Assembly (NCBI RefSeq): GCF_013315695.1
Contig: NZ_CP054353.1
DNA length: 64,000 nucleotides
Origin: Escherichia coli
GTDB taxonomy: Bacteria; Pseudomonadota; Gammaproteobacteria; Enterobacterales; Enterobacteriaceae
Strand: one strand, 5' to 3'
Shown: piece after piece, positions 1-64,000 of the stretch
Layout of the letters: each line of letters starts with the position of its first letter
Numbering within the stretch: the stretch's first letter is position 1
Position numbers and translations under genes: made by a program
Notes under the pieces: model-generated
What the model saw: the letters and a program-made list of their open reading frames with translations, nothing else
What the model was told of the DNA's origin: nothing
The model's database searches: none

Positions 1-632
1 TGGGCACCGCAGCTGGCCCACATCCTTATCCGACCATTGTCCGTGAGTTTCAGCGAATGATTGGCGAAGAAACCAAAGCACAGATTCTGGAAAGAGAAGG
101 TCGCCTGCCGGATGCGGTTATCGCCTGTGTTGGCGGCGGTTCGAATGCCATCGGCATGTTTGCAGATTTCATCAACGAAACCGACGTCGGCCTGATTGGT
201 GTGGAGCCTGGCGGCCACGGTATCGAAACTGGCGAGCACGGCGCACCGTTAAAACATGGTCGCGTGGGCATCTATTTCGGTATGAAAGCGCCGATGATGC
301 AAACCGAAGACGGGCAAATTGAAGAGTCTTACTCCATTTCTGCCGGGCTGGATTTCCCGTCCGTCGGCCCGCAACATGCGTATCTCAACAGCACTGGACG
401 CGCTGATTACGTGTCTATTACCGACGATGAAGCCCTGGAAGCCTTTAAAACGCTTTGCCTGCATGAAGGGATCATCCCGGCGCTGGAATCCTCCCACGCC
501 CTGGCCCATGCGCTGAAAATGATGCGCGAAAATCCGGAAAAAGAGCAGCTATTGGTGGTTAACCTTTCCGGTCGCGGCGATAAAGACATCTTCACCGTTC
601 ACGATATTTTGAAAGCACGAGGGGAAATCTGA
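1..632 (+). CDS. trpB: tryptophan synthase beta chain, 3' portion (5' end outside window)
   Basis: Frame open from window edge; translated C-terminus (...[13 protein letters not shown]...NLSGRGDKD...) is TrpB-like; stop overlaps next start as TGATG. Confidence 0.9.
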
Positions 633-1438
633 TGGAACGCTACGAATCTCTGTTTGCCCGTTTGAAGGAGCGCAAAGAAGGCGCATTCGTTCCTTTCGTC
701 ACCCTCGGTGATCCGGGCATTGAGCAGTCGCTGAAAATTATCGATGCGCTAATTGAAGCCGGTGCTGACGCGCTGGAGTTAGGCATCCCCTTCTCCGACC
801 CACTGGCAGATGGCCCGACGATTCAAAACGCCACACTGCGTGCCTTTGCGGCAGGTGTGACCCCGGCGCAGTGCTTTGAGATGCTGGCACTCATTCGCCA
901 GAAACACCCGACCATTCCCATTGGCCTGCTGATGTATGCCAACCTGGTGTTTAACAAAGGCATTGATGAGTTTTATGCCCAGTGCGAAAAAGTCGGCGTC
1001 GATTCGGTGCTGGTTGCCGATGTGCCCGTGGAAGAGTCCGCGCCCTTCCGCCAGGCCGCGTTGCGTCATAATGTCGCACCTATCTTTATCTGCCCGCCAA
1101 ATGCCGATGACGACCTGCTGCGCCAGATAGCCTCTTACGGTCGTGGTTACACCTATTTATTGTCGCGTGCGGGCGTGACCGGCGCAGAAAACCGCGCCGC
1201 GTTACCCCTCAATCATCTGGTCACGAAGCTGAAAGAATACAATGCTGCGCCTCCATTGCAGGGATTTGGTATTTCCGCCCCGGATCAGGTAAAAGCAGCG
1301 ATTGATGCAGGAGCTGCGGGCGCGATTTCTGGTTCGGCCATCGTTAAAATCATCGAGCAACATATTAATGAGCCAGAGAAAATGCTGGCGGCACTGAAAG
1401 CTTTTGTACAACCGATGAAAGCGGCGACGCGCAGTTAA
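632..1438 (+). CDS. trpA: tryptophan synthase alpha chain
   Basis: 268-aa [32 protein letters not shown]...; start overlaps trpB stop. Confidence 0.95.
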
Positions 1439-1445
1439 TCCCACA

Positions 1446-1472
1446 GCCGCCAGTTCCGCTGGCGGCATTTTT
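1446..1472 (+). terminator. intrinsic terminator after trpA (trp t)
   Basis: Stem GCCGCCAG/CTGGCGGC with 5-nt loop followed by a T-run, directly after the trpA stop. Confidence 0.7.
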
Positions 1473-1818
1473 ACTTTCTTTAACGAAGCCGGAAAAATCC
1501 TAAATTCATTTATTATTTATCTTTTTACCGTTTCGCTTACCCCTGTCGAACGTCAACTTACGTCTTTTTTCCGCCCAACAGTAATATAATCAAACAAATT
1601 AATCCCGCAACATAACACCAGTAAAGTCAATAATTTTCTCTAAGTCACTTATTCCTCAGGCAATTGTTAATATATCCAGAATGTTCCTCAAAATATATTT
1701 TTCCTCTTTTTTCTCGTTACGCTTAATTTGACTAATTCTCATTTGCGACTAATTTTAATGAGTGTCGACACACAACACTCATATTAATCAAACAATGCAG
1801 CGCAACGGGAGAAATAAC

Positions 1819-1998
1819 ATGGCCGAACATCGTGGTGGTTCAGGAAATTTCGCCGAAGACCGTGAGAAGGCATCCGACGCAGGCCGTAAAGGCGGTCAGC
1901 ATAGCGGCGGTAATTTTAAAAATGATCCGCAACGCGCATCTGAAGCAGGTAAAAAATGCGGTCAACAAAGCGGTGGTAATAAATCAGGAAAATCCTGA
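1819..1998 (+). CDS. yciG: small KGG-repeat stress protein
   Basis: 59-aa product MAEHRGGSGNFAEDREKASDAGRKGGQHSGGNF...; GGGAG 8 nt upstream; the ORF-track ORF starts earlier at 1762. Confidence 0.8.
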   Translation: MAEHRGGSGNFAEDREKASDAGRKGGQHSGGNFKNDPQRASEAGKKCGQQSGGNKSGKS

Positions 1999-2083
1999 TT
2001 CACCGTTCATTATTAATATCAGCTGATAAAGATAATTGCATCTGCGGGCCGTATGGCTCGCAGTGATTTCACTGGAGAAAAAT

Positions 2084-2584
2084 ATGAATATGAAGACCAT
2101 TGAAGATGTATTTATTCACCTGCTTTCAGACACCTACAGTGCAGAAAAACAATTAACACGTGCACTGGCAAAACTCGCTAGAGCAACATCAAACGAAAAA
2201 TTAAGTCAGGCTTTTCATGCGCACCTCGAGGAAACACATGGACAGATTGAACGTATTGATCAAGTTGTGGAATCAGAATCGAATCTGAAAATTAAGCGCA
2301 TGAAATGTGTGGCAATGGAAGGTCTTATTGAAGAAGCTAATGAGGTCATCGAAAGTACCGAGAAAAACGAAGTGCGTGATGCCGCACTGATTGCCGCAGC
2401 ACAGAAAGTCGAGCATTATGAGATTGCCAGTTACGGGACATTAGCGACGCTGGCTGAACAATTAGGTTACCGTAAAGCAGCTAAGCTTCTGAAAGAAACT
2501 CTTGAAGAAGAAAAGGCCACCGACATCAAACTAACTGATCTGGCCCTTAATAACGTAAATAAGAAAGCCGAAAATAAAGCCTGA
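2084..2584 (+). CDS. yciF: ferritin-like stress protein YciF
   Basis: 166-aa product from MNMKTIEDVFIHLLSDTYSAEKQ...; ORF-track ORF extends upstream to 2036. Confidence 0.85.
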   Translation: MNMKTIEDVFIHLLSDTYSAEKQLTRALAKLARATSNEKLSQAFHAHLEETHGQIERIDQVVESESNLKIKRMKCVAMEGLIEEANEVIESTEKNEVRDAALIAAAQKVEHYEIASYGTLATLAEQLGYRKAAKLLKETLEEEKATDIKLTDLALNNVNKKAENKA

Positions 2585-2629
2585 AATATGAACTTTAACT
2601 TTTAGTCATTTTATAAAGAGGACATTTTC

Positions 2630-2921
2630 ATGAATCGTATTGAACATTATCATGACTGGTTACGTGACGCCCACGCAATGGAAAAGCAAGCCGAATCTAT
2701 GCTTTAATCCATGGCCAGCCGTATAGATAATTATCCTGAACTACGCGCTCGTATTGAACAACATCTTAGTGAAACCAAAAACCGATTGTTCAACTGGAAA
2801 CTATTCTTGATCGTAATGACATTTCACGTTCAGTCATTAAAGATTCCATGAGTAAAATGGCTGCGCTTGGGCAGTCAATCGGTGGTATATTTCCTTCTGA
2901 TGAAATAGTCAAAGGCTCTAT
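2630..2921 (+). pseudogene. yciE: yciE remnant: in-frame stop, -1 frameshift and truncation by IS1
   Basis: ATG at 2630 gives MNRIEHYHDWLRDAHAMEKQAESML then TAA at 2705-2707; same frame continues SMASRIDNYPELRARIEQHLSETKN; homologous reading resumes in another frame (VQLETILDRNDISRSVIKDSMSKMAALGQSIGGIFPSDEIVKGS) and runs into the IS1 end at 2922. Confidence 0.7.
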
Positions 2922-2976
2922 GGTGATGCTGCCAACTTACTGATTTAGTGTATGATGGTGTTTTTGAGGTGCTCCA

Positions 2977-3252
2977 GTGGCTTCTGTTTCTATCAGCTGT
3001 CCCTCCTGTTCAGCTACTGACGGGGTGGTGCGTAACGGCAAAAGCACCGCCGGACATCAGCGCTATCTCTGCTCTCACTGCCGTAAAACATGGCAACTGC
3101 AGTTCACTTACACCGCTTCTCAACCCGGTACGCACCAGAAAATCATTGATATGGCCATGAATGGCGTTGGATGCCGGGCAACAGCCCGCATTATGGGCGT
3201 TGGCCTCAACACGATTTTACGTCACTTAAAAAACTCAGGCCGCAGTCGGTAA
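2977..3252 (+). CDS. insA: IS1 InsA
   Basis: 91-aa product [39 protein letters not shown]... Confidence 0.95.
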
Positions 3253-3674
3253 CCTCGCGCATACAGCCGGGCAGTGACGTCATCGTCTGCGCGGAAATGG
3301 ACGAACAGTGGGGCTATGTCGGGGCTAAATCGCGCCAGCGCTGGCTGTTTTACGCGTATGACAGGCTCCGGAAGACGGTTGTTGCGCACGTATTCGGTGA
3401 ACGCACTATGGCGACGCTGGGGCGTCTTATGAGCCTGCTGTCACCCTTTGACGTGGTGATATGGATGACGGATGGCTGGCCGCTGTATGAATCCCGCCTG
3501 AAGGGAAAGCTGCACGTAATCAGCAAGCGATATACGCAGCGAATTGAGCGGCATAACCTGAATCTGAGGCAGCACCTGGCACGGCTGGGACGGAAGTCGC
3601 TGTCGTTCTCAAAATCGGTGGAGCTGCATGACAAAGTCATCGGGCATTATCTGAACATAAAACACTATCAATAA
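3171..3674 (+). CDS. insB: IS1 InsB frame (expressed as InsAB' by -1 frameshifting)
   Basis: 167-aa frame overlapping the insA 3' end; sequence typical of IS1 transposase. Confidence 0.9.
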
Positions 3675-3888
3675 GTTGGAGTCATTACCGTGATAAACAT
3701 CCGGTTTCTTCCACCATCGCACCGGACAGGCGACTATGAGGGGACAACGCCGCGCTCCGTTAACGCGGTAAACCCCGGTGTGTATCGTTTTTGATTATCC
3801 CCGCACACTCGCGCAGAGGAGTCTCCCTGTCGGGCTGCGGTCTCTGTTAATGAGGGAATACAGCGACGATACGGCGCATCAACAAAAC

Positions 3889-4356
3889 TTATTTCAGGCA
3901 CTGAGTACGGATATATTCCTGCGCCCCTTCCAGTTGCTTCTGCATCGTCATCAGCCGCTCTCTGAGGGTGAAATAATCCCGTGTAACGGTGTCTGCCAGT
4001 TGGGGGCCGGTTGCATTATCCACGCGGGCGGTGCCGGTGGCTTCACGCACGGGACCTGGACAGGTGGCGTTGATACGCAGGCGCTTACGACCAGCGGCAA
4101 CGTCAGCGCGAAGAGTTTCATTTTCAGCTTTCGCATCAGCTAACTCCTTCGTGTATTTTGCATCGAGCGCAGCAACATCACGCTGACGCATCTGCATGTC
4201 AGTAATTGCCGCGTTCGCCAGCTTCAGTTCTCTGACATTTTTGTCGCGCTGGGCTTTGTAGGTAATGGCGTTATCACGGTAATGATTCAGCCCCAGACTA
4301 AGCGCACCACAGGCCACCAGCAGGGCAATGATGACCACGCACAGTACGCGGTTCAT
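3889..4356 (-). CDS. Rz i-spanin
   Basis: 155-aa product with N-terminal TM segment ([16 protein letters not shown]) and coiled-coil-like periplasmic part; contains an embedded Rz1 frame. Confidence 0.85.
3951..4136 (-). CDS. Rz1 o-spanin lipoprotein, embedded in Rz in another frame
   Basis: 61-aa frame with signal peptide plus lipobox-like LVVSAC and a proline-rich mature part. Confidence 0.7.
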
Positions 4357-4357
4357 T

Positions 4358-4456
4358 TCACCACCAGCGTATCTGACCGATGAAATAACCGGAGGCCATA
4401 ATCACAAACACCAGCCAGATAAGAATGAACTTCCAGGTGGATAATTTTTCAGCCAT
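4358..4456 (-). CDS. putative 32-aa single-TM peptide, translationally coupled to Rz
   Basis: ATG preceded by GGGAG at 9-nt spacing; product [32 protein letters not shown]; its TGA lies 1 nt before the Rz ATG. Confidence 0.35.
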
Positions 4457-4654
4457 CACTCGAATCTCCCGAATCAGTTTGCTAAAATCAAACACACTTT
4501 CTCCTTTGACTTTTCCGGAGTCAGGAAACACAAAACCCCGCTTGGTGCCAACAAACGGGGTTTTTACTTTTATTCACTTACGTTTCGCCAGTTCGCAGGA
4601 TTTCGTGTTATCCGCCCGCGTGGCCATGCCTTATTTTTCAGCAAAATATTCTGC

Positions 4655-5188
4655 TTATCTGTCGATTCCCCAGCACGCCAGCGCGCTCTCCTGGTCACGA
4701 CGGGATACCTGACCATAACAGTTGTTTGAGCGGATACGGCAGTCTCTGCCACCGTCCTTAATCCACCAGCGAATCGCCTCACACGCTCCCCTGCGATCAC
4801 CTGCATTAATTCGTTTATAAAACGTCGACGGGAAACACTTACCGGGACCAATGTTGTACGGACAGAATGACGCGATCCCCGCTTTCTGGGGTTCACTCAA
4901 TGGCACTCTGATGTTTTTCTCCACCCATGCCAGCGCCTCATCACGCTCAATGGCGTTAACCCGGTCGCATTTTTCCTTCGACAACTTCATGCCCGGAACG
5001 ACAGGTTTGCCATCCACCAGGATGGCACCGCGGCAGATGGTCCAGATACCCGCACCATCACGGTATGCCGTGGTGTGGTTACCTTCCTTTTCATCCAGAA
5101 ACTGGTCGAGAATGTCAGGCGCAGGCGCACCAGCGGCAATCAGCGCCAGAACGGCAGCCGACAGGCCGTATCTGATTTTTGCGTTCAT
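4655..5188 (-). CDS. SAR endolysin (phage lysozyme, T4-lysozyme family)
   Basis: 177-aa product; N-terminal weakly hydrophobic signal-anchor-release segment (YGLSAAVLALIAAGAPAP) followed by a lysozyme-like domain. Confidence 0.85.
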   Translation of the reverse strand: MNAKIRYGLSAAVLALIAAGAPAPDILDQFLDEKEGNHTTAYRDGAGIWTICRGAILVDGKPVVPGMKLSKEKCDRVNAIERDEALAWVEKNIRVPLSEPQKAGIASFCPYNIGPGKCFPSTFYKRINAGDRRGACEAIRWWIKDGGRDCRIRSNNCYGQVSRRDQESALACWGIDR

Positions 5189-5293
5189 GGATATTTATCA
5201 GGATTTATCGGTTTCTGAGCCCTGGATATGTTTATCAGTTCCAGCCTGTTGCCTCAGGCTGCTAACAGGTCAATACAATCATGAGGATTATTT

Positions 5294-5566
5294 ATGGACA
5301 ATAACACCATTTCTCTACAGGAGTTGCTCGACAGCATTTCCAGGCTTCGGGAAGACGTGAATACCCTTACCGTCGCCTTCTCATATCTGGCATTCTCAAT
5401 TCCAAGGGAACAGATGCAATCAACGCTGGCATCAATCCAGTTTGAATCATGCAATCCCAAATGGTCTCAGGAACAACAAGACTCTTTCAGGCGGCTTGCT
5501 GTATTACTGGATGAAAAATATGCTGGTAAAATTACCATTTCGGCGGACTCTTCAGAGAACCCGTAA
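5294..5566 (+). CDS. hypothetical protein (90 aa), opposite strand to the lysis genes
   Basis: ATG with GAGGA 6 nt upstream; no recognised domain; 3' end overlaps the convergent 114-aa ORF by 35 bp. Confidence 0.4.
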   Translation: MDNNTISLQELLDSISRLREDVNTLTVAFSYLAFSIPREQMQSTLASIQFESCNPKWSQEQQDSFRRLAVLLDEKYAGKITISADSSENP

Positions 5567-5876
5567 TTATTCCCGGTAGTTTTCCTCTGTAGGTTATCAA
5601 CACATCCTGCGCCTCTAAAATTACGGGGCGCTTTTCCGGCGACTGCTCATCCCCTTCACATAACCCGGCAGCAACATCCAGGAAGACCTGTCTGATGCTC
5701 CTTCTGGCTGCTGCCTCATAAAACTCCAGCGCGGCACCTTCAACACGGTCCAGCGAGATGTCCAGGTCAAAAATTTCACCGTCAAAGCGTTTTTTGTCCC
5801 GTAACGCTAAAGTTACCGTAACTTTATTCTCAAAATTGCGGATCCCTTTCACAATCAGTTCATAGTTTTGAGTCAT
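5532..5876 (-). CDS. hypothetical protein (114 aa) immediately downstream of the holin
   Basis: ATG 4 nt after the holin stop with GGGGAGAG as SD; soluble-looking product MTQNYELIVKGIRNFENKV...; no recognised domain. Confidence 0.55.
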   Translation of the reverse strand: MTQNYELIVKGIRNFENKVTVTLALRDKKRFDGEIFDLDISLDRVEGAALEFYEAAARRSIRQVFLDVAAGLCEGDEQSPEKRPVILEAQDVLITYRGKLPGIITGSLKSPPKW

Positions 5877-5880
5877 TGAA

Positions 5881-6096
5881 TTACTCTCCCCGTGCAGCCT
5901 TACGACGGTCCTCTCTGATTTTGAAATACAGGTTAGTCAGATATGTCAGCAGCCCAAACAGCAGACTCCCCAGCACGCCTATTGCCGCCCACTGAGACGG
6001 GGAAACCCTGTCCAGCAACTGCAGGAACCAGTAGCCCGTTCCCACCGCTGACGTGGTGTATGACACACCTGTTGTGATTTTTTCCATCTGGTACAT
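5881..6096 (-). CDS. class II pinholin, phage-21 S-like, dual start (71-aa and 68-aa forms)
   Basis: [13 protein letters not shown]... with two in-frame Met codons 3 codons apart (starts at 6096 and 6087); two TM segments; C-terminus ...[14 protein letters not shown]; ORF-track ORF extends to 6174. Confidence 0.8.
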
Positions 6097-6131
6097 ACCC
6101 CGTCTCCCGTTATCCGGAAGCTGACAACAAT

Positions 6132-6162
6132 AAAAAAAGCCACCAGTTAAGTACTGATGGCT
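6132..6162 (-). terminator. intrinsic terminator between esterase and holin
   Basis: On the minus strand, a 10-bp stem (one mismatch) followed by TTTTTTTATT. Confidence 0.45.
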
Positions 6163-6246
6163 CTGATAACTCATGCAGGCATCTCAGACGACCCACTGAC
6201 ACTACCGGTGAGTTTAACGATACCTTCCATTTGGCTGGCTCACTTT

Positions 6247-8100
6247 TTATGATGATGCCGGTGCATTTATCTCCAGCACCAGACTTTCTATCTCAACGCC
6301 ATACGCTGCATTTTTGGTAATATCCGTCAGCGTCAGCGCATTCAGCCCCAGTGTCAGACTGTCTTTTATGACCTGGAATGCCGGGCCAGCCACTCCATTC
6401 AGTTTCGGAGTAACCGTGGCACTGCCGGCGGTGAACACCAGCTCCAGCGTCTGCCAGTCGTTACTGTAATTCCCGAACTCGCCCAACTTTGTGTTTCCTG
6501 CTTTCTTGTGATGCATCAGATTCAGTTTGCCGTCTGTGGTCTGGGTGAAGAACGACATCAGGAACGGGTTACCAGTCCCGGTCATCGCCACGACGTCAGG
6601 TAACGCTACATCGGTATACAGATAAATTCCCAGACCGAACTGGTTGTTGGTCAGTGCGCCTGACAGTCGAAACTTACAGCTCAGTCTGCCACCCCGTGTC
6701 AGCAGGGAGACTGCGTCATCCACCGGGCGCGTCAGGGACCAGGCTTTATTGCTCTGCTTGGTGATCTTAAATACACCATCTGACAACTGAATTCCGCCAT
6801 TCTTAATGCTCCAGCCCTGCGCAGCAGCGTCTCCGGCTGTCGGCAACAGGGAGATTGTGCGTATGGATGCATCTTCAGACGGCCCCGATGGCGTGTCGCC
6901 GCCGGGCGAGGGTTTGATTTCCGGTGCCTTACCACTAATGAAGGCTAAGGTGCGACCGGCTACGTTCAGAATAGCAGTTGCCATACGATCGGGAATAATG
7001 CCACGACGCGCCCATGAGCTGAAATGCGTCGGGCGATTTGATGATACCCAGTTTTTGTTCGTTCGGGATGCCGAACCGTAATAACCAGACCCGGCAATAT
7101 CAGGATCTTCTGACGGGTTGTTTGTCGGTGTATTAACTCCGCTACCATCGGTCATAAAGGGAACAAAATAAATCTGCTGGGATTCTTTACCTTTATATGC
7201 ACCATATACCACTTCATATTGCGTACCGTGTTCTTGTTTCCACGCGTATGTCGTGTCGCCACAAATCCAGGGGACTGATGCCGGACTTCCACCGTGACAC
7301 TGCGCCGCCAGCCCGGCAAGGTCAGCACGGAACTGCTGTACCATTGCAAGAAATGCTGCTGGCTGCTGGGCGTAACTGGCATTCGTCATATCGAATTCCC
7401 CCTGCATCCAGCATATCGCCAGCAAAACGTTTTTCGGGTTTTTCTGCAATGCTGCCTTCGTGCGGAAAAGCAGATCCTGATATAACGGCTTACCCACTCC
7501 CCAGCGAGCCGAATCCTGACTGGCTCCCGTGGACTCGCTGAATGTCCCCTCCGTGCCCTGGGTGAATGCCGAACCACCACGACAGCATGGTACCAGCAGG
7601 ATCCCCGCATTATTAGGGATATACGGAAGCAGTTTTTTGGCAATATGTAAGCCCTGTCCGACACAGCCGTACTGCCCTTTGCTCAGGTCAGCCCGGGGAT
7701 GGTTAATCGTACTCATATCCTGAACATCATGCAGACAATGGTCAGCAGGAATGATGTCGTTAAATACGCATACTTCACCACCGGGAGTCACTGTGTTACG
7801 ACGGGCCAGTTGCTTAATGCGCGGATGGGGCGCATCGTATGAATCCGGAAGCGGAAGCCCTTCACCGTAAGCCATGGCATTGGATTGCCCGGCCAGTACG
7901 ATGACGTAGTACCACTCCGGCTCAGTTGCACCACTGACGACCACATCACCTTCTGCTGCAATCGCCTGCATCAGGGTATAAGGGGTTATGGCCACCGGAC
8001 TACCAAACGGCTGCCAGCCCTCCTTCAGTTTTTGTGTCAGTCGTTTCGCAAGGTCTGACGGCGATGCCGCCCTGACCACGTCATAGTGTTTAAATGCCAT
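6247..8100 (-). CDS. prophage sialate O-acetylesterase-like SGNH hydrolase (NanS-p-like)
   Basis: 617-aa product; LAGQSNAMAYGEG block typical of SASA/SGNH esterases; GGGAGGA SD 5 nt upstream; position between tRNA genes and holin as in Stx-type lambdoid phages. Confidence 0.65.
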   Translation of the reverse strand: MAFKHYDVVRAASPSDLAKRLTQKLKEGWQPFGSPVAITPYTLMQAIAAEGDVVVSGATEPEWYYVIVLAGQSNAMAYGEGLPLPDSYDAPHPRIKQLARRNTVTPGGEVCVFNDIIPADHCLHDVQDMSTINHPRADLSKGQYGCVGQGLHIAKKLLPYIPNNAGILLVPCCRGGSAFTQGTEGTFSESTGASQDSARWGVGKPLYQDLLFRTKAALQKNPKNVLLAICWMQGEFDMTNASYAQQPAAFLAMVQQFRADLAGLAAQCHGGSPASVPWICGDTTYAWKQEHGTQYEVVYGAYKGKESQQIYFVPFMTDGSGVNTPTNNPSEDPDIAGSGYYGSASRTNKNWVSSNRPTHFSSWARRGIIPDRMATAILNVAGRTLAFISGKAPEIKPSPGGDTPSGPSEDASIRTISLLPTAGDAAAQGWSIKNGGIQLSDGVFKITKQSNKAWSLTRPVDDAVSLLTRGGRLSCKFRLSGALTNNQFGLGIYLYTDVALPDVVAMTGTGNPFLMSFFTQTTDGKLNLMHHKKAGNTKLGEFGNYSNDWQTLELVFTAGSATVTPKLNGVAGPAFQVIKDSLTLGLNALTLTDITKNAAYGVEIESLVLEINAPASS

Positions 8101-8294
8101 GAATCCTCCCGGGCGGGATAATGTTGTGAGTCAGATAAGGAGCAGGCTGAAGTCCGGAAGTTACAGGACAATGGCAGAAGGGAGACTACAGCCCGCAATT
8201 CGAAAAAGACCGCGCAGTTGCGCAGAGTGATTACTATGGGGTATTATTCGCCAGCTGAAATATTACTTCACGTTTTATTGTTTATTCCTTGCCG

Positions 8295-8322
8295 CCCGCG
8301 TCTCCCAGCGCGGGCTTTTTTT
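8295..8322 (+). terminator. plus-strand intrinsic terminator
   Basis: CCCGCG-loop-CGCGGG hairpin followed by a T7 run. Confidence 0.4.
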
Positions 8323-8325
8323 GTC

Positions 8326-8562
8326 CATAAGAAAGCCCCTCCGGAGAGGGGCTAAAGCCGCGTATCTGTATCATCATGCACATGGTGCCGGGTGCCTCCC
8401 GGTGAGTTCAGCCCGGTGCCACTAAACCCGCGTCATTCTCGTTTTGATAATCAGAGATTATACCGTCACCAGTCGCCCCTCCGCTCAGGGGGATTCACCA
8501 TGCGAAATTTTTTTAACAAATGCCCAGTCTGACAGGCAACTGTCAACTTACTGAATTGTGAG
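8326..8562. repeat. direct repeat copy A (about 237 bp) in the late operon
   Basis: Shares with copy B the blocks AAAGCCCCTCCGGAGAGGGGCT, CATGGTGCCGGGTGCCTCCCGGTGA, GCCCCTCCGC-CAGGGGGATTCACCATGC, TTTTAACAAA and CTGAATTGTGAG. Confidence 0.6.
8335..8352 (-). terminator. hairpin GCCCCTC-CGGA-GAGGGGC with downstream U-rich tract on the minus strand (repeat A)
   Basis: Perfect 7-bp GC stem; in minus orientation followed by TTTCTT. Confidence 0.45.
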
Positions 8563-8812
8563 CAACATAGCATTTAACGGGGAACCTGTTTTCTGCAGTA
8601 AAAAGGCCCACCGGAGCGGATGGGCCTGGAAGGATAGCGGTCATGTGATGCCGGTTTCCCGGTAACTCAGCACCGGTATCTGAGTCAACGTTTTCTCTAC
8701 TGGGTCATTTCCGATACGCCCTGCCTGCTGACAGGCTTTCATCACATCTGAAAATATAGCACCCTGACTGATACTGTAGTACCTAAGGTTCCAGAAACTG
8801 TGATGTATCCGG

Positions 8813-9038
8813 CACAGAAAAGCCCCTCCGGAGAGGGGCTGGAGAGTGGCGCTATGTGCCATTGCATGGTGCCGGGTGCCTCCCGGTGAATTCAGTACCA
8901 GCACCTGAATCCGCGATTATCCCATATACCTACTCGCTGATTGCCCCTCCGCACAGGGGGATTCACCATGCCAGTTTCTTTTAACAAACTCCCCGCAAAC
9001 CAGACAACAGTCAACCGCCTGAATTGTGAGACATTTAA
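8813..9038. repeat. direct repeat copy B
   Basis: Imperfect copy of repeat A about 480 bp away. Confidence 0.6.
8822..8839 (-). terminator. hairpin GCCCCTC-CGGA-GAGGGGC with downstream U-rich tract on the minus strand (repeat B)
   Basis: Same hairpin as copy A; in minus orientation followed by TTTTCT. Confidence 0.45.
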
Positions 9039-9074
9039 AAAAAGCCCGCAAAAGCGAGCCAGGGAAAATAAGTG

Positions 9075-9151
9075 TGGCGCGTTGTACTGGATTCGAACCA
9101 GTGACCGATTGCTTAGAAGGCAATTGCTCTGTCCGGCTGAGCTAACAACGC
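9075..9151 (-). tRNA. tRNA-Arg (anticodon UCU)
   Basis: Manual fold of the reverse complement: acceptor GCGTTGT/ACAACGC, D-arm GCTC/GAGC, anticodon stem ATTGC/GCAAT with loop CTTCTAA, T-arm ACTGG-TTCGAAT-CCAGT, discriminator G, CCA encoded. Confidence 0.8.
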
Positions 9152-9164
9152 AGGATACAGATAA

Positions 9165-9241
9165 TGGACCGCCTTCGGGGACCCGAACTCCGCGCAACCA
9201 GCTTCGAAAGCTGGCGCTCTTTCCTGATGAGCTAATGGCGG
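9165..9241 (-). tRNA. tRNA-like gene, Arg-type (anticodon UCG by manual fold), possibly degenerate
   Basis: D-arm TAGCTCATCAGGAAAGAGC, anticodon stem CCAGC/GCTGG with loop TTTCGAA, CCA encoded; one mismatch in the acceptor stem and one in the T stem; T-loop TTCGGGT is non-consensus. Confidence 0.5.
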
Positions 9242-9248
9242 TATGTGA

Positions 9249-9324
9249 TGGTGGCCCTTGCTGGATTTGAACCAGCGACCTGGCGATTATGAGTCGCTCG
9301 CTCTCACCACTGAGCTAAAGGGCC
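9249..9324 (-). tRNA. tRNA with CAU anticodon, ileX-like (tRNA-Ile2/lysidine type; could be Met)
   Basis: Acceptor GGCCCTT/AAGGGCC perfect, anticodon loop CTCATAA, T-arm GCTGG-TTCAAAT-CCAGC, discriminator A, CCA encoded; closely resembles E. coli ileX from memory. Confidence 0.8.
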
Positions 9325-9373
9325 GGGAGCAGAATAATAATGGTGCGTAATTAATTCTGCAATCTCATCCGTT

Positions 9374-10423
9374 TCAAACGATTAAATCCTGAACTTCCCT
9401 GACTGTCTGCTCAAAACGTCCGGTCTCCAGTTCAACGCCAATCGCACGACGCCCAAGCGCCAGTGCCGCTTTTACCGTTGAACCTGAGCCCATAAAAAAA
9501 TCTGCAACCAGGTCACCCGGACGACTGCTTGCGCTGATTATCTGCTGCAGCATTTCTGCCGGTTTTTCGCACGGATGTTTCCCGGGATAGAACTGCACCG
9601 GTTTATGTGTCCACACATCCGTGTACGGCACCTGCGCCGTCACACCAAAATACCGCCGCAGATGCTTATATTCACTCTGCAGCTCCACATACTGCCGGTT
9701 CAGTGACGTATACGTATCCACCAGCTGGTGGTGGGGCTTTTCCAGTTCACCGCGCTGATGTTTCTCTTCTGCCACCCGGGCAAACAGCGACTGTAATTTC
9801 AGATAATCGCTTTCGTTCGGTAGCTGCCACTGACTGGCACTGAACCAGTGCGACACCATGTTTTTCTTTCCTGTGGCATCTGCAATCTGTTTTGCCGTTA
9901 TCCCCAGGGCAGCGCGCGCATCACGAAAGTAAGAAATCAGCGGGGCCATCACATGCTGTTTCAGTGCACTGCCCTTCGCCGCATACCCGGCATCTTTCGG
10001 ACGATACGGCCCCTGATAATGTTCCGCGAACAGAATGCGCTCTGTGGCGGGGAAATACGCCCGCAGGCTTTCCTTGTTGCATCCGTTCCAGCGTCCGGAC
10101 GGCTTCGCCCAGATAATATGGTTCAGCACACTGAAGCGTTCACGCATCATGATTTCGATATCAGATGCCAGGCGATGACCACAGAACAGGTAAAGACTTC
10201 CGACAGGTTTCAGCACCCGCCAGAACTGCGCCAGACACTGGTCCAGCCACTTCAGGTAATCATCGTCGCCCTTCCACTGGTTATCCCAGCCCTCAGGCTT
10301 CACTTTAAAGTACGGCGGGTCCGTGACTATCAGGTCAACAGAATTTTCGGGTAACGACCGGATAAATTCCAGGCAGTCGGCGTTGATTAACTCACAACTG
10401 GATATTTTTACAGTATTAAGCAT
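9374..10423 (-). CDS. orphan DNA methyltransferase (beta-class N6-adenine/N4-cytosine type)
   Basis: 349-aa product with catalytic DPPY motif near the N-terminus (LIVTDPPYF) and AdoMet motif FFMGSGST near the C-terminus; no adjacent restriction endonuclease gene. Confidence 0.8.
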   Translation of the reverse strand: MLNTVKISSCELINADCLEFIRSLPENSVDLIVTDPPYFKVKPEGWDNQWKGDDDYLKWLDQCLAQFWRVLKPVGSLYLFCGHRLASDIEIMMRERFSVLNHIIWAKPSGRWNGCNKESLRAYFPATERILFAEHYQGPYRPKDAGYAAKGSALKQHVMAPLISYFRDARAALGITAKQIADATGKKNMVSHWFSASQWQLPNESDYLKLQSLFARVAEEKHQRGELEKPHHQLVDTYTSLNRQYVELQSEYKHLRRYFGVTAQVPYTDVWTHKPVQFYPGKHPCEKPAEMLQQIISASSRPGDLVADFFMGSGSTVKAALALGRRAIGVELETGRFEQTVREVQDLIV

Positions 10424-10561
10424 GGATCATTAAGCCTGTCTCTGATAGGCTCATTCTGCTTTTGCGCAAAGCAGTGGGCCTGAGGTTTGCTTGTGAACCC
10501 AACGCATGAGCAGATGGCTGGTGGGTGCCCCTAACACCCACCAGCCGCCCATTTACCACAA

Positions 10562-10587
10562 ATAAAAAAGCCTTCAGGACTGAAGGC
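10562..10587 (-). terminator. intrinsic terminator after the 65-aa ORF
   Basis: Minus-strand hairpin GCCTTCAG-TC-CTGAAGGC followed by TTTTTTATTT; stem overlaps the last codons of the upstream ORF. Confidence 0.55.
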
Positions 10588-10771
10588 GTCTGTAACAACC
10601 GAACTGATAGTCTGCCAGACCCGCCATAACCAGCTGGGTCAGTATTAACTGGCAGCGTTCGCGTGAAAGGTAAGTATTCTGCGCTATCTCCCCGACTGTC
10701 GCCGGTTCGGTAACGCTTAATTCATTAAACACCACTCTGGCGGTTTCTGTCATATCCTGCTGTTTTAGCAT
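10574..10771 (-). CDS. small winged-helix-like protein (65 aa)
   Basis: ATG at 10771 preceded by AAGGAAAAAG; product MLKQQDMTETARVVFNELSVTEPATVGEIAQNTYLSRERCQLILTQLVMAGLADY...; ORF-track ORF extends to 10858. Confidence 0.45.
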   Translation of the reverse strand: MLKQQDMTETARVVFNELSVTEPATVGEIAQNTYLSRERCQLILTQLVMAGLADYQFGCYRRLQS

Positions 10772-10902
10772 GTCTTTTTCCTTTTTCCGGTTAACGTGAC
10801 ATACCAATAACTCTTGTCGAAAAAGCCAGCAAGCTGAAAGACCCGTATTCGCAACCACCAGCGTGTTTACTGTACTGACGCGATTTTGGGCATAAAAAAA
10901 AA

Positions 10903-10925
10903 CCGCCTGACGGCAGTTTTTTTTC
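10903..10925 (-). terminator. bidirectional intrinsic terminator just downstream of Q (tR'-like)
   Basis: Short GC hairpin CUGCC-GUCA-GGCGG flanked by A8 and T9 runs. Confidence 0.5.
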
Positions 10926-10929
10926 TTAC

Positions 10930-10985
10930 TTTGCCATCGCGTACAAAATCGGCAAAATATCAGATTTATATGAAACGTACGCTAT
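10930..10985 (-). promoter_or_regulatory. candidate late promoter PR' region
   Basis: Minus-strand TATAAA hexamer about 20 nt after the Q stop with weak TCAATT 17 nt upstream; position analogous to lambda PR'; not verified. Confidence 0.25.
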
Positions 10986-11675
10986 TTAATTGACTTTTGC
11001 AATATCTCGTCGTGAAAAAGTCGCTTTTTGTTGCGCTCTTATTTTCACGGTGCAAATCACAGATTCTCTATCGAGACTCTTAAAAATATCGCACATCTCA
11101 CGCCAGTAGTTCGCATAATTATGGCTCCAGTTATCAGGCTTAACTCCACACAGTCTGGCAAGCTCCTGTCTCTGGTAGACCTCACACCCGGTAATCCATC
11201 CTCTGACATCCTGTGCCGCCAGCCAGATCAACTTCTTCACGCGCTCCTGCGTTTTCCCTGCAATTTTTCTGGTGCCGTACCGGGTTTTAAATTCATTCCA
11301 CACCCACTGCGTTATCGCGATCTGATATTCCCAACAAATACTCCCGCTGTAACACCACAACAACCAGGCTTTATGATGTTCTTCAAGAGACAGAACAGCC
11401 CGCCGCCACGATGATGTCGAAAACTCAACCGGACTGACGAGAGGAATTGACACCCCCTTCGCCAGCGATTGCTTTCCCGGGATTGGTGGATTATCCCGCG
11501 TTATCATTTTTCCAGTCACTTCATCGCGGTACCGGATTTTTTTACGCCTGTAACGCCCTGTATCAAACATGGCATTCTCCTGCCAGGCCTCAAGCTGCCC
11601 TTTTGTTGATCCACTCAAATCGGCGGTGGCAATCATGAGTTGCTCACGAACAAACTGTAAATACTGGTTATTCAT
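10986..11675 (-). CDS. putative late-gene antiterminator Q
   Basis: 229-aa ORF in the canonical position (after rusA, before the terminator-rich late operon); Cys-rich central region; the family assignment is by position and my recall only. Confidence 0.55.
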   Translation of the reverse strand: MNNQYLQFVREQLMIATADLSGSTKGQLEAWQENAMFDTGRYRRKKIRYRDEVTGKMITRDNPPIPGKQSLAKGVSIPLVSPVEFSTSSWRRAVLSLEEHHKAWLLWCYSGSICWEYQIAITQWVWNEFKTRYGTRKIAGKTQERVKKLIWLAAQDVRGWITGCEVYQRQELARLCGVKPDNWSHNYANYWREMCDIFKSLDRESVICTVKIRAQQKATFSRRDIAKVN

Positions 11676-12037
11676 GCGTACTCCAGTTCTGTGATTTTTA
11701 TCCCCAACCGCCCACCAGGAACAAGCTGACCGCGCACAATATTAATTTCATCAAACTGCTCGTCGTCTATGAGCAGCCCCGCATGCGTCAGTACATCCAG
11801 TGGTGCCTTCAGGATATTGTCCAGGTCACGACGGCGCTTATCCGGTGGCTCTGCAATAATTTCTATTGCCGGCCTTCCGGACAGGTTTAATTTCAGTTGC
11901 TGCTGGCGAACAATAAGCGCCACATCACGGCGATAACGCTCACCGACTTTTGATACAAAATATGTGCTGCCACGACGTCGCCAGTAAGTGTTCACCGTTG
12001 GCGGGTAAGGCAAAACAAATTCTATGCGTTCAGTCAT
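11672..12037 (-). CDS. rusA: RusA-type Holliday junction resolvase
   Basis: 121-aa product MTERIEFVLPYPPTVNTYWRRRG...DKRRRDLDNILKAPLDVLTHAGLLIDDEQ... matches the RusA pattern. Confidence 0.8.
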   Translation of the reverse strand: MTERIEFVLPYPPTVNTYWRRRGSTYFVSKVGERYRRDVALIVRQQQLKLNLSGRPAIEIIAEPPDKRRRDLDNILKAPLDVLTHAGLLIDDEQFDEINIVRGQLVPGGRLGIKITELEYA

Positions 12038-13093
12038 TTATGCTTTCCACTTCAGAACACCCGAATTTCTCGCGTGCATTAAAAAACGAATCAGCAACAA
12101 CAGCTGGCTGCCGTGTTTTTCTTCAAAATCTTTTACCCCGGCGTGTAGTTCGCTATGGCATTTACGGCACAGCGGAATAACAAACAAATCATCAGCCTTT
12201 GTTCCCATCCCTCCCAGTCCATGACCAATGATGTGATGCGGATCATCTGCCTGATTGCCACACGTCATGCATTTCTGCGTTTTTACCCAACGCGTGTATA
12301 CAGGCATCTCTTCCCGTTGTGATTTCTGGCGCTGGAGATACTGAGCCGGTGACTCCGGATCAACGGCAATGCTGACCACCGTCTTTTCCTGTGGCGGGTT
12401 TTGCTGGTGGGCGTGAGGCAGCGGCGCAAGATTTTTTGTGCGCTGCTTCAGTATGCTGGTGGCGGTCTGCTCTCCCGGTACGATGTCGCTTTCACGGTAC
12501 ATTGAGCGGATTTTTTCCGCACGCAACCCCAGCGAACGACGTAATACCGCTTCCGGTAGCGCGTCCGCCACCTGATTGCGGACCGCCCACCAGGATAATT
12601 CAGCCAGCGATAATTCCCGTTCCTGCGAGCCATTCATTGCATGGCGTATGACGTCAATCATCCATGCAGACAGGTTTTGGTGAGCAAGTTGCCCGAGTGA
12701 TTCGGAGGTCTGGTCGCGCAGCTGGTTGTCGCAGTGCCAGCACAACACCATTGCGCCGGTACCATAACGGTGAATGACGGTTTCACTGTGGTGATAATCG
12801 CCGTGTGGCCACTGGCAGGATTTAACATGGCGCAGTAACCAGTCAGACAATGCGCCAGCGCCACCAGCAGCACGAATCACTCGTTCGTCGCTGAAAAATG
12901 GCAGTAATGATTTATCCTCCGCCAGCGGCTGGCGAACGGCAGGAACGACCCCGGACGGCAGATTACGCATGCTTTTCGGTTCCGGCTCCACCAGTACCCG
13001 GGTATTGTGGAATACCGGCATGGATTCACGGCCCGGCTTAACGATCACCAGCCCGAGTTCCGGTACCAGAACAGGTCGAAGTAATACCCGCAC
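12038..13093 (-). CDS. DUF968-type phage protein (YdfU-like) with C-terminal HNH/zinc-finger-like motif
   Basis: 351-aa product; C-terminal CMTCGNQADDPHHIIGHG...CRKCHSELH motif. Confidence 0.6.
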   Translation of the reverse strand: MRVLLRPVLVPELGLVIVKPGRESMPVFHNTRVLVEPEPKSMRNLPSGVVPAVRQPLAEDKSLLPFFSDERVIRAAGGAGALSDWLLRHVKSCQWPHGDYHHSETVIHRYGTGAMVLCWHCDNQLRDQTSESLGQLAHQNLSAWMIDVIRHAMNGSQERELSLAELSWWAVRNQVADALPEAVLRRSLGLRAEKIRSMYRESDIVPGEQTATSILKQRTKNLAPLPHAHQQNPPQEKTVVSIAVDPESPAQYLQRQKSQREEMPVYTRWVKTQKCMTCGNQADDPHHIIGHGLGGMGTKADDLFVIPLCRKCHSELHAGVKDFEEKHGSQLLLLIRFLMHARNSGVLKWKA

Positions 13094-13094
13094 G

Positions 13095-13367
13095 TTACCT
13101 CCAGATGCGTTGCTGGAATGTGCGGGACGGACGCGGTGGGCGTTCAGAGTAAGGAAGCCTGACGGAGATTATCCAGTGACGATAATCGAGGCTGAGGGCT
13201 TTCTTAATCTCGTATCCGCGTCTGCGGTAGTTATGAATTAGCCATTCGGCCTGTTCTTCAGTACATGGTGGGTGTTGGTACCAGTCGGTTTTAAATGCGT
13301 GTGAACGCCGCCCATGCCGGATGGCAAGGTCGGTATCAGAATTGTGAAATTTGGTTTTGTGCGCCAT
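13095..13367 (-). CDS. hypothetical phage protein (90 aa), position of Qin rem
   Basis: ORF between hok and the DUF968 gene; no recognised domain. Confidence 0.4.
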   Translation of the reverse strand: MAHKTKFHNSDTDLAIRHGRRSHAFKTDWYQHPPCTEEQAEWLIHNYRRRGYEIKKALSLDYRHWIISVRLPYSERPPRPSRTFQQRIWR

Positions 13368-13432
13368 CTGTTTTCTCTGCTGGCGCAGCAGGTGTCAGGT
13401 GTTCAGGCTGACGTGCGAATTGTAAACCAGAA

Positions 13433-13466
13433 TGCCAGAAAAAAACAAAACCCGCCGAAGCGGGTT
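13433..13466 (-). terminator. intrinsic terminator downstream of hok
   Basis: Minus-strand hairpin AACCCGC-UUCG-GCGGGUU followed by a U-rich tract. Confidence 0.6.
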
Positions 13467-13534
13467 AAGTGCGGGTGCGTTGAGGATGCCTGACACATCA
13501 GAGGTGGCGAGGGATTTCTCCCCCGCCAGGTCTC

Positions 13535-13690
13535 TTACTCCTCAGGTTCGTAAGCTGTGAAGACAGCGACCTCCGTCTGGCCGGTTCGGAGTCGTACCTC
13601 GCAGAGGTCTTTCCTCGTTACCAGTGCCGTCACTATGACGGTTAAACAGATGACGATCAGGGCGATTAACATCGCCTTTTGCTGCTTCAT
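13535..13690 (-). CDS. hok: Hok/Gef-family type I toxin (HokD-like)
   Basis: 51-aa product MKQQKAMLIALIVICLTVIVTALVTRKDLCEVRLRTGQTEVAVFTAYEPEE; the ORF-track ORF carries a 19-codon in-frame upstream extension. Confidence 0.85.
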   Translation of the reverse strand: MKQQKAMLIALIVICLTVIVTALVTRKDLCEVRLRTGQTEVAVFTAYEPEE

Positions 13691-13927
13691 AGCCTGCTTC
13701 CCCTTGCCTTTCGGCACGTAAGAGGCTAACCTACATTTGTGAGACATAGATTGGGCCTCAGATTAATGTTAAGCGTCTTGCAGGACGCGAAATGTTAACT
13801 GGGGCTTTTCTCTATCTGCCTTTCAGTGTTCATGCCTGAGACAGATAGCCTCAAGCACCCGCAGCCATTCTACTTAACTCACGTCACCTCGCCAATATGA
13901 AATCAATCAGAAAGGTGATCCATAAAA

Positions 13928-14614
13928 TCACTCCTTCTCTTCTTTTCCGTAGTGGAGTTGGCCAATTTTGATAAGAGGGCGTCCCTGAGATTTGCGGTGT
14001 AGATTGGTATCGCGCAGAGAATACACACAGCCACAATATTCCTGCTGATAGAATTTTTCGCGCTTGCTGATTTCAATCATACGGGACGAGCCGCCCTGCT
14101 TGCGCCAGTTATAATCCCAGTACACCATACCCGGATAATGCGCAACAGCTCGCCGCCCACACTCGTTAACCTGCTGCATATTTTTCCAGCGTGAAATGCC
14201 CAGTGAACTGCTGATCACACTGAAACCATTTTCAGCAGCGTACAACGCTGTCCGCTCAAAACGCATGTCAAAACACATGGTACAACGGATCCCCCTCTCA
14301 GGCTCCCATTCCATTCCTTTGGCACGTTCAAACCAGTTGTCGGTGTCGTAATCAGCATCGATAAACGGCACGCCGTGTTGTTCAGCAAAGCGAATATTTT
14401 CATCCTTACGAATTAAATACTCTTTCTGAGGATGAATGTTCGGGTTGTAGAAAAAGATGGTGTAGTCGATTCCCGAGGCCTGAAGCGCCTCCATCACTTC
14501 ACCGGAACATGGAGCACAGCAAGAGTGCAGTAGTAGTTTGTTTGCCCCGTTTGGGAGCTCCAATTTAGGCCGTTTGAAATCAGCAATAGTCATAAATATT
14601 TTTATTGGGGTCAT
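13928..14614 (-). CDS. QueH-like (DUF208) epoxyqueuosine reductase homologue
   Basis: 228-aa product with N-terminal [11 protein letters not shown] motif and further Cys motifs (CTMCF, YCGCVY) characteristic of the QueH/DUF208 family; true start may be the Met 7 codons downstream. Confidence 0.6.
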
Positions 14615-14767
14615 GAAAATAGCACAGAGTGTAGCATCAGAGCAGGTCTATCGGGAATATATGTCTAAATCTGGTAATATCTGGTTTTGACGCAAAGCGG
14701 ACAACCACGCTGGCTCTACCCTGCGCCATGAAAATGTCAATTCACATCTGAACTAATGCTCTTTAAT

Positions 14768-15208
14768 CTAGTAACGTCTAAAATACCTAACATTTCCTTG
14801 ATAAAATGCCAGTACACGCTGCATAGCTTCGCTCTTCCGGCACTCGCGACAGATTATATTCAGGCGCCTGTCGTAGCGGCGTATTTCGCCGTCTGGTAAC
14901 GACCAGATAAGGTCCGGATCAACCACTGCAGGTTTCTTCACCTTTGCCCTTGAGAGTTTTTTGCGAGCATTTTGCCAGTCCTTACGCGCCTGTTCAGACG
15001 GGAATAACCCGTAACCAGAGTTGTATACATCGCCACTGGCAACCAGCTCTCTGGCGAGAACACTCATCAGATATCTTGTCGCACCTGTCCTGGCTTCCAG
15101 TTGCCGCAACGTCTCGCGACCGCTCAGACGTACAAGTTCAACAACCTGCCCTTTAATTTTTTCCCGCTCTTCTTGTGTAAATACTTTTGCCATAAGCGCC
15201 TCCGGCAA
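14768..15208 (-). CDS. hypothetical phage protein (146 aa)
   Basis: ORF in the nin-like region; C-terminal CRECRK motif; no confident domain call. Confidence 0.5.
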   Translation of the reverse strand: MPEALMAKVFTQEEREKIKGQVVELVRLSGRETLRQLEARTGATRYLMSVLARELVASGDVYNSGYGLFPSEQARKDWQNARKKLSRAKVKKPAVVDPDLIWSLPDGEIRRYDRRLNIICRECRKSEAMQRVLAFYQGNVRYFRRY

Positions 15209-15979
15209 TCACTTTTCCGATACAACACGGCGGGAAGAATCAGTAATCTGTCGAACAATATCCCGGTGCTTGTTCAGCTCCCGCAGCGCGGCGCAGACTC
15301 GCTCCCACTTCTGAACATCACTTTTCGCCCTGCGCAGCGCCAGGTTTGCCCTGCGAAGGGACGGAAAAATCAGCTCATCTGCTTGCGTTTCGGTAAACGA
15401 TGGCAACGGCTGCACAATGTCCGCCACAGTTTCTGTTTTAATTTCTTCCTGTGTTGCGGCTTCCCGGACTGGTAACGCAGCACCTGCTGGCTGAGGAAAG
15501 GCCTTACCATCACTTTCCGTTACCAGCGCGGCTTTCGGCTCTGCTGGTAAATTATCGCCCGGCATGCAGTAACGAAATTTACCGTTCTGATTAACGCGTG
15601 CCAGCCGCCCCGTTGCGGTTACCACCGCCAGCGTGGAAGCAACCTTGCGAGTACTGACACCGAACTTACCCGCCAGTTCCTCACACGTTTTAGCCCCATC
15701 CTGACCGATAAACTCAATCATCATGTCTGCGGTAACTTTTTGTTCGACCTCCCCGGTCAGCATATCCTGTGCTTCAGATTTTACTGGCCGCTCTTCGGTT
15801 ACCCGGGATTCACCTTCGCCAGCCAGAAACCAGGTGTGACCAGTTTTATCAACGACGCCTTTTCTTTTGAGTTCCCACAGCTCGTTGACAGCCTCTTCAC
15901 GACTGATTCCAAGGCGAGCTGCCACCACATGTGAAGAGGCTTTTTTCAGTGCTTTCAGTGCGTCAGATACGGTTTCCAT
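15209..15979 (-). CDS. hypothetical phage protein (256 aa) with N-terminal winged-helix-like repeats
   Basis: ORF directly downstream of the DnaC-like gene; two similar N-terminal segments (SHVVAARLGISREEAVNELWELKRKG / KTCEELAGKFGVSTRKVASTLAVV). Confidence 0.5.
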   Translation of the reverse strand: METVSDALKALKKASSHVVAARLGISREEAVNELWELKRKGVVDKTGHTWFLAGEGESRVTEERPVKSEAQDMLTGEVEQKVTADMMIEFIGQDGAKTCEELAGKFGVSTRKVASTLAVVTATGRLARVNQNGKFRYCMPGDNLPAEPKAALVTESDGKAFPQPAGAALPVREAATQEEIKTETVADIVQPLPSFTETQADELIFPSLRRANLALRRAKSDVQKWERVCAALRELNKHRDIVRQITDSSRRVVSEK

Positions 15980-16000
15980 TAAAATTTCCTCCGGACAAAA

Positions 16001-16747
16001 TTACTTCACAACCCTCATATTGCTGACATTTGGACGCCAGCTATCCCAGTTAAACGTCACCCATCGACCACCGTTCATGGTCATGCGGTCCATAATCCTC
16101 TCACCAAGAAGCGTACTCATTGCGGCATGATTCAGGTTTGTTAACATCCCGACACTGCACAGTGATGCTGTCCGGCGATCAATTATCTGGTGCAATACCA
16201 CCTGCTCGTTTTTCGTCTCCCGCTGAACGCCTATTTCATCCAGGACCAGCAAATCAACCCCGCAAAGCTCCTGTAAAAATTTTTCCCCGGATTTGCCGTT
16301 GTCGTAGCTGTCATGCAACACGCTCATGACGTCAGACACGGTGACGATAATCACGCTGCGCCCCTTCACCATCAGCCGGTTGCCCATCGCCGCTGCAAGG
16401 TGATTTTTCCCGGTGCCGGTTTTACCGCTGAACACAAAATTCGTGCACCCGGTCATCAGTTCGTCAGCTATGGATTTGGCCTGGCTCAGCGCGTATTTTT
16501 GCCCGTCGTTCTGCACCTGATAATTTGCAAACGAGCATTTGCTGTGCAGAGGCTGGATGCCCGAACGATTCAGGATTTTTTCCACCCGCAACTGGCGATT
16601 CTGGCGGTTAATCTCCTCGCTGCGTTTTCGTCCTTCAGCAAGTTGCCATTCCCGCCACTCCTCCACCGTCCGGTACGGTGGAACCGACCCCTGTGGTGCA
16701 AGTCTGCGAATACGTTCAAGACCCCCAACTGCCGCAATGTTTTTCAT
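16001..16747 (-). CDS. phage replication protein, DnaC-like helicase loader (YdaV-like)
   Basis: 248-aa product with Walker A GKTGTGKNHLAAAMG and Walker B LLVLDEIG. Confidence 0.85.
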   Translation of the reverse strand: MKNIAAVGGLERIRRLAPQGSVPPYRTVEEWREWQLAEGRKRSEEINRQNRQLRVEKILNRSGIQPLHSKCSFANYQVQNDGQKYALSQAKSIADELMTGCTNFVFSGKTGTGKNHLAAAMGNRLMVKGRSVIIVTVSDVMSVLHDSYDNGKSGEKFLQELCGVDLLVLDEIGVQRETKNEQVVLHQIIDRRTASLCSVGMLTNLNHAAMSTLLGERIMDRMTMNGGRWVTFNWDSWRPNVSNMRVVK

Positions 16748-16753
16748 GACACG

Positions 16754-17731
16754 TCACCCCCTGAATCCCGGCGGTATTTCAGTGTCCGGTTCAGAAATGT
16801 GATTCACGCAACGCTGCGCAGGCGAACGCCCCAGGCGGATAACCAGTTCATCCCATTTTTCCCGGAGTTTTGCCGGACTCATGATGTTTTTTACCCAGAA
16901 CGAATCCCGCTGGAGACGCCCAAACATTTCACAAATTTGTCTGTGAGTTCTGCCATCCAGCATCCGCATTGTGCGAACGTCATTGGCCCATGCTGTCCAG
17001 TTGGGTTCTTTCGGTCTAGTGATCTCGCCATCATAGCTGGCCGCCTGCTCGTAAAGACTCACGATTCGTCCCCAGATCCACTGTGCGCACACCAAATCTT
17101 CCTGACTTCCCCACTGGCGTTTTTTCGCACTGAACACAACCGCGTCAGGGTGTCGGGTTAAAAAATCCTGTTCAGCCGTCTGCGGGTCCGGTTGCGAAGC
17201 GTCCGGACAAGAAGATCTTTTATCTGACGGATCAGGTTTTAATACTGACGGATCGGGGTCAATCATCGCCCCCCTAATCGGCAGTTTTTTATCAACAGTT
17301 GATCCATCAAAATTTGACGGGTCAACCGTTGAGGGGTCAATATTTGACGGGTCAACTGTTAACGGGTCATTTTTTGCCGGGCTAATTTTTCTTTTCGGTT
17401 TATATGACTCACGCGCCGCCGCCGCAGCTGCTTCGAGTTTTTCCACATTAAGCCGATAGATATTGCTTACATTACGCCCACCGACCTTACGCTCTTCCTT
17501 CGTCAGCCAGCCCTCTTTCGCCAGTTCTGCAATAGCCGATTTCACTGTGGATTCACTTCTTGCACCGATCTGACGCCGGATAGTTTCAATGGCAGGCCAT
17601 GACACGCCCTCGTCATTGCTGTAGTCTGCAAGACGGGCCATAACCGCCACCCTGGATAAGATCATGCCGGTGAAGGCGCACCCTTCCCAGACAAGACCAT
17701 GAAGCTTGCTGCTCATAAAACCCCCGAACAC
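16754..17731 (-). CDS. phage replication initiator, O-like (YdaU-like)
   Basis: 325-aa product with N-terminal HTH-like region; central repeated peptide DPSNIDPSTVDPSNFDGSTVD encoded by DNA iterons; immediately upstream of the DnaC-like gene. Confidence 0.6.
   Translation of the reverse strand: MFGGFMSSKLHGLVWEGCAFTGMILSRVAVMARLADYSNDEGVSWPAIETIRRQIGARSESTVKSAIAELAKEGWLTKEERKVGGRNVSNIYRLNVEKLEAAAAAARESYKPKRKISPAKNDPLTVDPSNIDPSTVDPSNFDGSTVDKKLPIRGAMIDPDPSVLKPDPSDKRSSCPDASQPDPQTAEQDFLTRHPDAVVFSAKKRQWGSQEDLVCAQWIWGRIVSLYEQAASYDGEITRPKEPNWTAWANDVRTMRMLDGRTHRQICEMFGRLQRDSFWVKNIMSPAKLREKWDELVIRLGRSPAQRCVNHISEPDTEIPPGFRG
17220..17400. repeat. replication-origin-like iteron array inside the O-like gene
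   Basis: Repeated TGACGGGTCAA-type units (TTGACGGGTCAACCG, TTGACGGGTCAACTG, CTGACGGATCGGGGTCAAT, GTTGAGGGGTCAAT, GTTAACGGGTCA) followed by an AT-rich tract. Confidence 0.6.
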
Positions 17732-17738
17732 CGTGCTT

Positions 17739-18164
17739 TTAGTGCATCACCACAGCATTCCCTGCCGGGCCGCCGCGATTCATCTGGTCATACAAAACAA
17801 CCGCTGACGCAACAAAATCATCGACATCCTTCACCAGCCGATCCCTCCGTTCGACGATCTCACGGTAATATTCAGAACTGTGGCTGCGCATACGGGCCAC
17901 CAGCAAAGGCGGCATCGCCTTTTCGATCGCCGGTAACAGAGCCTGCATTTTTTCAACAGCATCAGGGGGGGCTTTCTCTACCCAGCGGAAAATTTTCTGG
18001 GTATTGCGAGCCAGGGCTTCCGGATGGCTGTCGTCATACAGTTCCGGGAACGTCATACCCAACTCAAAATAAGCCTGGGTTATTCCAGCTGCTGGAACTT
18101 TTTCGCCATCAGGACGCGCCCAGGCATTCATCGCCATGCGGATGTGTTCATGCTTGATTTTCAT
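17739..18164 (-). CDS. YdaT-like CII-type regulator
   Basis: 141-aa product MKIKHEHIRMAMNAWARPDGEKVPAAG...; position after the cro-like gene; assignment from my recall of Rac YdaT. Confidence 0.6.
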   Translation of the reverse strand: MKIKHEHIRMAMNAWARPDGEKVPAAGITQAYFELGMTFPELYDDSHPEALARNTQKIFRWVEKAPPDAVEKMQALLPAIEKAMPPLLVARMRSHSSEYYREIVERRDRLVKDVDDFVASAVVLYDQMNRGGPAGNAVVMH

Positions 18165-18429
18165 GAATCAAGCTCCTAGAAAGTGGTTGTGTTAACGTTT
18201 TGGTATCTTCCAGCTCGGGCCAAATATTCATCCAATCAAAAGGCCTTAGTTGCTGACGTGTAACTTCACCATTACTGGCTCGCTCAATAAGGACACATAA
18301 CGATGCCCCTAACACTTGACCTTTACTCAATGCCTTTCTTAGATAACCGATGCTGGTACCACACTCGCATGCAAACATACGCTGTTCATCTGACGAAAGA
18401 GAATTGAGAAATATTCTTAATTCTTCCAT
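18148..18429 (-). CDS. Cro-like HTH regulator (YdaS-like)
   Basis: 93-aa ORF divergent from the repressor gene; first gene of the minus-strand early operon. Confidence 0.55.
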   Translation of the reverse strand: MEELRIFLNSLSSDEQRMFACECGTSIGYLRKALSKGQVLGASLCVLIERASNGEVTRQQLRPFDWMNIWPELEDTKTLTQPLSRSLIHENQA

Positions 18430-18458
18430 AGCTACTCCTTAGTAAACACAGCAAAGAA

Positions 18459-18536
18459 TACCCACAGGTAAACAAAAGCCAATACCCACAGGTTGTTTAC
18501 CTTGCGGTAATCGCATCTATTATTTACCTATGGACA
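18459..18536. promoter_or_regulatory. OR-like operator cluster between cro-like and repressor genes
   Basis: Three TACC-N4-GGTA-type sites: TACCCACAGGTA (18459-18470), TACCCACAGGTT (18483-18494), TACCTATGGACA (18525-18536, overlapping the repressor ATG). Confidence 0.55.
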
Positions 18537-18949
18537 AATATGAATTTAGACGACAGCAACTCATCAAAATTCGTGATGAGAAATGCGATGGTAAAGCGGT
18601 TAACGTGGCCAGAAAGATCGGGCGCGAGCCTTCTTATGTATCAAGAATGTTGTACCCAGAGGGGAAAAAGGGAAAAAAACGGATCGCTGATGATATGGTG
18701 GAGATTATCGAAGAGTCCTTTGGGTTACCCCGGGGATGGATGGATGGTATCGTTTCATCATCAACGAACACAGCCTCCAGTTATGAAACAAGGGTTCTAA
18801 CGCCACGACAACGTATTTTTTTAGATCTCTTAGACGAACTGCCAGAAAGTGAAGCGGATAAATTATTAAAAACTCTTGAAGAGAAAAAACAGTATTACAA
18901 TATGATCTACGAAGAAATCCGTAAAAAGAAAGCACAAAACGCATCATAG
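18530..18949 (+). CDS. prophage repressor (CI-like, HTH)
   Basis: 139-aa ORF divergent from the cro-like gene; N-terminal HTH-like segment AVNVARKIGREPSYVSRMLY. Confidence 0.55.
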   Translation: MDKYEFRRQQLIKIRDEKCDGKAVNVARKIGREPSYVSRMLYPEGKKGKKRIADDMVEIIEESFGLPRGWMDGIVSSSTNTASSYETRVLTPRQRIFLDLLDELPESEADKLLKTLEEKKQYYNMIYEEIRKKKAQNAS

Positions 18950-18990
18950 CTCACCAAACAACTAGTCACCAGTTAAGACACCGCAAAATT

Positions 18991-19027
18991 TACCCATGGG
19001 TATTTACTTTTTAAATACCTATGGGTA
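18991..19027. promoter_or_regulatory. OL-like operator pair downstream of the repressor gene
   Basis: Perfect palindrome TACCCATGGGTA (18991-19002) and TACCTATGGGTA (19016-19027), same TACC-N4-GGTA architecture as the OR sites. Confidence 0.55.
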
Positions 19028-19213
19028 TCCTTCTTTTCATACCAACCCACCCCGCCCCACAGAATGCAGGGCAATACTTCGAGTTACCAGGCAGTGGTCA
19101 GGGGTTAAGTAGCCAGCCCGAGGCGTAAGAACATGACGGCAGGGTTCAACTTTAATAACTATGCAGCAGGTTTTTGTTCCGCTACCCCGGCGTTAAGGGG
19201 AAATGAGGTCAGC

Positions 19214-19366
19214 ATGGATACTATCGATCTTGGCAACAGCGAATCTCTGGTATGTGGCGTGTTCCCCAACCAGGACGGTACGTTCACCGCGATGACGTAT
19301 ACCAGAAGCAAAACGTTTAAAACTGAAGCTGGCGCGCGTCGCTGGTTAACCAGAAACACTGACTGA
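19214..19366 (+). CDS. small early-left protein (50 aa)
   Basis: ATG with GAGG 5 nt upstream; C-terminal Arg-rich stretch; ORF-track ORF starts earlier at 19133. Confidence 0.4.
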   Translation: MDTIDLGNSESLVCGVFPNQDGTFTAMTYTRSKTFKTEAGARRWLTRNTD

Positions 19367-19377
19367 TGAGGTTGACG

Positions 19378-19779
19378 ATGGAATTTAAAGATTTACCAGT
19401 ACCATTCCAGGAAATGGCATCGAATGTGGTTCGCTCTCAACTGGCGACTCTTGACCTGAGTACCGTAGAAAAGGAAACCATCGATACTATATCCGGTAAC
19501 GTGCGTCGTGCCTTTATAGGTCTGTATGAAGAGAAGCGCCTATTCGGCGGACAGAATTCGCCTGAAAACAAGAATCAAGCAAATGATGAGAAGCTGAAAC
19601 ACATTATCGCCTTACTTTTGGAAGACGCAAAACGTCTACAGCAACTGGAACCAAATGCAGGCACAGAGGCCCGCATTTGGATTGCCATGAAATCACTCAA
19701 ATGTGAAAGCAGTGATTATTTCAAAACAACAATTAAAACTACTCAACTTTCGGGAGAGCTACTGAAGAAATTGCCATAA
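19378..19779 (+). CDS. hypothetical early-left protein (133 aa)
   Basis: ATG with GAGG upstream, 12 nt after the previous stop; no recognised domain. Confidence 0.45.
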   Translation: MEFKDLPVPFQEMASNVVRSQLATLDLSTVEKETIDTISGNVRRAFIGLYEEKRLFGGQNSPENKNQANDEKLKHIIALLLEDAKRLQQLEPNAGTEARIWIAMKSLKCESSDYFKTTIKTTQLSGELLKKLP

Positions 19780-20017
19780 GAGCATGGTCTTTCTCTTGTT
19801 CTGCAAGATGAGCATTAATACCTGGTATGGTTTTTTCAAATTTATCTATCTGTTGAATAACAACTTCGCGGTATACGTTTGTTTTTGTACCACCAAGCGC
19901 AGCCGTTAATGCAGAAAGCATATTTAGTATCATATCAGTGCGATATGAAAGAATCCTGATAGCTTCATCTTGTTCTTCAATAATAGATTGCAGGGCCTCA
20001 ATTTGCTTTTTATCCAT
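19739..20017 (-). CDS. hypothetical coiled-coil-like protein (92 aa), antisense to the early-left operon
   Basis: ATG preceded by perfect AGGAGG at 5-nt spacing; overlaps the 3' end of the convergent 133-aa gene by 41 bp; ORF-track ORF extends to 20056. Confidence 0.5.
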   Translation of the reverse strand: MDKKQIEALQSIIEEQDEAIRILSYRTDMILNMLSALTAALGGTKTNVYREVVIQQIDKFEKTIPGINAHLAEQEKDHALMAISSVALPKVE

Positions 20018-20588
20018 TTCACCCTCCTGAGGGTTGGTAATTAAGGAGTTCTCCACGGGTCAGGTGGAGTGCGTGCGCCGGACACGGGTGAGCATCCGGC
20101 ACTGACAGCTTACTGAAAGGATATGTCCCTGAAAAGTCAGGGCATAACGCGAAAGCGCACGGCGAAATTGGTCTCTCTGTACGGTGTCGTTAAATTTAGT
20201 TCGACCGTGCGCTTCCGGTTGTGGCACTCCGCGAAATGGCGCGGCGGTAAGTATGGCTGGGGTTTCCTCCATTGCTCCAGAAAATGCACCGGGTTGTCAG
20301 GTTGACCATACGCTTAAGTGACAACCCCGCTACAACGCCCTCTGTTATCAATTTTCTGGTGACATTTGGCGGTATCAGTTTTACTCCGTGACTGCTCTGC
20401 CGCCCTTTTTAAAGTGAATTTTGTGATGCGGTGAATGCGGCTATGCGCACGCGGAACAGTTAAAGCAGTAAGGCGGTATTTTACGGGCGTAACGAGCATC
20501 AACTAACCCGGCGTTAATTGTTAACTGGTTAACGTCACCTGGAGGCACCAGGCACTGCATCACAAAATTCATTGTTGAGGACGCGATA

Positions 20589-20777
20589 ATGGAAACGTTA
20601 TTACCAAACGTTAATACGTCTGAAGGTTGTTTTGATATTGGTGTTCTGCTCAGTAACCGGGAGTTTACTGAAGATGCCATTAATATGAGGAAATATGAGC
20701 CTTATCTGCTCAATGATAATTCCATACTTTCCCGAATTGCTCTTCTTGAACTTGGTATTTTCGGAGAACGTCAATGA
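20589..20777 (+). CDS. hypothetical small protein (62 aa)
   Basis: AT-rich ORF with GAGGA upstream; stop overlaps next start (ATGA). Confidence 0.4.
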   Translation: METLLPNVNTSEGCFDIGVLLSNREFTEDAINMRKYEPYLLNDNSILSRIALLELGIFGERQ

Positions 20778-20962
20778 CTTCAGCATTTGCACTGATGATG
20801 ACGGTTTTTCTTATAACGGGTGAATCACAGAATGTGATTACCGGAATTTATGCAAGTAAAGAATCCTGCCTCCAGGCAAGAGACGAGCAAAAAATTTCTG
20901 GTGAATGCCTCCCGCTAAAAAAAGTATCGCTGTACCTGAATAACGAAACACCGGCTGGATAA
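20774..20962 (+). CDS. hypothetical small protein (62 aa) with N-terminal hydrophobic segment
   Basis: Translationally coupled to the preceding ORF; N-terminus MTSAFALMMTVFLITG is signal/TM-like. Confidence 0.4.
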   Translation: MTSAFALMMTVFLITGESQNVITGIYASKESCLQARDEQKISGECLPLKKVSLYLNNETPAG

Positions 20963-21057
20963 CCCTCCAGCCATATTAACACCATACCAACGGATTAAAA
21001 ATGCCAGCAATGGCAGGGATTCGTTCACCCTGAAATCTGTAATGAGGTTAAAACAAA

Positions 21058-23529
21058 ATGAGTAAGGTCTTTATTTGCGCTGCTATTCCTGATGAACAGG
21101 CCATAAAAGAAGATAGCGCTGTTGCGGTGGCCACTGCCATTGAAGCTGGTGATGAGCGTCGCGCACGCGCAAAATTTCATTGGCAATTTCTGGAGCAATT
21201 CCCTGCAGCTCAGGACTGCGCTTATAAATTTATTGTCTGTGAGGATAAACCCGGCATACCCCGCCCTGCCCTCGATTCCTGGGATGCTGAATATATGCAG
21301 GAAAACCGCTGGGATGAGGAGTCTGCTTCCTTTGTCCCGGTTGAGACTGAATCCGATCCGATGAACGTCACTTTTGACAAGCTGGCCCCTGAAGTACAGA
21401 ACGCTGTCATGGTTAAGTTCGACACATGTGAAAACATCACCGTTGATATGGTTATTAGCGCACAGGAATTGTTGCAGGAAGACATGGCAACATTCGACGG
21501 ACATATCGTTGAAGCGTTGATGAAAATGCCAGAAGTTAACGCCATGTATCCGGAGCTTAAGCTGCATGCCATCGGGTGGGTTAAGCATAAATGTAAGCCT
21601 GGTGCCAAATGGCCCGAAATTCAGGCAGAGATGCGCATCTGGAAAAAACGTCGCGAAGGTGAACGTAAGGAAACCGGAAAATACACGTCTGTTATTGATC
21701 TCGCCCGCGCCAGAACCAATCAACAGCACAGTGAAAATTCAACAGGAAAAATCAGCCCGGTCATTGCTGCCATTCATCGCGAATACAAGCAGACATGGAA
21801 AACACTGGATGACGAACTGGCCTACGCTCTCTGGCCTGGTGATGTGGATGCCGGAAACATTGACGGCAGCATCCATCGCTGGGCAAAAAATGAAGTTATC
21901 GACAACGACCGCGAAGACTGGAAGCGTATCTCGGCATCAATGCGCAAACAGCCTGATGCCCTTCGCTACGACCGCCAAACTATTTTTGGCCTTGTCCGTG
22001 AGCGTCCGATCGACATTCACAAAGATCCCGTAGCACTGAACAAATATATCTGCGAATACCTGACGACAAAGGGCGTGTTTGAGAATGAAGAAACAGACCT
22101 GGGCACTGTTGATGTTCTCCAGTCATCAGAAACACAAACTGATGCAGTGGAAACTGAGGTATCTGATATCCCAAAAAATGAAACCGCGCCGGAAGCTGAA
22201 CCATCTGTAGAGCGTGAGGGGCCGTTCTATTTCCTCTTCGCAGATAAGGACGGAGAAAAATGCGGTCGCGCAAACAAACTTTCTGGTCTGGATAAGGCAC
22301 TGGCTGCTGGCGCCACTGAAATCACAAAAGAAGAATATTTTGCCCGAAAAAATGGCACATACACGGGCTTACCGCAAAATGTAGATACCGCTGAAGATTC
22401 AGAACAACCAGAGCCGATAAAAGTTACCGCTGACGAAGTAAACAAAATTATGCAGGCAGCCAATATCAGCCAGCCTGACGCCGATAAGTTGCTTGCTGCA
22501 TCACGTGGTGAATTTGTTGAAGGGATTAGTGACCCGAATGATCCGAAATGGGTTAAGGGGATCCAGACCCGCGATTCTGTGAACCAGAACCAGCATGAAT
22601 CGGAACGGAACTACCAAAAAGCGGAACAAAACAGCCCAAATGCGTTACAAAACGAGCCAGAAACGAAACAGCCTGAACCAGTGGCGCAACAGGAAGTGGA
22701 AAAAGTCTGCACCGCCTGCGGTCAGACCGGCGGCGGCAACTGCCCTGATTGTGGCGCGGTGATGGGCGACGCAACATACCAGGAAACATTCGATGAAGAG
22801 TATCAGGTTGAAGTTCAGGAAGATGATCCGGAGGAAATGGAAGGCGCTGAACATCCACACAAGGAGAACACTGGCGGCAATCAGCATCACGATAGCGATA
22901 ATGAAACTGGCGAGACGGCAGATCGCTCAATTAAGGTGAACGGTCATCACGAAATCACATCCACCAGCAGGACGTGTGACCATCTAATGATCGACCTTGA
23001 AACCATGGGAAAAAATCCTGATGCCCCGATCATCTCAATAGGTGCAATATTTTTCGATCCGCAAACCGGAGATATGGGACCGGAATTTAGTAAGACTATC
23101 GATCTGGAAACTGCTGGCGGAGTCATTGATCGGGACACCATTAAATGGTGGCTTAAGCAATCACGCGAAGCGCAATCTGCCATTATGACCGATGAAATCC
23201 CGTTAGATGATGCACTGTTACAATTGCGGGAATTTATCGACGAAAACTCCGGTGAATTTTTTGTTCAGGTTTGGGGAAATGGAGCCAACTTCGACAACAC
23301 GATTTTGCGCCGTTCATACGAACGGCAGGGGATCCCCTGCCCGTGGCGTTACTACAACGATCGCGATGTACGCACAATCGTTGAGCTGGGGAAAGCCATA
23401 GACTTCGATGCCAGAACGGCTATTCCATTCGAAGGTGAGCGCCATAATGCACTTGATGACGCCCGTTACCAGGCAAAATACGTTTCAGTTATCTGGCAAA
23501 AACTGATCCCGAGTCAGGCTGATTTTTAA
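21058..23529 (+). CDS. prophage exonuclease (823 aa) with C-terminal DnaQ-like DEDDh 3'-5' exonuclease domain
   Basis: C-terminal motifs MIDLETMG (Exo I), GNGANFDNTIL (Exo II), HNALDDARY (Exo III); central zinc-ribbon-like CTACGQTGGGNCPDCG; long acidic region; early-left operon position of recE. Confidence 0.6.
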   Translation: MSKVFICAAIPDEQAIKEDSAVAVATAIEAGDERRARAKFHWQFLEQFPAAQDCAYKFIVCEDKPGIPRPALDSWDAEYMQENRWDEESASFVPVETESDPMNVTFDKLAPEVQNAVMVKFDTCENITVDMVISAQELLQEDMATFDGHIVEALMKMPEVNAMYPELKLHAIGWVKHKCKPGAKWPEIQAEMRIWKKRREGERKETGKYTSVIDLARARTNQQHSENSTGKISPVIAAIHREYKQTWKTLDDELAYALWPGDVDAGNIDGSIHRWAKNEVIDNDREDWKRISASMRKQPDALRYDRQTIFGLVRERPIDIHKDPVALNKYICEYLTTKGVFENEETDLGTVDVLQSSETQTDAVETEVSDIPKNETAPEAEPSVEREGPFYFLFADKDGEKCGRANKLSGLDKALAAGATEITKEEYFARKNGTYTGLPQNVDTAEDSEQPEPIKVTADEVNKIMQAANISQPDADKLLAASRGEFVEGISDPNDPKWVKGIQTRDSVNQNQHESERNYQKAEQNSPNALQNEPETKQPEPVAQQEVEKVCTACGQTGGGNCPDCGAVMGDATYQETFDEEYQVEVQEDDPEEMEGAEHPHKENTGGNQHHDSDNETGETADRSIKVNGHHEITSTSRTCDHLMIDLETMGKNPDAPIISIGAIFFDPQTGDMGPEFSKTIDLETAGGVIDRDTIKWWLKQSREAQSAIMTDEIPLDDALLQLREFIDENSGEFFVQVWGNGANFDNTILRRSYERQGIPCPWRYYNDRDVRTIVELGKAIDFDARTAIPFEGERHNALDDARYQAKYVSVIWQKLIPSQADF

Positions 23530-23593
23530 TGTTCAACCCCGGTCGTTGCCCACCAGCTATAGTGGCGGCGACCATGATTAGCGAACGACGCCC

Positions 23594-23842
23594 ATGGCAA
23601 GACTTATTCTGCTCACTGAGTGGGCAAAAGAGGAATTCAGTGAACCGGTCCCTACTCCGAGTACGTTAAGTAAATACGCTAAAGCCGGAATGATATTTCC
23701 TCTCCCCAAAAAAGTTGGAAGACGCTGGCGAGTGGATCCGCAAGCTCGCTTTGTCGGAATGGTAAACAAGCCGGAGGTGATCGCCACAGATCACCCTGCT
23801 TTGAAGAGGATACTGGAAGATGGCGCGCCCGCGAAAATATAA
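23594..23842 (+). CDS. xis: excisionase (Xis-like)
   Basis: 82-aa ORF immediately upstream of and overlapping the integrase gene; contains ...GMIFPLPKKVGRRWRVDP... Confidence 0.6.
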   Translation: MARLILLTEWAKEEFSEPVPTPSTLSKYAKAGMIFPLPKKVGRRWRVDPQARFVGMVNKPEVIATDHPALKRILEDGAPAKI

Positions 23843-24950
23843 AACCGATGTTCCGGGATTATCTCCGTATTTTGACAAAAGAAATAACAAAGTTTACTGG
23901 CGTTACAGGCATCCCATAACAGGCAAAAATCACGGTCTCGGCAGTATTGACCAGAAACTGGCAGAAACTATTGCAGCAGAAGCGAACAGCCGTCTTGCCC
24001 GGCAGCAAATGGAACAAATGCTCAGTCTGCAGGAGAAAATTATTAGTGATACCGGCGGTTCATCAACCGTTACCATTTTTCTGAATAATTACAGAAAAAT
24101 TCAACAGGAAAGATATGAAAACGGCGAGATCAAACTCAACACGCTGAAACAGAAAGCAGCTCCTCTCAGGGTATTTGATGAACGTTTTGGCACCAGACCG
24201 TTAGATGCCATAACCGTAAAAGATGTGGTATCAGTACTGGAAGAGTACAAGGCCAGAGGACATAACAGAATGGGACAAATTTTCAGGAAAGTACTGATCG
24301 ATGTTTTCCGGGAAGCTCAGCAAACGGGCGATGTCCCGCCAGGCTTTAACCCTGCAGAATCGGCAAAAAAACCGCAGGTGCGGATATCAAGACAGCGACT
24401 GACTTTTGATGAGTGGATGATGATTTATAACGCAGCGGAAAAGGATGGTTACTTTTTACAGCGCGGTATGCTGCTGGCACTGATGACAGGCCAGCGCCTT
24501 TCAGATATTTGCAAAATGCAATTTTCGGATATCCGGGATGGTTATCTTCATGTCGAACAGCAAAAAACAGGAACCCGGATTGCCATCCCTCTGGCTCTGC
24601 GTTGCGATAAATTAAATCTCACCCTGGATGATGTGGTGTCATCCTGCCGCGATTGCGTTCTTAGTCCGTGGCTATTGCACCACCATCACGCGAAAGGGAC
24701 AGCTAAGCGCGGCGGGATGGTTAAGCCAGCAACATTAACCGTTGCATTTAAAAAAGCCCGGGATTCTGTGGATTACAACTGGCGTGCTAATGGCACCCCT
24801 CCCTCTTTCCATGAGCAGAGATCTTTATCAGAGCGATTGTTCAGAGAGCAGGGGGTTGATACCAAAATTTTGCTAGGCCATTCGAATCAAAAAATGACCG
24901 ATATTTACAACGACGCACGCGGTAAGGAATGGAAAAAACTGGTCATTTGA
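23820..24950 (+). CDS. int: tyrosine site-specific integrase (lambda Int family)
   Basis: 376-aa product; C-terminal catalytic-domain pattern (...RLSDICKMQFSDI...HEQRSLSERLF...LLGHSNQKMTDIY...) consistent with a tyrosine recombinase. Confidence 0.9.
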   Translation: MARPRKYKTDVPGLSPYFDKRNNKVYWRYRHPITGKNHGLGSIDQKLAETIAAEANSRLARQQMEQMLSLQEKIISDTGGSSTVTIFLNNYRKIQQERYENGEIKLNTLKQKAAPLRVFDERFGTRPLDAITVKDVVSVLEEYKARGHNRMGQIFRKVLIDVFREAQQTGDVPPGFNPAESAKKPQVRISRQRLTFDEWMMIYNAAEKDGYFLQRGMLLALMTGQRLSDICKMQFSDIRDGYLHVEQQKTGTRIAIPLALRCDKLNLTLDDVVSSCRDCVLSPWLLHHHHAKGTAKRGGMVKPATLTVAFKKARDSVDYNWRANGTPPSFHEQRSLSERLFREQGVDTKILLGHSNQKMTDIYNDARGKEWKKLVI

Positions 24951-24984
24951 TGACCAGTTTTGCAGAGGGGTTTTGCAGAGAAAA
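24951..24984. other. prophage-host junction (att region) between int stop and ompW stop
   Basis: 34-bp spacer containing the direct repeat TTTTGCAGAG x2; preceded by palindrome GGTCATTTGATGACC spanning the int stop. Confidence 0.4.
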
Positions 24985-25623
24985 TTAAAAACGATATCCT
25001 GCGGAGAACATAAACACCCACGGATCCAGTCGTACCGAGTCTTTTACGGTAGTAACACCAGATTTGTACTTAGCCGTGGTATCGATATCCATGTACCACA
25101 CTGACATGTTAACCAACCAGTCACGGTTAATCAGATAATCAACCCCCACCTGCCCGGCAGCTCCCCAGGAATCTTTCAGACTGAGATCGGAAAGCCCCGC
25201 CTCTTTGCCATGATCGTTAAATCCATTATCAAAGAAGGTGGTGTAGTTAATACCTGCCCCAACGTAAGGACGGAATTTGCTGCTGGCATCACCAAAATAC
25301 CACTGCGCCATCAGTGTTGGCGGCAGATGATGAACGGTTGCAATATCGCCGGTCGCCCGGGTGCCGATTTTATGGCGGAACGGCGTCGCAGCCAGTAATT
25401 CCACACCAATGTTGTCGGTCGCCATATAAGTAAACGTCAGGCCCAGTTGCGTGTTATTGGTCACGCTGAATCCACCCAGACTTCCTAACGTACCACCAGC
25501 ACCTTCTGTTGGACGTACGGTTGCAGACCCTGCACGCATAAAAAATTCGCCTGCTTCATGCGCATAGGCACTGCCAGAGAGAAGAGTTGTTACTGCCAAA
25601 GCCGCCACTGTTAACTTTTTCAT
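24985..25623 (-). CDS. ompW: outer membrane protein W
   Basis: 212-aa product MKKLTVAALAVTTLLSGSAYA... ending ...FSAGYRF; ORF-track ORF extends upstream to 25701. Confidence 0.95.
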   Translation of the reverse strand: MKKLTVAALAVTTLLSGSAYAHEAGEFFMRAGSATVRPTEGAGGTLGSLGGFSVTNNTQLGLTFTYMATDNIGVELLAATPFRHKIGTRATGDIATVHHLPPTLMAQWYFGDASSKFRPYVGAGINYTTFFDNGFNDHGKEAGLSDLSLKDSWGAAGQVGVDYLINRDWLVNMSVWYMDIDTTAKYKSGVTTVKDSVRLDPWVFMFSAGYRF

Positions 25624-25977
25624 ATCCGCTCCGTCGTTATGGTTATAAAAACGTGACGAATATACCCACATTGGAGTAACAAATGATCCTACACAGATCA
25701 CATTATATATGATAATTCACCCTTTATTGATCTGGATTAATTTAGAAGTTGCACTGTGAATCCTGGTTAATGTGATTTAAATCAATTCCTATATATTTCA
25801 CTACGCAAACATTAACTCGCTCGCCACTTGCTGCGGTTTGCCCATAGCTTAGACCCGCAATTACCTCCGCTTTACAAAGATATGCTTTTCCATACAAGAC
25901 CTGATGCTGCCACCCGAGGCTTAACCAGGGTACAATTGCCCGCTAATTAACACCTGCATAAAACTCAAGGAGAGTGC

Positions 25978-26721
25978 ATGTCTATCACGGCGCAGTCCGT
26001 ATACCGTGACACCGGAAATTTCTTCCGTAATCAATTTATGACCATTCTGTTGGTATCGTTGCTATGTGCGTTTATCACAGTGGTGTTAGGGCATGTTTTC
26101 TCACCCAGTGATGCACAGCTTGCTCAGCTCAATGACGGCGTGCCCGTTAGCGGCAGTAGTGGGTTGTTCGACCTGGTTCAGAATATGTCACCTGAACAGC
26201 AACAAATTTTGCTGCAGGCTTCAGCGGCGTCCACTTTTTCAGGATTAATCGGTAACGCCATTCTCGCCGGAGGCGTAATATTAATTATCCAGCTGGTGTC
26301 TGCGGGTCAGAGAGTCAGTGCGCTTCGAGCTATTGGTGCCAGTGCGCCGATATTGCCAAAGTTATTTATTCTGATTTTTCTGACTACCCTTTTAGTACAG
26401 ATTGGCATCATGCTGGTGGTCGTTCCGGGAATTATCATGGCCATTTTACTGGCTCTGGCACCGGTGATGTTGGTACAGGACAAAATGGGCATTTTTGCCT
26501 CGATGCGTAGCAGTATGCGGCTGACATGGGCGAATATGCGTCTGGTGGCACCCGCAGTACTGAGCTGGTTGCTGGCAAAAACACTGTTGCTGCTTTTTGC
26601 CTCTTCTTTTGCCGCATTAACCCCGGAAATTGGTGCCGTACTGGCGAACACCTTGAGCAACCTGATTTCAGCCGTATTGCTCATCTATCTGTTCCGCCTG
26701 TATATGTTGATTCGCCAATAA
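25978..26721 (+). CDS. yciC: inner membrane protein YciC (UPF0259)
   Basis: 247-aa multi-TM ORF. Confidence 0.9.
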
Positions 26722-26750
26722 CCTTAAGCATTTGATTACGGAATCGTAAA

Positions 26751-27290
26751 ATGAAGCAGTTTCTTGATTTTTTACCGCTGGTTGTCTTTTTCGCGTTCTA
26801 CAAGATTTATGACATCTATGCGGCTACTGCGGCGCTCATCGTCGCCACGGCGATTGTGCTTATCTATAGCTGGGTTCGCTTTCGTAAGGTTGAGAAGATG
26901 GCCCTGATCACTTTTGTTCTGGTGGTCGTCTTCGGTGGCTTAACGCTGTTCTTCCACAATGATGAGTTTATTAAATGGAAGGTTACTGTCATTTATGCCC
27001 TGTTTGCGGGTGCCCTGTTAGTCAGTCAATGGGTGATGAAAAAGCCGCTAATTCAGCGGATGCTGGGTAAAGAACTCACCCTGCCGCAATCGGTATGGTC
27101 GAAGCTGAATCTGGCCTGGGCTGTTTTCTTTATCCTTTGCGGCCTGGCAAACATCTACATCGCATTCTGGCTGCCGCAAAATATTTGGGTCAACTTTAAA
27201 GTCTTTGGCCTGACCGCCCTTACCTTAATCTTCACATTGTTAAGCGGTATCTATATCTACCGCCACATGCCGCAGGAAGATAAATCCTAA
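26751..27290 (+). CDS. yciB: inner membrane protein YciB (intracellular septation protein family)
   Basis: 179-aa multi-TM ORF. Confidence 0.9.
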
Positions 27291-27394
27291 CCAGACTGCC
27301 AGTCCTTCGGGGCTGGCGCTGTATCTCCTCTGTTCTCCTCAGGAAAATCATAGTAGCATCGCGCCTGTGATTTTCCTTTTAAGTCGGTTTTACC

Positions 27395-27793
27395 ATGTCT
27401 ACAACACATAACGTCCCTCAGGGCGATCTTGTTTTACGTACTTTAGCCATGCCCGCCGATACCAATGCCAATGGTGACATCTTTGGTGGTTGGTTAATGT
27501 CACAAATGGATATTGGCGGCGCTATTCTGGCGAAAGAAATTGCCCACGGTCGTGTAGTGACCGTGCGGGTTGAAGGAATGACTTTCTTACGACCGGTTGC
27601 GGTCGGCGATGTGGTGTGCTGCTATGCACGCTGTGTCCAGAAAGGGACGACATCGGTCAGCATTAATATTGAAGTGTGGGTGAAAAAAGTCGCGTCTGAA
27701 CCCATCGGGCAACGCTATAAAGCGACAGAAGCATTATTTAAGTATGTCGCGGTTGATCCTGAAGGAAAACCTCGCGCCTTACCTGTTGAGTAA
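27395..27793 (+). CDS. yciA: acyl-CoA thioesterase YciA
   Basis: 132-aa hotdog-fold-like ORF. Confidence 0.9.
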   Translation: MSTTHNVPQGDLVLRTLAMPADTNANGDIFGGWLMSQMDIGGAILAKEIAHGRVVTVRVEGMTFLRPVAVGDVVCCYARCVQKGTTSVSINIEVWVKKVASEPIGQRYKATEALFKYVAVDPEGKPRALPVE

Positions 27794-27796
27794 TAG

Positions 27797-27824
27797 TCAA
27801 AAGCCTCCGGTCGGAGGCTTTTGA
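27797..27824. terminator. bidirectional terminator between yciA and tonB
   Basis: Perfect 14-bp palindrome GTCAAAAGCCTCCG/CGGAGGCTTTTGAC between convergent genes. Confidence 0.8.
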
Positions 27825-27832
27825 CTTTATGC

Positions 27833-28549
27833 TTACTGAATTTCGGTAGTGCCGTTAATTTTAAACAGGATATTCACCACAATCCCACTGCCTGGCTTAC
27901 CCGGCTCATAACGCCATCTGCGCATCGCATTTTTCACTTCACGCTCAAACATGTTCGCAGGCTTGGCTGAGAGGATTTGTACGTTATCCACGCGACCATC
28001 TGGCGTGACATCAAATTTAACTTTAACCTGCCCTTCAATGCGCAATGCCTGTGCTCGTGCCGGATACTGCGGCTGATTACGGCTTAATGCGCGTGGTCCT
28101 GAAGCCACACTGGTAACCGGCTTGCTGGTTGCAGCCGTTGCCGTACTTGATGTCGGGCGCGCGGGTGCCGTATTTTCAAACGGTGATGCCGGACGCGACT
28201 CTACGGGTTTGACATCGCGTTTTGGCTGCTCCACCTTTTTCACCGGCTTCGGTTTTGGCTTAGGTTTCGGCTTCGGCTTTTCAATGACCACCGGAGCTTC
28301 TTTTGGCGGTTCAGGGATCGGCTCAGGTTCCGGTTCTGGCTCTACCACCGGCTCCGGTGGTGGTTGAACGGCTTGTGGCGGTTCGAGATCCGCTGGCGCA
28401 ACCATCGTGACAGAAATCGGCTGCGCGGGCGCAGGTAGTTCAATAACCTGATGTACCGAGGTATAGAGCAAACCCGCCACAACAGCACCATGAATGCAGA
28501 CCGAAAGTAACGTCGGCCAGGGGAAGCGGCGAGGTAAATCAAGGGTCAT
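27833..28549 (-). CDS. tonB: TonB energy transducer
   Basis: Product [28 protein letters not shown]... with (EP)n and (KP)n repeat tract; ORF-track ORF extends to 28600. Confidence 0.95.
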
Positions 28550-28772
28550 TGAAGTCATAATCATTTCAGTAGAAAAACCAGGCCCCGATTTTAAATGCAA
28601 ATAGCAATCATATTCAATAAGGCAAGACGATCAGGATCAGTGAAAATGTCATTTTTGGCGTAATTGACCTTACTTTATGCATGGTCTTAACAAAGACATC
28701 ATCTTTCCGTTGCAGATCTTCGCCCTTTCAAATAACGTACTTTACAACTTTCCCGAACAAGGAGTTGTGCCT

Positions 28773-29069
28773 GTGTTGTATGTTATTTACGCTCAAGACA
28801 AAGCTGATAGCCTCGAAAAACGCCTTTCCGTTCGTCCGGCACATTTAGCACGTTTACAGTTACTGCATGATGAAGGTCGTTTGTTGACCGCCGGTCCAAT
28901 GCCAGCAGTAGACAGTAACGATCCAGGGGCTGCGGGATTTACTGGCTCAACCGTTATTGCTGAATTTGAGTCGCTGGAAGCAGCTCAGGCCTGGGCCGAT
29001 GCTGACCCGTACGTAGCGGCAGGAGTCTATGAACACGTTTCAGTGAAACCATTTAAGAAAGTGTTTTGA
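28773..29069 (+). CDS. yciI: YciI-like protein
   Basis: GTG start 5 nt after AAGGAG; product [38 protein letters not shown]... Confidence 0.85.
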
Positions 29070-29221
29070 ATAAATTAAATATTATTTAAATTCAAAGCAA
29101 TAACGAAAGACAGTCAACATAATCAATAATAAAGGGCGCATTTAAGTACACATTAATCTAAGCGCCCCTTTTTTTTCGCTACGACTTATACTTTCAGTCT
29201 GACATCTGGCTGGAGGTTTCT

Positions 29222-29479
29222 ATGTGCGGACGCTTTTCACAGTCAATGACGCGTGAAGACTATCTCGCCCTTCTCGCAGATGAAGTCGAGCAAGACATTC
29301 CATATGACCCTGAACCGATCGGACGTTTCAACGTTGCGCCAGGCACCAAAGTTCTGCTTCTGAGCGAACGTGACGAGAAACTCCATCTTGATCCAGTTTT
29401 CTGGGGATACGCCCCGGATGGTGGGATAAACCTGGATTTTTACACATACCAAAGACAGATTAGATACTCTACTAATTAG
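29222..29479 (+). pseudogene. 5' fragment of an SRAP/YedK-family gene (about 70 codons), truncated
   Basis: MCGRFSQSMTREDYLALLADEVEQDIPYDPEPIGRFNVAPGTKVLLLSERDEKLHLDPVFWGYAP then unrelated AT-rich sequence and a stop; full-length family members are about 220 aa. Confidence 0.6.
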
Positions 29480-29587
29480 ATTTTAAACTCATGATTAGTA
29501 AGAGAGACTACCATGATTTATTTAACCAAAATGTCATTTTGTGATATTCTGCATAAAAGTTCATTATTCTAGAGATAGAGCATTAAT

Positions 29588-31381
29588 ATGAGTATCGGTT
29601 TGAGCAAAGTCGTTACAAGATATAAAAACTTAAAGTTGAAATCATATGTTTTCGACATTGTCAACGTTATGTTTTTATTGTACTTATTTTGTTTTCTAAA
29701 TCAGTCAATAGTTATCATAGGAAATATTGAACCGCCTAAAGAGTTAATTGGTGCAATATTGAATTTCATCTGGCGTTCATCCCCCATTTTGTTTATTTAT
29801 TTGTTATTTAGAATAATAAACATTCCAATTTTTCTATGTTCTTATTTATCAGGCATCGCAATTATAACATTGATGTTTGTGAACAGTACTAAAATGGCGT
29901 TAACCGGTGAGCCTTTATCATTTAATGACATTGTTTCTGGATTCAATTTGAGTGTCGCAGGAAAATACCTCAACTTATCATCCATTACTTACTCTGTCGC
30001 TATTCTAATTGGCGCAATAATCTCAATCCTACTTAGCAAAAAAACGGTCACAACAAGAAAAAATTATATATCGTTATTTCTTTTAATTATCATTACGATC
30101 CCCTTTTCATTCTACCCCTATATTGGAACCATTTTTAGCCCTAACAATAGGATTTCTGAAATCATAAACTCCAGCGCGAACAACTTAAATATAAAATATA
30201 TTTACTGGAATTGGTCTCAAAATATTGGCGTTAATGGCTTGCCAATGCATATAATACAAACAAGTGTCAGAAAATCTGTACCACATGCAACTGATGCAGA
30301 ACAATTAAGATATTTAGATGAAAAAAGATCTTTAGTATCCACTCATATAAAAAATAAAACCATTATTTATGTTTTATGTGAATCATGTTGGTATGATAAA
30401 AAAAACTTCCGAGAAAATTTCAAACCTGTTATTGATGAAGGTTACAGTGAATTACGGGCCATCTCACCAGTTTACGGTGGAGGTACCGCAAATGCCGAAT
30501 TTGAAATGCTGACAGGACTACCAAGTAATTCAGATAAAATATCAGGAATCATCTATCAAGAATATTCAGATGCATTCAAACCAAAAGTTGACGCATTACC
30601 TAATGCCCTGAAAAACAAAGGCTATATTACTTTCGCAGCACATAATTACCAAGCAGACTTTTGGTATAGGAATAAAATTTACCCTAAATTTGGATTTGAT
30701 AGATTTGATAGCATTATTAATATGGGAGATTTACCACCAGAGTATAGCAGTATTAAAAAACCATGGCAGTGGCAACCTGATGACTACCTGCTTTACAATG
30801 CAGCATTAAAAGCCATCCAAAATGCAGGAAACAAAGATATTTTTGTACATTTGATCACTATGTCAACTCATGGTCCTTATCAACACATTAATGATTATGG
30901 TGAAGGTGTTTATACCTATGAGATTAATGAGGCAGTCAAAAGATTCGTTCAATTTTCACAGCAAGTAGAAAAAATAGATCCAAATGCTGTAATCGTCTTT
31001 TACGGTGACCATAAACCACCACTAAATAAATATTTCGTCGAAAATGGGGTGCTACCAAGTAATATTTTCAACAAAATCGGAGAAGAAAAAGATGAAGATT
31101 TCGTCTTTAAAATGAGCACAACCCCACTCGATTTTGGTGATGTTCCTGTGCTTATTAAATCAAATGATAAAGACGCCATTAAAAAATTCATAACCGACGC
31201 CAATGGAAAACCTTTTTTCTGTGTATCTTCATTAGTTGATAAACATTTCATTCAATCTGGATTGGTATCATTTAATCACAACGCAAAGCATGTCTGTGAA
31301 AACAGTGATAACTTTAATTATGATAAGTTAATTAACATGACCCCGTCGTGGATTTATTCAATGTCATTATTTCACGATTAG
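29588..31381 (+). CDS. sulfatase-superfamily membrane protein (LTA-synthase / phosphoethanolamine-transferase-like), AT-rich
   Basis: 597-aa product; N-terminal multi-TM region, C-terminal domain with YVLCESCW and STHGPYQH motifs; codon usage strongly AT-biased. Confidence 0.6.
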   Translation: MSIGLSKVVTRYKNLKLKSYVFDIVNVMFLLYLFCFLNQSIVIIGNIEPPKELIGAILNFIWRSSPILFIYLLFRIINIPIFLCSYLSGIAIITLMFVNSTKMALTGEPLSFNDIVSGFNLSVAGKYLNLSSITYSVAILIGAIISILLSKKTVTTRKNYISLFLLIIITIPFSFYPYIGTIFSPNNRISEIINSSANNLNIKYIYWNWSQNIGVNGLPMHIIQTSVRKSVPHATDAEQLRYLDEKRSLVSTHIKNKTIIYVLCESCWYDKKNFRENFKPVIDEGYSELRAISPVYGGGTANAEFEMLTGLPSNSDKISGIIYQEYSDAFKPKVDALPNALKNKGYITFAAHNYQADFWYRNKIYPKFGFDRFDSIINMGDLPPEYSSIKKPWQWQPDDYLLYNAALKAIQNAGNKDIFVHLITMSTHGPYQHINDYGEGVYTYEINEAVKRFVQFSQQVEKIDPNAVIVFYGDHKPPLNKYFVENGVLPSNIFNKIGEEKDEDFVFKMSTTPLDFGDVPVLIKSNDKDAIKKFITDANGKPFFCVSSLVDKHFIQSGLVSFNHNAKHVCENSDNFNYDKLINMTPSWIYSMSLFHD

Positions 31382-31731
31382 TATCTAGAAAATAATTGTA
31401 ATAAATCATCATTAATTATGTAGACGCCTAAAATTAGGCATCTACATTTTATTAGAAAAGAGGTTGTCCTGACTAGGTTGTGGAAATGTGCATCGCATAA
31501 ATCAAGGCTATAGAGCATGAAAGTGCGTTCTTCCCCCTCTACCATTGATAAATATTTAAAAGTGCTCACGCTGGATTCGATCCAGGCATTAGCATCTTTG
31601 AGTGAGAATTCCCAGTTAACTTTGCTCAACCCCTGAACAAATCGCTGTGTAGTGACGGTCTTCCGGCCATTCGGCTCTTGCTGTATCGAAGAATACCAGG
31701 CTATTTCAATATCGCTGCGTCGTGGCATCAT
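31378..31731 (-). CDS. hypothetical protein (117 aa), possibly a gene fragment
   Basis: ATG pair with GAGGG upstream; divergent from the dinI-like gene; ORF-track ORF extends to 31977. Confidence 0.35.
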   Translation of the reverse strand: MMPRRSDIEIAWYSSIQQEPNGRKTVTTQRFVQGLSKVNWEFSLKDANAWIESSVSTFKYLSMVEGEERTFMLYSLDLCDAHFHNLVRTTSFLIKCRCLILGVYIINDDLLQLFSRY

Positions 31732-31771
31732 TACGCCCTCTCTTGAATACCGGATAAAAACACAGTATAAA

Positions 31772-31791
31772 TACTGTATATACACCCAGTA
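31772..31791. promoter_or_regulatory. LexA (SOS) box upstream of the dinI-like gene
   Basis: TACTGTATATACACCCAGTA: CTGT-N8-CCAG, one mismatch from the CTGT-N8-ACAG core; overlapping palindrome ACAGTATAAATACTGT just upstream. Confidence 0.6.
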
Positions 31792-31806
31792 AAGAGGCAA
31801 TGAGCA

Positions 31807-32034
31807 ATGTTCGTGGAACTCGTTTATGGCAAAAGGAATTTTGATGGACTGCCCGGTGCAAAAGATATCATTCTGGGCGAGTTGACCAAGAGGGTTCACC
31901 GGATTTTCCCCGGCGCTGATGTCCGGGTTAAACCGATGATGACATTGCCGGCGATCAACACTGACGCCAACAAGCATGAGAATGAACAGATAAGCCGTAC
32001 TGTTCAGGAAATGTTTGAAGAGACTGATATGTAG
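31807..32034 (+). CDS. DinI-like protein
   Basis: 75-aa product MFVELVYGKRNFDGLPGAKDIILGELTKRVHRIFPGADVRVKPMMTLPAINTDANKHENEQISRTVQEMFEETDM; AGAGG RBS; LexA box upstream. Confidence 0.7.
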   Translation: MFVELVYGKRNFDGLPGAKDIILGELTKRVHRIFPGADVRVKPMMTLPAINTDANKHENEQISRTVQEMFEETDM

Positions 32035-32122
32035 CTGTTTTCAGATTAAACGCCTTGAACCGTCACACTGATTAAGTACAATCCGGCGTGGTTGCGGCTT
32101 CCAGATTATAAGAATGATTCCC

Positions 32123-32550
32123 TTACTCACTTTTCAGCGCATTCACTTCTTCTCGTAATTCACTGAGTTCGTTCATTAGTACCAGAATCGCTTCATGATG
32201 CAACGCTGCCGCAACGCCGTAAGTATCTGGAGAGAGTACTCCTTCCACCATAGTTCCATCAGGAAGTTGACGATCACCTCCCTCAGTTACTGCCTGGGGG
32301 AAGATTTTCTTAACATCCTGCGCGATAAACCCAATCCCCCATTGTCCGGTATCTTTTCGCGTCCAGGAACAACCTTTTAGCATTTCCATCTTACTGAGCG
32401 GGTCTCCAATTCTGGACACTCCATCTTTCAGGCGGCCATCTGAATTCGGAACCCATGCTCCAGGCGCTACAGCGTTACCAGTTGATTTCATAAAGCTCCA
32501 TGTGGTTCCTGAGCTTGCGTTTGCTACCTGAATATTCCCTGATAAAGAAC
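32123..32550 (-). pseudogene. C-terminal fragment of a phage tail-fibre protein (intramolecular chaperone-type domain), 5' end removed by IS insertion
   Basis: ...GQWGIGFIAQDVKKIFPQAVTEGGDRQLPDGTMVEGVLSPDTYGVAAALHHEAILVLMNELSELREEVNALKSE; the frame runs upstream into the IS inverted repeat. Confidence 0.6.
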
Positions 32551-33473
<923 letters not shown>

Positions 33474-33602
33474 GTATCGGTAGAAAAAAGAAACTTTACC
33501 AGCCTGACTGATCCTTGCGTTCAGCCCATGAGAATCTGAAATGGTTTCGATATCATCTCGTTTCTTGCCCAGGGACTTCCTGAGCTTTGTGTCGGTAATC
33601 AT
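33474..33602 (-). pseudogene. N-terminal fragment (43 codons) of a P4-type integrase, cut by the IS element
   Basis: [43 protein letters not shown] resembles the DUF4102-type N-terminus of P4-family integrases; frame runs into the IS right end. Confidence 0.5.
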
Positions 33603-34105
33603 TGAATGTGTACACATCTGGCTTGCGAGTACGCAAAAGTGTACACAAAACTCGTTGCTCAAAGATACCCGCAATGTAACACTTGTACTCGAAGTGTGAT
33701 GGCTTAGGGGCTGAAAGGCAGATGGCGTAAGGGTTCAACGTAACAGAACGTTTTTATGCGAAATTCTTCGAAATGGTCTGAATGACATTTTAAGAAAGTG
33801 TTCTGAATAGAAATTCAATATTTAAGGGCACGGTTTTTGCAACCGTGTTCTTGTTTGGCCTTTCCTTATAGGTCGGTCAGTGCATTCACCACCACAAGCA
33901 GATAATAACTTTATCTGTATTTCTTTATATGATGTGAACATATTCAGGAAAATGCCCTTTCCTGACGCAGAGTTGCTCACTCAAAACCTTTGATTACTGC
34001 GGATAAAGTCATCTACTATTGTTTAACACATTCACGCGCTGCATGTATGTTCAGAAAATGTGCACGTTGAGATAATTAAACAAAATTGTGGTTACAGAGG
34101 TATCA

Positions 34106-35359
34106 GTGAGTCACTGGACTACATTCAAACAAACAGCAACAAAGTTATGGGTGACCCTACGGCACGACATTCTCGCGCTGGCCGTCTTTTTAAATGGATT
34201 GCTTATTTTTAAAACAATCTATGGTATGTCGGTCAATTTGCTTGATATTTTCCATATCAAAGCATTTTCAGAGCTGGATCTCTCCTTGCTGGCAAACGCC
34301 CCACTATTTATGCTCGGCGTATTTCTTGTCCTGAACTCCATTGGCTTACTGTTCCGGGCAAAGCTCGCATGGGCAATCAGTATCATTTTGTTGTTGATAG
34401 CGCTAATTTACACTCTGCATTTTTATCCCTGGCTGAAATTTAGTATTGGATTTTGCATTTTTACGCTGGTGTTTTTGCTGATACTGCGCAAAGACTTCTC
34501 CCACAGTAGCGCAGCAGCCGGGACAATTTTCGCATTTATTAGTTTCACGACGTTACTGTTTTACTCCACTTACGGTGCGCTTTATTTAAGCGAAGGTTTT
34601 AATCCGCGAATAGAAAGTTTGATGACCGCGTTCTATTTTTCGATAGAAACCATGTCAACCGTCGGCTATGGCGATATTGTCCCTGTTTCTGAATCAGCAC
34701 GATTGTTCACTATTTCGGTCATTATTTCCGGCATTACCGTTTTTGCCACCTCTATGACCTCAATTTTTGGTCCGCTTATCCGCGGGGGATTCAACAAACT
34801 TGTAAAAGGAAACAATCATACAATGCATCGTAAAGATCATTTTATTGTTTGCGGACATTCGACTCTCGCCATCAATACGATCCTGCAACTGAATCAACGC
34901 GGACAAAACGTTACGGTTATCAGCAACTTGCCTGAAGATGATATCAAGCAACTTGAGCAACGCTTAGGCGATAACGCCGATGTTATCCCCGGTGACAGTA
35001 ATGACAGTTCAGTGTTAAAGAAAGCGGGAATCGATCGTTGCCGGGCCATTCTGGCGCTGAGTGATAACGATGCAGATAACGCGTTTGTTGTACTCTCGGC
35101 AAAAGATATGAGCAGTGATGTCAAAACAGTTCTCGCCGTCAGTGATAGCAAAAACCTGAATAAGATTAAGATGGTACATCCGGATATCATTCTCTCACCA
35201 CAACTGTTTGGCAGCGAAATTCTGGCGCGAGTTTTAAATGGTGAAGAGATTAATAATGATATGCTCGTTTCAATGTTGTTGAACTCCGGTCATGGCATTT
35301 TCAGCGATAACGATGAACAAGAAACGAAAGCTGAAAGTAAAGAATCGGCGCAAAAATAG
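34106..35359 (+). CDS. kch: voltage-gated potassium channel Kch
   Basis: GTG start; product VSHWTTFKQTATKLWV... with selectivity filter TVGYGD and C-terminal RCK-like domain. Confidence 0.9.
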   Translation: MSHWTTFKQTATKLWVTLRHDILALAVFLNGLLIFKTIYGMSVNLLDIFHIKAFSELDLSLLANAPLFMLGVFLVLNSIGLLFRAKLAWAISIILLLIALIYTLHFYPWLKFSIGFCIFTLVFLLILRKDFSHSSAAAGTIFAFISFTTLLFYSTYGALYLSEGFNPRIESLMTAFYFSIETMSTVGYGDIVPVSESARLFTISVIISGITVFATSMTSIFGPLIRGGFNKLVKGNNHTMHRKDHFIVCGHSTLAINTILQLNQRGQNVTVISNLPEDDIKQLEQRLGDNADVIPGDSNDSSVLKKAGIDRCRAILALSDNDADNAFVVLSAKDMSSDVKTVLAVSDSKNLNKIKMVHPDIILSPQLFGSEILARVLNGEEINNDMLVSMLLNSGHGIFSDNDEQETKAESKESAQK

Positions 35360-35413
35360 AGTTTAAAGACGGAAAAGTAAACTTATTGGGCACCGAAATG
35401 GTGCCCAGAACAT

Positions 35414-35587
35414 TTAGATATTGTAGATCGCAAACAATAACGAGTTACGCTGTTTGTTTAGAATGCACTTCCTGATGCTGTGGATACGCATATTTCGGCG
35501 CGACTGCCCCTCAAGCCAACGCGATTTACGTCGGCTAGCCTGACGCTGCATGCGCCAGCGCCCCACTTCCGTTCTACTCCGCTTCAT
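35414..35587 (-). CDS. yciY: small protein YciY (57 aa)
   Basis: MKRSRTEVGRWRMQRQASRRKSRWLEGQSRRNMRIHSIRKCILNKQRNSLLFAIYNI; ORF-track ORF extends to 35698. Confidence 0.6.
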   Translation of the reverse strand: MKRSRTEVGRWRMQRQASRRKSRWLEGQSRRNMRIHSIRKCILNKQRNSLLFAIYNI

Positions 35588-35729
35588 GTTAACTACTCTA
35601 TGCAATAACAGAATGGTCATTATACCCCCGCCCCCGACGCTGACCAGTGCTTTTCCCGCGTTTTTATTTGCCAGATGAATCCATATGCGTAAACTCATAA
35701 CAATGCGCTTTCAAAAGGATTTCTAATCT

Positions 35730-37554
<1,825 letters not shown>

Positions 37555-37576
37555 ATAATCGCTTTTGGAGTGAAAA

Positions 37577-37598
37577 AGGGCTGACAACTGTCAGCCCT
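37577..37598. terminator. bidirectional terminator between yciU and oppF
   Basis: Palindrome AGGGCTGACA-AC-TGTCAGCCCT between convergent genes. Confidence 0.7.
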
Positions 37599-37606
37599 TA
37601 TTGTGT

Positions 37607-38611
37607 TTAAAGCGGATCGACTTTCAGGCAAGAAACGGCGTGTCTGAAACTCCCCTCCAGCACAGGACGTGTTTTGGCACACTCCGGACCGGCAATCGGA
37701 CAACGGGTACGGAAAACACAACCGGAAGGCGGGTTGATCGGCGACGGTAATTCCCCTTCCAGTAACTGGATGGTTTTGTTCTTCTCCAGATCCGGATCAG
37801 GTATGGGGACTGCCGACATCAATGCCCTGGTGTAAGGATGTAGTGGATTGTGGTAGACCTCATCATAGGTCCCCAGTTCTACCGCATGGCCGAGATACAT
37901 CACTAACACACGATCGGAAATGTGTTTTACCACGGCCAGGTCGTGAGCGATAAAAATTAATGACAATCCCATCTCACGTTGTAACTGCTGGAGCAGGTTG
38001 ACCACCTGCGCCTGAATTGACACATCCAGCGCCGACACCGGCTCATCACAGATAATCAGCTTCGGTTCAAGAATAAGTGCACGTGCAATCCCGATACGCT
38101 GGCACTGCCCACCAGAGAACTCATGCGGATAGCGGTTAATCAGGTTAGGCAATAACCCGACTTTCAGCATCATCGCCTTCACGCGCTCGCGAACTTCCTG
38201 GCGTGACATTTTCGGATGATAAGTACGCAGTGGTTCAGCGATGATCTCGCCGATGGTCATACGCGGGTTCAGCGATGCCAACGGATCCTGGAAAATCATC
38301 TGAATATCACTGCGAACGGCACGCCATTCATCGGGCTTCATGCCCAGCAACTCTTTACCTAACCAGGCAACATGACCGTCGGTCGCCTTGACCAAACCGA
38401 TGATGGCGCGAGCAAAGGTGGACTTACCGCATCCCGATTCCCCTACCACACCTAATGTTTCCCCTTCATACAGGCGAAGAGTTACACCATCGACGGCTTT
38501 GAGCGTTTTCGGCGGTTGCCAGAACCACTGTTTGCCATCTTTGATTTCAAAGTGCACTTTCAGATCGGCGATTTCGAGGAGGACTTTTCTTCCTTCGGTT
38601 ACAGCATTCAT
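37607..38611 (-). CDS. oppF: oligopeptide ABC transporter ATP-binding protein OppF
   Basis: 334-aa ABC ATPase (Walker A GESGCGKST). Confidence 0.95.
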   Translation of the reverse strand: MNAVTEGRKVLLEIADLKVHFEIKDGKQWFWQPPKTLKAVDGVTLRLYEGETLGVVGESGCGKSTFARAIIGLVKATDGHVAWLGKELLGMKPDEWRAVRSDIQMIFQDPLASLNPRMTIGEIIAEPLRTYHPKMSRQEVRERVKAMMLKVGLLPNLINRYPHEFSGGQCQRIGIARALILEPKLIICDEPVSALDVSIQAQVVNLLQQLQREMGLSLIFIAHDLAVVKHISDRVLVMYLGHAVELGTYDEVYHNPLHPYTRALMSAVPIPDPDLEKNKTIQLLEGELPSPINPPSGCVFRTRCPIAGPECAKTRPVLEGSFRHAVSCLKVDPL

Positions 38612-39621
38612 AACAGTTCCTCCACCGGTTTAAAGCAAGCACGCAGACGGCCAGGCGTAAACTCTTCCAGCGGCGGTGCGCTACTACAAATTTCCATCGC
38701 ATGCGGACAACGTGGCTGGAACGGGCAACCTTTCGGTAATCGCAGCAGGTTTGGCGGATTACCCGGAATAGTCAACATTGTTTCACCTTCCGCATCGAGA
38801 CGCGGCACCGCGTTGAGCAAACCGATAGAATAAGGATGAACGGGTTGATAAAAGACATCGCGCGCGTTGCCATATTCCATCGTGCGCCCGGCGTACATTA
38901 CCAGCACTTTGTCGCAGATCCCCGCCACCACGCCAAGATCGTGGGTGATCATAATGATGGCGGTATTAAATTCCCGCTTCAGTTCATTCAATAGCGTCAT
39001 GATCTGCGCCTGTACGGTGACGTCCAGCGCAGTAGTGGGTTCATCCGCAATCAGCAGCTTAGGTCGACATAGCAACGCCATCGCAATCATGACTCGCTGA
39101 CGCATGCCGCCAGAAAATTCGTGCGGGTACATTTTCATGCGTTTACGCGCTTCCGGCATTTTTACCGCATCGAGCATCCGCACCGACTCTTCAAACGCCT
39201 CAGCTTTGCTCATGTTCTTATGCAGCATCAGCACTTCCATCAACTGCTCACCGACGCGCATATAGGGATTCAACGAAGTCATTGGGTCCTGAAAAATCAT
39301 TGAGATTTGTTCAGCTCGCAGTTTATTGAGTTCACGCTCTGGCAAATTGAGGATTTCACGCCCATTGAAGGTTGCCGATCCGCCAATACGTCCGTTGGCA
39401 GCCAACAGGCCCATCAACGCAAATGCGGTTTGCGATTTGCCCGAACCAGACTCACCTACGATGCCCAGCGTTTCTCCGGCACGTAGGGAAAAATTCAGAT
39501 CATTGACCGCCGTGACGTCGCCGTCCGGGGTATTAAAGGTGACACGCAAATCTTTCACGTTCAGCAGTGCGTCAGCCTGTTGTTGTGCGAGCGGCACAGT
39601 TGCAGTTTCAATTACGCTCAT
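38608..39621 (-). CDS. oppD: oligopeptide ABC transporter ATP-binding protein OppD
   Basis: 337-aa ABC ATPase (GESGSGKSQ). Confidence 0.95.
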   Translation of the reverse strand: MSVIETATVPLAQQQADALLNVKDLRVTFNTPDGDVTAVNDLNFSLRAGETLGIVGESGSGKSQTAFALMGLLAANGRIGGSATFNGREILNLPERELNKLRAEQISMIFQDPMTSLNPYMRVGEQLMEVLMLHKNMSKAEAFEESVRMLDAVKMPEARKRMKMYPHEFSGGMRQRVMIAMALLCRPKLLIADEPTTALDVTVQAQIMTLLNELKREFNTAIIMITHDLGVVAGICDKVLVMYAGRTMEYGNARDVFYQPVHPYSIGLLNAVPRLDAEGETMLTIPGNPPNLLRLPKGCPFQPRCPHAMEICSSAPPLEEFTPGRLRACFKPVEELL

Positions 39622-39632
39622 GGCTGCACTCC

Positions 39633-40541
39633 TTAACGATCTTTCGGGTCGAGGGCATCACGCAAGCCATCGCCGATAAAGTTGAAACAAAATAGCGTCA
39701 CCACGAGGAATCCCGCTGGGAACAACAGTAACCATGGAGAGACTTCCATCGAGTTCGCGCCATCACTCAGCAATGCGCCCCAGCTGCTTAACGGCTCTTG
39801 CGTCCCCAACCCCAGGAAGCTAAGGAAAGATTCAAAGAGGATCATGCTGGGCACCAATAGCGATGCGTAGACCACCACCACACCGAGTACGTTCGGCACA
39901 ATGTGGCGAATAACAATGCCCGGCGTCGATACACCGCCAACTTGTGCCGCCTCAATAAACTCTTTGCGCTTCAGACTCAGGGTTTGCCCACGCACAATAC
40001 GAGCCATATCCAGCCAGGAAACCATGCCAATCGCCACGAAAATCAGCAGGATGTTTTGACCGAAAAAGGTCACCAGCAAAATGACGAAGAACATGAATGG
40101 GAAGGAGTTGAGGATTTCCAGCAGACGCATCATTACCGAATCCACTTTACCGCCCAGATAACCGGAAAGCGAACCATAAAGTGTCCCCACGACCACTGCC
40201 ACCAGTGCCGCAGCAACACCGACCATGAGTGAGATACGCCCGCCAATCGCAACGCGCACAAGCAGGTCGCGACCAGATGAGTCAGTACCAAAGTAGTGAC
40301 CGGACTCCATATCCGGGGCGCTGGACATCATCGCCCAGTCAGTATCGTCATAGGCAAACTGCGAAAGCATCGGTGCCAGGATGACAAATAACGCGATCAG
40401 CACCAGCACTATCAGACTGGCAACCGCCGCACGGTTATGCATAAAACGTCGACGTGCGTCCTGCCACAAGCTGCGCCCTTCGACCTCCAGCTTTTCACTG
40501 AAATTTTCCAGCGTCTCGCTGTTTTTCTTACTTAACATCAT
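39633..40541 (-). CDS. oppC: oligopeptide ABC transporter permease OppC
   Basis: 302-aa multi-TM permease. Confidence 0.95.
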   Translation of the reverse strand: MMLSKKNSETLENFSEKLEVEGRSLWQDARRRFMHNRAAVASLIVLVLIALFVILAPMLSQFAYDDTDWAMMSSAPDMESGHYFGTDSSGRDLLVRVAIGGRISLMVGVAAALVAVVVGTLYGSLSGYLGGKVDSVMMRLLEILNSFPFMFFVILLVTFFGQNILLIFVAIGMVSWLDMARIVRGQTLSLKRKEFIEAAQVGGVSTPGIVIRHIVPNVLGVVVVYASLLVPSMILFESFLSFLGLGTQEPLSSWGALLSDGANSMEVSPWLLLFPAGFLVVTLFCFNFIGDGLRDALDPKDR

Positions 40542-40555
40542 CGCGAGCTCCAGTA

Positions 40556-41476
40556 TCAGTAACGGATTTTCGGGTCGATAACCGCATATAGCACATCGAC
40601 AATGGCATTAAACAAAATGGTTAAAGCACCAACCAGGATGGTCAGGCTTAACACTAAGGAATAGTCACGGTTCAATGCACCATTAACGAACAATTGCCCA
40701 ATCCCCGGCAAACCATAAATGGTTTCGATGACCATAGAACCGGTAATAATGCCGACAAATGCAGGGCCCATATAGGAGAGCACGGGTAACAGAGCAGGTT
40801 TTAATGCGTGGCGTAAAATGATCCGCCGCATAGGTAACCCTTTCGCCCGGGCAGTACGAATAAAGTTGGAGTGTAATACTTCAATCATAGAGCCACGGGT
40901 AATACGCGCAATACTGGCGATATAGGCGAGTGACAACGCCACCATTGGCAGTATCATGAATTTAAGCGCACCACCATTCCAGCCACCGCCCGGCAGCCAA
41001 TGCAAAATGATCGCAAATATCATGACTAATAATGGCGCAACCACAAAACTGGGGATAACAACCCCGGTCATTGCCAGCCCCATCACGGTATAGTCCCATT
41101 TGGTGTTTTGTTTTAATGCGGCAATAACGCCAGCACTAACACCCAGTATTACCGCAAGGAAAAATGCTGCGGCTCCCAGTTTGGCAGAAACGGGAAAACT
41201 GGATGCAACCAGGTCATTGACCGAATAATCTTTATATTTAAACGATGGACCGAAATCGCCATGCGCCAGTTGTTTCAGGTAGCTGAAATACTGTGTCATG
41301 ATCGGATCATTAAGATGATATTTCGCTTCGATATTGGCCATCACTTCCGGTGGTAAAGTACGTTCGCCGGTAAAAGGACTGCCCGGCGCGAGGCGCATCA
41401 TAAAGAACGAAATAGTAATAAGAATAAATAGCGTCGGAATCGCTTCCAGACAGCGACGTAGAATAAATTTTAACAT
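40556..41476 (-). CDS. oppB: oligopeptide ABC transporter permease OppB
   Basis: 306-aa multi-TM permease. Confidence 0.95.
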   Translation of the reverse strand: MLKFILRRCLEAIPTLFILITISFFMMRLAPGSPFTGERTLPPEVMANIEAKYHLNDPIMTQYFSYLKQLAHGDFGPSFKYKDYSVNDLVASSFPVSAKLGAAAFFLAVILGVSAGVIAALKQNTKWDYTVMGLAMTGVVIPSFVVAPLLVMIFAIILHWLPGGGWNGGALKFMILPMVALSLAYIASIARITRGSMIEVLHSNFIRTARAKGLPMRRIILRHALKPALLPVLSYMGPAFVGIITGSMVIETIYGLPGIGQLFVNGALNRDYSLVLSLTILVGALTILFNAIVDVLYAVIDPKIRY

Positions 41477-41561
41477 TGCCCTACCTTCTGGCCTGTGCCT
41501 TCTGTAATGCGATAAAAATCAGACACCGTGGAGCAGGACACTCCTGCCCCACGTATTGCCA

Positions 41562-43193
41562 TTAGTGCTTCACAATGTACATATTCCGGGTGTAGGTATT
41601 ATCCAGCGGATCTTTGCCGGTATAGCCACCAACCCACGGTTTCACCAGACGCGCATTCACGTAGTAATAAACAGGAACAATGGCCGAATCCTTATCCAGC
41701 TGTTGTTCTGCTTTAGTGTACAGAGCTGTGCGCTGCGCCTCGTCAGTCGCTTTCAGCGTTTCCGCCATAATGCTGTCAAAGGCCGGGCTCTTATAATGCG
41801 CGGTATTCATCGAGCTGTTCGACAGCATGGTGTTCAGGAAGGAAGTTGGTTCGTTGTAGTCTGCACACCAGCCTGCACGGGCCACATCAAAAGTGCCCTG
41901 GTGACGGGTGTCGAGGAACGTTTTCCACTCCTGGTTAACCAGTTTGACGTTTACACCAATGTTTTTCTTCCACAATGAAGAGGCAGCAATCGCCAGCTTT
42001 TTATGCAGATCGGAGGTGTTATACAACAGGTTGATGGTTAACGGTTTGTCTGCGGTATAACCCGCTTCAGCCAGCAGTTTTTTCGCTTCTTCGTTACGTT
42101 TTTCCTGGCTCCAGCCAAACCATTCCGGCTGAGTCAATTTTGCGCCATCAGTATATGGTGGAGTGTAACCATAGGCGGGCATGTCGCCCTGCGCTTTCAC
42201 TTTATTAACAATGATATCGCGGTCCATACCCAATTTCAGTGCGGTACGCACACGCACGTCATTAAATGGCGGTTTCTGGTTGTTAATTTCGTAATAGTAA
42301 GTGCACAGGTATGGATCAACGTGAACTTCGTCCGGGATCTCTTTTTTCAGCTTCTGGAACAATTCGATCGGCATGTTGTTATAAGTCATGTCGATTTCAC
42401 CACTACGGTAGCGGTTGACATCGGTAACTTCAGAAGCAATAGGCAAATAGGTTACCTGGTTAATAACGGTTTTCGCGTTGTTCCAGTAGGTCGGGCTGCG
42501 TTCAAGAACGATTCGTTCGTTTACGACCCAATCTTTTAAGGTATAGGCACCGTTGGTGACGATATTACCAGGCTGGGTCCATTTTTCGCCGAATTTCTCG
42601 ATAGCGGCTTTTGGCACCGGTGAAGTTGATGGGTGAACAAGTAATTTATAGAAGTACGGAACAGGTTCACTTAAGGTGACTTCTAATGTGTGATCATCAA
42701 TAGCTTTCACGCCGAGATCGGTAATCGGTTTTTTCCCTTCAAGAATTTCATCAATACCGGCGATATGCCCATATTGCAGATAACTGGCATACGGAGAAGC
42801 AGTGTTTGGATCAACAGAACGTTGCCAGCTATACACAAAGTCTTGTGCTGTGACTGGCGTGCCATCAGACCATTTCGCATCTTTACGCAAATGGAAGGTC
42901 CAGACTTTCGCGTCTTTATTATCCCAGGATTCAGCGACGCCAGGTGCCGGATGGCCGTCAAGATCGCTAACCAGTAAGCCTTCAAACAGGTCTCGGCTGA
43001 TATTAGACTCCGGAACACCTTCAATTTTGTGCGGATCTAATGACTGAACTTCTGAACCATTGTTACGTACCAGCGTTTGTTTTTCCGCCAGTGTGACACC
43101 TGCGGGTACATCAGCTGCCAGCGCGACATTCCCTGCCATAAGCGCAGCCAAAACGCCAGCTGCTACTAAACTTCTCTTGGTGATGTTGGTCAT
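41562..43193 (-). CDS. oppA: periplasmic oligopeptide-binding protein OppA
   Basis: 543-aa product from MTNITKRSLVAAGVLAALMAGNVALA (signal peptide); ORF-track ORF extends to 43265. Confidence 0.95.
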   Translation of the reverse strand: MTNITKRSLVAAGVLAALMAGNVALAADVPAGVTLAEKQTLVRNNGSEVQSLDPHKIEGVPESNISRDLFEGLLVSDLDGHPAPGVAESWDNKDAKVWTFHLRKDAKWSDGTPVTAQDFVYSWQRSVDPNTASPYASYLQYGHIAGIDEILEGKKPITDLGVKAIDDHTLEVTLSEPVPYFYKLLVHPSTSPVPKAAIEKFGEKWTQPGNIVTNGAYTLKDWVVNERIVLERSPTYWNNAKTVINQVTYLPIASEVTDVNRYRSGEIDMTYNNMPIELFQKLKKEIPDEVHVDPYLCTYYYEINNQKPPFNDVRVRTALKLGMDRDIIVNKVKAQGDMPAYGYTPPYTDGAKLTQPEWFGWSQEKRNEEAKKLLAEAGYTADKPLTINLLYNTSDLHKKLAIAASSLWKKNIGVNVKLVNQEWKTFLDTRHQGTFDVARAGWCADYNEPTSFLNTMLSNSSMNTAHYKSPAFDSIMAETLKATDEAQRTALYTKAEQQLDKDSAIVPVYYYVNARLVKPWVGGYTGKDPLDNTYTRNMYIVKH

Positions 43194-43930
43194 TGTTTTT
43201 TGGACTCCCTCATTATAATTACTGGTATTAACCAGCATGTGTAATCCCGGATTGGGACCCTGCACAGGCTCGGAGACTTTCTGCTGTCAGGTTACTTTAT
43301 CGTTACGTATTACTATCACCGACTTTATTAATTCTGGTGATTCAGACGATCACCTTATGTCGATTCGTACTGTGTCTCCCCTGTCGAGACACATTATTCT
43401 TTCGCGACGATCTTTAATTGTTAATTATTCTCATTACCAATAAAGAATCGCCTTGCGGTTGCCCGGAAAGTACCAAATGCGGTTCTTACTCGCCAATACA
43501 TTTTGCAAAATTGTTAAGCAATTCTCTTTTATTGACCGTATCAGAATCTATAGCTTGCATCCATGCCTTAACAAACATCTTTCAATTCAATCAAATAGAG
43601 GTTGGTTAAGCATGTCTCTCTTTTCTGATTACAGTTCCAGTAGTGAAATGCACAATAATTTAACAATTGATTATTATTTAGCACTTTCCTCTGCCAAAGG
43701 CAGTGGAATTACTAATATCATTTCAATTATTCTTCAGCAAGCCCAGGATTATGATGTGGCGAAAATAACATGATGGTGAGGAGAAGCAGTTGAGGAAATC
43801 CTTATAACTAACTGTAATTTGAGAAGAATATTTTTACCTACTCCTTTTGCTTTTGATAACTGCGCAGGAACAAAGTAAAAATAATGACGAAGTAAACGGA
43901 GCATGGCAGCTCCGTTTCAATTGAAAGGAA

Positions 43931-44578
43931 TTAATTAAGCAGGCCGGGGAAAATCCCCTTAATACCAGTAACGATAAATTCAATCCCCAATGCCATCAGC
44001 AATAGCCCCATAATACGCGTAATCACGTTGATGCCGGTCTGGCGTAAAACCCGTACCAGCCACGGTGCCATGCGAAACAATCCCCAGCAACATAAAGCGA
44101 ACAATGCAATAGCCACAAAGAAACCAAACAGATAGCTAATGCTGTGATAACGCGTACCCCAGACGATGGTAGAACTGATCGCCCCTGGCCCCGCCATCAA
44201 CGGCAACGCCAATGGCACCACACCAATGCTTTCACGTACCGCGGTTTCTGATTTTTCTTGCTTGTTCTGTTTATCCTCACCAAGCTTGCCGCTGATCATC
44301 GACATCGCTATTGTCACCACCAGGATGCCCCCGGCGATACGGAATGAATCAATTGATATACCAAAAAGTTGTAGAATCGTGTCGCCGAGAAAAAGCGAGA
44401 TCCACAAGATAATGGCCACAGACAGGTTGGCTGTAAGGTTCGTTTTGTTTCGCGCTGCCGCTGTCTGATAACTGGTCATGCTGATAAAGACGGGAATAAT
44501 CCCTACCGGGTTGACCAGCGCAAATAACCCGATGAAAAATTTGAAGTAAACGGGAAAATCAAAAAGGGTCTGAATCAC
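43931..44578 (-). CDS. ychE: MarC-family inner membrane protein YchE
   Basis: 215-aa multi-TM ORF. Confidence 0.9.
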   Translation of the reverse strand: MIQTLFDFPVYFKFFIGLFALVNPVGIIPVFISMTSYQTAAARNKTNLTANLSVAIILWISLFLGDTILQLFGISIDSFRIAGGILVVTIAMSMISGKLGEDKQNKQEKSETAVRESIGVVPLALPLMAGPGAISSTIVWGTRYHSISYLFGFFVAIALFALCCWGLFRMAPWLVRVLRQTGINVITRIMGLLLMALGIEFIVTGIKGIFPGLLN

Positions 44579-45054
44579 GGTTAGCTCCGAAGCAAAAGCC
44601 GGATAATGTTAGCCATAAATAAGGTTGAAAAGACGCGCTGACAATACGCCTTTTGACAGCATTTTTCACCTCCTAACTACTTAAAATTGCTATCATTCGT
44701 TATTGTTATCTAGTTGTGCAAAACATGCTAATGTAGCCAACAAATCATACTACAATTTATTAACTGTTAGCTATAATGGCGAAAAGCCATGCTGAAAGGT
44801 GTCAGCTTTGCAAAATTTTGATTTGGATCACGTAATCAGTACCCAGAAGTGAGTAATCTTGCTTACGCCACCTGGAAGTGACGCATTAGAGATAATAACT
44901 CTAATGTTTAAACTCTTTTAGTAAATCACAGTGAGTGTGAGCGCGAGTAAGCTTTTGATTTCCATCGGTTAAGCAAATCATCACCGCACTGACTATACTC
45001 TCGTATTCGAGCAGATGATTTACTAAAAAAGTTTAACATTATCAGGAGAGCATT

Positions 45055-47730
45055 ATGGCTGTTACTAATGTCGCTGAACTTAACGCACTCGTAGAGCGTG
45101 TAAAAAAAGCCCAGCGTGAATATGCCAGTTTCACTCAAGAGCAAGTAGACAAAATCTTCCGCGCCGCCGCTCTGGCTGCTGCAGATGCTCGAATCCCACT
45201 CGCGAAAATGGCCGTTGCCGAATCCGGCATGGGTATCGTCGAAGATAAAGTGATCAAAAACCACTTTGCTTCTGAATATATCTACAACGCTTATAAAGAT
45301 GAAAAAACCTGTGGTGTTCTGTCTGAAGACGACACTTTTGGTACCATCACTATCGCTGAACCCATCGGTATTATTTGCGGTATCGTTCCGACCACTAACC
45401 CGACTTCAACTGCTATCTTCAAATCGCTGATCAGCCTGAAGACCCGTAACGCCATTATCTTCTCCCCGCACCCGCGTGCAAAAGATGCAACCAACAAAGC
45501 GGCTGATATCGTTCTGCAGGCTGCTATCGCTGCCGGTGCTCCGAAAGATCTGATCGGCTGGATCGATCAACCTTCGGTTGAACTGTCTAACGCACTGATG
45601 CACCACCCAGACATCAACCTGATCCTCGCGACTGGTGGTCCGGGCATGGTTAAAGCCGCATACAGCTCCGGTAAACCAGCTATCGGCGTAGGCGCGGGCA
45701 ACACTCCGGTTGTTATCGATGAAACTGCTGATATCAAACGTGCAGTTGCATCTGTACTGATGTCCAAAACCTTCGACAACGGCGTAATCTGTGCTTCTGA
45801 ACAGTCTGTTGTTGTTGTTGACTCTGTTTATGACGCAGTACGTGAACGTTTCGCAACCCACGGCGGCTATCTGTTGCAGGGTAAAGAGCTGAAAGCTGTT
45901 CAGGACGTTATCCTGAAAAACGGTGCGCTGAACGCAGCTATCGTTGGTCAGCCAGCCTATAAAATTGCTGAACTGGCAGGCTTCTCTGTACCAGAAAACA
46001 CCAAGATTCTGATCGGTGAAGTGACCGTTGTTGATGAAAGCGAACCGTTCGCACATGAAAAACTGTCCCCAACTCTGGCAATGTACCGCGCTAAAGATTT
46101 CGAAGACGCGGTAGAAAAAGCAGAGAAACTGGTTGCTATGGGCGGTATCGGTCATACCTCTTGCCTGTACACTGACCAGGATAACCAACCGGCTCGCGTT
46201 TCTTACTTCGGTCAGAAAATGAAAACGGCTCGTATCCTGATTAACACCCCGGCTTCTCAGGGTGGTATCGGTGACCTGTATAACTTCAAACTCGCACCTT
46301 CCCTGACTCTGGGTTGTGGTTCCTGGGGTGGTAACTCCATCTCTGAAAACGTTGGTCCGAAACACCTGATCAACAAGAAAACCGTTGCTAAGCGAGCTGA
46401 AAACATGTTGTGGCACAAACTTCCGAAATCTATCTACTTCCGCCGTGGCTCCCTGCCAATCGCGCTGGATGAAGTGATTACTGATGGCCACAAACGTGCG
46501 CTCATCGTGACTGACCGCTTCCTGTTTAACAATGGTTATGCTGATCAGATCACTTCCGTACTGAAAGCAGCAGGCGTTGAAACTGAAGTCTTCTTCGAAG
46601 TAGAAGCTGACCCGACCCTGAGCATCGTTCGTAAAGGTGCAGAACTGGCAAACTCCTTCAAACCAGACGTGATTATCGCGCTGGGTGGTGGTTCCCCGAT
46701 GGACGCCGCGAAGATCATGTGGGTTATGTACGAACATCCGGAAACTCACTTCGAAGAGCTGGCGCTGCGCTTTATGGATATCCGTAAACGTATCTACAAG
46801 TTCCCGAAAATGGGCGTGAAAGCGAAAATGATCGCTGTCACCACCACTTCTGGTACAGGTTCTGAAGTCACTCCGTTTGCGGTTGTAACTGACGACGCTA
46901 CTGGTCAGAAATATCCGCTGGCAGACTATGCGCTGACCCCGGATATGGCGATTGTCGATGCCAATCTGGTTATGGACATGCCGAAGTCCCTGTGTGCTTT
47001 CGGTGGTCTGGACGCAGTAACTCACGCCATGGAAGCTTATGTTTCTGTACTGGCATCTGAGTTCTCTGATGGTCAGGCTCTGCAGGCGCTGAAACTGCTG
47101 AAAGAATATCTGCCAGCGTCCTACCACGAAGGATCTAAAAATCCGGTAGCGCGTGAACGTGTTCACAGTGCAGCAACTATCGCGGGTATCGCGTTTGCGA
47201 ACGCCTTCCTGGGTGTATGTCACTCAATGGCGCACAAACTGGGTTCCCAGTTCCATATTCCGCACGGTCTGGCAAACGCCCTGCTGATTTGTAACGTTAT
47301 TCGCTACAACGCGAACGACAACCCGACCAAGCAGACTGCATTCAGCCAGTATGACCGTCCGCAGGCTCGCCGTCGTTATGCTGAAATTGCTGACCACCTG
47401 GGTCTGAGCGCACCGGGCGACCGTACTGCTGCTAAGATCGAGAAACTGCTGGCATGGCTGGAAACGCTGAAAGCTGAACTGGGTATTCCGAAATCTATCC
47501 GTGAAGCTGGCGTTCAGGAAGCAGACTTCCTGGCGAATGTGGATAAACTGTCTGAAGATGCATTCGATGACCAGTGCACCGGCGCTAACCCGCGTTACCC
47601 ACTGATCTCCGAGCTGAAACAGATTCTGCTGGATACCTACTACGGTCGTGATTATGTAGAAGGTGAAACTGCAGCGAAAAAAGAAGCCGCTCCGGCTAAA
47701 GCTGAGAAAAAAGCGAAGAAATCCGCTTAA
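45055..47730 (+). CDS. adhE: bifunctional aldehyde/alcohol dehydrogenase
   Basis: 891-aa product [35 protein letters not shown]...; aldehyde dehydrogenase N-domain plus iron-type alcohol dehydrogenase C-domain. Confidence 0.97.
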
Positions 47731-47771
47731 TCAGTAGCGCTGTCTGGCAACATAAACGGTCCCTTCTGGGG

Positions 47772-49197
47772 TAATGCCAGTCAGTTAAGCAACTGACTGG
47801 CTCTTTTTCGGGGCTGTGGGGTATTTCCAGGGCCTCTCCTTTACCACTCTCGGGAAGGCCCTTTCCCTTCTTGTCGGTAATTTCACAAGTTGTCCCATAC
47901 TTGCAAGATCGCGCATCAGCTCCGGTATACGTCCCGGTGAAGCGCCCTGCAATGTCATCAGCATTCTCATCACCATTCCGCATGATTCTGAGAAACTCAG
48001 TTGATTCGGCCAGTAACCTTTCAGATGTTCCGCCATTTTAATCATCTGATATCTCACCAGATTATAAGCCAGTAAGACACCCCACAGCTCTTGCTCCACA
48101 AGCTCCGGTTTTTTACTTCTCAGCGTCAGCCTGCTCAGTTGCATCGTCTGTTTTATCTCCCTGTATCCCAGTTCGATTTCCCAGCGATGACTGTACAGAT
48201 CCGCCATTTCTCCTCCGGGGAAGCGCATGGCGTCCGTCATCGACGTCAGCAGATGGCAGACTTTTCCTTTGCGCGTCACGGTCAGCAGGCGGGCTGTCAC
48301 TTCATTTCCCAGTCCCGGCCACTTTTTTCGTGCCTGCGGGCTGGTTTTCAGCTTCACCAGATGATCGCCTTTACCCAGTTTTCTGATCTCTTCATATTGC
48401 GCTCCCTTTCTGAGAGGTATCATCCAGTGGCGGTGTTCTCCCGCCAGGCTCCAGGCATTTAACAGTCCCAGTGAGTAATAACCTTTATCCATTAACGTCA
48501 GAGTGTTATCGCCGGTTTGTTCTATAAGTTGCTCAGCAAGCTCATTTTCGCTGTTCTTCATCGTGCCGAAGGCTGCAGCCGTCAGCAGATGGCTGGTCAG
48601 TTCCATCTGGCAGACCATTTTGACCTGCGGGTAGAGCGCCGGGTTCCCGGCATGTGTCTGGCGGGGGAAGGCTGCATCGTTCTCTGGTGTATCCGGTGTG
48701 CGCCAGAACACACCATCGATGGCCAGCAGGGTCAGGCCGCACCAGTGCGGATGCGGCGTGGCGTTATGCCAGAGCTGCGCTGTTTTCGTGAACACGCGGC
48801 GGACAGCCTCACTTCCCAGGCGCTGGCGGGCCTGAATAACGGCACTGGGGGCAACGAAGGGGCGATTGCCCGGCAGCATGATGTCCAGGCGATTCACAAT
48901 CTGGTGAAGAGGTTCTTTACGCTCAAGCGCCATGCCAACAATACACCAGACCATCATTTCGAGGGGAAGACGGCGCTTGCGTAGCGTTACAGTACCTGAT
49001 TCGGCAAGGCAACGAGAGATGAGTTCGGGGTCGAGGTAATCCCCCAGAGAAGTCAGTGGGTTACGCAGAGAATCGTAACGGGATACCAGATCAAGAGCCT
49101 GTCCAATGTGCATAAAAAAATCCGGAAACAAGTGAGCGTTTCCGGATTCTTACACAGCCACTGGATCGGTCAACTGATCCTTAACTGATCGGCATTA
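47772..49197 (-). mobile_element. IS4 insertion sequence (1426 bp) with 12-bp target-site duplication
   Basis: Terminal inverted repeats TAATGCCAGTCAGTTAAG... (47772-) and ...CTTAACTGATCGGCATTA (-49197); TCCCTTCTGGGG present on both flanks (47760-47771 and 49198-49209). Confidence 0.9.
47785..49113 (-). CDS. insG: IS4 transposase
   Basis: 442-aa product [40 protein letters not shown]...; ORF-track ORF adds 6 upstream codons. Confidence 0.9.
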
Positions 49198-49470
49198 TCC
49201 CTTCTGGGGCCGTTTTTTTGTTTTACCCAAAGCAACTTTCCCATAAACCGACAGCATTTGCCTTCATCATATTTACGGCGATGTATAACGCCTACACACA
49301 GCGATATTGTACTTTACAGGTTACAAGTCAACGTCACTGTAAAAGCGCTCTGTGAGGGGTATAGTGGCGTTAAAGAACTGTCGAGAAGGGTATATACACC
49401 GGATGAAGTGAGTAAAACGAACTGACAGGATAAAAGCGCCCTGCTCACCCTGTCAGTAAAGAAATTCTTA

Positions 49471-50088
49471 TTAATCGTGGCGATGCCTTTCCTGAATAGC
49501 CGTTAATGAGCCGACTTCTAACGCTTCTTTATAGTGTTTACGGCATACAGAAACGTAGCGTTCATTACCACCAATAACCACCTGCTCACCTTCGTTATAA
49601 GGTCTGCCTGCTTGATCAAGACGCAGCACCATGCTTGCTTTGCGGCCACAAAAACAGATGGTTTTTAATTCAACCAGTTTGTCGGACCATGCCAGTAAGT
49701 ATTGGCTGCCAATAAATAACTCACCTCGAAAATCGGTACGTAAACCATAACAAAGTACGGGTATATCGAGTTGATCGACAACCTCCGATAATTCATATAC
49801 TTGTTGTCTGGTTAAAAACTGGCATTCATCAACCAGTACGCAATGAATTGCCTGCTGTTCATGTTCCGCACGAATCTCATCAAATAATGATGAATTTTGG
49901 TTAAATAATTTTGCAGGCGATGACAAACCTATACGCGAGCTGACTTTCCCGGCACCAAAGCGATCATCAATTTCTGCCGTATATACGACAGTGCGCATGC
50001 CGCGTTCCTGGTAATTGTATGAAGATTGCAACAATGCTGTAGACTTACCCGCATTCATTGCGGAATAGTAGAAATATAGCTGTGCCAT
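49471..50088 (-). CDS. tdk: thymidine kinase
   Basis: 205-aa product [30 protein letters not shown]... Confidence 0.95.
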
Positions 50089-50691
50089 CAGCCACAGGCC
50101 CTCAATGATATGAATTAAAGTTGGCTGGAGTTTATCATAATTCGTCAGTTTTACAGCTCAACAGTATGCACAGAAGTGGTATATGCGTTCTCCCTTACGA
50201 AGCCTTGCATAATCCTTCTGAGCTATCATTACAACTGCCTCGCTTGTTATAAGCGGGTAAATGACTGCTGGTAACTATTCACAATCTTTAACCTGTTGCG
50301 CAAGTAATAGCCCTCTGTTGACCTCCTGGAGATAGTGCAATACTAAGTCCCTGCTCTTATTGCGACTGTTCTACTTTTCATCATTCGCTTAATAGGGAAT
50401 TCTCGTAAACACGACTAATACAGAAGACTGAAAGGTCGTCAGCCTACGATAATCTCCCCATAAAATGTGACATGAATCAGGAAGTTTTAACCTCACGTGC
50501 TGCGAAATCATCGGTGCAAATAGGGCTATATGCCGCGTCTTTTCTGGCTAATTTTATGAAAAGATATTTATTGGCGGCACAAAATAAAGAACAATTTTGA
50601 ATTCCTTACATTCCTGGCTATTGCACAACTGAATTTAAGGCTCTATTATTACCTCAACAAACCACCCCAATATAAGTTTGAGATTACTACA

Positions 50692-51105
50692 ATGAGCGAA
50701 GCACTTAAAATTCTGAACAACATCCGTACTCTTCGTGCGCAGGCAAGAGAATGTACACTTGAAACGCTGGAAGAAATGCTGGAAAAATTAGAAGTTGTTG
50801 TTAACGAACGTCGCGAAGAAGAAAGCGCGGCTGCTGCTGAAGTTGAAGAGCGCACTCGTAAACTGCAGCAATATCGCGAAATGCTGATCGCTGACGGTAT
50901 TGACCCGAACGAACTGCTGAATAGCCTTGCTGCCGTTAAATCTGGCACCAAAGCTAAACGTGCTCAGCGTCCGGCAAAATATAGCTACGTTGACGAAAAC
51001 GGCGAAACTAAAACCTGGACTGGCCAGGGCCGTACTCCAGCTGTAATCAAAAAAGCAATGGATGAGCAAGGTAAATCCCTCGACGATTTCCTGATCAAGC
51101 AATAA
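50692..51105 (+). CDS. hns: nucleoid-associated protein H-NS
   Basis: 137-aa product [41 protein letters not shown]...TWTGQGRTP... Confidence 0.97.
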
Positions 51106-51130
51106 TCTTTTGTAGATTGCACTTGCTTAA

Positions 51131-51158
51131 AAATCCCGCCATCGGCGGGATTTTTTAT
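51131..51158 (+). terminator. hns intrinsic terminator
   Basis: AATCCCGCC-ATCG-GCGGGATT hairpin followed by a T-run. Confidence 0.8.
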
Positions 51159-51195
51159 TGTCCGGTTTAAGACAATTTAATAAGAATAAGCTATA

Positions 51196-51228
51196 AAAAA
51201 ACGGCGTCGATTGCTCAACGCCGTTTCG
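51196..51228 (-). terminator. galU intrinsic terminator
   Basis: Minus-strand hairpin AACGGCGT...ACGCCGTT followed by a T-run. Confidence 0.7.
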
Positions 51229-51249
51229 TGGATAACACCGATACGGATG

Positions 51250-52158
51250 TTACTTCTTAATGCCCATCTCTTCTTCAAGCCAGGCTTTAAATTCCGAGCC
51301 AAGGGTGTTATGACGAATACCGTATTCAACGAAGGCCTGCATGTAACCTAATTTATTACCGCAGTCATGGCTCTTCCCTTTCATATGATAGGCTTCCACC
51401 GTTTCTTTTTCGATCAGCATATCAATTGCGTCGGTGAGCTGAATTTCATCACCAGCACCCGGAGGGGTTTTTGCCAGCAACGGCCAAATATCCGCGCTAA
51501 GAACGTAACGACCCACAATAGCGAGATTAGACGGCGCAACATCCGCTTTTGGTTTTTCAACCACGCCAACCATCGGTACGCTTTCACCCGGCGCTAATTC
51601 AACGCCTTTGCAATCCACAACGCCATATGCGGTCACATCAGCAACCGGTTCAACCATGATCTGGCTATGACCCGTTTCATCAAAGCGGCGGATCATCTCT
51701 GCCAGGTTATCCTGTGACAAATCGGATTCATATTCATCCAGAATAACGTCAGGCAAAATAACAGCCACAGGTTCATCACCCACTACCGGGTGAGCACACA
51801 ATACCGCGTGTCCCAGGCCTTTCGCCAGCCCCTGACGAACTTGCATAATAGTCACGTGCGGCGGACAAATAGACTGCACTTCATCAAGCAGTTGACGTTT
51901 TACACGTTTTTCCAGCATTGCTTCCAGTTCAAAACTGGTATCAAAGTGGTTTTCAATAGAGTTTTTAGATGAGTGAGTAACCAGCACAATTTCAGTAATG
52001 CCAGCCGCAATACATTCATTCACGACGTATTGAATTAATGGCTTATCGACAAGTGGCAGCATCTCTTTCGGGATGGCTTTCGTCGCCGGCAACATCCTGG
52101 TTCCTAATCCCGCAACGGGGATAACGGCTTTTTTGACTTTCGTATTAATGGCAGCCAT
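51250..52158 (-). CDS. galU: UTP--glucose-1-phosphate uridylyltransferase
   Basis: 302-aa product [35 protein letters not shown]... Confidence 0.95.
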
Positions 52159-52359
52159 TTAAATTCTCCTGGACTGTTCGTGTTTTGAACGTGTTCATAT
52201 TTCTGTATCGCATCCCAGTATATCAGTACCCCGAAGGGGCTAAGTTCTGAAAAGGAGGCGAGTTAGCATAATTAAGACAATTACTTATACGAATGGCGAC
52301 GATAGTACCACCAGCCGACATTAGCAGGTAATGCAAATTTAGCCCGCGTTATCGTTTGC

Positions 52360-53373
52360 TCATTCTGCAGACAACATCAAGCGCAGCCGACCACCGGTTC
52401 CCCATATTTGGCATTGCCAGGCATCGCATCGCTGGCTCAATTGATTCAAATAAGCGTTACCTAAAGTGCCTAACGGAACACCATTACTGATTTGTACCTG
52501 GTGTTCGCCGGTATTTAACGTCGCATTCAGACCCGCAGAAACCAGAATGAGATTTTTCAGTTCGCGATGATAATAGCCAACTAATAGCGGAAACTGCCCC
52601 GGCAGATTGGCCTGACGGAGTAAATGGTTTACCTGCTTCAATAACGCGCCCAACTCTGGCAACCGTTGATTTTGGTGTGCAAGCTGTTCCTGTAATAATC
52701 CGTTAAACAATGCGCGTAATAACAAGGCAGCAAGTACGCCATTATGTCCAGCTCGGGTGACATCAAGGCAATAAAATGCCAGATCGTTTTCCGAAAGTGC
52801 GGCAATATCAAGCACCAGGCCGGGTTTGTCCGCGGCAACCAATTGACGATAATTAACCCGGCAATGGGAAATCACCTGCTGAACCGGCGGTTGCAATTCC
52901 TGTAATAATTTCGCCGCTGCGGCAGGGTTATCAACCATTGCATCCCAGTCGCGAAAAAGCCTTTCCTCTTCCTCAACGCGGGAATTAAACATGCTGGGAT
53001 AGAGACAGGCAAAAACCATCTCGCGCAAGCGATTCAGATCTTTAACTGGTTTCAGCAAAACATCTTCAACGCCCAGACGTAACGCTTTGGCAATATCTGC
53101 CATATTTTCAGTGGCAGATATCACCAGAACCGGTGTCTGGTCACCTCTGTTGCGCATATGTTCCAGCAGTTTAAGCCCGTTCATTCTGGGCATCGCGATA
53201 TCACATATCATCAGGTCTGGAGTGAAACCTCCCAGCAACTCAAGGGCATCCACCCCATCAGCCGCCAGTACCGTTGTCGCTCCCAATGAGGAAAACCACG
53301 AATCCAGAAGCGAGCGAAATACCTGCTCATCTTCAACAATGAGAATCTGTTTTCCGACCAATGGCTGCGTCAT
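52360..53373 (-). CDS. rssB: RpoS-proteolysis adaptor response regulator RssB
   Basis: 337-aa product with N-terminal receiver domain (ILIVEDE...DLMICDIAMPRMNG). Confidence 0.95.
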   Translation of the reverse strand: MTQPLVGKQILIVEDEQVFRSLLDSWFSSLGATTVLAADGVDALELLGGFTPDLMICDIAMPRMNGLKLLEHMRNRGDQTPVLVISATENMADIAKALRLGVEDVLLKPVKDLNRLREMVFACLYPSMFNSRVEEEERLFRDWDAMVDNPAAAAKLLQELQPPVQQVISHCRVNYRQLVAADKPGLVLDIAALSENDLAFYCLDVTRAGHNGVLAALLLRALFNGLLQEQLAHQNQRLPELGALLKQVNHLLRQANLPGQFPLLVGYYHRELKNLILVSAGLNATLNTGEHQVQISNGVPLGTLGNAYLNQLSQRCDAWQCQIWGTGGRLRLMLSAE

Positions 53374-53464
53374 GTTCTCTCCCCTGACTGGCTTTACTCA
53401 ATAGTGGCATGCTATTGCCACCTGCGCCTGTCAGAATTAACTTAAGTGTAGATAAAAATTCTGG

Positions 53465-54370
53465 TCAAATGTTGGTGCGTACCAACGGCAAAAGTTCGTC
53501 CATTTTCTTTTCCACTGCCAGCTGCCCAGCCGCAATGGCAGCGTGCGCGCGATGGAAATCAAGCGTAGATATTTGCGGGCAAACAGGTTGAATCAGAATA
53601 TCGGGCGGATCACCTGCCATGCGGTTCCTTTTAAGGCGGTTCTCCAGCACCTGGATAGAAGTGGTCATAATCTCTGTTGCCGTTGGCGCTGTCACCGCCC
53701 GACGTGTCGTTATGCTGCCCAACCTTTCTTTCAGACGCGCATGCCACGGCAGAGAATCACCATTCTCGCTATTTTCTTCACTGACATTAAAGGAGAGCAG
53801 ATCTTGTTGCATCAAATGAGCATCGTGCTGCAGGTCGACCGCTATCACAATATCAGCACCCAATGCACGCGTGAGCGAAATAGGAATTGGGTTAACTACA
53901 GCGCCATCAACCAGCCAGTAGCCGTTATGCGCAACGGGTGCCATTAGTCCTGGAATACTGCATGATGCACGAATAGCAAGATGGAGATCGCCTTCAGTAA
54001 ACCATAATTCGCGCCCAGTACTTAAATTGGTGGCAACAGCCGCGAAGCGACGGGAACAATTTTCGATCTCTGTTTCCGGCATTATTTCGCGATATTGATT
54101 GAAGACACGCTCGCCGCGCAGTAACCCACCGCGCTGCCAGGAGAGATCCATCAGGCGTAAAACATCCCAATAACTGAAAGAGGTTACCCAATCTTCCAGC
54201 GCAGATAATCGATCGCATGCATAGGCCGCGCCCACCAGCGAACCAATTGAGCATCCTGCAACGATATCAATTTCAATACCCACTTTTTTTAGCGCATTAA
54301 TAACGCCAATATGCGACCAACCTCTCGCCGCGCCAGATCCCAGCGCCAGCCCTATTTTTATCTTTCTCAT
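53465..54370 (-). CDS. rssA: patatin-like phospholipase RssA
   Basis: 301-aa product MRKIKIGLALGSGAARGWSHIG...GCSIGSLVGA; ORF-track ORF extends to 54409. Confidence 0.9.
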   Translation of the reverse strand: MRKIKIGLALGSGAARGWSHIGVINALKKVGIEIDIVAGCSIGSLVGAAYACDRLSALEDWVTSFSYWDVLRLMDLSWQRGGLLRGERVFNQYREIMPETEIENCSRRFAAVATNLSTGRELWFTEGDLHLAIRASCSIPGLMAPVAHNGYWLVDGAVVNPIPISLTRALGADIVIAVDLQHDAHLMQQDLLSFNVSEENSENGDSLPWHARLKERLGSITTRRAVTAPTATEIMTTSIQVLENRLKRNRMAGDPPDILIQPVCPQISTLDFHRAHAAIAAGQLAVEKKMDELLPLVRTNI

Positions 54371-54482
54371 TATTCCCGCAAGATTCCCCTGGAATGCAAT
54401 CGTAGCCACATCGCTACTGCTCGGTTAACATAGTGCTACTCAGGCGGTTAATACGCCGTTATTGTTTCCAGGGAGATTATTT

Positions 54483-54941
54483 GTGTCTCAGCTTTGTCCC
54501 TGTGGTAGTGCTGTCGAGTATAGCCTATGTTGCCACCCTTATGTGTCTGGTGAAAAGGTTGCACCTGATCCAGAACATCTCATGCGTTCGCGTTACTGCG
54601 CTTTTGTGATGCAAGACGCAGATTATTTAATAAAGACCTGGCATCCATCTTGTGGAGCAGCGGCGTTACGTGCCGAATTGATGGCCGGATTTGCGCATAC
54701 TGAATGGTTGGGATTGACCGTATTTGAACATTGTTGGCAGGACGCCGACAATATCGGATTTGTCAGTTTTGTTGCTCGATTTACCGAAGGTGGCAAAACA
54801 GGTGCAATCATTGAACGTTCGCGATTTTTGAAAGAAAACGGTCAATGGTACTATATTGACGGTACACGTCCGCAGTTTGGCCGCAACGATCCCTGCCCTT
54901 GTGGTTCAGGTAAAAAATTTAAAAAGTGCTGCGGCCAATAA
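54483..54941 (+). CDS. ychJ: UPF0225 SEC-C-motif protein YchJ
   Basis: GTG start; product [20 protein letters not shown]... with C-terminal [14 protein letters not shown]. Confidence 0.85.
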
Positions 54942-54990
54942 TGGTTGACGGTACGGTTTAGCAAACACTCTCAACAAGGTTTTTCCAGCA

Positions 54991-55833
54991 ATGCATTCAC
55001 TCCAACGTAAAGTTCTGCGTACTATTTGTCCGGACCAAAAAGGTCTGATCGCACGTATCACCAATATTTGCTACAAGCACGAGTTAAATATCGTACAGAA
55101 CAATGAATTTGTTGATCACCGTACCGGGCGCTTTTTTATGCGCACGGAACTGGAAGGGATTTTTAATGATTCCACCCTGCTGGCGGATCTCGATAGCGCA
55201 TTGCCAGAAGGCTCCGTACGTGAGCTGAATCCTGCCGGTCGTCGCCGGATAGTGATTCTGGTCACTAAAGAGGCGCATTGCCTTGGCGATTTGTTGATGA
55301 AAGCCAATTACGGCGGCCTGGATGTCGAAATCGCGGCAGTTATTGGTAACCACGATACTTTACGTTCTCTGGTTGAGCGTTTTGATATTCCGTTTGAGCT
55401 GGTAAGCCATGAAGGGTTAAGCCGCAACGAGCACGATCAAAAGATGGCGGATGCCATTGATGCTTATCAGCCTGACTACGTGGTGCTGGCGAAGTATATG
55501 CGGGTATTAACGCCAGAATTTGTGGCACGCTTCCCGAATAAGATCATCAATATTCACCATTCATTCCTGCCAGCGTTTATCGGCGCACGTCCTTATCACC
55601 AGGCCTATGAACGTGGCGTGAAGATTATTGGCGCAACCGCTCACTATGTGAATGACAATCTGGACGAAGGTCCAATCATCATGCAGGACGTTATTCATGT
55701 CGATCATACCTACACAGCTGAAGATATGATGCGCGCAGGTCGTGACGTCGAGAAAAACGTCTTAAGTCGCGCACTCTACAAAGTACTGGCGCAGCGCGTC
55801 TTTGTTTACGGTAATCGGACGATTATTCTTTAA
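54991..55833 (+). CDS. purU: formyltetrahydrofolate deformylase
   Basis: 280-aa product with N-terminal ACT-like region and formyltransferase domain. Confidence 0.95.
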   Translation: MHSLQRKVLRTICPDQKGLIARITNICYKHELNIVQNNEFVDHRTGRFFMRTELEGIFNDSTLLADLDSALPEGSVRELNPAGRRRIVILVTKEAHCLGDLLMKANYGGLDVEIAAVIGNHDTLRSLVERFDIPFELVSHEGLSRNEHDQKMADAIDAYQPDYVVLAKYMRVLTPEFVARFPNKIINIHHSFLPAFIGARPYHQAYERGVKIIGATAHYVNDNLDEGPIIMQDVIHVDHTYTAEDMMRAGRDVEKNVLSRALYKVLAQRVFVYGNRTIIL

Positions 55834-55992
55834 TCGCCAGCAAAAATAACTGGTTACCTTTAATCCGTTACGGATGAAAATTACGCAACCAGTTCATTTT
55901 TCTCAACGTAACACTTTACAGCGGCGCGTCATTTGATATGATGCGCCCCGCTTCCCGATAAGGGAGCAGGCCAGTAAAAAGCATTACCCCGT

Positions 55993-56076
<84 letters not shown>

Positions 56077-56110
56077 TCTCAAGCATTACCTCAAAATTTG
56101 AATTACCCTT

Positions 56111-56195
<85 letters not shown>

Positions 56196-56333
56196 TTACT
56201 TCCTGAAATACTCAAAACCTGTTACTCCGAGCTAATTCTGCCCGATGGCACCGCGTTTACCGGACCTAAAATATCCTCCCCTGAAGTTCGGATAAGCGAA
56301 GCGCATCCGACAACTCACCCCGCACCGTGCCCA

Positions 56334-56357
56334 TAAAAAAACCCCGCCGAAGCAGGG
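56334..56357 (-). terminator. intrinsic terminator after narI
   Basis: Minus-strand hairpin CCCTGC-UUCG-GCGGGG followed by a U7 run. Confidence 0.7.
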
Positions 56358-56378
56358 TCTGTGTGAACTAAAATTCGC

Positions 56379-57056
56379 TTAGTGACGAGCGCGCACCAGC
56401 TGGTACTTACGTGTCAGATACTCCACCGGGACGCTCCAGATGTGTACCAGACGTGAGAACGGGAACAGCAGGAATAACGTCATCCCCAACACCAGGTGCA
56501 GACGGAAGATAAATGCCACACCATCAAGATGTTGAGAAGCACCACCGTGGAAGGTCACTACCGACTGCGCCCAGCCAACCAGTTTCATCATCTCGCTACC
56601 GTCCATATGCTGGGCTGAGAACGGAATGGTCAGCAAGCCCAGCGCGCACTGGATAACGAGCAGCGACAGGATCAGGATATCCGCTCCGGTAGTGGTTGCA
56701 CGCACGCGTGGGCTGAACAGACGACGCTTCAGCAACAGCACGCCGCCAATCAGACACAGCACACCGCTGGCACCACCAGCAAACATCGCCATTTTCTGTT
56801 TCACTTCAATCGGCAGCCAGGCTTCATACATCCAGTGCGGCGTCAGCATACCGAAGAAGTGACCGACAAAAATCCCCAGAATACCGATATGGAACAGGTT
56901 CGACGCCAGGTTCATCCCTTTGCGATCCAGCATCTGGCTGGACGCCGCGCGCCAGGTGTACTGCCCGTAGTCATAACGCAGCCAGCTACCAATCAGGAAG
57001 ACCGCCCCGGCTATGTACGGGTAGATATCAAAGAAGAACATATTCAGGAATTGCAT
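56379..57056 (-). CDS. narI: respiratory nitrate reductase 1 gamma subunit
   Basis: 225-aa multi-TM product [35 protein letters not shown]... Confidence 0.95.
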
Positions 57057-57766
57057 TAGTGCTGTCCTCCGGTGGTGATATTCAGATATTGCGGCGCGAC
57101 GGCACCGGCAAAGCGACGCTGATGAGCAGTGATTGCTGAATCACCGCAGCCTTTGTCAGCAAAGAATTTAACCTGCTCTTCTTCCCAGACGGCATCCAGC
57201 GCCTGCGGCGTATCGTCGCGCGCTTCGTCGGCAATTTTTTCCGCCACTTTGTCGCTGTCGATAGCGGTATTCGCCAGTTTCAGCAGCAGATCAAACAGCA
57301 CGGCATAACGGCTTTCACGCTGTTGCAGACGCGCACTCAGCAATGCCAGAATCGGCGCAATATCTTTCAAACCCTCCACGGCTTCGCTTTGCGGCAGCTG
57401 CGCCAGGTACTCCAGATACAGCGGCAGATGGTCGGGCAATTCGCGGCTGTTTAACTGCAAACCGTGCTGCTCATACTGCGCCAGCAGGTCTACCATCGCC
57501 TGACCGCGGTCGCGGGATTCACCGTGCACATGTTCAAACAGCAACAGTGACGTGGCACGGCCACGGTCGAACAGTTCGCTGTACTGGGCCTGAGCATCGA
57601 GCGGATCCATCGCCGTTAAATCGCGCAGGAAAATGCCCAGCGCATGGGCATCTTCTTTCGACAGATTTTTCGACGCGGCAATCGCCTCAAACATCTCTTG
57701 TTGATGCTGCCATAAGGCAGCATCCGGATATTCAAGGAGACGCGATACAATCACGAGTTCGATCAT
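57056..57766 (-). CDS. narJ: nitrate reductase molybdenum cofactor assembly chaperone
   Basis: 236-aa ORF between narH and narI; start overlaps narI stop. Confidence 0.95.
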
Positions 57767-59301
57767 GGGTGCGGCTCCGTTTTGCTGGTTACGTCGATGG
57801 CATCGATACGGCGGCTGTTGAACAGATTGAATTTGGTATCTGAACCGTGGCAGCCATCACCAAAGGTAAAGCCGCAGCCATTTTTCTCCGGGAAGGCTTC
57901 CCGCGCCAGTTCACGATGACTACTCGGCACCACAAAGCGATCTTCGTAGTTAGCAATCGCCAGATAACGGTACATCTCCTGTGCCTGGGCTTCGGTCAGA
58001 CCGACCTCTTCCAGCGCACGGGTATCCACTTTCCCGTCAACGGTTTCAGCACGTTTATAATGACGCATCGCCAGCATACGTTTCAGCGCGCGCAGTACCG
58101 GTTTGGTATCACCGGCGGTCAGCAGATTCGCCAGATACTGTACCGGAATACGCAGGCTTTCGACGTCTGGCAGAATGCCGTTGCTGCCCAGCTCACCCGC
58201 ATCTGCTGCAGACTGAATCGGAGACAGAGGCGGCACGTACCAGACCATCGGCAGTGTGCGATATTCCGGATGCAGCGGCAGCGCCAGTTTCCATTCCATC
58301 GCCATTTTATAAACCGGCGACTGCTGTGCGGCTTCAATAACGCTCAGCGGAATACCGTCTTTAATCGCCTGCTCGATGACTTTCGGATCGTTCGGATCGA
58401 GGAACACGTCCAGCTGACGCTGGTAAAGATCTTTCTCGTTCTCAGTGCTGGCTGCACGTTCAATAGCGTCGGCATCGTACAACAGCACGCCGAGATAACG
58501 GATACGACCGACACAGGTTTCTGAGCACACGGTCGGCTGACCCGCTTCAATACGCGGATAGCAGAAGATGCACTTCTCAGACTTACCGCTCTTCCAGTTG
58601 AAATAGATTTTTTTGTACGGGCATCCGGTGATGCACATACGCCAGCCACGGCATTTATCCTGGTCGATCAGAACGATGCCATCTTCTTCACGCTTGTAAA
58701 TCGCACCGCTCGGGCAGGTCGCCACACATGCCGGGTTCAGGCAGTGTTCGCACAGGCGCGGCAAATACATCATGAAGGTGTTTTCGAACTGGCTATACAT
58801 CGCCTTCTGGATGTTGTCGAAGTTCTTGTCTTTCGCCAGCTTGTCGAACTCACCGCCCAGGTCATCTTCCCAGTTCGGCCCTTTTTCGATTTTCGCCATC
58901 CGTTCGCCGGTAATCAGCGAACGCGGACGGGCAATCGGCTGCGACTTGCTGCCTTCCGGCGCGGTATGCAGGTTCTGATAGTCAAAATCGAACGGCTCGT
59001 AATAATCGTCGATCCCCGGCAGATGCGGGTTAGCGAAGATTTTACCCAGCAGCATGGCGCGGTTACCCATGCGCGGCTGCAGTTTGCCGTTGATTTTACG
59101 GATCCAGCCGCCTTTGTATTTTTCCTGGTTTTCCCAGTCAGTCGGGAAGCCCTGGCCCGGCTTGGTTTCCACGTTGTTGAACCACGCGTATTCCACGCCT
59201 TCGCGGCTGGTCCAGACGTTTTTACAGGTAACTGAACAGGTGTGGCAGCCGATGCACTTATCGAGATTCAGCACCATGCCGACTTGTGAACGAATTTTCA
59301 T
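57763..59301 (-). CDS. narH: respiratory nitrate reductase 1 beta subunit
   Basis: 512-aa Cys-rich iron-sulfur protein (CIGCHTCSVTC..., CEHCLNPACVATCP...). Confidence 0.95.
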   Translation of the reverse strand: MKIRSQVGMVLNLDKCIGCHTCSVTCKNVWTSREGVEYAWFNNVETKPGQGFPTDWENQEKYKGGWIRKINGKLQPRMGNRAMLLGKIFANPHLPGIDDYYEPFDFDYQNLHTAPEGSKSQPIARPRSLITGERMAKIEKGPNWEDDLGGEFDKLAKDKNFDNIQKAMYSQFENTFMMYLPRLCEHCLNPACVATCPSGAIYKREEDGIVLIDQDKCRGWRMCITGCPYKKIYFNWKSGKSEKCIFCYPRIEAGQPTVCSETCVGRIRYLGVLLYDADAIERAASTENEKDLYQRQLDVFLDPNDPKVIEQAIKDGIPLSVIEAAQQSPVYKMAMEWKLALPLHPEYRTLPMVWYVPPLSPIQSAADAGELGSNGILPDVESLRIPVQYLANLLTAGDTKPVLRALKRMLAMRHYKRAETVDGKVDTRALEEVGLTEAQAQEMYRYLAIANYEDRFVVPSSHRELAREAFPEKNGCGFTFGDGCHGSDTKFNLFNSRRIDAIDVTSKTEPHP

Positions 59302-62300
59302 TTTACGCTCTCCTGTACCTGGTCATTGCCTTCGCCATCTAACCAGTCAATGTTCTTCATCTTACGCACTACAACAAACTCATCGCGGTTAGAACCTACG
59401 GTGCCGTAGTAGTTAAAGCCGTATGCCAGATGGGCATAGCCGCCGATCATATGCGTCGGTTTCGGCGTGATACGGGTGACCGAGTTATGGATACCACCAC
59501 GCTGTTGGGTAATTTCCGAACCAGGCAGGTTAACGATACGTTCCTGCGCGTGGTACATCATGGTCATCCCTGCCGGAACACGCTGGCTGACAACCGCACG
59601 GGCAGTCAGAGCACCGTTGCTGTTGAAGACTTCAATCCAGTCGTTATCGGCAATGCCCAGATCTTTGGCATCGGCTTCACTCAGCCAGACCACCGGACCA
59701 CCGCGACCTAAAGTCAGCATCAGCAGGTTGTCGCTGTAGGTGGAGTGGATACCCCACTTCTGGTGCGGCGTCAGGAAGTTGAGCGCTTTTTCCGGGTTGC
59801 CGTTGGATTTCTGCCCCATCACTTCTTTCACCGAACGGGTGTCGATCGGCGGACGATAAACCAGCAGGCTTTCACCGAAATCACGCATCCACTGGTGATC
59901 CTGATACAGTTGCTGACGACCAGAGAGCGTACGCCATGGGATCAGCTCGTGAACGTTGGTGTAACCGGCGTTGTAAGAAACGTGTTCATCTTCCAGACCA
60001 GACCAGGTCGGGCTGGAGATAATTTTGCGCGGCTGTGCCTGAATATCGCGGAAGCGGATCTTCTCGTCTTCTTTATTCAGCGCCAGATGCGTATGGTCAC
60101 GACCGGTAAATTCGCTCAGGGCAGCCCAGGCTTTTACAGCTACCTGACCATTGGTTTCCGGTGCCAGCGTCAGGATCATCTCTGCTGCATCAATTGCGGT
60201 ATTGAGCATCGGCTGACCTTTTGCCGGACCTTCCGCTTTGGTGTAGTTGAGCTTACGCAGCAGATCCATCTCGCTCTGGGTGTTCCAGGCAATCCCTTTA
60301 CCGCCATTACCGATTTTCTCCATCAGCGGGCCGATAGAGGTAAAGCGTTCGTAAGTCGCCGGATAATCGCGCTCTACGACCATAATGTGCGGTGCAGTTT
60401 TACCTGGGATCAGGTCGCATTCGCCTTTTTTCCAGTCTTTCACATCCAGCGGCTGTGCCAGTTCAGCGGCAGAGTCGTGCTGGATAGGCAGCGTGACGAT
60501 GTCGGTTTCTTTACCCAGATGACCAACGCACACTTCGGAGAATTTCCTGGCGATGGCTTTGTAGATTTCCCAGTCGCTTTTCGCTTCCCAGGCCGGATCG
60601 ACCGCCGCAGACAGCGGGTGAATAAACGGATGCATATCCGAAGTATTCATGTCGTCTTTTTCGTACCAGGTCGCCGTCGGCAAAATGATGTCGGAATAGA
60701 GACAGGTGCTCGACAGACGGAAGTCCAGCGTCACCACCAGATCCAGCTTGCCTTCCAGACCATTGTCCTGCCAGTCCACTTCTTCCGGCTTCACGCCGCC
60801 CTGCTGCCCCAGATCTTTACCCTGGATACCGTGCTCCGTCCCCAGCAGGTACTTGAGCATAAACTCATGACCTTTACCGGAAGAACCGAGCAGGTTAGAA
60901 CGCCAGATGAACAGGTTACGCGGGTGGTTTTTACCGTTTTCCGGCTGTTCCGCAGCGAAACGGATAGAACCCTCTTTCAGGGATTTCACCGTATAGTCCA
61001 CCGGATTCATCCCGGCTTTTTCTGCTTCGCGAGCGATAGTCAGCGGGTTAGTGCCTAACTGCGGTGCAGACGGCAGCCAGCCCATGCGTTCCGCACGGAC
61101 GTTAAAGTCGATCAGGTGTCCGGTATAACGGGATTTATCCGCCATCGGTGACAGCAACTCTTCCGCCGTGACGGTTTCATAACGCCACTGGCTGGAGTGG
61201 TTATAGAAATAAGAAGTGCTGTTCATGTGACGCGCCGGACGCTGCCAGTCAAGGGCAAACGCCAGCGGCTGCCAGCCGGTTTGCGGACGCAGTTTTTCCT
61301 GACCTACATAGTGCGCCCAGCCACCCCCGCTCTGACCGACACAGCCGCAGAAAATCAGCATGTTGATCAGACCACGATAGTTCATGTCCAGGTGATACCA
61401 GTGGTTCAGTCCCGCACCGACGATAATCATCGAACGACCGTGCGTTTTATCAGCGTTATCGGCAAATTCACGGGCGATGCGAATAATCTGGCTGCGAGAA
61501 ACGCCAGTGATTTGCTCGGCCCACGCCGGAGTGTAAGCTTTCACATCGTCATAGCTGGCTGCACAGTTAACGTCGTTCAGGCCACGTTCCAGACCATAGT
61601 TTGCCAGCGTCAGATCATAAACGGTGGTCACCAGGGCGGTGCTGCCATCAGCCAGTTGCAAGCGTTTCACCGGCAGCTTGTGCAGCAGCACGTTTTCCAG
61701 TTCCACTTTGTTGAAGTGTTCCGTGCCGTCGCCACCAAAGTACGGGAAGCCCACCTCAGCGATCTCATCCTGGCTACCCAGCAGGCTCAGTTGCAGCTCG
61801 GTTTCTTCGCCAGTTTTGCCGTCGCGCTGCTCAAGATTCCATTTGCCCTTCTCGCCCCAGCGGAAGCCAATAGAACCGTTCGGCGCAACCATTTCGCCAT
61901 TGGTATTAAAGGCGACAGTTTTCCATTCCGGATTGTTTTCCTGGCCCAGCGCATCCACCAGATCGGCAGCGCGCAGCATACGACCTGCGGCGTAGTAACC
62001 GTCGCGTTCTTCCAGCATCACCAGCATCGGCATGTCGGTGTAGCGACGCACATAGTCGGTGAAATACTGGCTTGGGTTGTCGAGGTGGAATTCACGCAGC
62101 ATTACGTGACCCATTGCCAGCGCCATTGCCGCATCGGTGCCCTGTTTCGGTGCCAGCCACAGATCGCACAGTTTGGCGATTTCAGCGTAGTCTGGTGTGA
62201 CGGCAACAGTTTTGGTGCCTTTGTAACGCACTTCAGTAAAGAAGTGAGCATCCGGGGTACGCGTCTGCGGCACGTTTGAACCCCAAGCGATGATGTAGCT

Positions 62301-63041
62301 GGAGTTGTACCAGTCAGCAGATTCCGGTACGTCAGTTTGCTCGCCCCAGGTTTGCGGAGACGCAGGAGGCAGGTCGCAGTACCAGTCGTAGAAGCTTAAG
62401 CAAGTACCGCCAATCAGCGAAAGATAGCGTGCACCCGATGCGTAAGAAACCATCGACATTGCCGGAATTGGCGAGAAGCCAGCGACGCGGTCCGGGCCGT
62501 AGTTTTTGATGGTGTAAACGTTAGAGGCGGCGATCAGTTCATTCACTTCCTGCCAGGAAGAACGAACAAAACCACCGCGTCCACGCGCCTGCTTAAAGCT
62601 TTTCGCTTTATCGGCGTCTTCAATGATAGAAGCCCATGCCTCAACCGGATCGCTATGCAGCGCCTTCGCTTCACGCCACATTTTCATCAGGCGTTTGCGC
62701 ATCATTGGGTATTTCAGGCGGTTGGCGCTGTAAAGATACCAGGAGTAGCTGGCACCGCGCGGGCAGCCGCGAGGTTCATGGTTTGGCAGGTCCGGGCGAG
62801 TACGCGGATAGTCAGTCTGCTGGGTTTCCCAGGTCACCAGACCGTTTTTGACGTAGATTTTCCAGCTGCAGGAGCCGGTGCAGTTTACCCCGTGGGTAGA
62901 GCGGACGATTTTGTCATGCTGCCAACGCTGGCGATATCCATCCTCCCAGTCACGGTTGGTATTGAGAAGCTGGCCATGCCCATCGGCAAAGGTTTCACCC
63001 TTCTGTTTGAAGTAGCGAAACCGGTCCAGGAATTTACTCAT
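59298..63041 (-). CDS. narG: respiratory nitrate reductase 1 alpha subunit
   Basis: 1247-aa molybdopterin oxidoreductase MSKFLDRFRYFKQKGETFADGHGQ... Confidence 0.97.
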   Translation of the reverse strand: MSKFLDRFRYFKQKGETFADGHGQLLNTNRDWEDGYRQRWQHDKIVRSTHGVNCTGSCSWKIYVKNGLVTWETQQTDYPRTRPDLPNHEPRGCPRGASYSWYLYSANRLKYPMMRKRLMKMWREAKALHSDPVEAWASIIEDADKAKSFKQARGRGGFVRSSWQEVNELIAASNVYTIKNYGPDRVAGFSPIPAMSMVSYASGARYLSLIGGTCLSFYDWYCDLPPASPQTWGEQTDVPESADWYNSSYIIAWGSNVPQTRTPDAHFFTEVRYKGTKTVAVTPDYAEIAKLCDLWLAPKQGTDAAMALAMGHVMLREFHLDNPSQYFTDYVRRYTDMPMLVMLEERDGYYAAGRMLRAADLVDALGQENNPEWKTVAFNTNGEMVAPNGSIGFRWGEKGKWNLEQRDGKTGEETELQLSLLGSQDEIAEVGFPYFGGDGTEHFNKVELENVLLHKLPVKRLQLADGSTALVTTVYDLTLANYGLERGLNDVNCAASYDDVKAYTPAWAEQITGVSRSQIIRIAREFADNADKTHGRSMIIVGAGLNHWYHLDMNYRGLINMLIFCGCVGQSGGGWAHYVGQEKLRPQTGWQPLAFALDWQRPARHMNSTSYFYNHSSQWRYETVTAEELLSPMADKSRYTGHLIDFNVRAERMGWLPSAPQLGTNPLTIAREAEKAGMNPVDYTVKSLKEGSIRFAAEQPENGKNHPRNLFIWRSNLLGSSGKGHEFMLKYLLGTEHGIQGKDLGQQGGVKPEEVDWQDNGLEGKLDLVVTLDFRLSSTCLYSDIILPTATWYEKDDMNTSDMHPFIHPLSAAVDPAWEAKSDWEIYKAIARKFSEVCVGHLGKETDIVTLPIQHDSAAELAQPLDVKDWKKGECDLIPGKTAPHIMVVERDYPATYERFTSIGPLMEKIGNGGKGIAWNTQSEMDLLRKLNYTKAEGPAKGQPMLNTAIDAAEMILTLAPETNGQVAVKAWAALSEFTGRDHTHLALNKEDEKIRFRDIQAQPRKIISSPTWSGLEDEHVSYNAGYTNVHELIPWRTLSGRQQLYQDHQWMRDFGESLLVYRPPIDTRSVKEVMGQKSNGNPEKALNFLTPHQKWGIHSTYSDNLLMLTLGRGGPVVWLSEADAKDLGIADNDWIEVFNSNGALTARAVVSQRVPAGMTMMYHAQERIVNLPGSEITQQRGGIHNSVTRITPKPTHMIGGYAHLAYGFNYYGTVGSNRDEFVVVRKMKNIDWLDGEGNDQVQESVK

Positions 63042-63132
63042 CGGTTTTCTCCTGTGGGAGCCTGTCGGCCCTCTGATAAATCGACATTGCTAATGTTTAA
63101 GGGCAAAGTAACGCTCTGAAACAGCGTGAGAA

Positions 63133-63146
63133 TTGATAACGATCAA
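63133..63146. promoter_or_regulatory. FNR box in the narG promoter
   Basis: Perfect TTGAT-AACG-ATCAA about 92 bp upstream of the narG start codon; NarL-heptamer-like TACCCCT further upstream (about 63184-63190). Confidence 0.7.
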
Positions 63147-63434
63147 GAGTGATGGGGATGAAAAATAAAGTAAATTCCTAAGATACCCCTTTAGGATAAT
63201 TAGCAGTTACAGCATAACACGCTGTAAATTAAGACGTTTTATACCTGTAGTTATTTAAACTATTAAGATTTTTATGCAGATGGGTATTAAGGAGTATTCC
63301 CCATGGGTAACATATTAATGGCTCTTAATGAAATCCGGCGAAATAAGCCAATATAATATGAGTATGTTGTAACTAAATGACGCATAAAAAAAGCGCGACA
63401 TCATGCCGCGCAAAGGATAATCAAATATTAAGAT

Positions 63435-64000
63435 TTATTTTTTAGAATGCCGACCATATACCGCCCAGGTAATCACCACGCAGGCGATATAGAAAATCAA
63501 AAATACTTTCATTGCGCCGACTGGCGAACCCGTTAATGCCAGCGAGCTACCAAACGCTTTCGGGATAAAGAAGCCACCAATCGCGCCAATCGCAGAGATG
63601 AAACCCAGCGCCGCCGCCGTGTCGGTTGCCGCTTCACGCATCGCACGTTCGTCAGAACCCCCTTCTGCTTTCACGCGATCCATTGTCAGTTTACGGAAGA
63701 TCACGGAAATCATCTGGAAAGTGGAACCACTACCCAGCCCAGCTGTCAGGAACAGCGCCAGGAAGACTGCGAAGAACGCCATGAAGCTTCCGCCCTGTCC
63801 GTCAGTCGGTAAGGTCAGGAACAGCAGGCCGCTGAAAATCGCCATCAGGATAAAGTTCACCAGCGTGACACGAGTTCCGCCCAGACGGTCAGATAATGCA
63901 CCACCTGCAGAACGCGCCAGCGCACCAATAAACGGCCCGAAGAAAGCGTATTGCAGAATCTGAACATCCGGGAACTGCGTTTTTGACAGCATCGCAAAGC
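63435..64000 (-). CDS. narK: nitrate/nitrite antiporter NarK, 3' portion (5' end outside window)
   Basis: MFS-type membrane ORF running off the window end, upstream of narG on the same strand. Confidence 0.85.
   Translation of the reverse strand, partial: FAMLSKTQFPDVQILQYAFFGPFIGALARSAGGALSDRLGGTRVTLVNFILMAIFSGLLFLTLPTDGQGGSFMAFFAVFLALFLTAGLGSGSTFQMISVIFRKLTMDRVKAEGGSDERAMREAATDTAAALGFISAIGAIGGFFIPKAFGSSLALTGSPVGAMKVFLIFYIACVVITWAVYGRHSKK

Follow-up and report, generated by a model that had tools for sequence, protein, structure and literature searches.

The protein of 823 residues encoded beside the excisionase and integrase genes of a dicF-dicB prophage, in the window (the whole stretch of 64,000 nucleotides of Escherichia coli DNA analyzed here), is a chimera in which a RecE-type non-catalytic scaffold, comprising the first ~625 residues, is joined to a DEDDh exonuclease of the DexA/Rv2179c type. 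The scaffold consists, in this order, of YdfE_N, YdfE_C (equivalent to the middle of RecE), a GISDPNDPKW motif, a Cys4 motif and an acidic linker. The gene, which is the intact orthologue of K-12 ydfE, belongs on present evidence to a family that is annotated already and has a reasonable domain assignment, and it is not a new kind of system. The comparative evidence leans toward a function in DNA-end processing and recombination over a RecET-like two-component recombinase or an EcD/HREX-type defense nuclease. We propose, with middling confidence, that the product could be a 3'-end DNA exonuclease of lytic development which serves as an accessory of host recombination rather than as one component of an exonuclease-annealase pair of the RecET/Red type.

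Domain architecture and relationship to RecE

The open reading frame spans 21058..23529 on the plus strand, starts with ATG and encodes 823 amino acids (ORF list of the window). Its parts are as follows:

21058..23529, plus strand: chimeric exonuclease, whole gene (ORF list; PHROG 2082 'exonuclease' matches residues 1-823 of 823)
21058..21837, plus strand: N-terminal module, residues 1-260, of the Pfam YdfE_N type
21838..22467, plus strand: middle module, residues 261-470, of the YdfE_C type, homologous to the middle of RecE (BLASTP against Rac RecE; NF007259)
22468..22932, plus strand: RecE-like linker region, residues 471-625 (~85% identity to Rac RecE 455-591)
22522-22551, plus strand: GISDPNDPKW motif, residues 489-498, within the RecE-like linker region
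22708-22752, plus strand: Cys4 motif, residues 551-565, CxxC...CxxC (C551-TA-C554 ... C562-PD-C565)
within 22468..22932, plus strand: acidic tail or linker, residues 566-625, part of the RecE-like linker region
22981..23496, plus strand: DEDDh 3'-5' exonuclease domain, residues 642-813, DexA/Rv2179c family (Pfam PF16473)

Residues 262-625 align with residues 278-591 of RecE (exonuclease VIII) of the Rac prophage (BLASTP, E 5e-62), the last ~150 residues being ~85% identical, and the match ends about at the start of the PD-(D/E)XK nuclease domain of RecE. The NCBIfam RecE model NF007259 gives 285.6 bits against a cutoff of 1269 and covers only residues 246-625 of the protein (model positions 271-602 of 877), and RecE 592-866, which holds the PD-(D/E)XK domain (Pfam DUF3799), has no match in the protein (BLASTP) or in the window (tblastn). 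The link to RecE is one of homology and not of position alone, and only the nuclease domain that follows the shared stretch differs. The original prediction had noted that the gene lies where Rac encodes RecE, and the homology of residues 262-625 makes this correspondence stronger than had been claimed. The zinc-ribbon-like CxxC...CxxC and the long acidic region described there ahead of the nuclease domain were likewise recovered, residues 551-600 containing 14 D+E and 0 K+R by composition count. Rac RecE and every one of the 120 close relatives have the Cys4 motif, which is missing in several distant relatives, and GISDPNDPKW is retained in proteins with DEDDh, PD-(D/E)XK, Rad52-like (P0156 only) and nuclease-less C-termini.

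In the AF2 model, the confident globular part of the N-terminal module is confined to residues 1-205, and the middle module is made up of a helical domain (residues 245-340) and a small beta/alpha domain (residues 385-435) with disordered linkers between them. A fold search with this model returned no recognizable fold relative of the N-terminal scaffold and no Rad52, RecT or RecA-like fold.

The C-terminal domain matches Pfam family PF16473 (Rv2179c-like) with model positions 2-177 of 177 over residues 642-813 (E 5.2e-67), with RNase_T as a weak second match only, in agreement with the earlier assignment of the C-terminal ~200 residues to the DEDDh exonucleases and not to the RecE PD-(D/E)XK fold. 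Among solved structures, T4 DexA (8kel) is the sole sequence match (E 1.5e-6). The five active-site residues are D646-x-E648 (Exo I), D746 (Exo II) and H796-x4-D801 (Exo III), which align with D7/E9, D119 and H186/D191 of DexA, respectively. Of the three motifs originally listed, DxE stands as D646/E648, but 'NxxFD' is not literally present, the sequence reading N-G-A-N-F-D, and the Exo III motif is Hx4D and not HxxxD. Of 208 homologous domains, at least 97% keep the catalytic pentad, and dN/dS is ~0.24 across 39 distinct alleles, a figure that refers to the DEDDh domain alone, the scaffold regions having few substitutions and one sequence with an N. As judged from these alignments, the DEDDh active site is intact and under purifying selection; a metal-dependent 3'-5' polarity and a DNA substrate are predicted from family membership only.

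Distribution and previous annotation

The gene has matches in 4798 of the 5426 complete E. coli genomes (88%), the match covers at least 80% of the gene in 3536 genomes, and the full-length form of 823 residues dominates. In K-12, the Qin pseudogene ydfE is 95% identical over residues 1-256 and is then cut by IS2E. RefSeq already names the protein '3'-5' exonuclease', its N-terminal parts are already covered by the Pfam families YdfE_N and YdfE_C, and DnaQ-type nucleases are reported in PMC12315714; given this and the wide distribution, the novelty implied in the original prediction was overstated. In the literature, we found incidental mentions of ydfE and no functional study of either ydfE or Rv2179c-like prophage proteins.

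The defective state of the prophage in the window and the presence of only a truncated pseudogene in K-12 might suggest that the gene is an inactive relic of a domain shuffle, carried passively in prophages. This appears hardly credible against the prevalence of the full-length form, the conservation of the pentad and the dN/dS value given above, and the sequenced phage Tritos (OV696610) carries the gene too.

Exchange of C-terminal domains on a common scaffold

The first homologue search was dominated by relatives 88-93% identical, and the diversity described here comes from a 50%-cluster search. On the same scaffold, the C-terminus is a RecE nuclease, a DEDDh domain, a probable Rad52-like annealase, or contains no nuclease. 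The protein P0123 combines residues 1-454 of Rac RecE (92-99% identical) with a DEDDh domain 98% identical to that of the query, and its gene is directly followed by xis and int. P0161 and P0139 have a PD-(D/E)XK C-terminus, and downstream of each lies a gene for RecT or a RecT-like protein. The C-terminus of P0137 and P0153 is probably Rad52-like, an assignment based on a moderate-confidence model (pLDDT 69) and a single Foldseek match, the top one being human RAD52 (8rjw_G, E 2.4e-3, prob 0.99), with Pfam Rad52_Rad22 at E 0.078. A Sipho_Gp157 gene follows both P0137 and P0153, and a weak Gam-like gene precedes P0137 as well.

Among loci from IMG/VR, an SSAP, Exo, Gam, Abc2 or SSB gene was found within 6 kb in 0 of the 80 with a DEDDh C-terminus, and RecT in 80 of the 80 with the RecE nuclease, although each set consists of close relatives of each other and not of independent events. 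In gene content, the replacement of the RecE nuclease by the DEDDh domain goes together with the absence of recT. A Chi site at 22961, at the junction of the RecE-like and DEDDh parts, was considered as a cause of the domain swap and rejected because only 3 of 80 relatives retain it and Rac recE lacks it.

To our knowledge, the function of the ~600 N-terminal residues of RecE has stood unexplained for decades; the N-terminal two-thirds of RecE improves linear-linear recombineering. The natural joining of one RecE-type scaffold to three DNA-transaction effectors, with recT in step with the nuclease type, offers a handle on this part of RecE.

Genomic context and search for an annealing partner

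The gene order is dicF-dicB-ydfD-exo-xis-int, an order also present in phage Tritos, and the Rac counterpart is kilR-ydaE-racC-recE-recT-...-xisR-intR. The neighboring features are as follows:

20354..20962, plus strand: upstream early-left operon genes (dicF, dicB, ydfD-like)
20354-20405, plus strand: DicF sRNA (Rfam DicF, 77 bits)
20589-20777, plus strand: dicB (RefSeq annotation of the identical locus)
20774-20962, plus strand: ydfD-like DUF1482 gene (RefSeq annotation of the identical locus)
23594-23842, plus strand: excisionase, directly downstream (PHROG 629)
23820-24950, plus strand: integrase, at the prophage end beside ompW, with no recT-type gene between it and the exonuclease gene

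The host prophage is a dicF-dicB (Qin/Rac-type) remnant in which all virion genes have been lost, and particle production is no longer possible. Retention of the gene in such a remnant would fit a host-beneficial role equally well. A crude consensus scan detected no sigma-70-like promoter between 20962 and 21058; the scan being of this kind, the gene might alternatively be expressed in lysogens.

The original prediction that no RecT/Bet/Erf-type gene is encoded nearby held in every search made. A tblastn search of the whole window with Rac RecT, a RecT-like protein, lambda Bet, P22 Erf, epsilon34 gp36 and the Rad52-like domain gave nothing at E<1e-3, and lambda Exo, Gam, Abc2 and SSB had no match there either. 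No annealase was found among ten ORFs compared with PHROG (seven from around the early-left region and three from the early-right operon), and RefSeq lists none for this prophage as it occurs in NZ_OZ547117.1. The ORFs that separate the repressor gene from the exonuclease gene do not exceed 140 aa, and none matches an annealase family.

These results bear on the possibility of a true two-component recombinase with an overlooked annealing partner, located either in a small ORF nearby or in the N-terminal 625 residues. The recE position and the RecE scaffold would fit such a system, and the direct fusion of the scaffold to a Rad52-like domain in some relatives indicates that annealing functions can be physically joined to it. 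However, the exonuclease-annealase mechanism known from Red and RecET needs 5'-3' polarity, and a 3'-5' exonuclease would leave 5' overhangs, the wrong polarity for it. With no candidate among the ORFs or in the model of the N-terminal part, and no annealase in any of the 80 related loci, we regard this possibility as very improbable.

Chi sites and the absence of a Rec module

The complete relative NZ_OZ547117.1 (45.4 kb) carries 14 Chi sites, whereas its base composition predicts ~1.7. The early/lysis half contains all 14, of which 10 are on the phage top strand and 3 lie within ~2 kb of the right cos end. Neither in this relative nor in the window does the early-left operon contain a gene for an SAP, an SSB, a Rec-module nuclease or an anti-RecBCD protein, and the sole early-left nuclease is the DnaQ-type gene beside xis and int. 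Lambdoid phages have been described as carrying DnaQ-type nuclease genes in the early-left operon, usually close to int or to cI (PMC12315714, 2025); according to the same study, 3'-5' exonucleases of the DnaQ type are usually inhibitory to homologous recombination, and such a gene near int/xis is not counted as a Rec-module member unless it is contiguous with other Rec-module genes. By its gene content and its Chi sites, the prophage type matches the 'no Rec module, Chi-rich' lambdoid class of PMC12315714, with Chi assessed by count, strand and position on NZ_OZ547117.1. The fused exonuclease accordingly bears on the recombination-dependent growth of many annealase-less, Chi-rich lambdoid phages.

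Proposed function

Since no promoter-like site was detected upstream, the gene is probably transcribed together with dicF-dicB-ydfD from the early-left promoter, which is under repressor control, so that the protein would be made on induction and not in the quiet lysogen. The metal-dependent exonuclease would then trim nucleotides from 3' DNA ends, and the RecE-like scaffold may bring it to its substrate; because the scaffold has no recognizable fold relative, targeting to DNA ends is a guess. The lack of annealase, SSB and anti-RecBCD genes, combined with many correctly oriented Chi sites, points to a probable dependence of this prophage type on host RecBCD-RecA. The exonuclease would thus assist recombination and replication that depend on the host by processing DNA ends, for example through the trimming of 3' tails. 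T4 DexA, a nuclease of 3' DNA ends with a part in host-DNA breakdown and in the repair of double-strand breaks during intron homing (PMC12153337), would be comparable in its repair and homing role.

One could extend this proposal, although we hold the extension to be doubtful, to the RecE N-terminal part of ~600 residues as a general docking platform through which Rac/Qin-type prophages deliver interchangeable DNA-end effectors, namely a 5'-3' nuclease accompanied by RecT, a Rad52-like annealase or a 3'-5' DEDDh nuclease. The DEDDh form would then be suited to annealase-less, Chi-rich prophages and would ready ends, for example by blunting 3' tails, for host RecBCD-Chi-RecA. If so, the DEDDh version would be a phage-encoded helper of host recombination and not a replacement for it.

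Two other functions were weighed against the proposed accessory role. The first is that of a nuclease of lytic-cycle host takeover or counter-defense, which would degrade host or competitor nucleic acid or destroy an RNA, small DNA or nucleotide immune signal. The gene occupies an early-left slot beside the host-manipulating dicF, dicB and ydfD, T4 DexA scavenges host DNA (PMC12153337), and Rv2179c, the namesake of the family, is an exoribonuclease (Pfam description), so that RNA substrates are possible. We consider this function unlikely given that nothing links the gene to any particular defense system, that a temperate phage has less need of wholesale host-DNA degradation and that the other partners of the scaffold are recombination proteins, namely the RecE nuclease with RecT and the Rad52-like domain near Gp157 and once near a Gam-like gene.

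The second is that of an HREX-type anti-phage defense nuclease, in which the DEDDh domain would digest incoming 5hmC DNA and shield the lysogen from T-even phages. The neighboring dicB, when expressed, protects against some phages. The domain shares its family with T4 DexA and EcD, and plasmid-borne EcD degrades T4 DNA and protects E. coli (PMC12153337); furthermore, the gene is carried by most E. coli genomes and remains intact in a remnant without virion genes. However, the residues that define EcD do not support an EcD/HREX-like role, as far as they can be traced through DexA equivalences, in which loop positions are somewhat uncertain at ~23% identity. The equivalent of DexA W152 is Y766, which varies among Y, S, C and H in close relatives, that of D169 is A780 (Ala in 112 of the 120 close relatives), and D90, the tetramer-forming Asp that EcD lacks, is present as D718 in 120 of 120. 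EcD starts with MIDTET and ends with TIPETY, according to its cloning primers, which points to a different and apparently stand-alone protein; no protein in our homologue set starts with MIDTET or ends with IPETY, and a primer-derived 20-mer led to one unrelated viral contig. Further points against such a role are the position of the gene behind toxic dicB in an operon under repression, the lack of a promoter-like site for the gene itself, a PADLOC result limited to one generic CRISPR-associated DEDDh match (E 1.6e-5), and the fusion to the RecE scaffold, which would be left unexplained. We therefore view a defense function as improbable, but if it were true, a latent DexA-type nuclease would be present in most strains of E. 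coli.

Comparison with known systems

The protein shares with RecE the same early-left operon slot, GISDPNDPKW, the Cys4 motif and the acidic linker. It differs from RecE in its first 260 residues, which are of the YdfE_N type and not of the Pfam Exonuc_VIII type, in the lack of an adjacent recT and in a non-homologous catalytic domain, RecE being a PD-(D/E)XK 5'-3' dsDNA exonuclease and the present domain a predicted DEDDh 3'-5' exonuclease. Unlike Red and RecET, the locus has no SSAP, and the polarity expected for its nuclease family is 3'-5' and not 5'-3'.

With T4 DexA (PDB 8KEL/8KEN), the protein has in common the catalytic domain family and all five DEDDh residues. DexA, however, stands alone, is 227 aa long, has extra loops and shares only ~23% identity, whereas the domain described here lies behind a scaffold of 640 aa, and the DexA residues that contact 5hmC, W152 and D169, are not conserved. 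EcD/HREX is likewise a DexA-family DEDDh exonuclease of E. coli, apparently a small protein of its own, but its signature, a Trp and an acidic residue for 5hmC recognition together with the loss of D90, is replaced here by Y766, A780 and D718.

The stand-alone homologue gp34 of Salmonella phage epsilon34 is 56% identical in this domain, and its gene, too, belongs to the early-left operon of a temperate phage of enterobacteria. It is a protein of 182 aa whose gene is flanked by those for SSB and Abc2 within a recombination module, near that of the putative recombination protein gp36, and it has been judged a legitimate Rec-module member (PMC12315714). In the prophage described here, by contrast, the domain has no Rec-module neighbors and is fused to a RecE-type scaffold.

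Domain composition and homology to RecE

The exonuclease gene begins with ATG and encodes a protein of 823 aa with the following features.

Features of the exonuclease gene
21058-23529, + strand: ATG-start ORF of the exonuclease, 823 aa
22522-22551 (aa 489-498): GISDPNDPKW motif
aa 551-565: Cys4 motif, CTAC...CPDC

The Pfam search proposed with the original prediction assigned residues 642-813 to the Rv2179c-like 3'-5' exoribonuclease domain (PF16473, model positions 2-177 of 177, E 5.2e-67), with RNase_T as a weak second match; the only solved structure matched by sequence is T4 exonuclease A, DexA (8kel/8ken, E 1.5e-6). The DEDDh motifs anticipated in the C-terminal region are present: D646 with E648 forms Exo I, D746 belongs to Exo II, and H796 with D801 forms Exo III (Hx4D). 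Two of the motifs had been slightly mis-spelled (NxxFD is really NGANFD, and HxxxD is HNALDD). The pentad is kept in at least 97% of homologous domains (n = 208) and dN/dS of the domain is ~0.24 (39 distinct close alleles); as judged from the sequence, the active site is intact and conserved. The zinc-ribbon-like CxxC...CxxC and acidic region were also found where expected, with 14 Asp or Glu and no Lys or Arg across residues 551-600. Because the ORF, the PF16473 match, the pentad, the Cys4 motif and the acidic stretch were all confirmed, the initial description of the protein is correct.

The protein had been noted to lie where the Rac prophage encodes RecE, and the resemblance proved to extend beyond position. 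Residues 262-625 align with residues 278-591 of K-12 Rac RecE (BLASTP, E 5e-62), and the final ~150 residues of this stretch, which include GISDPNDPKW, the Cys4 motif and the acidic tail, are ~85% identical; the similarity stops at about the start of the RecE nuclease domain. The NCBIfam RecE model likewise covers residues 246-625 only (model positions 271-602 of 877, 285.6 bits vs a cutoff of 1269). These alignments indicate that the protein is homologous to the non-catalytic region of RecE. In K-12, the Qin prophage carries ydfE as a pseudogene that IS2E truncates after codon 256; our protein matches it at 95% identity over its first 256 residues. Precomputed Pfam families on the relatives comprise YdfE_N (PF27430), YdfE_C (PF27432) and PF16473.

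A scaffold family with exchangeable C-terminal domains

Mapping of BLASTP segments onto relatives, taken as representatives of 50%-identity clusters, revealed combinatorial architectures. In one relative (P0123), residues 1-454 of Rac RecE (92-99% identical) are joined to a DEDDh domain 98% identical to ours, and xis and int lie directly 3' of the gene. Two others (P0161 and P0139) end in a PD-(D/E)XK domain (DUF3799) and are followed by a gene for RecT or a RecT-like protein (PHROG 561, E 3.5e-101). In a third group (P0137, L098:5001-7337; P0153, L097:5001-7226; P0154, P0181 and P0224), the YdfE_N/YdfE_C scaffold carries a ~270-aa domain with the motif KKSLTDALKKALSLLGF. This domain gave a weak Pfam match to Rad52_Rad22 (E 0.078), and its AF2 model (pLDDT 69) places a long beta-hairpin sheet between two helices, a fold for which Foldseek returned human RAD52 as the single outstanding match (8rjw_G, E 2.4e-3, prob 0.99; next match E 0.1). 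A Sipho_Gp157 gene lies 3' of both P0137 and P0153, and a weak Gam-like gene 5' of P0137. The modeled fold thus points to a probable Rad52-like annealase, and the PHROGs label 'exonuclease' on such proteins is probably a name inherited from relatives. Finally, in P0130 (L006:5001-7109), P0147 and P0175 the C-terminus is a short conserved segment that is not a nuclease, ...LTIAALHGLCANPA..., with xis and int directly 3' of the gene; these proteins may represent the nuclease-lacking 'RecE-2' group mentioned previously (PMC12315714).

GISDPNDPKW is nearly invariant in Rac RecE and in the DEDDh, PD-(D/E)XK, Rad52-like (P0156 only) and nuclease-less relatives, and looks like a short motif binding some partner; the Cys4 motif is conserved in just a subset. 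Collectively, these proteins constitute a modular family of scaffold proteins.

The type of nuclease is linked to recT. Among 80 IMG/VR loci with a C-terminal half 95-100% identical to that of our protein, the N-terminus is YdfE-type in 57 and RecE-type in 21, and none encodes an annealing protein, lambda Exo, Gam, Abc2 or SSB within 6 kb, whereas RecT is present in all 80 loci retrieved by the RecE nuclease domain, one of which joins a YdfE-type N-terminus to this nuclease; because the loci in both sets are closely related among themselves, the counts describe a consistent pattern and should not be read as 160 separate events.

Genomic neighborhood and the absence of an annealase

Features of the neighborhood
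1-3689: chromosomal sequence, trpB to yciE, with IS1 at its end
~3690-24950: prophage remnant
20354-20405: DicF sRNA (Rfam, 77 bits)
20354-20962: span of DicF, dicB and the ydfD-like gene, directly upstream of the exonuclease gene
Chi sites: 4314, 4361, 4763, 9718, 9724, 10517, 10538, 10855, 12403, 12455, 12861, 17897, 22961, 23550

The order is DicF sRNA, dicB, ydfD-like gene, exonuclease gene, xis and int, followed by chromosomal ompW; the dicF-dicB-ydfD-like arrangement is that of the K-12 Qin prophage, where the counterpart, ydfE, is a pseudogene. No sigma-70-like promoter was found between the ydfD-like and exonuclease genes, and therefore the latter probably shares a transcript with the toxic dicB, started at the early-left promoter, which is repressed.

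The predicted lack of a RecT/Bet/Erf-type gene nearby held throughout. Searches of the entire window with tblastn gave no match to Rac RecT, the RecT-like protein, lambda Bet, P22 Erf, epsilon34 gp36 or the Rad52-like domain, nor to lambda Exo, Gam, SSB or Abc2; PHROG scans of 10 ORFs (7 around the early-left region, 3 in the early-right operon) detected no annealase, and in NZ_OZ547117.1, which carries this prophage in complete form, RefSeq annotates no annealase, only a RusA resolvase in the nin region. By these searches, an annealase is absent.

The sequence jumps at 3690 into the prophage lysis region, and the terminase, head and tail genes of NZ_OZ547117.1 (~25 kb) are missing, the gap starting right beside the IS1 that ends at 3689; given this loss, the prophage is a defective remnant, reduced to the lysis, nin, replication, immunity and early-left regions. 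Its 21 kb contain 14 Chi octamers vs ~0.65 expected from base composition, 10 of them on the - strand, which corresponds to the top strand of the phage. The complete relative (45.4 kb) also has 14 (~1.7 expected), all in the early/lysis half and none in the structural-gene half, with 10 on the phage top strand and 3 located ~2 kb or less from the right cos end. The prophage background is Chi-rich and devoid of a Rec module.

The Chi site at 22961 falls at the RecE-like/DEDDh junction but is shared by just 3 of 80 relatives. Accessory genes of the prophage on the - strand (~9075-14614) include two tRNA-Arg and one tRNA-Ile (~9075-9324), a DNA methyltransferase (9374-10423), hokD and, at 13928-14614, a gene with the annotation epoxyqueuosine reductase QueH. 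Past tonB and yciI, ~29200-34500 holds an SOS-response-associated peptidase gene with a frameshift and an LTA-synthase family gene of low GC content (~36%). A second, degraded prophage has left fragments in the same interval, namely a DinI-like gene, part of a tail-fibre gene, an IS3 transposase and an arm-binding fragment of an integrase.

Predicted role and comparison with known systems

The exonuclease would be expressed only upon induction, act 3'-5' on DNA ends and serve as a helper of host-dependent recombination or replication rather than as part of a RecET-like pair. The alternative is a role in anti-phage defence like that of EcD, an E. coli homologue of the structurally solved DexA; EcD was shown to degrade 5hmC-containing DNA and to confer protection from T4 ('HREX'; PMC12153337). 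The cloning primers indicate, however, that EcD is a distinct protein, starting with MIDTET and ending with TIPETY, and its published signature (PMC12153337) is not found in our exonuclease, which has Y766, variable in close relatives, in place of DexA W152, A780 in place of D169, and D718, where DexA D90 is kept. PADLOC returned only a generic DEDDh match, and we do not favour the defence reading over the helper role.

The gene itself is already known: it is matched in 4798 of 5426 complete E. coli genomes, carries the RefSeq name '3'-5' exonuclease' or 'exonuclease', and parts of the protein are covered by Pfam and recent literature. No publication that we found sets out explicitly that a RecE scaffold carries exchangeable effectors; the chance that this protein helps explain the RecE N-terminal region is modest.

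A Rec module is absent in 22% of enterobacterial lambdoid phages, and phages lacking one are Chi-abundant and so would be RecBCD-dependent (PMC12315714); our prophage fits this class. The same study describes lambdoid Rec modules with DnaQ-like 3'-5' nucleases, such as epsilon34 gp34, and DnaQ-type genes that occur 'sporadic'ally where no Rec module is recognisable; the latter are not counted as module members and, if early-left, typically lie very close to int or else near cI (PMC12315714). The gp34 protein is 56% identical to our DEDDh domain, and its gene lies between the SSB gene and abc2. The sequenced phage Tritos carries a full-length gene 98% identical to ours, with the same neighbors.

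Follow-up and report, generated by a model that had tools for sequence, protein, structure and literature searches.

A PPompW-type prophage remnant joined to ompW in Escherichia coli, with its attachment core inside the gene and tandem repeats beside int

How is a lambdoid prophage joined to ompW, and where in the junction does phage DNA give way to host DNA? This question is raised by a 64,000-nucleotide stretch of Escherichia coli DNA (hereafter the window), in which the convergent genes int and ompW nearly touch. Reading of the coordinates confirmed that only 34 bp (24951-24984) separate the two stop codons, as a first-pass annotation had indicated. The genes concerned are the following.

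23594-23842, plus strand: xis, an excisionase of 82 aa that overlaps the start of int (Pfam PF07825 Exc, E=1.3e-7).
23820-24950, plus strand: int, a lambda-family tyrosine integrase of 376 aa, apparently intact.
24948-24950, plus strand: the int stop codon, TGA.
24985-24987, minus strand: the ompW stop codon, TAA (reverse complement).
24985-25623, minus strand: ompW, a chimeric open reading frame of 212 aa (Pfam OmpW, E=1.6e-80, match across the full length).

The integrase possesses an N-terminal arm-DNA-binding domain (Pfam PF09003, residues 2-71, E=7.1e-22) and a catalytic domain (Pfam PF00589), and it can be aligned over its full length with the lambda Int structures 5J0N and 1Z1B (E about 1e-55). 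Alignment to 5J0N indicates that the catalytic residues R-K-H-R-H-Y are all conserved (GQR, QxKTG, FHExR, LLGH and the tyrosine of an xxIY/QY motif). The protein is 100% identical to many integrases of IMG/VR prophages; most of the corresponding contigs end precisely with the stop codon of int and say nothing about att, which left about ten informative ones. As for xis, its homologues in matching RefSeq genomes are labelled excisionase.

To locate the crossover, the 3' end of ompW was aligned with prophage-free genomes, a check that the first-pass annotation had itself suggested, and with the two junctions of an intact lysogen, strain 700481. This four-way alignment placed the core inside ompW.

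25076-25103, unstranded: 28-bp identity core GTGGTATCGATATCCATGTACCACACTG, common to the empty site and both prophage junctions.
24983-25103, unstranded: 121-bp imperfect att duplication, to which the repeat_region of GenBank LC567822 maps.

The 28-bp block, which corresponds to ompW codons 174-183, is identical in the empty site of K-12 and in both junctions of strain 700481. On the int side, the junction of this lysogen is identical to that of the window; on the yciE side, the native 3' end of ompW is followed by the 28-bp core and then by phage DNA. Some IMG/VR contigs display int, the repeats, the ompW' segment, the core and the P arm contiguously, which is the attP arrangement. From this comparison, strand exchange must have occurred within 25076-25103. 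An inverted repeat, GTGGTA...TACCAC, can be read directly in the core and could provide candidate core-type Int sites. The prophage is indeed joined to the 3' end of ompW, as first proposed, but the core itself lies about 100 bp further in, inside the gene. Two strains were set aside in the course of this comparison. RM12522-C8 (O145), tried as an intact lysogen, has a rearranged ompW prophage joined to a distant part of the chromosome, and 700481 was used instead; KCJ3K291, in which homology starts exactly at the core, carries an unrelated IS5 insertion in ompW and was dropped as evidence.

The 47-bp interval 24941-24987 is very probably the outermost part of the P' arm, the one next to the integrase, in a lambda-type junction (BOP' or attL in lambda terms). 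Going from int to ompW, one meets a hairpin, tandem TTTTGCAGA units, a 91-nt phage copy of the ompW 3' end and the 28-bp core. The repeat units are found at two positions in the spacer.

24957-24967, plus strand: repeat unit 1, GTTTTGCAGAG, putative P' arm-type Int-binding site.
24970-24980, plus strand: repeat unit 2, GTTTTGCAGAG, putative arm-type Int-binding site.

The tandem repeat already noticed in the spacer is thus made of two exact 11-mers separated by a 2-bp gap. No other exact 11-mer occurs twice in direct orientation at such close spacing in the 64-kb window, and block shuffles yield 0.05 such pairs on average. It is too short to be reported by Tandem Repeats Finder or by a general repeat search, and direct counting with shuffles was used. 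Among lysogens the copy number varies from two to four, with usually three units, four in one relative and two in the window. The 9-nt sequence TTTTGCAGA is invariant in every copy across six spacer variants, and substitutions affect only flanking or spacer bases. In relatives, the opposite (P) arm has an extra copy of TTTTGCAGA at a distance of about 120 bp from the core. Its position is shared by two P arms that have diverged to roughly 75% identity past the core and whose similarity stops just after this copy; the calculated chance of such a match within 1.1 kb is about 0.02. Relatives also show a match to the IHF consensus between the core and this P-arm copy; a search for IHF sites in the P' arm gave no convincing site, and a literature search for the repeat sequence returned unrelated primers only.

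Since the integrase combines a lambda arm-binding domain with all the catalytic residues, since TTTTGCAGA is invariant and since its P-arm copy is conserved, the TTTTGCAGA repeats are probably arm-type sites, counterparts of lambda P'1-P'3 to which Int would bind by its N-terminal domain. On the other hand, one could assume that they are functionless products of slippage in an AT-rich spacer and that arm-type sites, if any, are to be found elsewhere. Such a process would be in line with the variation from 2 to 4 copies among otherwise near-identical junctions, and with the window being down one unit in a prophage that has no further need to recombine. It would not be expected, however, to spare a 9-nt core in all six variants when the bases next to it and the nearby ompW' segment do change, nor to put a matching copy at a conserved position, on the outer edge of the opposite arm, in each of two phages that have diverged. 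The layout moreover mirrors that of lambda attP, where P'1-P'3 adjoin the int stop, and we regard slippage as an unlikely origin for the repeats. Another hypothesis, which we find quite improbable, is that the repeats bind Xis, Fis or a host protein, or act as RNA in the 3' UTR of ompW. A copy in the opposite arm better suits a heterobivalent Int bridging the two arms, lambda-type Xis sites sit in the P arm, far from int, and not in the int-proximal arm, and no Rfam family matches within the interval; these points outweigh, in our opinion, the fact that lambda Xis also binds tandem direct repeats and that the units would be transcribed within the ompW 3' UTR, ahead of the hairpin. Arm-type Int sites thus remain the reading that we favour.

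The second element of this region is the hairpin.

24935-24961, unstranded: hairpin whose 12-bp arms pair perfectly around a 3-nt loop, into which part of the int stop codon falls (inverted-repeat search, 100% complementary).

The palindrome described earlier across the int stop is real, but its arms measure 12 bp and not 6: AAAACTGGTCAT at 24935-24946 and ATGACCAGTTTT at 24950-24961. Perfect hairpins of such size occur at four loci in the 64-kb window, against 0.05 expected from shuffles. Both the tandem repeat and the hairpin are more than chance. The hairpin is kept in all the lysogens aligned. It is bordered by an A-run and, at the opposite flank, by a T-run, which would read as U6 in the ompW transcript and as U4 in the int transcript. 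The minus-strand RNA is predicted to fold with -15.8 kcal/mol (z=-3.6) and displays the hairpin followed by UUUUUU. Only 4 of the 12 pairs of the stem are G-C. A consensus promoter/terminator scan did not call the hairpin, because its U-run can pair with the upstream A-run. Judging from these features, it is reasonably likely that the hairpin is a bidirectional intrinsic terminator shared by the convergent int and ompW. A role in sib-like retroregulation was considered and rejected: in lambda, att lies between sib and int and integration parts the two, whereas the present hairpin stays attached to int in both states.

If the core lies inside ompW, what is the origin of the sequence comprised between the core and the ompW stop codon? 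The gene can be divided into two parts on either side of the core.

24985-25075, minus strand: substitute ompW 3' end, phage-borne (third base of codon 183, codons 184-212 and stop).
25104-25623, minus strand: host-derived ompW, from codon 1 to codon 173 plus the start of the core, with about 99% identity to K-12.

Relative to K-12, 26 of the 91 nt of the first part differ (29%) versus 6 of the 520 upstream of the core. The chimeric OmpW carries seven amino-acid changes, all of them in residues 185-194, and its last strand, VRLDPWVFMFSAGYRF, is unchanged. It had been suspected that the phage may supply the last codons of ompW and the sequence downstream; it does supply both, and more than was guessed, namely 29 codons plus the stop. 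On integration, the terminal 119 bp of the native ompW are carried away to the opposite prophage end, beside yciE. The phage copy is fused in frame, so that the lysogen should make a full-length chimeric OmpW differing only at residues 185-194. A crossover inside the coding sequence, a substitute 3' end and a restored frame, all three present here, are the attributes of gene-3'-end-replacing integration of the icd/e14 type.

A 2025 survey of OmpW lists TAKYKSGVTTVKDSVRL, an exact match to the sequence of the chimera, as hypervariable-region type HVR1_1. It credits the hypervariable regions to local (mosaic) recombination and leaves phage unmentioned. On this basis, one would also wonder if the divergent 3' end could be a host allele acquired by homologous recombination, the prophage being merely located downstream. 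This is very unlikely in view of four observations. The divergence ends exactly at the att core. The segment is physically joined to the phage P arm in the attP-type contigs. In a sample of 60 evenly spaced genomes, int accompanies the phage-type 3' end in 20 cases out of 20, and int is absent in the 39 genomes out of 39 with a native-type end. Finally, the native 3' end survives as a displaced fragment adjoining yciE, at the far junction of the intact lysogen 700481.

The position of the core inside ompW is also in agreement with the published limits of the attachment site. The span 24983-25103 is that of the homology among the int-side junction, the empty site and the far junction, with 25076-25103 as its sole perfect block, and genomes with an empty site lose homology to the window at 24983, not within the spacer. 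The att of PPompW prophages has been described as a 121-bp sequence, 81% identical to E. coli ompW (Nakamura et al. 2021, PLoS Pathog, PMC8112680); the same study reports the excision, the circularisation and the attP sequence of intact PPompW phages. The interval 24941-24987, initially singled out as the att region, shares 5 bp only with this 121-bp att, and the idea that the spacer with its TTTTGCAGAG repeat forms the att region had to be abandoned in favour of the core at 25076-25103. As far as the alignments tell, the spacer and the hairpin belong to the phage arm and lie beyond the region of crossover. The reading in which the core lies in the 34-bp spacer, TTTTGCAGAG being the recombination core or its duplication, the palindrome an Int core-binding site and ompW essentially all host DNA, is on the four-way junction alignment already refuted: the spacer is the non-coding DNA nearest to int and its direct repeat and palindrome superficially resemble att cores, yet TTTTGCAGAG is absent from empty sites that still align across 24983-25103, the 29% divergence of the ompW 3' end from the host allele stops exactly at the 28-bp block, the far junction of the intact lysogen duplicates this block and the ompW 3' end but not the spacer, and the published and annotated att is 24983-25103. 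For annotation purposes, the prophage boundary belongs at the 28-bp core inside ompW and not at the ompW stop codon.

What could be the consequence of this exchange for OmpW? Residues 185-194 form the turn between the last two strands of the barrel, reported as extracellular; we place them there according to the known topology of OmpW, the solved-structure homologues 2F1T and 2MHL and a general statement of the survey. A single-sequence AlphaFold model of the chimera reached a pLDDT of 28 and was discarded. At least four phage-borne versions of the last OmpW hairpin exist (KYKSGVTTVK, KYKSDGRKLAKGSYSDN, SYKFNGTPVK and SYKLNGAPVK), and none of them alters the final beta-strand. They would account for the only hypervariable region so far reported in the OmpW of E. 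coli. The reported "hypervariable region" alleles of OmpW match phage attachment-site cassettes, which changes the way the variation seen in population surveys is to be read, ompW being a host-phage chimera in about a third of E. coli genomes. A tempting but rather doubtful hypothesis would be that integration of PPompW represents an adaptive lysogenic conversion, in which a surface loop of OmpW is swapped as a cassette. If so, the swap would alter how phages, colicins, conjugative TraN or antibodies recognise OmpW in about one third of E. coli, and the IS1 deletion described below would have fixed it permanently in this strain. Any phenotypic effect of the altered loop is something that we only infer. 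The contacts described for colicin S4 and TraN-alpha are in loop 3 (D116/H117/E120 and N142), outside the swapped region, and no known ligand is tied in the literature to residues 185-194.

We then come to the other end of the prophage.

2630-2921, plus strand: yciE pseudogene, with a frameshift, an internal stop and a 3' end lost to an IS1-associated deletion.
2922-3689, plus strand: IS1, 768 bp, at the deletion junction, bounded by the truncated yciE and by the lysis region of the prophage (IS1A in the annotation of MSB1_4I).
3690-24982, unstranded: PPompW-type lambdoid remnant, about 21.4 kb if the substitute 3' end of ompW (24985-25075) is included.

According to its open reading frames and to the annotation of E. 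coli MSB1_4I, in which the locus is identical, the remnant contains lysis genes, Q, tRNAs, replication and immunity genes, dicB/DicF, exo, xis and int. Compared with the roughly 50-kb prophage of strain 700481, it is devoid of all head and tail genes, of the P arm and of the far att. Inspection of the sequence revealed no 9-bp target duplication at the IS1 junction, and the same junction is found in 3 E. coli genomes. In the RefSeq annotation of the identical locus, yciE is described as 'frameshifted; internal stop; missing C-terminus'. The statement that the partner att is gone proved right: the 28-bp core is single in the window, no second copy being present in the 64 kb, IS1 junction included, and both the native ompW 3' fragment and the P arm are absent. 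The expectation that the element cannot excise by normal Int/Xis recombination holds as well, as judged from the sequence: the second substrate is missing, the far prophage end being replaced by the IS1 deletion junction, and excision should therefore be impossible. Very probably, an IS1-associated deletion took away the 3' end of yciE together with the displaced ompW fragment, the partner att and its P arm, and every head and tail gene. It would have left a 21.4-kb remnant unable to excise and made the chimeric ompW permanent. Such a deletion would explain both the immobility of the remnant and the truncation of yciE in this strain.

Altogether, sequence comparison shows where the core lies, that the 3' end of ompW came from the phage, that the partner is missing and that IS1 forms the other junction. 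It is very probable that we are dealing with a lambdoid junction of the PPompW family in which the spacer is the outer P' arm, the core is inside ompW and the remnant has been grounded by an IS1 deletion. The general phenomena, namely gene-internal integration with a substitute 3' end, arm-type sites and grounded prophages, belong to established biology, and the ompW site itself is published.

The closest relatives are the PPompW prophages of STEC and EPEC (PMC8112680; GenBank LC567818-LC567841), which have the same integrase, the same ompW site, the 121-bp att and the xis-int-exo organisation. Over the 811 bp that cover the 3' end of int and att, the window is 98.7% identical in nucleotides to 11 PPompW GenBank records. 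The integrase falls within the definition given in PMC8112680 (>90% identity and coverage with that of the O145:H28 PPompW). In place of a 121-bp att at both ends, only the int-side copy is present, the second one being absent from the window; the element is a truncated PPompW derivative, not a complete member. It differs from the PPompW prophages by two spacer repeats rather than three, and by being a 21.4-kb remnant without the far att and the structural genes. The 21-bp 'attB-in-PP_1', a secondary attB of the O145 PPompWs, is also absent from the window. PPompW-type prophages are present in about 32% of complete E. coli genomes, with roughly 1,714 lysogens among 5,426. Arm-type sites, the terminator and the amino-acid changes of OmpW are left undiscussed in PMC8112680.

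A parallel can be drawn with the attP and attL of lambda. The integrase belongs to the same family, with an arm-binding domain, conserved catalytic residues and an xis-int overlap; tandem direct repeats lie beside the int stop, with a further copy at the outer end of the other arm, and this opposite arm, as known from relatives, is AT-rich and holds a match to the IHF consensus. On the other hand, the repeat TTTTGCAGA is unlike the lambda arm-site consensus, and the opposite arm has yielded one copy only, versus two in lambda. The spacer repeats are 106-130 bp from the core, further than in lambda, because a 91-nt segment of ompW coding sequence is embedded in the arm. Finally, attB is here within a gene, whereas that of lambda lies between gal and bio.

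The element e14 and phage 21 integrate into icd and carry a substitute 3' end for this gene. As in these systems, the crossover takes place in a coding sequence, a diverged 3' duplicate restores the frame and the native fragment is found at the other junction. The differences are that the target is an outer-membrane beta-barrel, that the changes are limited to residues 185-194 and that at least four phage-borne versions exist. The remnant can also be compared with the grounded cryptic prophages DLP12, Qin and Rac derivatives, which are likewise lambdoid remnants with lysis, Q, immunity and dicB/DicF-type genes, immobile through the loss of one recombination partner. Unlike them, however, it has kept int, xis and one junction intact, and what was lost can be attributed to a single identifiable IS1-associated deletion.

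The window runs through trpBA, yciG, yciF, yciE', IS1 and a prophage remnant ending exo-xis-int to ompW-yciC-yciB-yciA-tonB, and MSB1_4I, an E. coli strain whose locus is identical, is annotated in this order too. In prophage-free K-12-type genomes, ompW directly follows yciE. Homology between the window and such empty sites ends at 24983, two bases beyond the ompW stop codon. The ompW gene is ~99% identical to that of K-12 up to 25103 (6 differences in 520 nt), and its last 91 nt carry 26 differences. In strain 700481, an intact lysogen, the yciE-side junction passes from the native ompW 3' end through GTGGTATCGATATCCATGTACCACACTG into phage DNA. Its int-side junction passes from phage DNA through the same 28 bp into the remaining ompW and matches the window exactly. 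The displaced native piece is labelled in RefSeq as a 126-bp OmpW pseudogene fragment. On the basis of these empty-site and intact-lysogen comparisons, we place the crossover core at 25076-25103, in ompW codons 174-183, and read 24985-25075 as phage DNA replacing the 3' end of the gene. The prophage is thus indeed joined to ompW, as the first-pass annotation had proposed, but the attachment site that it located in the 34-bp int-ompW spacer lies instead inside ompW and differs in nature as well as in position. Direct reading of the 28-bp block also reveals a weakly significant inverted repeat, GTGGTA...TACCAC, with a 12-bp spacing, which fits two candidate core-type half-sites flanking a central overlap region.

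The ompW integration site itself was already known (PMC8112680), and the remnant is a truncated member, at the published site, of the lambda-like prophage group PPompW. Nakamura et al. determined attP by PCR on excised circles (PMC8112680), and in their GenBank records the annotated repeat_region corresponds to 24983-25103 of the window. Among complete E. coli genomes, int adjoins ompW in 1,714 of 5,426. As seen 3' of int in the IMG/VR contigs L029 and L032, some att variants have ...CCAGACCG... where the core has ...CCACACTG...; since the CCAGACCG form matches another ompW allele, present in E138, GN04204 and 21367, this suggests that att variation in the phages follows the ompW alleles of their hosts.

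The other end of the element has been lost. The features at this end and those kept in the remnant are as follows.

From 2630, cut at 2921 by IS1: frameshifted yciE pseudogene, also with an internal stop
2922-3689: IS1, with the yciE pseudogene to its left and the prophage lysis region to its right
8323-8532 and 8810-9000: STnc100-family sRNA, two copies
9075-9324: tRNA cluster (ARAGORN: Arg-tct, Arg-tcg and a CAT-anticodon tRNA called Met, versus Ile in the RefSeq annotation)
13685-13860: sok/hokD toxin-antitoxin RNA
20354-20405: DicF antisense RNA, adjoining dicB

The IS1 copy has no 9-bp target duplication, which identifies its site as a deletion junction; MSB1_4I is one of three complete E. 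coli genomes that have an identical yciE-IS1-prophage junction. Unlike the 700481 prophage (~50 kb), the remnant has no head, tail or terminase genes and no far att. Within the window, the 28-bp core occurs once, and neither the native ompW 3' fragment nor the conserved sequence of the P arm (the arm opposite int) is present, in line with the earlier claim that the partner att is gone. Int and Xis look intact; as they have no second substrate within the 64-kb window, normal excision is predicted to be impossible, as had also been proposed.

The window also carries an insertion of ~4.7 kb that strain 20AR0300 lacks.

About 29200-33900: insertion between yciI and kch, which also holds a SRAP-domain fragment and a Peptidase_S74 fragment
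29588-31381: sulfatase-family ORF, 597 aa
32587-33465: IS3-family transposase
32619-32741: isrC sRNA match

The spacer between int and ompW is bounded by two stop codons.

24948-24950: int stop TGA, end of the int ORF
24985-24987, minus strand: ompW stop codon

These ORF ends leave the 34 bp first described, which are phage arm DNA between int and the embedded substitute 3' end, ompW'. The tandem repeat noted there is confirmed as two exact copies of GTTTTGCAGAG (24957-24967 and 24970-24980). No other exact 11-mer direct repeat with close spacing occurs in the 64-kb window (shuffle mean 0.05), nor does any further copy of the motif. The repeat layout at ompW matches that of lambda, which has three tandem arm-type sites, P'1-P'3, on the stretch from the core to the int stop and further sites in the other arm. 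By sequence comparison, Int is a true member of the lambda family: it contains both an arm-DNA-binding domain (PF09003, E=7e-22) and a catalytic domain, aligns to lambda Int structures (E ~1e-55) with the R-K-H-R-H-Y residues kept, and its start is overlapped by the excisionase gene. The 9-mer TTTTGCAGA is constant across six spacer variants, all substitutions falling in flanking or spacer bases, while the adjacent ompW' segment varies considerably. In reconstructed attP, a fourth repeat copy lies ~120 bp past the core in the opposite arm, with an IHF-consensus match in between; two P arms that have diverged (to ~75% identity past the core) both have this copy at the same place, and their similarity stops immediately after it. 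Given the Int family, the lambda-like layout, the invariant 9-mer, the opposite-arm copy and the IHF-consensus match, the repeats are probably arm-type Int sites.

Three tandem units are found in most relatives, two in the window and in its closest relative, and four in strain E138 (245-295 of its record, L094). Among lysogens the number ranges from 2 to 4 and is usually 3 (records L005, L007, L075, L086 and L094), and the two-copy form has matches of at least 99% identity in ~41 of the 1,715 records of lysogens.

The palindrome reported across the int stop is present but larger than claimed: its 12-bp arms, AAAACTGGTCAT and ATGACCAGTTTT (24935-24946 and 24950-24961), are perfectly complementary around a 3-nt loop overlapping the stop codon. 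Perfect hairpins of this size occur at four loci in the window, against 0.05 expected. The ompW-strand 3' UTR forms an 11-12-bp stem with UUUUUU directly after it (-15.8 kcal/mol, z=-3.6), and on the int strand UUUU follows the same 24935-24961 stem. Downstream of native ompW there is a hairpin whose only U-run is on the yciE strand; the ompW strand lacks one. The simplest reading is a predicted bidirectional terminator between int and ompW, which are convergent and 34 bp apart, although the stem is only one-third G-C, which counts against it, and a consensus terminator scan did not call this hairpin. It is thus plausible that the ompW terminator comes from the phage, as was also suggested at first.

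The last ompW codons are of phage origin, as first suspected, in keeping with the divergence of 24985-25075 (26 differences in 91 nt). At 212 aa the chimeric ORF is full-length, and its Pfam OmpW match covers the whole of it. Past the core it carries seven replacements relative to native OmpW (N185K, L188S, G190V, A191T, Q192T, Q193V and H194K) and ten more codons with synonymous differences only; the final strand, DSVRLDPWVFMFSAGYRF, is unaltered. Other phage variants bear different forms of the same short segment (around 185-194), one of them five residues longer, and all retain VRLDPWVFMFSAGYRF. The structures 2F1T and 2MHL contain the native version; going by their known topology, in which the barrel has eight strands and both termini are periplasmic, the strand 7-8 turn faces outward. 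The mapped contacts of colicin S4 and TraN-alpha lie on a different loop. In E. coli KCJ3K291 (L095, 1210-3048), an IS5-family element near the phage att core splits ompW independently of any prophage.

A 2025 survey of mosaic evolution in outer-membrane proteins describes TANYKLGGAQQH... and TAKYKSGVTTVK... as types of a single OmpW "hypervariable region", gives local recombination as the source of such regions and never mentions prophages (PMC12175518). Its OmpW 'HVR1' types correspond to the native sequence and to the att cassettes that the phages carry (24985-25075; residues 185-194). The TAKYKSGVTTVK-type segment extends as far as the att core and, in attP-type contigs, directly adjoins the phage arm; in an evenly spaced sample, it occurs together with int in 20 of 20 genomes and is absent from all 39 without int. 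These data indicate that at least this second type is a PPompW cassette.

What is new here, and of modest reach, is the annotation of predicted arm sites and a predicted terminator, and the proposed link to alleles of the OmpW hypervariable region. The ompW junction follows the familiar lambda plan, and its "substitute 3' end" strategy is the equally familiar one of e14 and phage 21 in icd.

Follow-up and report, generated by a model that had tools for sequence, protein, structure and literature searches.

The 64-kb stretch of Escherichia coli DNA analyzed here (hereafter the window) holds, between yciI and kch, the features summarized in Table 1. From the yciI side these comprise a truncated gene of the SRAP/YedK family, an AT-rich cassette with an LTA-synthase-family gene, a small phage gene of the phrog_3893 family, a DinI-like gene, the 3'-terminal part of a tail-fibre gene, a remnant of an IS3-family element, and the first codons of a phi80-type integrase gene, all of them enclosed by two copies of a 21-nt direct repeat. 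Promoter and terminator scans gave counts at the chance level.

Table 1. Features of the yciI-kch region, with positions in the window.
Feature	Position	Strand	Evidence
yciI	28773-29069	+	PGAP annotation of a 100%-identical record, YciI WP_000967595.1
attL, left 21-nt direct repeat TTTAAGAAAGTGTT(T/C)TGAATA with phi80 att core	29052-29072		Repeat search; empty-site and phi80/L6-21 alignments
phi80-like attP P' arm with hairpin GGGCGC (29134-29139) / GCGCCC (29162-29167), then T8	29073-29178		Alignment to phi80 and L6-21 arms
SRAP/YedK-family pseudogene, 5' 211 nt (~codons 1-71)	29222-29432	+	Family matches; alignment breakpoint; PGAP label
1-nt deletion, CCCC vs CCCCC in intact relatives	29412-29415	+	Nucleotide alignment; SRAP frame shifted at codon 65/66
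AT-rich cassette, 2.07 kb, 32.0% GC	29433-31500		GC content by segment
LTA-synthase/phosphoglycerol-transferase-family gene, 597 aa, apparently intact	29588-31381	+	Pfam Sulfatase, E 2.8e-27
Small phage gene, phrog_3893 (79-aa family), 77 homologous codons	31501-31731	-	PHROG match; PGAP 'hypothetical protein, missing C-terminus'
LexA-box-like site TACTGTATATACACCCAGTA	31772-31791		Pattern match with one mismatch; divergent promoter region, 16 nt upstream of the DinI-like gene
DinI-like gene, 75 aa	31807-32034	+	Pfam DinI, E 3.5e-15; phrog_189 'RecA filament binding protein DinI'
Tail-fibre gene, C-terminal stub (intramolecular chaperone domain), cut by IS	32123-32550	-	Pfam Peptidase_S74, E 3.1e-12; phrog_1980
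ISEc31-like IS3-family element, internally deleted	32551-33475	+	Inverted repeats; alignment to a full-length ISEc31-like copy
phi80-type tyrosine integrase, first 42 codons (Arm DNA-binding domain), cut by IS	33477-33602	-	phi80 Int match; PGAP pseudogene
phi80-like attP P arm including int promoter region	33603-33788		~79% nucleotide identity to int-attP regions
attR, right copy of 21-nt direct repeat	33789-33809		Repeat search; empty-site alignment

The truncated SRAP/YedK-family gene

The open reading frame at 29222-29479 (+) in the ORF list encodes 85 aa and begins with MCGRFSQSMTREDYLALL, which gives the MCGRF start. The initial annotation had described it as about 70 codons of an SRAP gene with this start, followed by unrelated AT-rich sequence, and this description was in good agreement with the family profiles. 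The Pfam SRAP profile (PF02586) matched with an E-value of 2.7e-7 and 30.8 bits (cut-off 27.1), aligning residues 1-66 of the ORF with profile positions 1-65 of 214, and the NCBIfam model for the YedK subfamily (PRK09951) matched over positions 1-66 of 222 (E 1.1e-36). The intact 223-aa SRAP of a prophage in E. coli AH01 exhibited 94% identity to the stub over residues 1-65 (tblastn, E 1.4e-37). Furthermore, nucleotide alignment to two intact SRAP genes revealed that the homology stops exactly at 29432, between ...GATAAACC and TGGATTTT, so that the first 70-71 codons of the ORF correspond to SRAP/YedK and its remainder is foreign sequence.

Correction of the 1-nt deletion recovered merely five further homologous residues, the corrected translation running ...GYAPGWWDKP and then into unrelated sequence with a stop nine residues on; the truncation thus survived the frameshift correction, and no full-length SRAP was obtained. 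In a six-frame search of the whole 64-kb window, the C-terminal part of SRAP was absent from every frame, the best other match having an E-value of 0.43, and a hidden full-length gene was ruled out by this search together with the correction. The lesions were identical in all 30 genomes that carry the region (see below); since these are independent complete genomes, the lesions are real and old rather than an assembly error.

SRAP proteins cross-link abasic sites via Cys2, and Glu105 and His160 are catalytic (PMC9436759). Cys2 was kept in the stub directly after the initiator Met, aligned to position 1 of the SRAP profile, and the stub shares with E. coli YedK and human HMCES, the SRAP proteins of abasic-site DNA-protein cross-linking, the Met-Cys2-Gly-Arg-Phe start and the first ~71 residues. 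In contrast to these proteins, it is frameshifted and lacks residues 72-223, and with the complete ~220-aa domain thus absent, it is not a member of the family in the functional sense. In particular, Asn75, Glu105, and His160 (YedK numbering) are missing even after the frameshift correction, the homology ending at residue 71. Lacking these three residues and two-thirds of the fold, the stub would presumably be unable to make the thiazolidine cross-link with abasic sites by which SRAP function is defined, and it is best read as a non-functional pseudogene. The pseudogene status is already present in the public annotation, in which PGAP/RefSeq labels the stub 'SOS response-associated peptidase family protein; frameshifted; incomplete; missing C-terminus' and also marks the fragments around it.

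Boundaries, attachment site, and distribution of the insert

The initial annotation had proposed a search for direct repeats at the island ends, and such a search identified the 21-nt repeat given in Table 1 as the top-ranked one in the region, with 95% identity between its copies and a spacing of 4,737 bp. The left copy lies within the 3' end of yciI, the last codons and stop of which (TGA, 29067-29069) now come from attL of the element; the YciI protein is nevertheless identical in the carrier and in strain 4/1-1, the TTC to TTT change in attL being synonymous. In strain 4/1-1 the site is empty, with a single copy of the core, the yciI stop followed by the native yciI-kch spacer, and no SRAP sequence between the two genes. 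Alignment with this empty site revealed that the native intergenic DNA resumes at attR in the window. The inserted element therefore covers ~29052-33809 (~4.74 kb), and the SRAP fragment begins ~150-170 bp inside it from attL. Because the att repeat is situated in yciI and the empty site is devoid of SRAP, the SRAP fragment is inserted cargo and not a resident gene at the edge. These results required two corrections to the initial annotation, which had placed the insert at 29430-34000 and had taken the SRAP truncation as the left edge of the island. The left boundary is attL instead of ~29430, and the truncation marks the left junction of a secondary cassette (29433-31500) nested within the inserted DNA.

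The 3' end of yciI is the classical phi80 attachment site att80 (PMC5727415; PMC11148124), and the core of the repeat matched the annotated attP core of phi80 (JX871397). The assumption that yciI and kch are usually adjacent was borne out by this literature and by the empty site. A 5.7-kb query from yciI to kch was found almost whole in only 30 of the 5,426 complete E. coli genomes, and in nearly all the others the yciI and kch flanks were ~960 bp apart; the region is accordingly accessory, as had been presumed, and its arrangement is not that of most E. coli. Exactly 30 genomes contained the cassette and its junctions, with identities of 99.8% or more. Among the carriers was SMS-3-5, which belongs to ST354 (PMC9174282). 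The yciI-kch island, being an att80 prophage remnant found in this small fraction of the complete genomes, including the ST354 strain, is usable as a lineage marker.

Occupation of att80 by a phi80-type int-attR was found in 204 of the 5,426 genomes, including several laboratory-derived strains, and the defective phi80dlacZdeltaM15 also resides at this site (yciI 3' end/kch). In strain L6-21, a complete prophage of ~45 kb occupies att80 with a full-length integrase beside kch. The L6-21 prophage combines a phi80-like int/attP with a contractile-tail late region (sheath and baseplate).

phi80-type features of the element

Both attP arms of the element resembled those of phi80. On the left, the P' arm contains a block conserved in phi80 attP and L6-21 attL, AATCAATAA..TAAAGGGC.CATT.AAGTACACA, and has its hairpin in common with the phi80 P' arm; on the right, the segment 33476-33810 shared ~79% nucleotide identity with the corresponding int-attP segments of phi80, HK225, mEp237, and mEpX1, the records of which annotate the attP core there. 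The integrase fragment exhibited 93% identity to residues 6-47 of phi80 Int (E 4e-26) and a weak match to Arm-DNA-bind_3. With 42 codons left beside the kch-side att and the catalytic domain absent, it does not constitute a functional integrase. This remnant and its PGAP annotation thus supported the earlier reading of the region as an integrative element that has decayed and that terminates, beside kch, in a piece of an integrase gene. The designation of the integrase as P4-type held insofar as the Arm-DNA-bind_3 architecture is shared, but the fragment is specifically of the phi80 type, as judged from its identity to phi80 Int and from the phi80-like attP arms.

In comparison with phi80 as a whole, the element shares the integration site and att core, the Int N-terminus, the two arms, and the order tail fibre, DinI-family gene with LexA site (dinL in phi80), ..., attP, int. 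It differs in its size (4.7 kb vs 46 kb), in the termination of Int at codon 42, in the absence of xis, in that an SRAP gene and not pinL abuts the P' arm, and in carrying an AT-rich cassette of foreign origin as well as the remnant of an IS3-family element. Of the phage structural, lysis, and replication genes, the C-terminal stub of the tail fibre alone remains. The element is therefore the remnant of a phi80-family prophage rather than a prophage.

Phage gene remnants

The gene at the right junction of the cassette matched phrog_3893 over positions 1-74 of 79 (E 1.1e-27) and was 66% identical to its counterpart in AH01, which has its own stop after 80 codons. The copy in the window is almost complete and reads into cassette-derived sequence, resulting in a 117-aa chimeric ORF (31378-31731, -). 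From synteny with AH01, 31501-31731 was considered as the N-terminus of an S24 peptidase; this assignment was rejected, the segment matching the stand-alone phrog_3893.

The DinI-like gene carries a TGG to TAG change that removes the last five residues in comparison with the AH01 copy. The LexA-box pattern was not enriched in the window (18 occurrences vs 18.6 expected), and the putative LexA-like site is accordingly proposed solely from its position and from annotated homologues, namely the LexA sites recorded at the equivalent position for phi80 dinL and phiKO2 DinI. The tail-fibre stub corresponds to positions 299-435 of 449 in phrog_1980, and its homology starts ~17 nt from the end of the IS.

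The ISEc31-like IS remnant

The IS3-family element retains both terminal inverted repeats (28 nt, 82%) and matched the NCBIfam transpos_IS3 model with an E-value of 1.6e-76, the DDE/rve domain being present. It is ~94.6% identical to ISEc31, with which it has the terminal inverted repeats in common, but differs by an internal deletion of 335 bp with its junction at 32755/32756, through which the frameshift region was lost and orfA was fused to orfB, and by the lack of a target-site duplication, the flanks (AAC and GTA) being different. The copy in the window is thus defective. Int codon 42 and the C-terminus of the tail fibre now face each other across an IS that lacks a target duplication, an arrangement consistent with an IS-associated deletion, which we infer to have removed the intervening prophage; the absent duplication by itself is compatible with such an IS-mediated event and not proof of it.

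A full-length match to the Rfam sRNA isrC (RF01387) was observed at 32619-32741 (+), with 145 bits where the gathering score is 39. The match is wholly contained in the left end of the IS and overlaps the start of orfA, so that homology to the IS, and not a separate sRNA gene, is its probable cause.

SRAP genes in other prophages

In 36 other E. coli records, an intact SRAP gene was present with 80-87% identity to the stub. In both of the loci inspected (strains 100181 and AH01), SRAP adjoins the att site at the end of a prophage. Strain 100181 has tRNA-Pro followed by SRAP, UmuC/UmuD (opposite strand), DinI, ..., pin, and tail fibre (locus 5706-8731), and in AH01 an e14-like element at icd carries SRAP, an S24 peptidase pseudogene, DinI, an invertase, and tail-fibre genes (locus 6036-7688). 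The frameshifted S24-peptidase gene of AH01 contains a (CTGG)n tetranucleotide tract (locus 7020-7060) that is possibly prone to slippage. In addition, SRAP- and DinI-like DNA lies within 1.76 kb at the end of Gifsy-2. The paper that named the family already described the linkage of SRAP with UmuDC and its occurrence in prophages (Aravind et al., 2013; PMC3765255).

The element in the window shares with these prophage-end modules (SRAP, UmuDC or S24 peptidase, and DinI) an SRAP gene reading inward from att, a divergent small gene, a DinI-like gene with an SOS-box-like site, and tail-fibre genes, whereas its middle part (SRAP 3' region, S24/UmuDC) has been replaced by the unrelated cassette. 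As judged from this synteny, the stub is what is left of an SOS-linked cargo module of a type already known from prophages.

Origin of the SRAP fragment and of the AT-rich cassette

We consider it highly probable that the 85-codon ORF is the dead remnant of a phage-borne SRAP gene, a paralogue of yedK, in a decayed phi80-like prophage at att80. Viewed instead as a chromosomal gene beside yciI that was truncated by an island inserted at ~29430 (island 29430-34000), the stub would account for the GC content falling sharply exactly at the SRAP breakpoint (32.0% over 29433-31500 vs 49.5% in the window left of the island). This explanation, however, is refuted by the empty-site alignment, since SRAP sequence is missing from the yciI-kch interval in genomes with an empty site. 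It is also at odds with the att80 repeat 170 bp upstream of the SRAP start, within yciI, with the phi80-like nature of the DNA between attL and SRAP, and with the relatives of the stub, of which chromosomal yedK is only ~78% identical at the nucleotide level and located elsewhere in the chromosome, the close ones lying at prophage ends in other sites. A resident origin is therefore practically untenable. As to the nature of the element, the Arm-DNA-bind_3 plus Phage_integrase architecture also occurs on islands and satellites, so that descent from a small non-phage integrative island or a phage satellite with a phi80-type integrase might be envisaged, the more so as just 42 integrase codons are left and the largest intact gene is not phage-like, its 597-aa product having no PHROG family and, in a peptide-pattern scan, no relatives in IMG/VR viral contigs. 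Against such an origin, the tail-fibre C-terminal fragment and the DinI-like gene stand in the order and orientation of phi80, synteny connects the SRAP/DinI module with prophage ends, the att arms on both sides are similar to phi80 attP, and in L6-21 the site harbours a full prophage; we regard it as very unlikely.

The cassette itself stands in place of the 3' two-thirds of SRAP, the intervening gene(s), and the final codons of the phrog_3893 gene. Its sharp and compositionally distinct junction, together with the occurrence of homologues of its gene singly at diverse chromosomal locations, some of them adjacent to integrases or an Ogr/Delta remnant, could suggest that it is mobile on its own, like a transposon or an integron-like cassette, in which case the loss of SRAP would be a simple insertional disruption. 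The 3' part of SRAP, however, is found neither downstream nor anywhere else in the window, and the right junction also truncates a different gene, which indicates that the event was a replacement or deletion. Moreover, the cassette ends show no convincing inverted or direct repeats, short matches there being at the chance level, and no transposase or integrase gene lies within the cassette. Among the 5,426 complete E. coli genomes, the cassette was found in the same 30 genomes and in this context only. Homologues of its gene in the plasmid collection were distant (at most 30% identity, with no close relative), and those sought in viral contigs were absent as noted above. An autonomous cassette is thus extremely improbable, and the replacement of part of a phage-borne SRAP gene within the phi80-like prophage is the reading that we follow below. 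For the stub, the consequence is mainly one of correct annotation, as phage cargo and not as a disrupted core gene.

Proposed history of the locus

On the evidence presented above (the limits of homology, the duplicated att core, the empty site, the relatives, and the occurrence among genomes), we infer the following order of events. A temperate phage of the phi80 family would have integrated at att80, in the last codons of yciI, through site-specific recombination by its tyrosine recombinase, thereby duplicating the ~21-bp core and re-supplying the 3' end of yciI. The tail-fibre-side end of this prophage presumably carried SOS-linked cargo consisting of SRAP (+), UmuDC or an S24 peptidase (-), and DinI (+). 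A more-intact version of the prophage with the SRAP allele was not found at att80, and the ancestral content from SRAP to the phrog_3893 gene was therefore deduced from the 80-87% identical relatives at other sites. The 2.07-kb AT-rich cassette with the LtaS/GacH-like gene would later have replaced SRAP from codon 72 onward along with the neighbouring gene(s), leaving no recombination signature, and the stub would then have been hit by the 1-nt deletion. The ISEc31-like element is likely linked to the loss of the region from the tail-fibre C-terminus to int codon 42, a loss on the order of 40 kb as estimated from phi80 and the L6-21 prophage, after which the IS itself would have lost 335 bp internally. 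Since int and xis are missing, the remnant cannot excise, and it appears to have been inherited vertically in the small set of genomes that includes SMS-3-5. The locus represents routine prophage decay at a textbook attachment site and is nothing new in kind.

The LTA synthase-family gene of the cassette

The sole gene on the cassette, which is also the only large intact gene in the remnant, encodes a 597-aa protein with approximately five hydrophobic segments within residues 17-179. The protein combines the features of the LTA synthase family, namely N-terminal transmembrane segments and a sulfatase-fold domain with conserved motifs. Among solved structures, those of the phosphoglycerol transferase GacH (E 2.3e-10) and of LtaP came closest, and alignment with GacH identified the motifs ES, GGGTAN.EF, and YGDH, which would correspond to the nucleophile and metal ligands of LtaS and GacH. 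It thus resembles LtaS, LtaP, GacH, and OpgB in having a multi-transmembrane N-terminal region and an extracytoplasmic sulfatase-fold domain, but the similarity is distant (E ~1e-10 to GacH; 27 bits against the 970-bit cut-off of the LtaS equivalog), and the cassette protein sits in its own clade within Enterobacterales. The closest known protein is 63-66% identical, and homologues of 590-600 aa with 45-63% identity were found in Citrobacter, Pragia, Kosakonia, and Enterobacter. No island protein matched the PADLOC defence models.

Within the island, this gene alone might have a consequence for the cell. It is a tentative possibility, to which we give rather less than even weight, that the transferase is a functional, lineage-specific envelope-modifying enzyme acting, after its capture at a prophage end, in a manner like lysogenic conversion, in which case selection could explain the persistence of the remnant in ST354-type strains despite the decay of all that surrounds the gene; such a transferase might, for example, decorate LPS, ECA, or periplasmic glucans with glycerol phosphate or a similar group. 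Some RefSeq records (e.g., WP_225877573.1) start the gene at residue 96, yielding a protein of 502 aa that lacks two to three of the membrane segments. Given the length of the homologues, the long start giving 597 aa is the correct one, and the start in these records can be corrected accordingly.

Follow-up and report, generated by a model that had tools for sequence, protein, structure and literature searches.

A prophage-remnant gene of Escherichia coli encoding a predicted phosphoglycerol transferase of the LtaS/GacH type

Examination of a 64,000-nucleotide stretch of Escherichia coli DNA (RefSeq assembly GCF_013315695.1, contig NZ_CP054353.1), called the window hereafter, revealed a strongly AT-rich gene at 29588..31381 on the plus strand. 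The program-made list of open reading frames gives it an ATG start and, with the stop codon included in these coordinates, a product of 597 amino acids, exactly as in the original prediction. Its GC content is 0.326 (32.6%), against 0.488 for the whole window and 0.47-0.54 for the neighbouring core genes (yciB 0.467, yciA 0.491, tonB 0.544 and yciI 0.492), and the two 1-kb bins of 29001-31000 (0.360 and 0.329) are the GC minimum of the window; the contrast in composition that had drawn attention to the gene was thus borne out. At the composition of the gene, which gives each random codon a probability of 0.075 of being a stop, a run of 597 stop-free codons would arise by chance with a probability of about 6e-21. 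The gene is no pseudogene, a possibility that had been raised with the original prediction: none of the 30 E. coli genomes with the gene has a disrupted ORF, their copies being at least 99.9% identical, and the sole difference from strain SMS-3-5 over 3 kb is synonymous (V521, GTG/GTA). The start attributed to the protein in RefSeq and UniProt lies about 100 codons late and leaves out three of the five membrane helices, and cloning of the RefSeq-annotated CDS would yield a mis-inserted, probably inactive protein.

The gene lies within a 4.7-kb prophage remnant at the 3' end of yciI, with a copy of a 21-nt direct repeat on either side. The left copy, TTTAAGAAAGTGTTTTGAATA (29052..29072), overlaps the last codons and the stop of yciI and is presumed to be an att duplication, and the right copy, TTTAAGAAAGTGTTCTGAATA (33789..33809), forms the right edge of the island, with kch next. 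The two copies of this repeat family (D1) are 4,737 nt apart and identical at 20 of 21 positions. Between them are found, in this order, a fragment of a phage SOS-response-associated peptidase (SRAP) gene, the 597-aa gene, a small phage gene, a DinI-like gene, a tail-fibre fragment, an IS3 transposase and an integrase remnant. The SRAP gene (YedK-like; 29222..29432, plus strand) is a 5' fragment cut at the start of the AT-rich segment. It matches phrog_1599 (E 2.4e-17) over profile positions 1-64 of 225, is annotated in RefSeq as a frameshifted, incomplete pseudogene, and its DNA homology to the intact gene of a related prophage, that of strain fEC.1 (L014), ends at 29432. On the other side, the small phage gene fragment (31507..31731, minus strand; phrog_3893, E 1e-26), also an incomplete pseudogene in RefSeq, has lost its 3' end at the AT-rich segment. 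The DinI-like gene (31807..32034, plus strand; annotated in RefSeq; phrog_189 DinI, E 1.1e-15) shows DNA similarity to the DinI genes of phi80, HK140 and phiKO2. It is followed by the C-terminal fragment of a phage tail-fibre gene (32123..32599, minus strand; phrog_1980, E 1.1e-33, positions 299-435 of 449; 'tail fiber domain-containing protein' in RefSeq), whose N-terminal part is gone at the junction with an IS3-family transposase ORF of shortened, fused form (32587..33465, plus strand; annotated in RefSeq; phrog_157, E 3e-97). The integrase remnant (33474..33602, minus strand) retains the N-terminal Arm DNA-binding domain and is a RefSeq pseudogene (L009 16375-16503, offset +17,099). The transposase probably marks the deletion of most of the prophage; in SMS-3-5 the IS3 at this site is split, and another IS3 is nested inside it. 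When the island was compared with E. coli genomes by megablast, matches to the IS3 ends dominated and little was gained.

The 597-aa gene is the only ORF of an AT-rich segment of 2.1-2.2 kb (29433..31611; about 22-42% GC in 120-nt windows), which is set in a remnant of about 49% GC and otherwise consists of about 155 nt before and 130-230 nt after the gene. Blastn against the fEC.1 prophage aligned 29187-29432 with 9001-9247 and 31612-32090 with 10244-10721, which puts the right edge of the segment at 31611/31612, whereas the GC profile places it nearer 31510. The segment stands in place of about 1 kb of the related prophage, namely the 3' part of the SRAP gene and an S24-peptidase gene; that prophage keeps the SRAP-to-DinI-to-tail arrangement and is devoid of the 597-aa gene. 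No terminal inverted repeats were found around the cassette. One internal 15-nt direct repeat was seen in it, probably by chance. The horizontal origin and island location first deduced from base composition are upheld by the repeat-bounded remnant and the AT-rich segment nested in it.

The position of the gene, in the accessory region between tail fibre and attachment site, is the one expected of a phage moron. A tblastn search of 50,697 phage and 72,556 plasmid records returned only remote LtaS-like matches (at most 32.5% identity), mostly from Gram-positive or rhizobial replicons and with no carrier element among them. The protein had no match in PHROGs or PADLOC, which argues against a known phage family or a defence protein, and the designation as a moron is therefore drawn from position alone. 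The gene may have been brought in by a temperate phage that carried it, as a foreign AT-rich cassette, between tail fibre and att at its accessory end. After insertion into the 3' end of yciI, this phage would have decayed around the cassette. Having replaced phage genes, the cassette could also have entered after the death of the prophage.

The gene was found in 30 of 5,426 complete E. coli genomes, a rare lineage that has been isolated from blood cultures, poultry, dogs and river water. It might be a silent, functionally irrelevant passenger, an intact ORF that has not yet decayed in a recent clonal lineage. The near identity of its 30 copies is consistent with such a passenger, as it leaves too little time for selection to become visible. 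In addition, every island neighbour is a fragment, promoter-like and terminator-like sites are no more frequent than in shuffled sequence, and H-NS of E. coli often silences DNA as AT-rich as this, so that the gene may be unexpressed. However, it is the sole large gene of the island that is still intact, and it belongs to a family whose members have a stable, single location in the genomes of Enterobacter asburiae and in those of Kosakonia. With members in about 21 of about 100,000 species representatives, the family is small and patchily distributed. Its alignment has 41 invariant columns across 32-63% identity, including all catalytic residues and a membrane-domain motif, a pattern that clearly points to purifying selection on the family as a whole. 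We consider an inert passenger unlikely; this account concerns expression in E. coli and is compatible with the biochemical assignment of the protein.

The product is predicted to be an inner-membrane enzyme resembling phosphoglycerol transferases, with five transmembrane helices followed by a periplasmic Sulfatase-fold domain; its AlphaFold (AF2) model has a pLDDT of 88.5 and a pTM of 0.85. The membrane domain (residues 1-179; 29588..30124, plus strand) was delimited by hydropathy and by DSSP on the model, and its helices at about residues 19-38, 50-76, 81-106, 130-150 and 157-179 confirm the N-terminal multi-TM region of the original prediction. Application of the positive-inside rule (five K/R in the N-terminus and four in loop 151-160, against neutral or acidic loops 39-49 and 107-129) leads to a predicted N-in, C-out topology, which would place the catalytic domain in the periplasm. 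A conserved periplasmic loop of the membrane domain reads K102-x3-TGEPLSFND114, and K102, D114 and Y127 are invariant in 27 homologues.

The catalytic domain (residues 257-481; 30356..31030, plus strand) belongs to the Sulfatase (alkaline-phosphatase) superfamily, as had been proposed from its motifs. Pfam PF00884 covers the catalytic core significantly (E 1.4e-25, residues 257-481, model positions 1-247 of 301) and was found in all listed homologues, and the ESxW and HGPY-like motifs are present as ESCW at 265-268 and HGPY at 428-431. E265 (codon 30380-30382), T300 (30485-30487), H352 (30641-30643), R361 (30668-30670), H428 (30869-30871) and D474-H475 (31007-31012) are invariant in the 27 homologues (32-100% identity), among which W359 (30662-30664) is mostly conserved. 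E265/T300/H352/R361/H428/D474/H475 align with E488/T530/H580/R589/H650/D711/H712 of GacH, and E265/T300/H352/R361/D474/H475 with E255/T300/H347/R356/D475/H476 of LtaS, in which the spacing of the H-x6-W-x-R motif is the same (H347/W354/R356). The roles of these residues as metal ligands, threonine nucleophile and glycerol-phosphate contacts are those of GacH and LtaS (bioRxiv 10.1101/337519). By this correspondence the protein has the metal and nucleophile positions of LtaS/GacH-type phosphoglycerol transferases (E265, T300, D474 and H475) and the glycerol-phosphate contacts H352, R361 and H428; N586 of GacH is not conserved, F358 occupying its place. The polytopic anchor with an extracytoplasmic domain, a further attribute of such enzymes, is present by prediction.

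The original prediction had left the choice between an LTA-synthase and a phosphoethanolamine-transferase type, which the searches resolve toward LtaS and GacH. With the single sequence, phmmer against the PDB gave the GacH phosphoglycerol transferase as best match (E 2.3e-10), then LtaP and LtaS; with a profile of 27 homologues, only GacH (5.9e-19), LtaP (3.6e-15) and LtaS (3.5e-11 to 4.1e-9) were real matches. The same three proteins rank first in a Foldseek search of the PDB (2e-13 to 1e-8), LtaP being the top match, and by both profile and fold the protein is closer to phosphoglycerol transferases than to other Sulfatase-fold enzymes. It groups with the Gram-positive GacH, LtaP and LtaS by sequence, profile and predicted fold, and the domain classification suggested as a check put it in the Sulfatase family (PF00884) and not in an unrelated one.

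A phosphoethanolamine transferase using phosphatidylethanolamine as donor and acting on lipid A, LPS core or O-antigen, in the manner of EptA/MCR-1, EptB/EptC or Opt, would have the superfamily and the E/T/D/H metal-nucleophile arrangement in common with the protein. Foldseek found the isolated catalytic domains of MCR-1 and EptC at about 1e-7 and one full-length MCR-1 cryo-EM chain at 3e-11 (TM 0.39-0.43, rmsd 14 A). A precedent is also offered by Opt (Lpt-O), the O-antigen phosphoethanolamine transferase of Shigella flexneri pSFxv_2 (PMC3458804), a mobile single-gene phospho-modifier which RefSeq names identically, 'LTA synthase family protein'. Since this name also covers an enzyme that transfers phosphoethanolamine, it is unsafe to deduce the head group from it, and kinship to Opt was rejected (BLASTP E 0.78), the PDB matches of Opt itself being different (3lxq and sulfatases). 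Moreover, the family profile retrieved no EptA, MCR, EptC, BcsG or PbgA at E<=1 from all PDB chains, and the single-sequence search no phosphoethanolamine transferase at E<=0.01 from a PDB that holds dozens. Pfam found PF00884 only, with no N-terminal domain of the EptA_B_N type, and the H352/R361 pair, which contacts glycerol in GacH and LtaS, is invariant. Membership in the EptA/MCR/EptB/EptC group was therefore rejected, and we hold transfer of phosphoethanolamine to be decidedly unlikely.

Narrower assignments within the phosphoglycerol transferases were rejected as well. The equivalog model for LtaS proper (NCBIfam NF053595) gave a partial match over residues 332-475 with 27.4 bits, against a cut-off of 970 bits. 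As its authors define it, the GacH family comprises proteins with eleven TM helices that are at least 33% identical to GacH (bioRxiv 10.1101/337519); here five helices are predicted and the identity is 17-19%. This is a new protein of a known enzyme type, on a branch without studied members, and nothing specific was found in the literature on the protein, its accessions or a Gram-negative glycan phosphoglycerol transferase resembling LtaS or GacH.

In Gram-negative bacteria, the classical enzymes with phosphatidylglycerol as their source of glycerol-phosphate are OpgB (MdoB), which is phosphoglycerol transferase I of E. coli, and CgmB of Sinorhizobium. Both are members of the Sulfatase superfamily and likewise periplasmic, and the protein could accordingly be a phosphoglycerol transferase for osmoregulated periplasmic glucans, redundant with OpgB or analogous to CgmB. 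The AFDB50 neighbours outside the family do comprise, beside LTA-synthase-like proteins, CgmB-like 'cyclic beta-1,2-glucan modification' proteins, and most homologues are orphans with no glycan-cluster context. However, the CgmB-like matches (E about 1e-22, 17-19% identity) are far weaker than those within the family, and the host carries an intact opgB of its own. Its product is barely related to the 597-aa protein (BLASTP E 0.26; profile-sequence hhalign probability 91.6% over about 200 columns), and OpgB differs in its length of 763 aa and its membrane domain; with no NCBIfam OpgB match either, orthology or paralogy to OpgB was rejected. There is no opg context at the 597-aa gene, and the sole informative gene contexts in the family are polysaccharide/rhamnose clusters and an AT3 acyltransferase, not opg genes. 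A role in glucan modification is thus quite unlikely.

These contexts came from the analysis of homologue neighbourhoods, another check suggested with the original prediction. The relatives are scattered single-gene inserts in Proteobacteria, at a locus that differs in each genus, and are usually lower in GC than their own flanks. No neighbour is common across genera among 21 species-level loci, about 18 of which give no neighbourhood clue; in Vitreoscilla, Geobacter, Cupriavidus and Lysobacteraceae, for instance, the neighbours are unrelated housekeeping genes. The homologue is the last gene of an rmlB-rmlA-rmlD-oxidoreductase-phosphatase operon in two Bdellovibrio MAGs, where glmS, gmd and genes for an asnB-like amidotransferase and a GT2 glycosyltransferase flank the operon, clearly a polysaccharide cluster, and in a Rhodocyclaceae MAG rmlD overlaps the start of the homologue. 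The association with polysaccharide/rhamnose genes concerns these two lineages only, with homologues at 35-37% identity. In Pragia the homologue adjoins an AT3 acyltransferase, which, compared with phage Oac, has only weak Gram-positive and Acinetobacter phage matches. An apparent cluster of genes for PLP-dependent enzymes in four loci was judged coincidental, as the genes proved to be distinct paralogues of the methionine pathway (metC or metY) whose distance varies. The Bdellovibrio, Rhodocyclaceae and Pragia contexts point to a surface glycan as the most likely acceptor.

The closest characterised counterparts, GacH of Streptococcus pyogenes and SccH of S. mutans (PDB 5U9Z, 6DGM), decorate the rhamnose cell-wall polysaccharide. 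GacH is the best sequence and profile match in the PDB; the metal ligands and the Thr nucleophile are kept, as are H580/R589/H650 in the form of H352/R361/H428. Both enzymes have a polytopic anchor with an extracytoplasmic catalytic domain, both are proposed to be glycan tailors and not polymerases, and some distant relatives adjoin dTDP-rhamnose genes, as gacH does. They differ in the number of TM helices (eleven in GacH against five predicted here), in sequence (17-19% identity in structure-based alignments), at N586 (F358 here), in the Gram-negative host and in gene context, the 597-aa gene being an orphan on a prophage remnant outside any biosynthetic operon. With LtaS and LtaP of Firmicutes, LtaP being the top fold match, the protein shares five TM helices, an extracellular Sulfatase-fold domain, the aligned H-x6-W-x-R glycerol-phosphate motif and phosphatidylglycerol as putative donor. 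In contrast to LtaS, the 597-aa protein shows no sign of processive polymerisation; to our knowledge, both LTA and a glycolipid anchor pathway are absent from E. coli.

Among mobile elements, Opt is a functional analogue only, as a single Sulfatase-superfamily membrane enzyme that converts a surface antigen without partners; it has no detectable sequence similarity to the protein, is 506 aa long, transfers phosphoethanolamine and is plasmid- and not prophage-borne. The gtrABC and oac genes are likewise accessory cargo beside a temperate-phage attachment site, with GC below that of the host and expected action at the periplasmic face, but involve unrelated chemistry and protein families; for the 597-aa gene, no intact phage is known as a carrier. 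Neisseria PptB, a pilin phosphoglycerol transferase, was considered as an analogue with a protein acceptor.

Taken together, we favour, with a probability of roughly 0.6, an LtaS/GacH-type phosphoglycerol transferase that faces the periplasm, has a surface glycan as likeliest acceptor and was brought in as phage-borne cargo; the putative donor, head group and acceptor are deduced from homology to GacH and LtaS at 17-19% identity. In this mechanism the five helices would fix the enzyme in the membrane so that the N-terminus lies on the cytoplasmic side and the catalytic domain on the periplasmic side. Activated by a metal ion that E265, T300, D474 and H475 coordinate, T300 would attack the phosphodiester of phosphatidylglycerol, releasing diacylglycerol and leaving a glycerol-phosphate-threonine intermediate cradled by H352, W359, R361 and H428. 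The sn-glycerol-1-phosphate would then be transferred to a hydroxyl group on a glycan of the periplasm or surface, most likely a surface polysaccharide such as O-antigen/LPS, with ECA or another envelope glycan as further candidates. The gene would need no partner because the host already supplies donor and acceptor, and carriers would be expected to have a surface with more negative charge and altered antigenicity, as with lysogenic-conversion cargo.

The clade as a whole may, in a more tentative and rather doubtful extension, represent an unrecognised Gram-negative class of surface-glycan tailoring enzymes, transferring sn-glycerol-1-phosphate from phosphatidylglycerol onto O-antigen, LPS or another glycan and delivered by phage in E. 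coli. The modification introduced by GacH in streptococci alters zinc tolerance and susceptibility to the host bactericidal enzyme hGIIA, and the streptococcal carbohydrate is of interest as a vaccine antigen (bioRxiv 10.1101/337519). If active, the E. coli enzyme would add negatively charged glycerol-phosphate to an envelope glycan in a lineage of clinical relevance, and such a Gram-negative modification could change O-serology, phage adsorption and sensitivity to cationic peptides. This uncharacterised family is amenable to test with one cloned gene. Should the proposal for the clade prove true, its members would be the Gram-negative counterpart of streptococcal GacH, and phosphoglycerol would join glucosylation, acetylation and phosphoethanolamine addition in serotype and receptor conversion driven by mobile elements.

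The open reading frame at 29588..31381 (+) starts with ATG, encodes 597 amino acids and carries the motifs ESCW (residues 265-268) and HGPY (residues 428-431), in agreement with the original prediction. We read its product as a phosphoglycerol transferase of the LtaS/GacH type, with a probability of roughly 0.6, a value given to this combined statement because it leaves the acceptor open. The predicted AT-richness relative to core genes is marked, the gene having 32.6% GC (36.6/31.4/29.6% by codon position) against 48.8% in the window and 47-54% in the adjoining core genes yciB, yciA, tonB and yciI; the two 1-kb bins covering it are the lowest in GC of the window. Since stops make up 7.5% of random codons at this composition, 597 open codons would arise by chance with a probability of about 6e-21. 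The window derives from the chromosome of E. coli. A 3-kb query containing the gene is 100% identical to blood isolate AF3 and is separated from strain SMS-3-5 by one synonymous base. The GC dip near 49-50 kb is explained by an IS4 element at 47785-49131, between adhE and tdk in the AF3 annotation, which is not at that position in SMS-3-5.

Hydropathy and a confident AlphaFold2 model built on an alignment of 27 homologues (pLDDT 88.5, pTM 0.85) place five helices at about 19-38, 50-76, 81-106, 130-150 and 157-179, as expected from the predicted N-terminal multi-TM region. Five K/R and not a single acidic residue occur in the N-terminus, and four K/R in loop 151-160, with a neutral or acidic character for loops 39-49 and 107-129. 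By the positive-inside rule, this pattern predicts a cytoplasmic N-terminus and a periplasmic catalytic domain, outside the cytoplasm as in LtaS. The annotated starts, M96 in AF3 (RefSeq, 502 aa; also the UniProt form) and M103 in SMS-3-5 (RefSeq, 495 aa), remove helices 1-3 and several conserved residues. Codons 1-102 (29588-29893) include an SSPxxFxYLLxR motif, in which P66 and R75 are conserved at 90% or more, and the invariant K102 just ahead of M103. Because the alignment of homologues 589-609 aa long begins at residue 1 and conserved positions precede the RefSeq starts, the 597-codon reading is better supported.

The sulfatase-type assignment was upheld by Pfam, whose only match is Sulfatase PF00884 (residues 257-481, E 1.4e-25); NCBIfam returned the LtaS equivalog alone, as a weak partial match (27 bits vs a cut-off of 970). 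A single-sequence search of the PDB gave GacH as best match (E 2.3e-10), followed by LtaP and LtaS, and the profile of 27 homologues had meaningful matches only to GacH (5.9e-19), LtaP (3.6e-15) and three LtaS proteins (3.5e-11 to 4.1e-9). Where the original prediction had offered an LTA-synthase or phosphoethanolamine-transferase type, the searches favour the LtaS side: among the many phosphoethanolamine-transferase-type chains in the PDB, no EptA, MCR, EptC, BcsG or PbgA chain matched the profile at E<=1. A phosphoethanolamine (PEtN) transferase, which we regard as improbable, would draw on Foldseek matches of the model to the full-length cryo-EM chain of MCR-1 (3e-11, yet with an rmsd of 14 A) and to isolated PEtN-transferase catalytic domains (~1e-7); the top ranks were LtaP, GacH and LtaS (2e-13 to 1e-8). 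Beyond the clade, AFDB50 neighbours are LTA-synthase-like and CgmB-like (cyclic-glucan phosphoglycerol) proteins, all uncharacterised. An enzyme specific for OPG, to which the CgmB-like neighbours might point, also seems unlikely; OpgB itself, tried as a paralogue, can hardly be aligned with our protein (BLASTP E 0.26; over ~200 columns, a profile-sequence probability of 91.6%), and the host retains its own opgB alongside the gene.

The 27-sequence alignment has 41 invariant columns, including E265, T300, H352, R361, H428, D474 and H475. HMMER aligned E265/T300/D474/H475 with GacH E488/T530/D711/H712, and H352/R361/H428 with GacH H580/R589/H650. In GacH the former four bind Mn2+, the Thr being the nucleophile, H650 contacts the phosphate, and H580 and R589 form hydrogen bonds to the hydroxyls of glycerol, as do LtaS H347 and R356 (bioRxiv 10.1101/337519). 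GacH is the S. pyogenes phosphoglycerol transferase responsible for decorating the group A carbohydrate. H352, R361, D474 and H475 likewise align with LtaS H347, R356, D475 and H476, and W359 with LtaS W354. The conserved glycerol contacts are the main argument that the head group would be glycerol-phosphate rather than ethanolamine-phosphate, and a periplasmic phosphoglycerol transferase is the likely identity of the protein. By analogy with the LtaS/GacH mechanism, the membrane domain would present phosphatidylglycerol taken from the inner membrane's outer leaflet, metal-activated T300 would cut the phosphodiester, freeing diacylglycerol for recycling by DgkA, and a sugar hydroxyl on a periplasmic glycan would resolve the covalent glycerol-phosphate-enzyme intermediate. 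Candidate acceptors would be Und-PP-linked or ligated O-antigen, LPS core, ECA and OPG.

In Shigella flexneri, the product of the plasmid gene opt/lpt-O attaches phosphoethanolamine to rhamnose in the O-antigen (PMC3458804). Opt was rejected as a relative (BLASTP E 0.78, no similarity; its PDB matches are other entries) and serves as a functional precedent only, for mobile, single-gene phospho-decoration of O-antigen. This experimentally proven PEtN transferase (pSFxv_2, locus L096, 1523-3043) goes under 'LTA synthase family protein' in RefSeq, a label which thus covers differing head-group specificities and enzymes without detectable mutual similarity; that the 597-aa protein bears the same name is uninformative.

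In most E. coli, yciI and kch are direct neighbours. In AF3 and SMS-3-5 the gene lies between them, and all its companions there are phage debris: an SOS-response-associated peptidase (SRAP) gene reduced to a frameshifted 5' piece, a small phage gene (phrog_3893) that is truncated, a DinI-like gene, a tail-fibre gene of which the C-terminal third is left, an IS3 transposase (32587-33465) and an integrase reduced to its N-terminal stub. This 4.7-kb island is bounded by 21-nt direct repeats matching at 20/21 positions, at 29052-29072 in the last codons of yciI and at 33789-33809 just ahead of kch, a signature of site-specific integration into the yciI 3' end. With the order att, cargo, DinI, tail fibre, [IS3 deletion], int, att, the gene falls past the tail fibre, at the accessory end of a temperate phage, and most of the prophage was probably deleted through IS3. 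Strains have different forms of IS3 where tail fibre and integrase meet: a single shortened fused transposase ORF (292 aa) in the window, and a split copy with a second complete IS3 nested within it in SMS-3-5 (locus L001, 23488-25702).

A 120-nt GC profile restricts the AT-rich part (~22-42% GC) to between ~29433 and 31510-31611, with phage fragments of ~49% GC on either side. In the related, more complete e14-like prophage of fEC.1, the SRAP gene, an S24-peptidase gene, the small gene and DinI are contiguous, and blastn paired 29187-29432 with its SRAP 5' end and 31612-32090 with the region of its small gene and DinI. Foreign DNA of about 2.2 kb, with our gene as its sole ORF, thus stands in place of ~1 kb of the relative, and the claim of horizontally acquired island cargo is borne out by this cassette within a prophage remnant. 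A repeat search around the cassette found no terminal inverted repeats, and no transposase accompanies it; illegitimate recombination is the simplest guess for its entry.

Elsewhere in the window, a large lambdoid prophage (1-24939), missing from SMS-3-5 at the same place, runs from portal and terminase through lysis genes, Q antiterminator, dicB, exonuclease and xis to int, and ends beside ompW. Among its accessory genes are those for a carbohydrate esterase of the SASA family (6236-8089), a DNA methyltransferase and QueH, along with hokD and three tRNA genes (Arg, Arg, Ile; 9064-9313).

The gene occurs in exactly 30 of 5,426 complete E. coli genomes, always single-copy, chromosomal and at least 99.9% identical; blastn found no diverged copy in this set. 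A tblastn search of 50,697 phage and 72,556 plasmid records likewise gave no close relative. An intact CDS is annotated in all 30 carriers, which speaks against a pseudogene. It could still be a silent passenger in E. coli, as its decayed surroundings might suggest and as the biochemical assignment would allow; we think this rather unlikely. Citrobacter, Pragia, Mangrovibacter, Kosakonia and Enterobacter have protein relatives at 45-66% identity. When a single genome was scanned for each GTDB species, 21 loci had full-length relatives (28-53% identity), in Enterobacterales, Betaproteobacteria (Vitreoscilla, Rhodocyclaceae, Cupriavidus, Alcaligenes), Geobacter, Bdellovibrio, Lysobacteraceae and Rhizobiales; Gram-positive LtaS-like proteins follow at ~25% identity. 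Almost all of the genomes have the gene as a solitary insert at a differing locus, for example between cpxP and fieF (Kosakonia), between tyrA and pheA (a metagenomic enterobacterium), beside an Ogr/Delta remnant (Citrobacter) or beside an iron ABC transporter (Enterobacter), usually 8-16 GC points below its flanks. The Kosakonia radicincitans homologue (L011, 9313-11800) lies directly 3' of cpxP in the same orientation, so Cpx envelope-stress control of the family is a possibility in that genus.

All-against-all comparison of neighbours at the 21 loci found no gene travelling with the family, which is consistent with an enzyme that draws both donor and acceptor from its host. Three cases depart from this orphan pattern. 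In two Bdellovibrio MAGs (L025, 3555-9575; L029) the homologue, with host GC, is last in an rmlB-rmlA-rmlD-FAD oxidoreductase-GmhB-like phosphatase operon surrounded by glmS, an asnB-like amidotransferase, a GT2 glycosyltransferase, gmd and an SDR epimerase; the FAD enzyme directly upstream, with the phosphatase, is glycerol-3-phosphate-oxidase-like. In a Rhodocyclaceae MAG (L026, 28-2588) rmlD overlaps the homologue's start. These homologues are distant (35-37% identity), and their proximity to dTDP-rhamnose genes recalls gacH, which lies in the streptococcal rhamnose-polysaccharide cluster. In Pragia fontium (L005, 10001-12839) the homologue is convergent with a 324-aa AT3 (Acyl_transf_3) membrane acyltransferase amid phage fragments, a pair resembling a small surface-glycan modification islet. 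These few associations, from distant relatives, point to a surface polysaccharide such as O-antigen/LPS, which we name as acceptor only tentatively.

The enzyme type, fold and chemistry are well known, and a generic family name is already attached to the gene in databases; the literature searched contained no paper on the clade. The new elements are modest but real: a distinct, uncharacterised proteobacterial clade nearer to GacH/LtaS than to any Gram-negative enzyme, its delivery to a narrow lineage of E. coli on the remnant of a prophage, and the corrected start codon. More speculatively, and with the odds against it, the gene may represent a Gram-negative GacH, through which a phage would have delivered glycerol-phosphate decoration of O-antigen/LPS.
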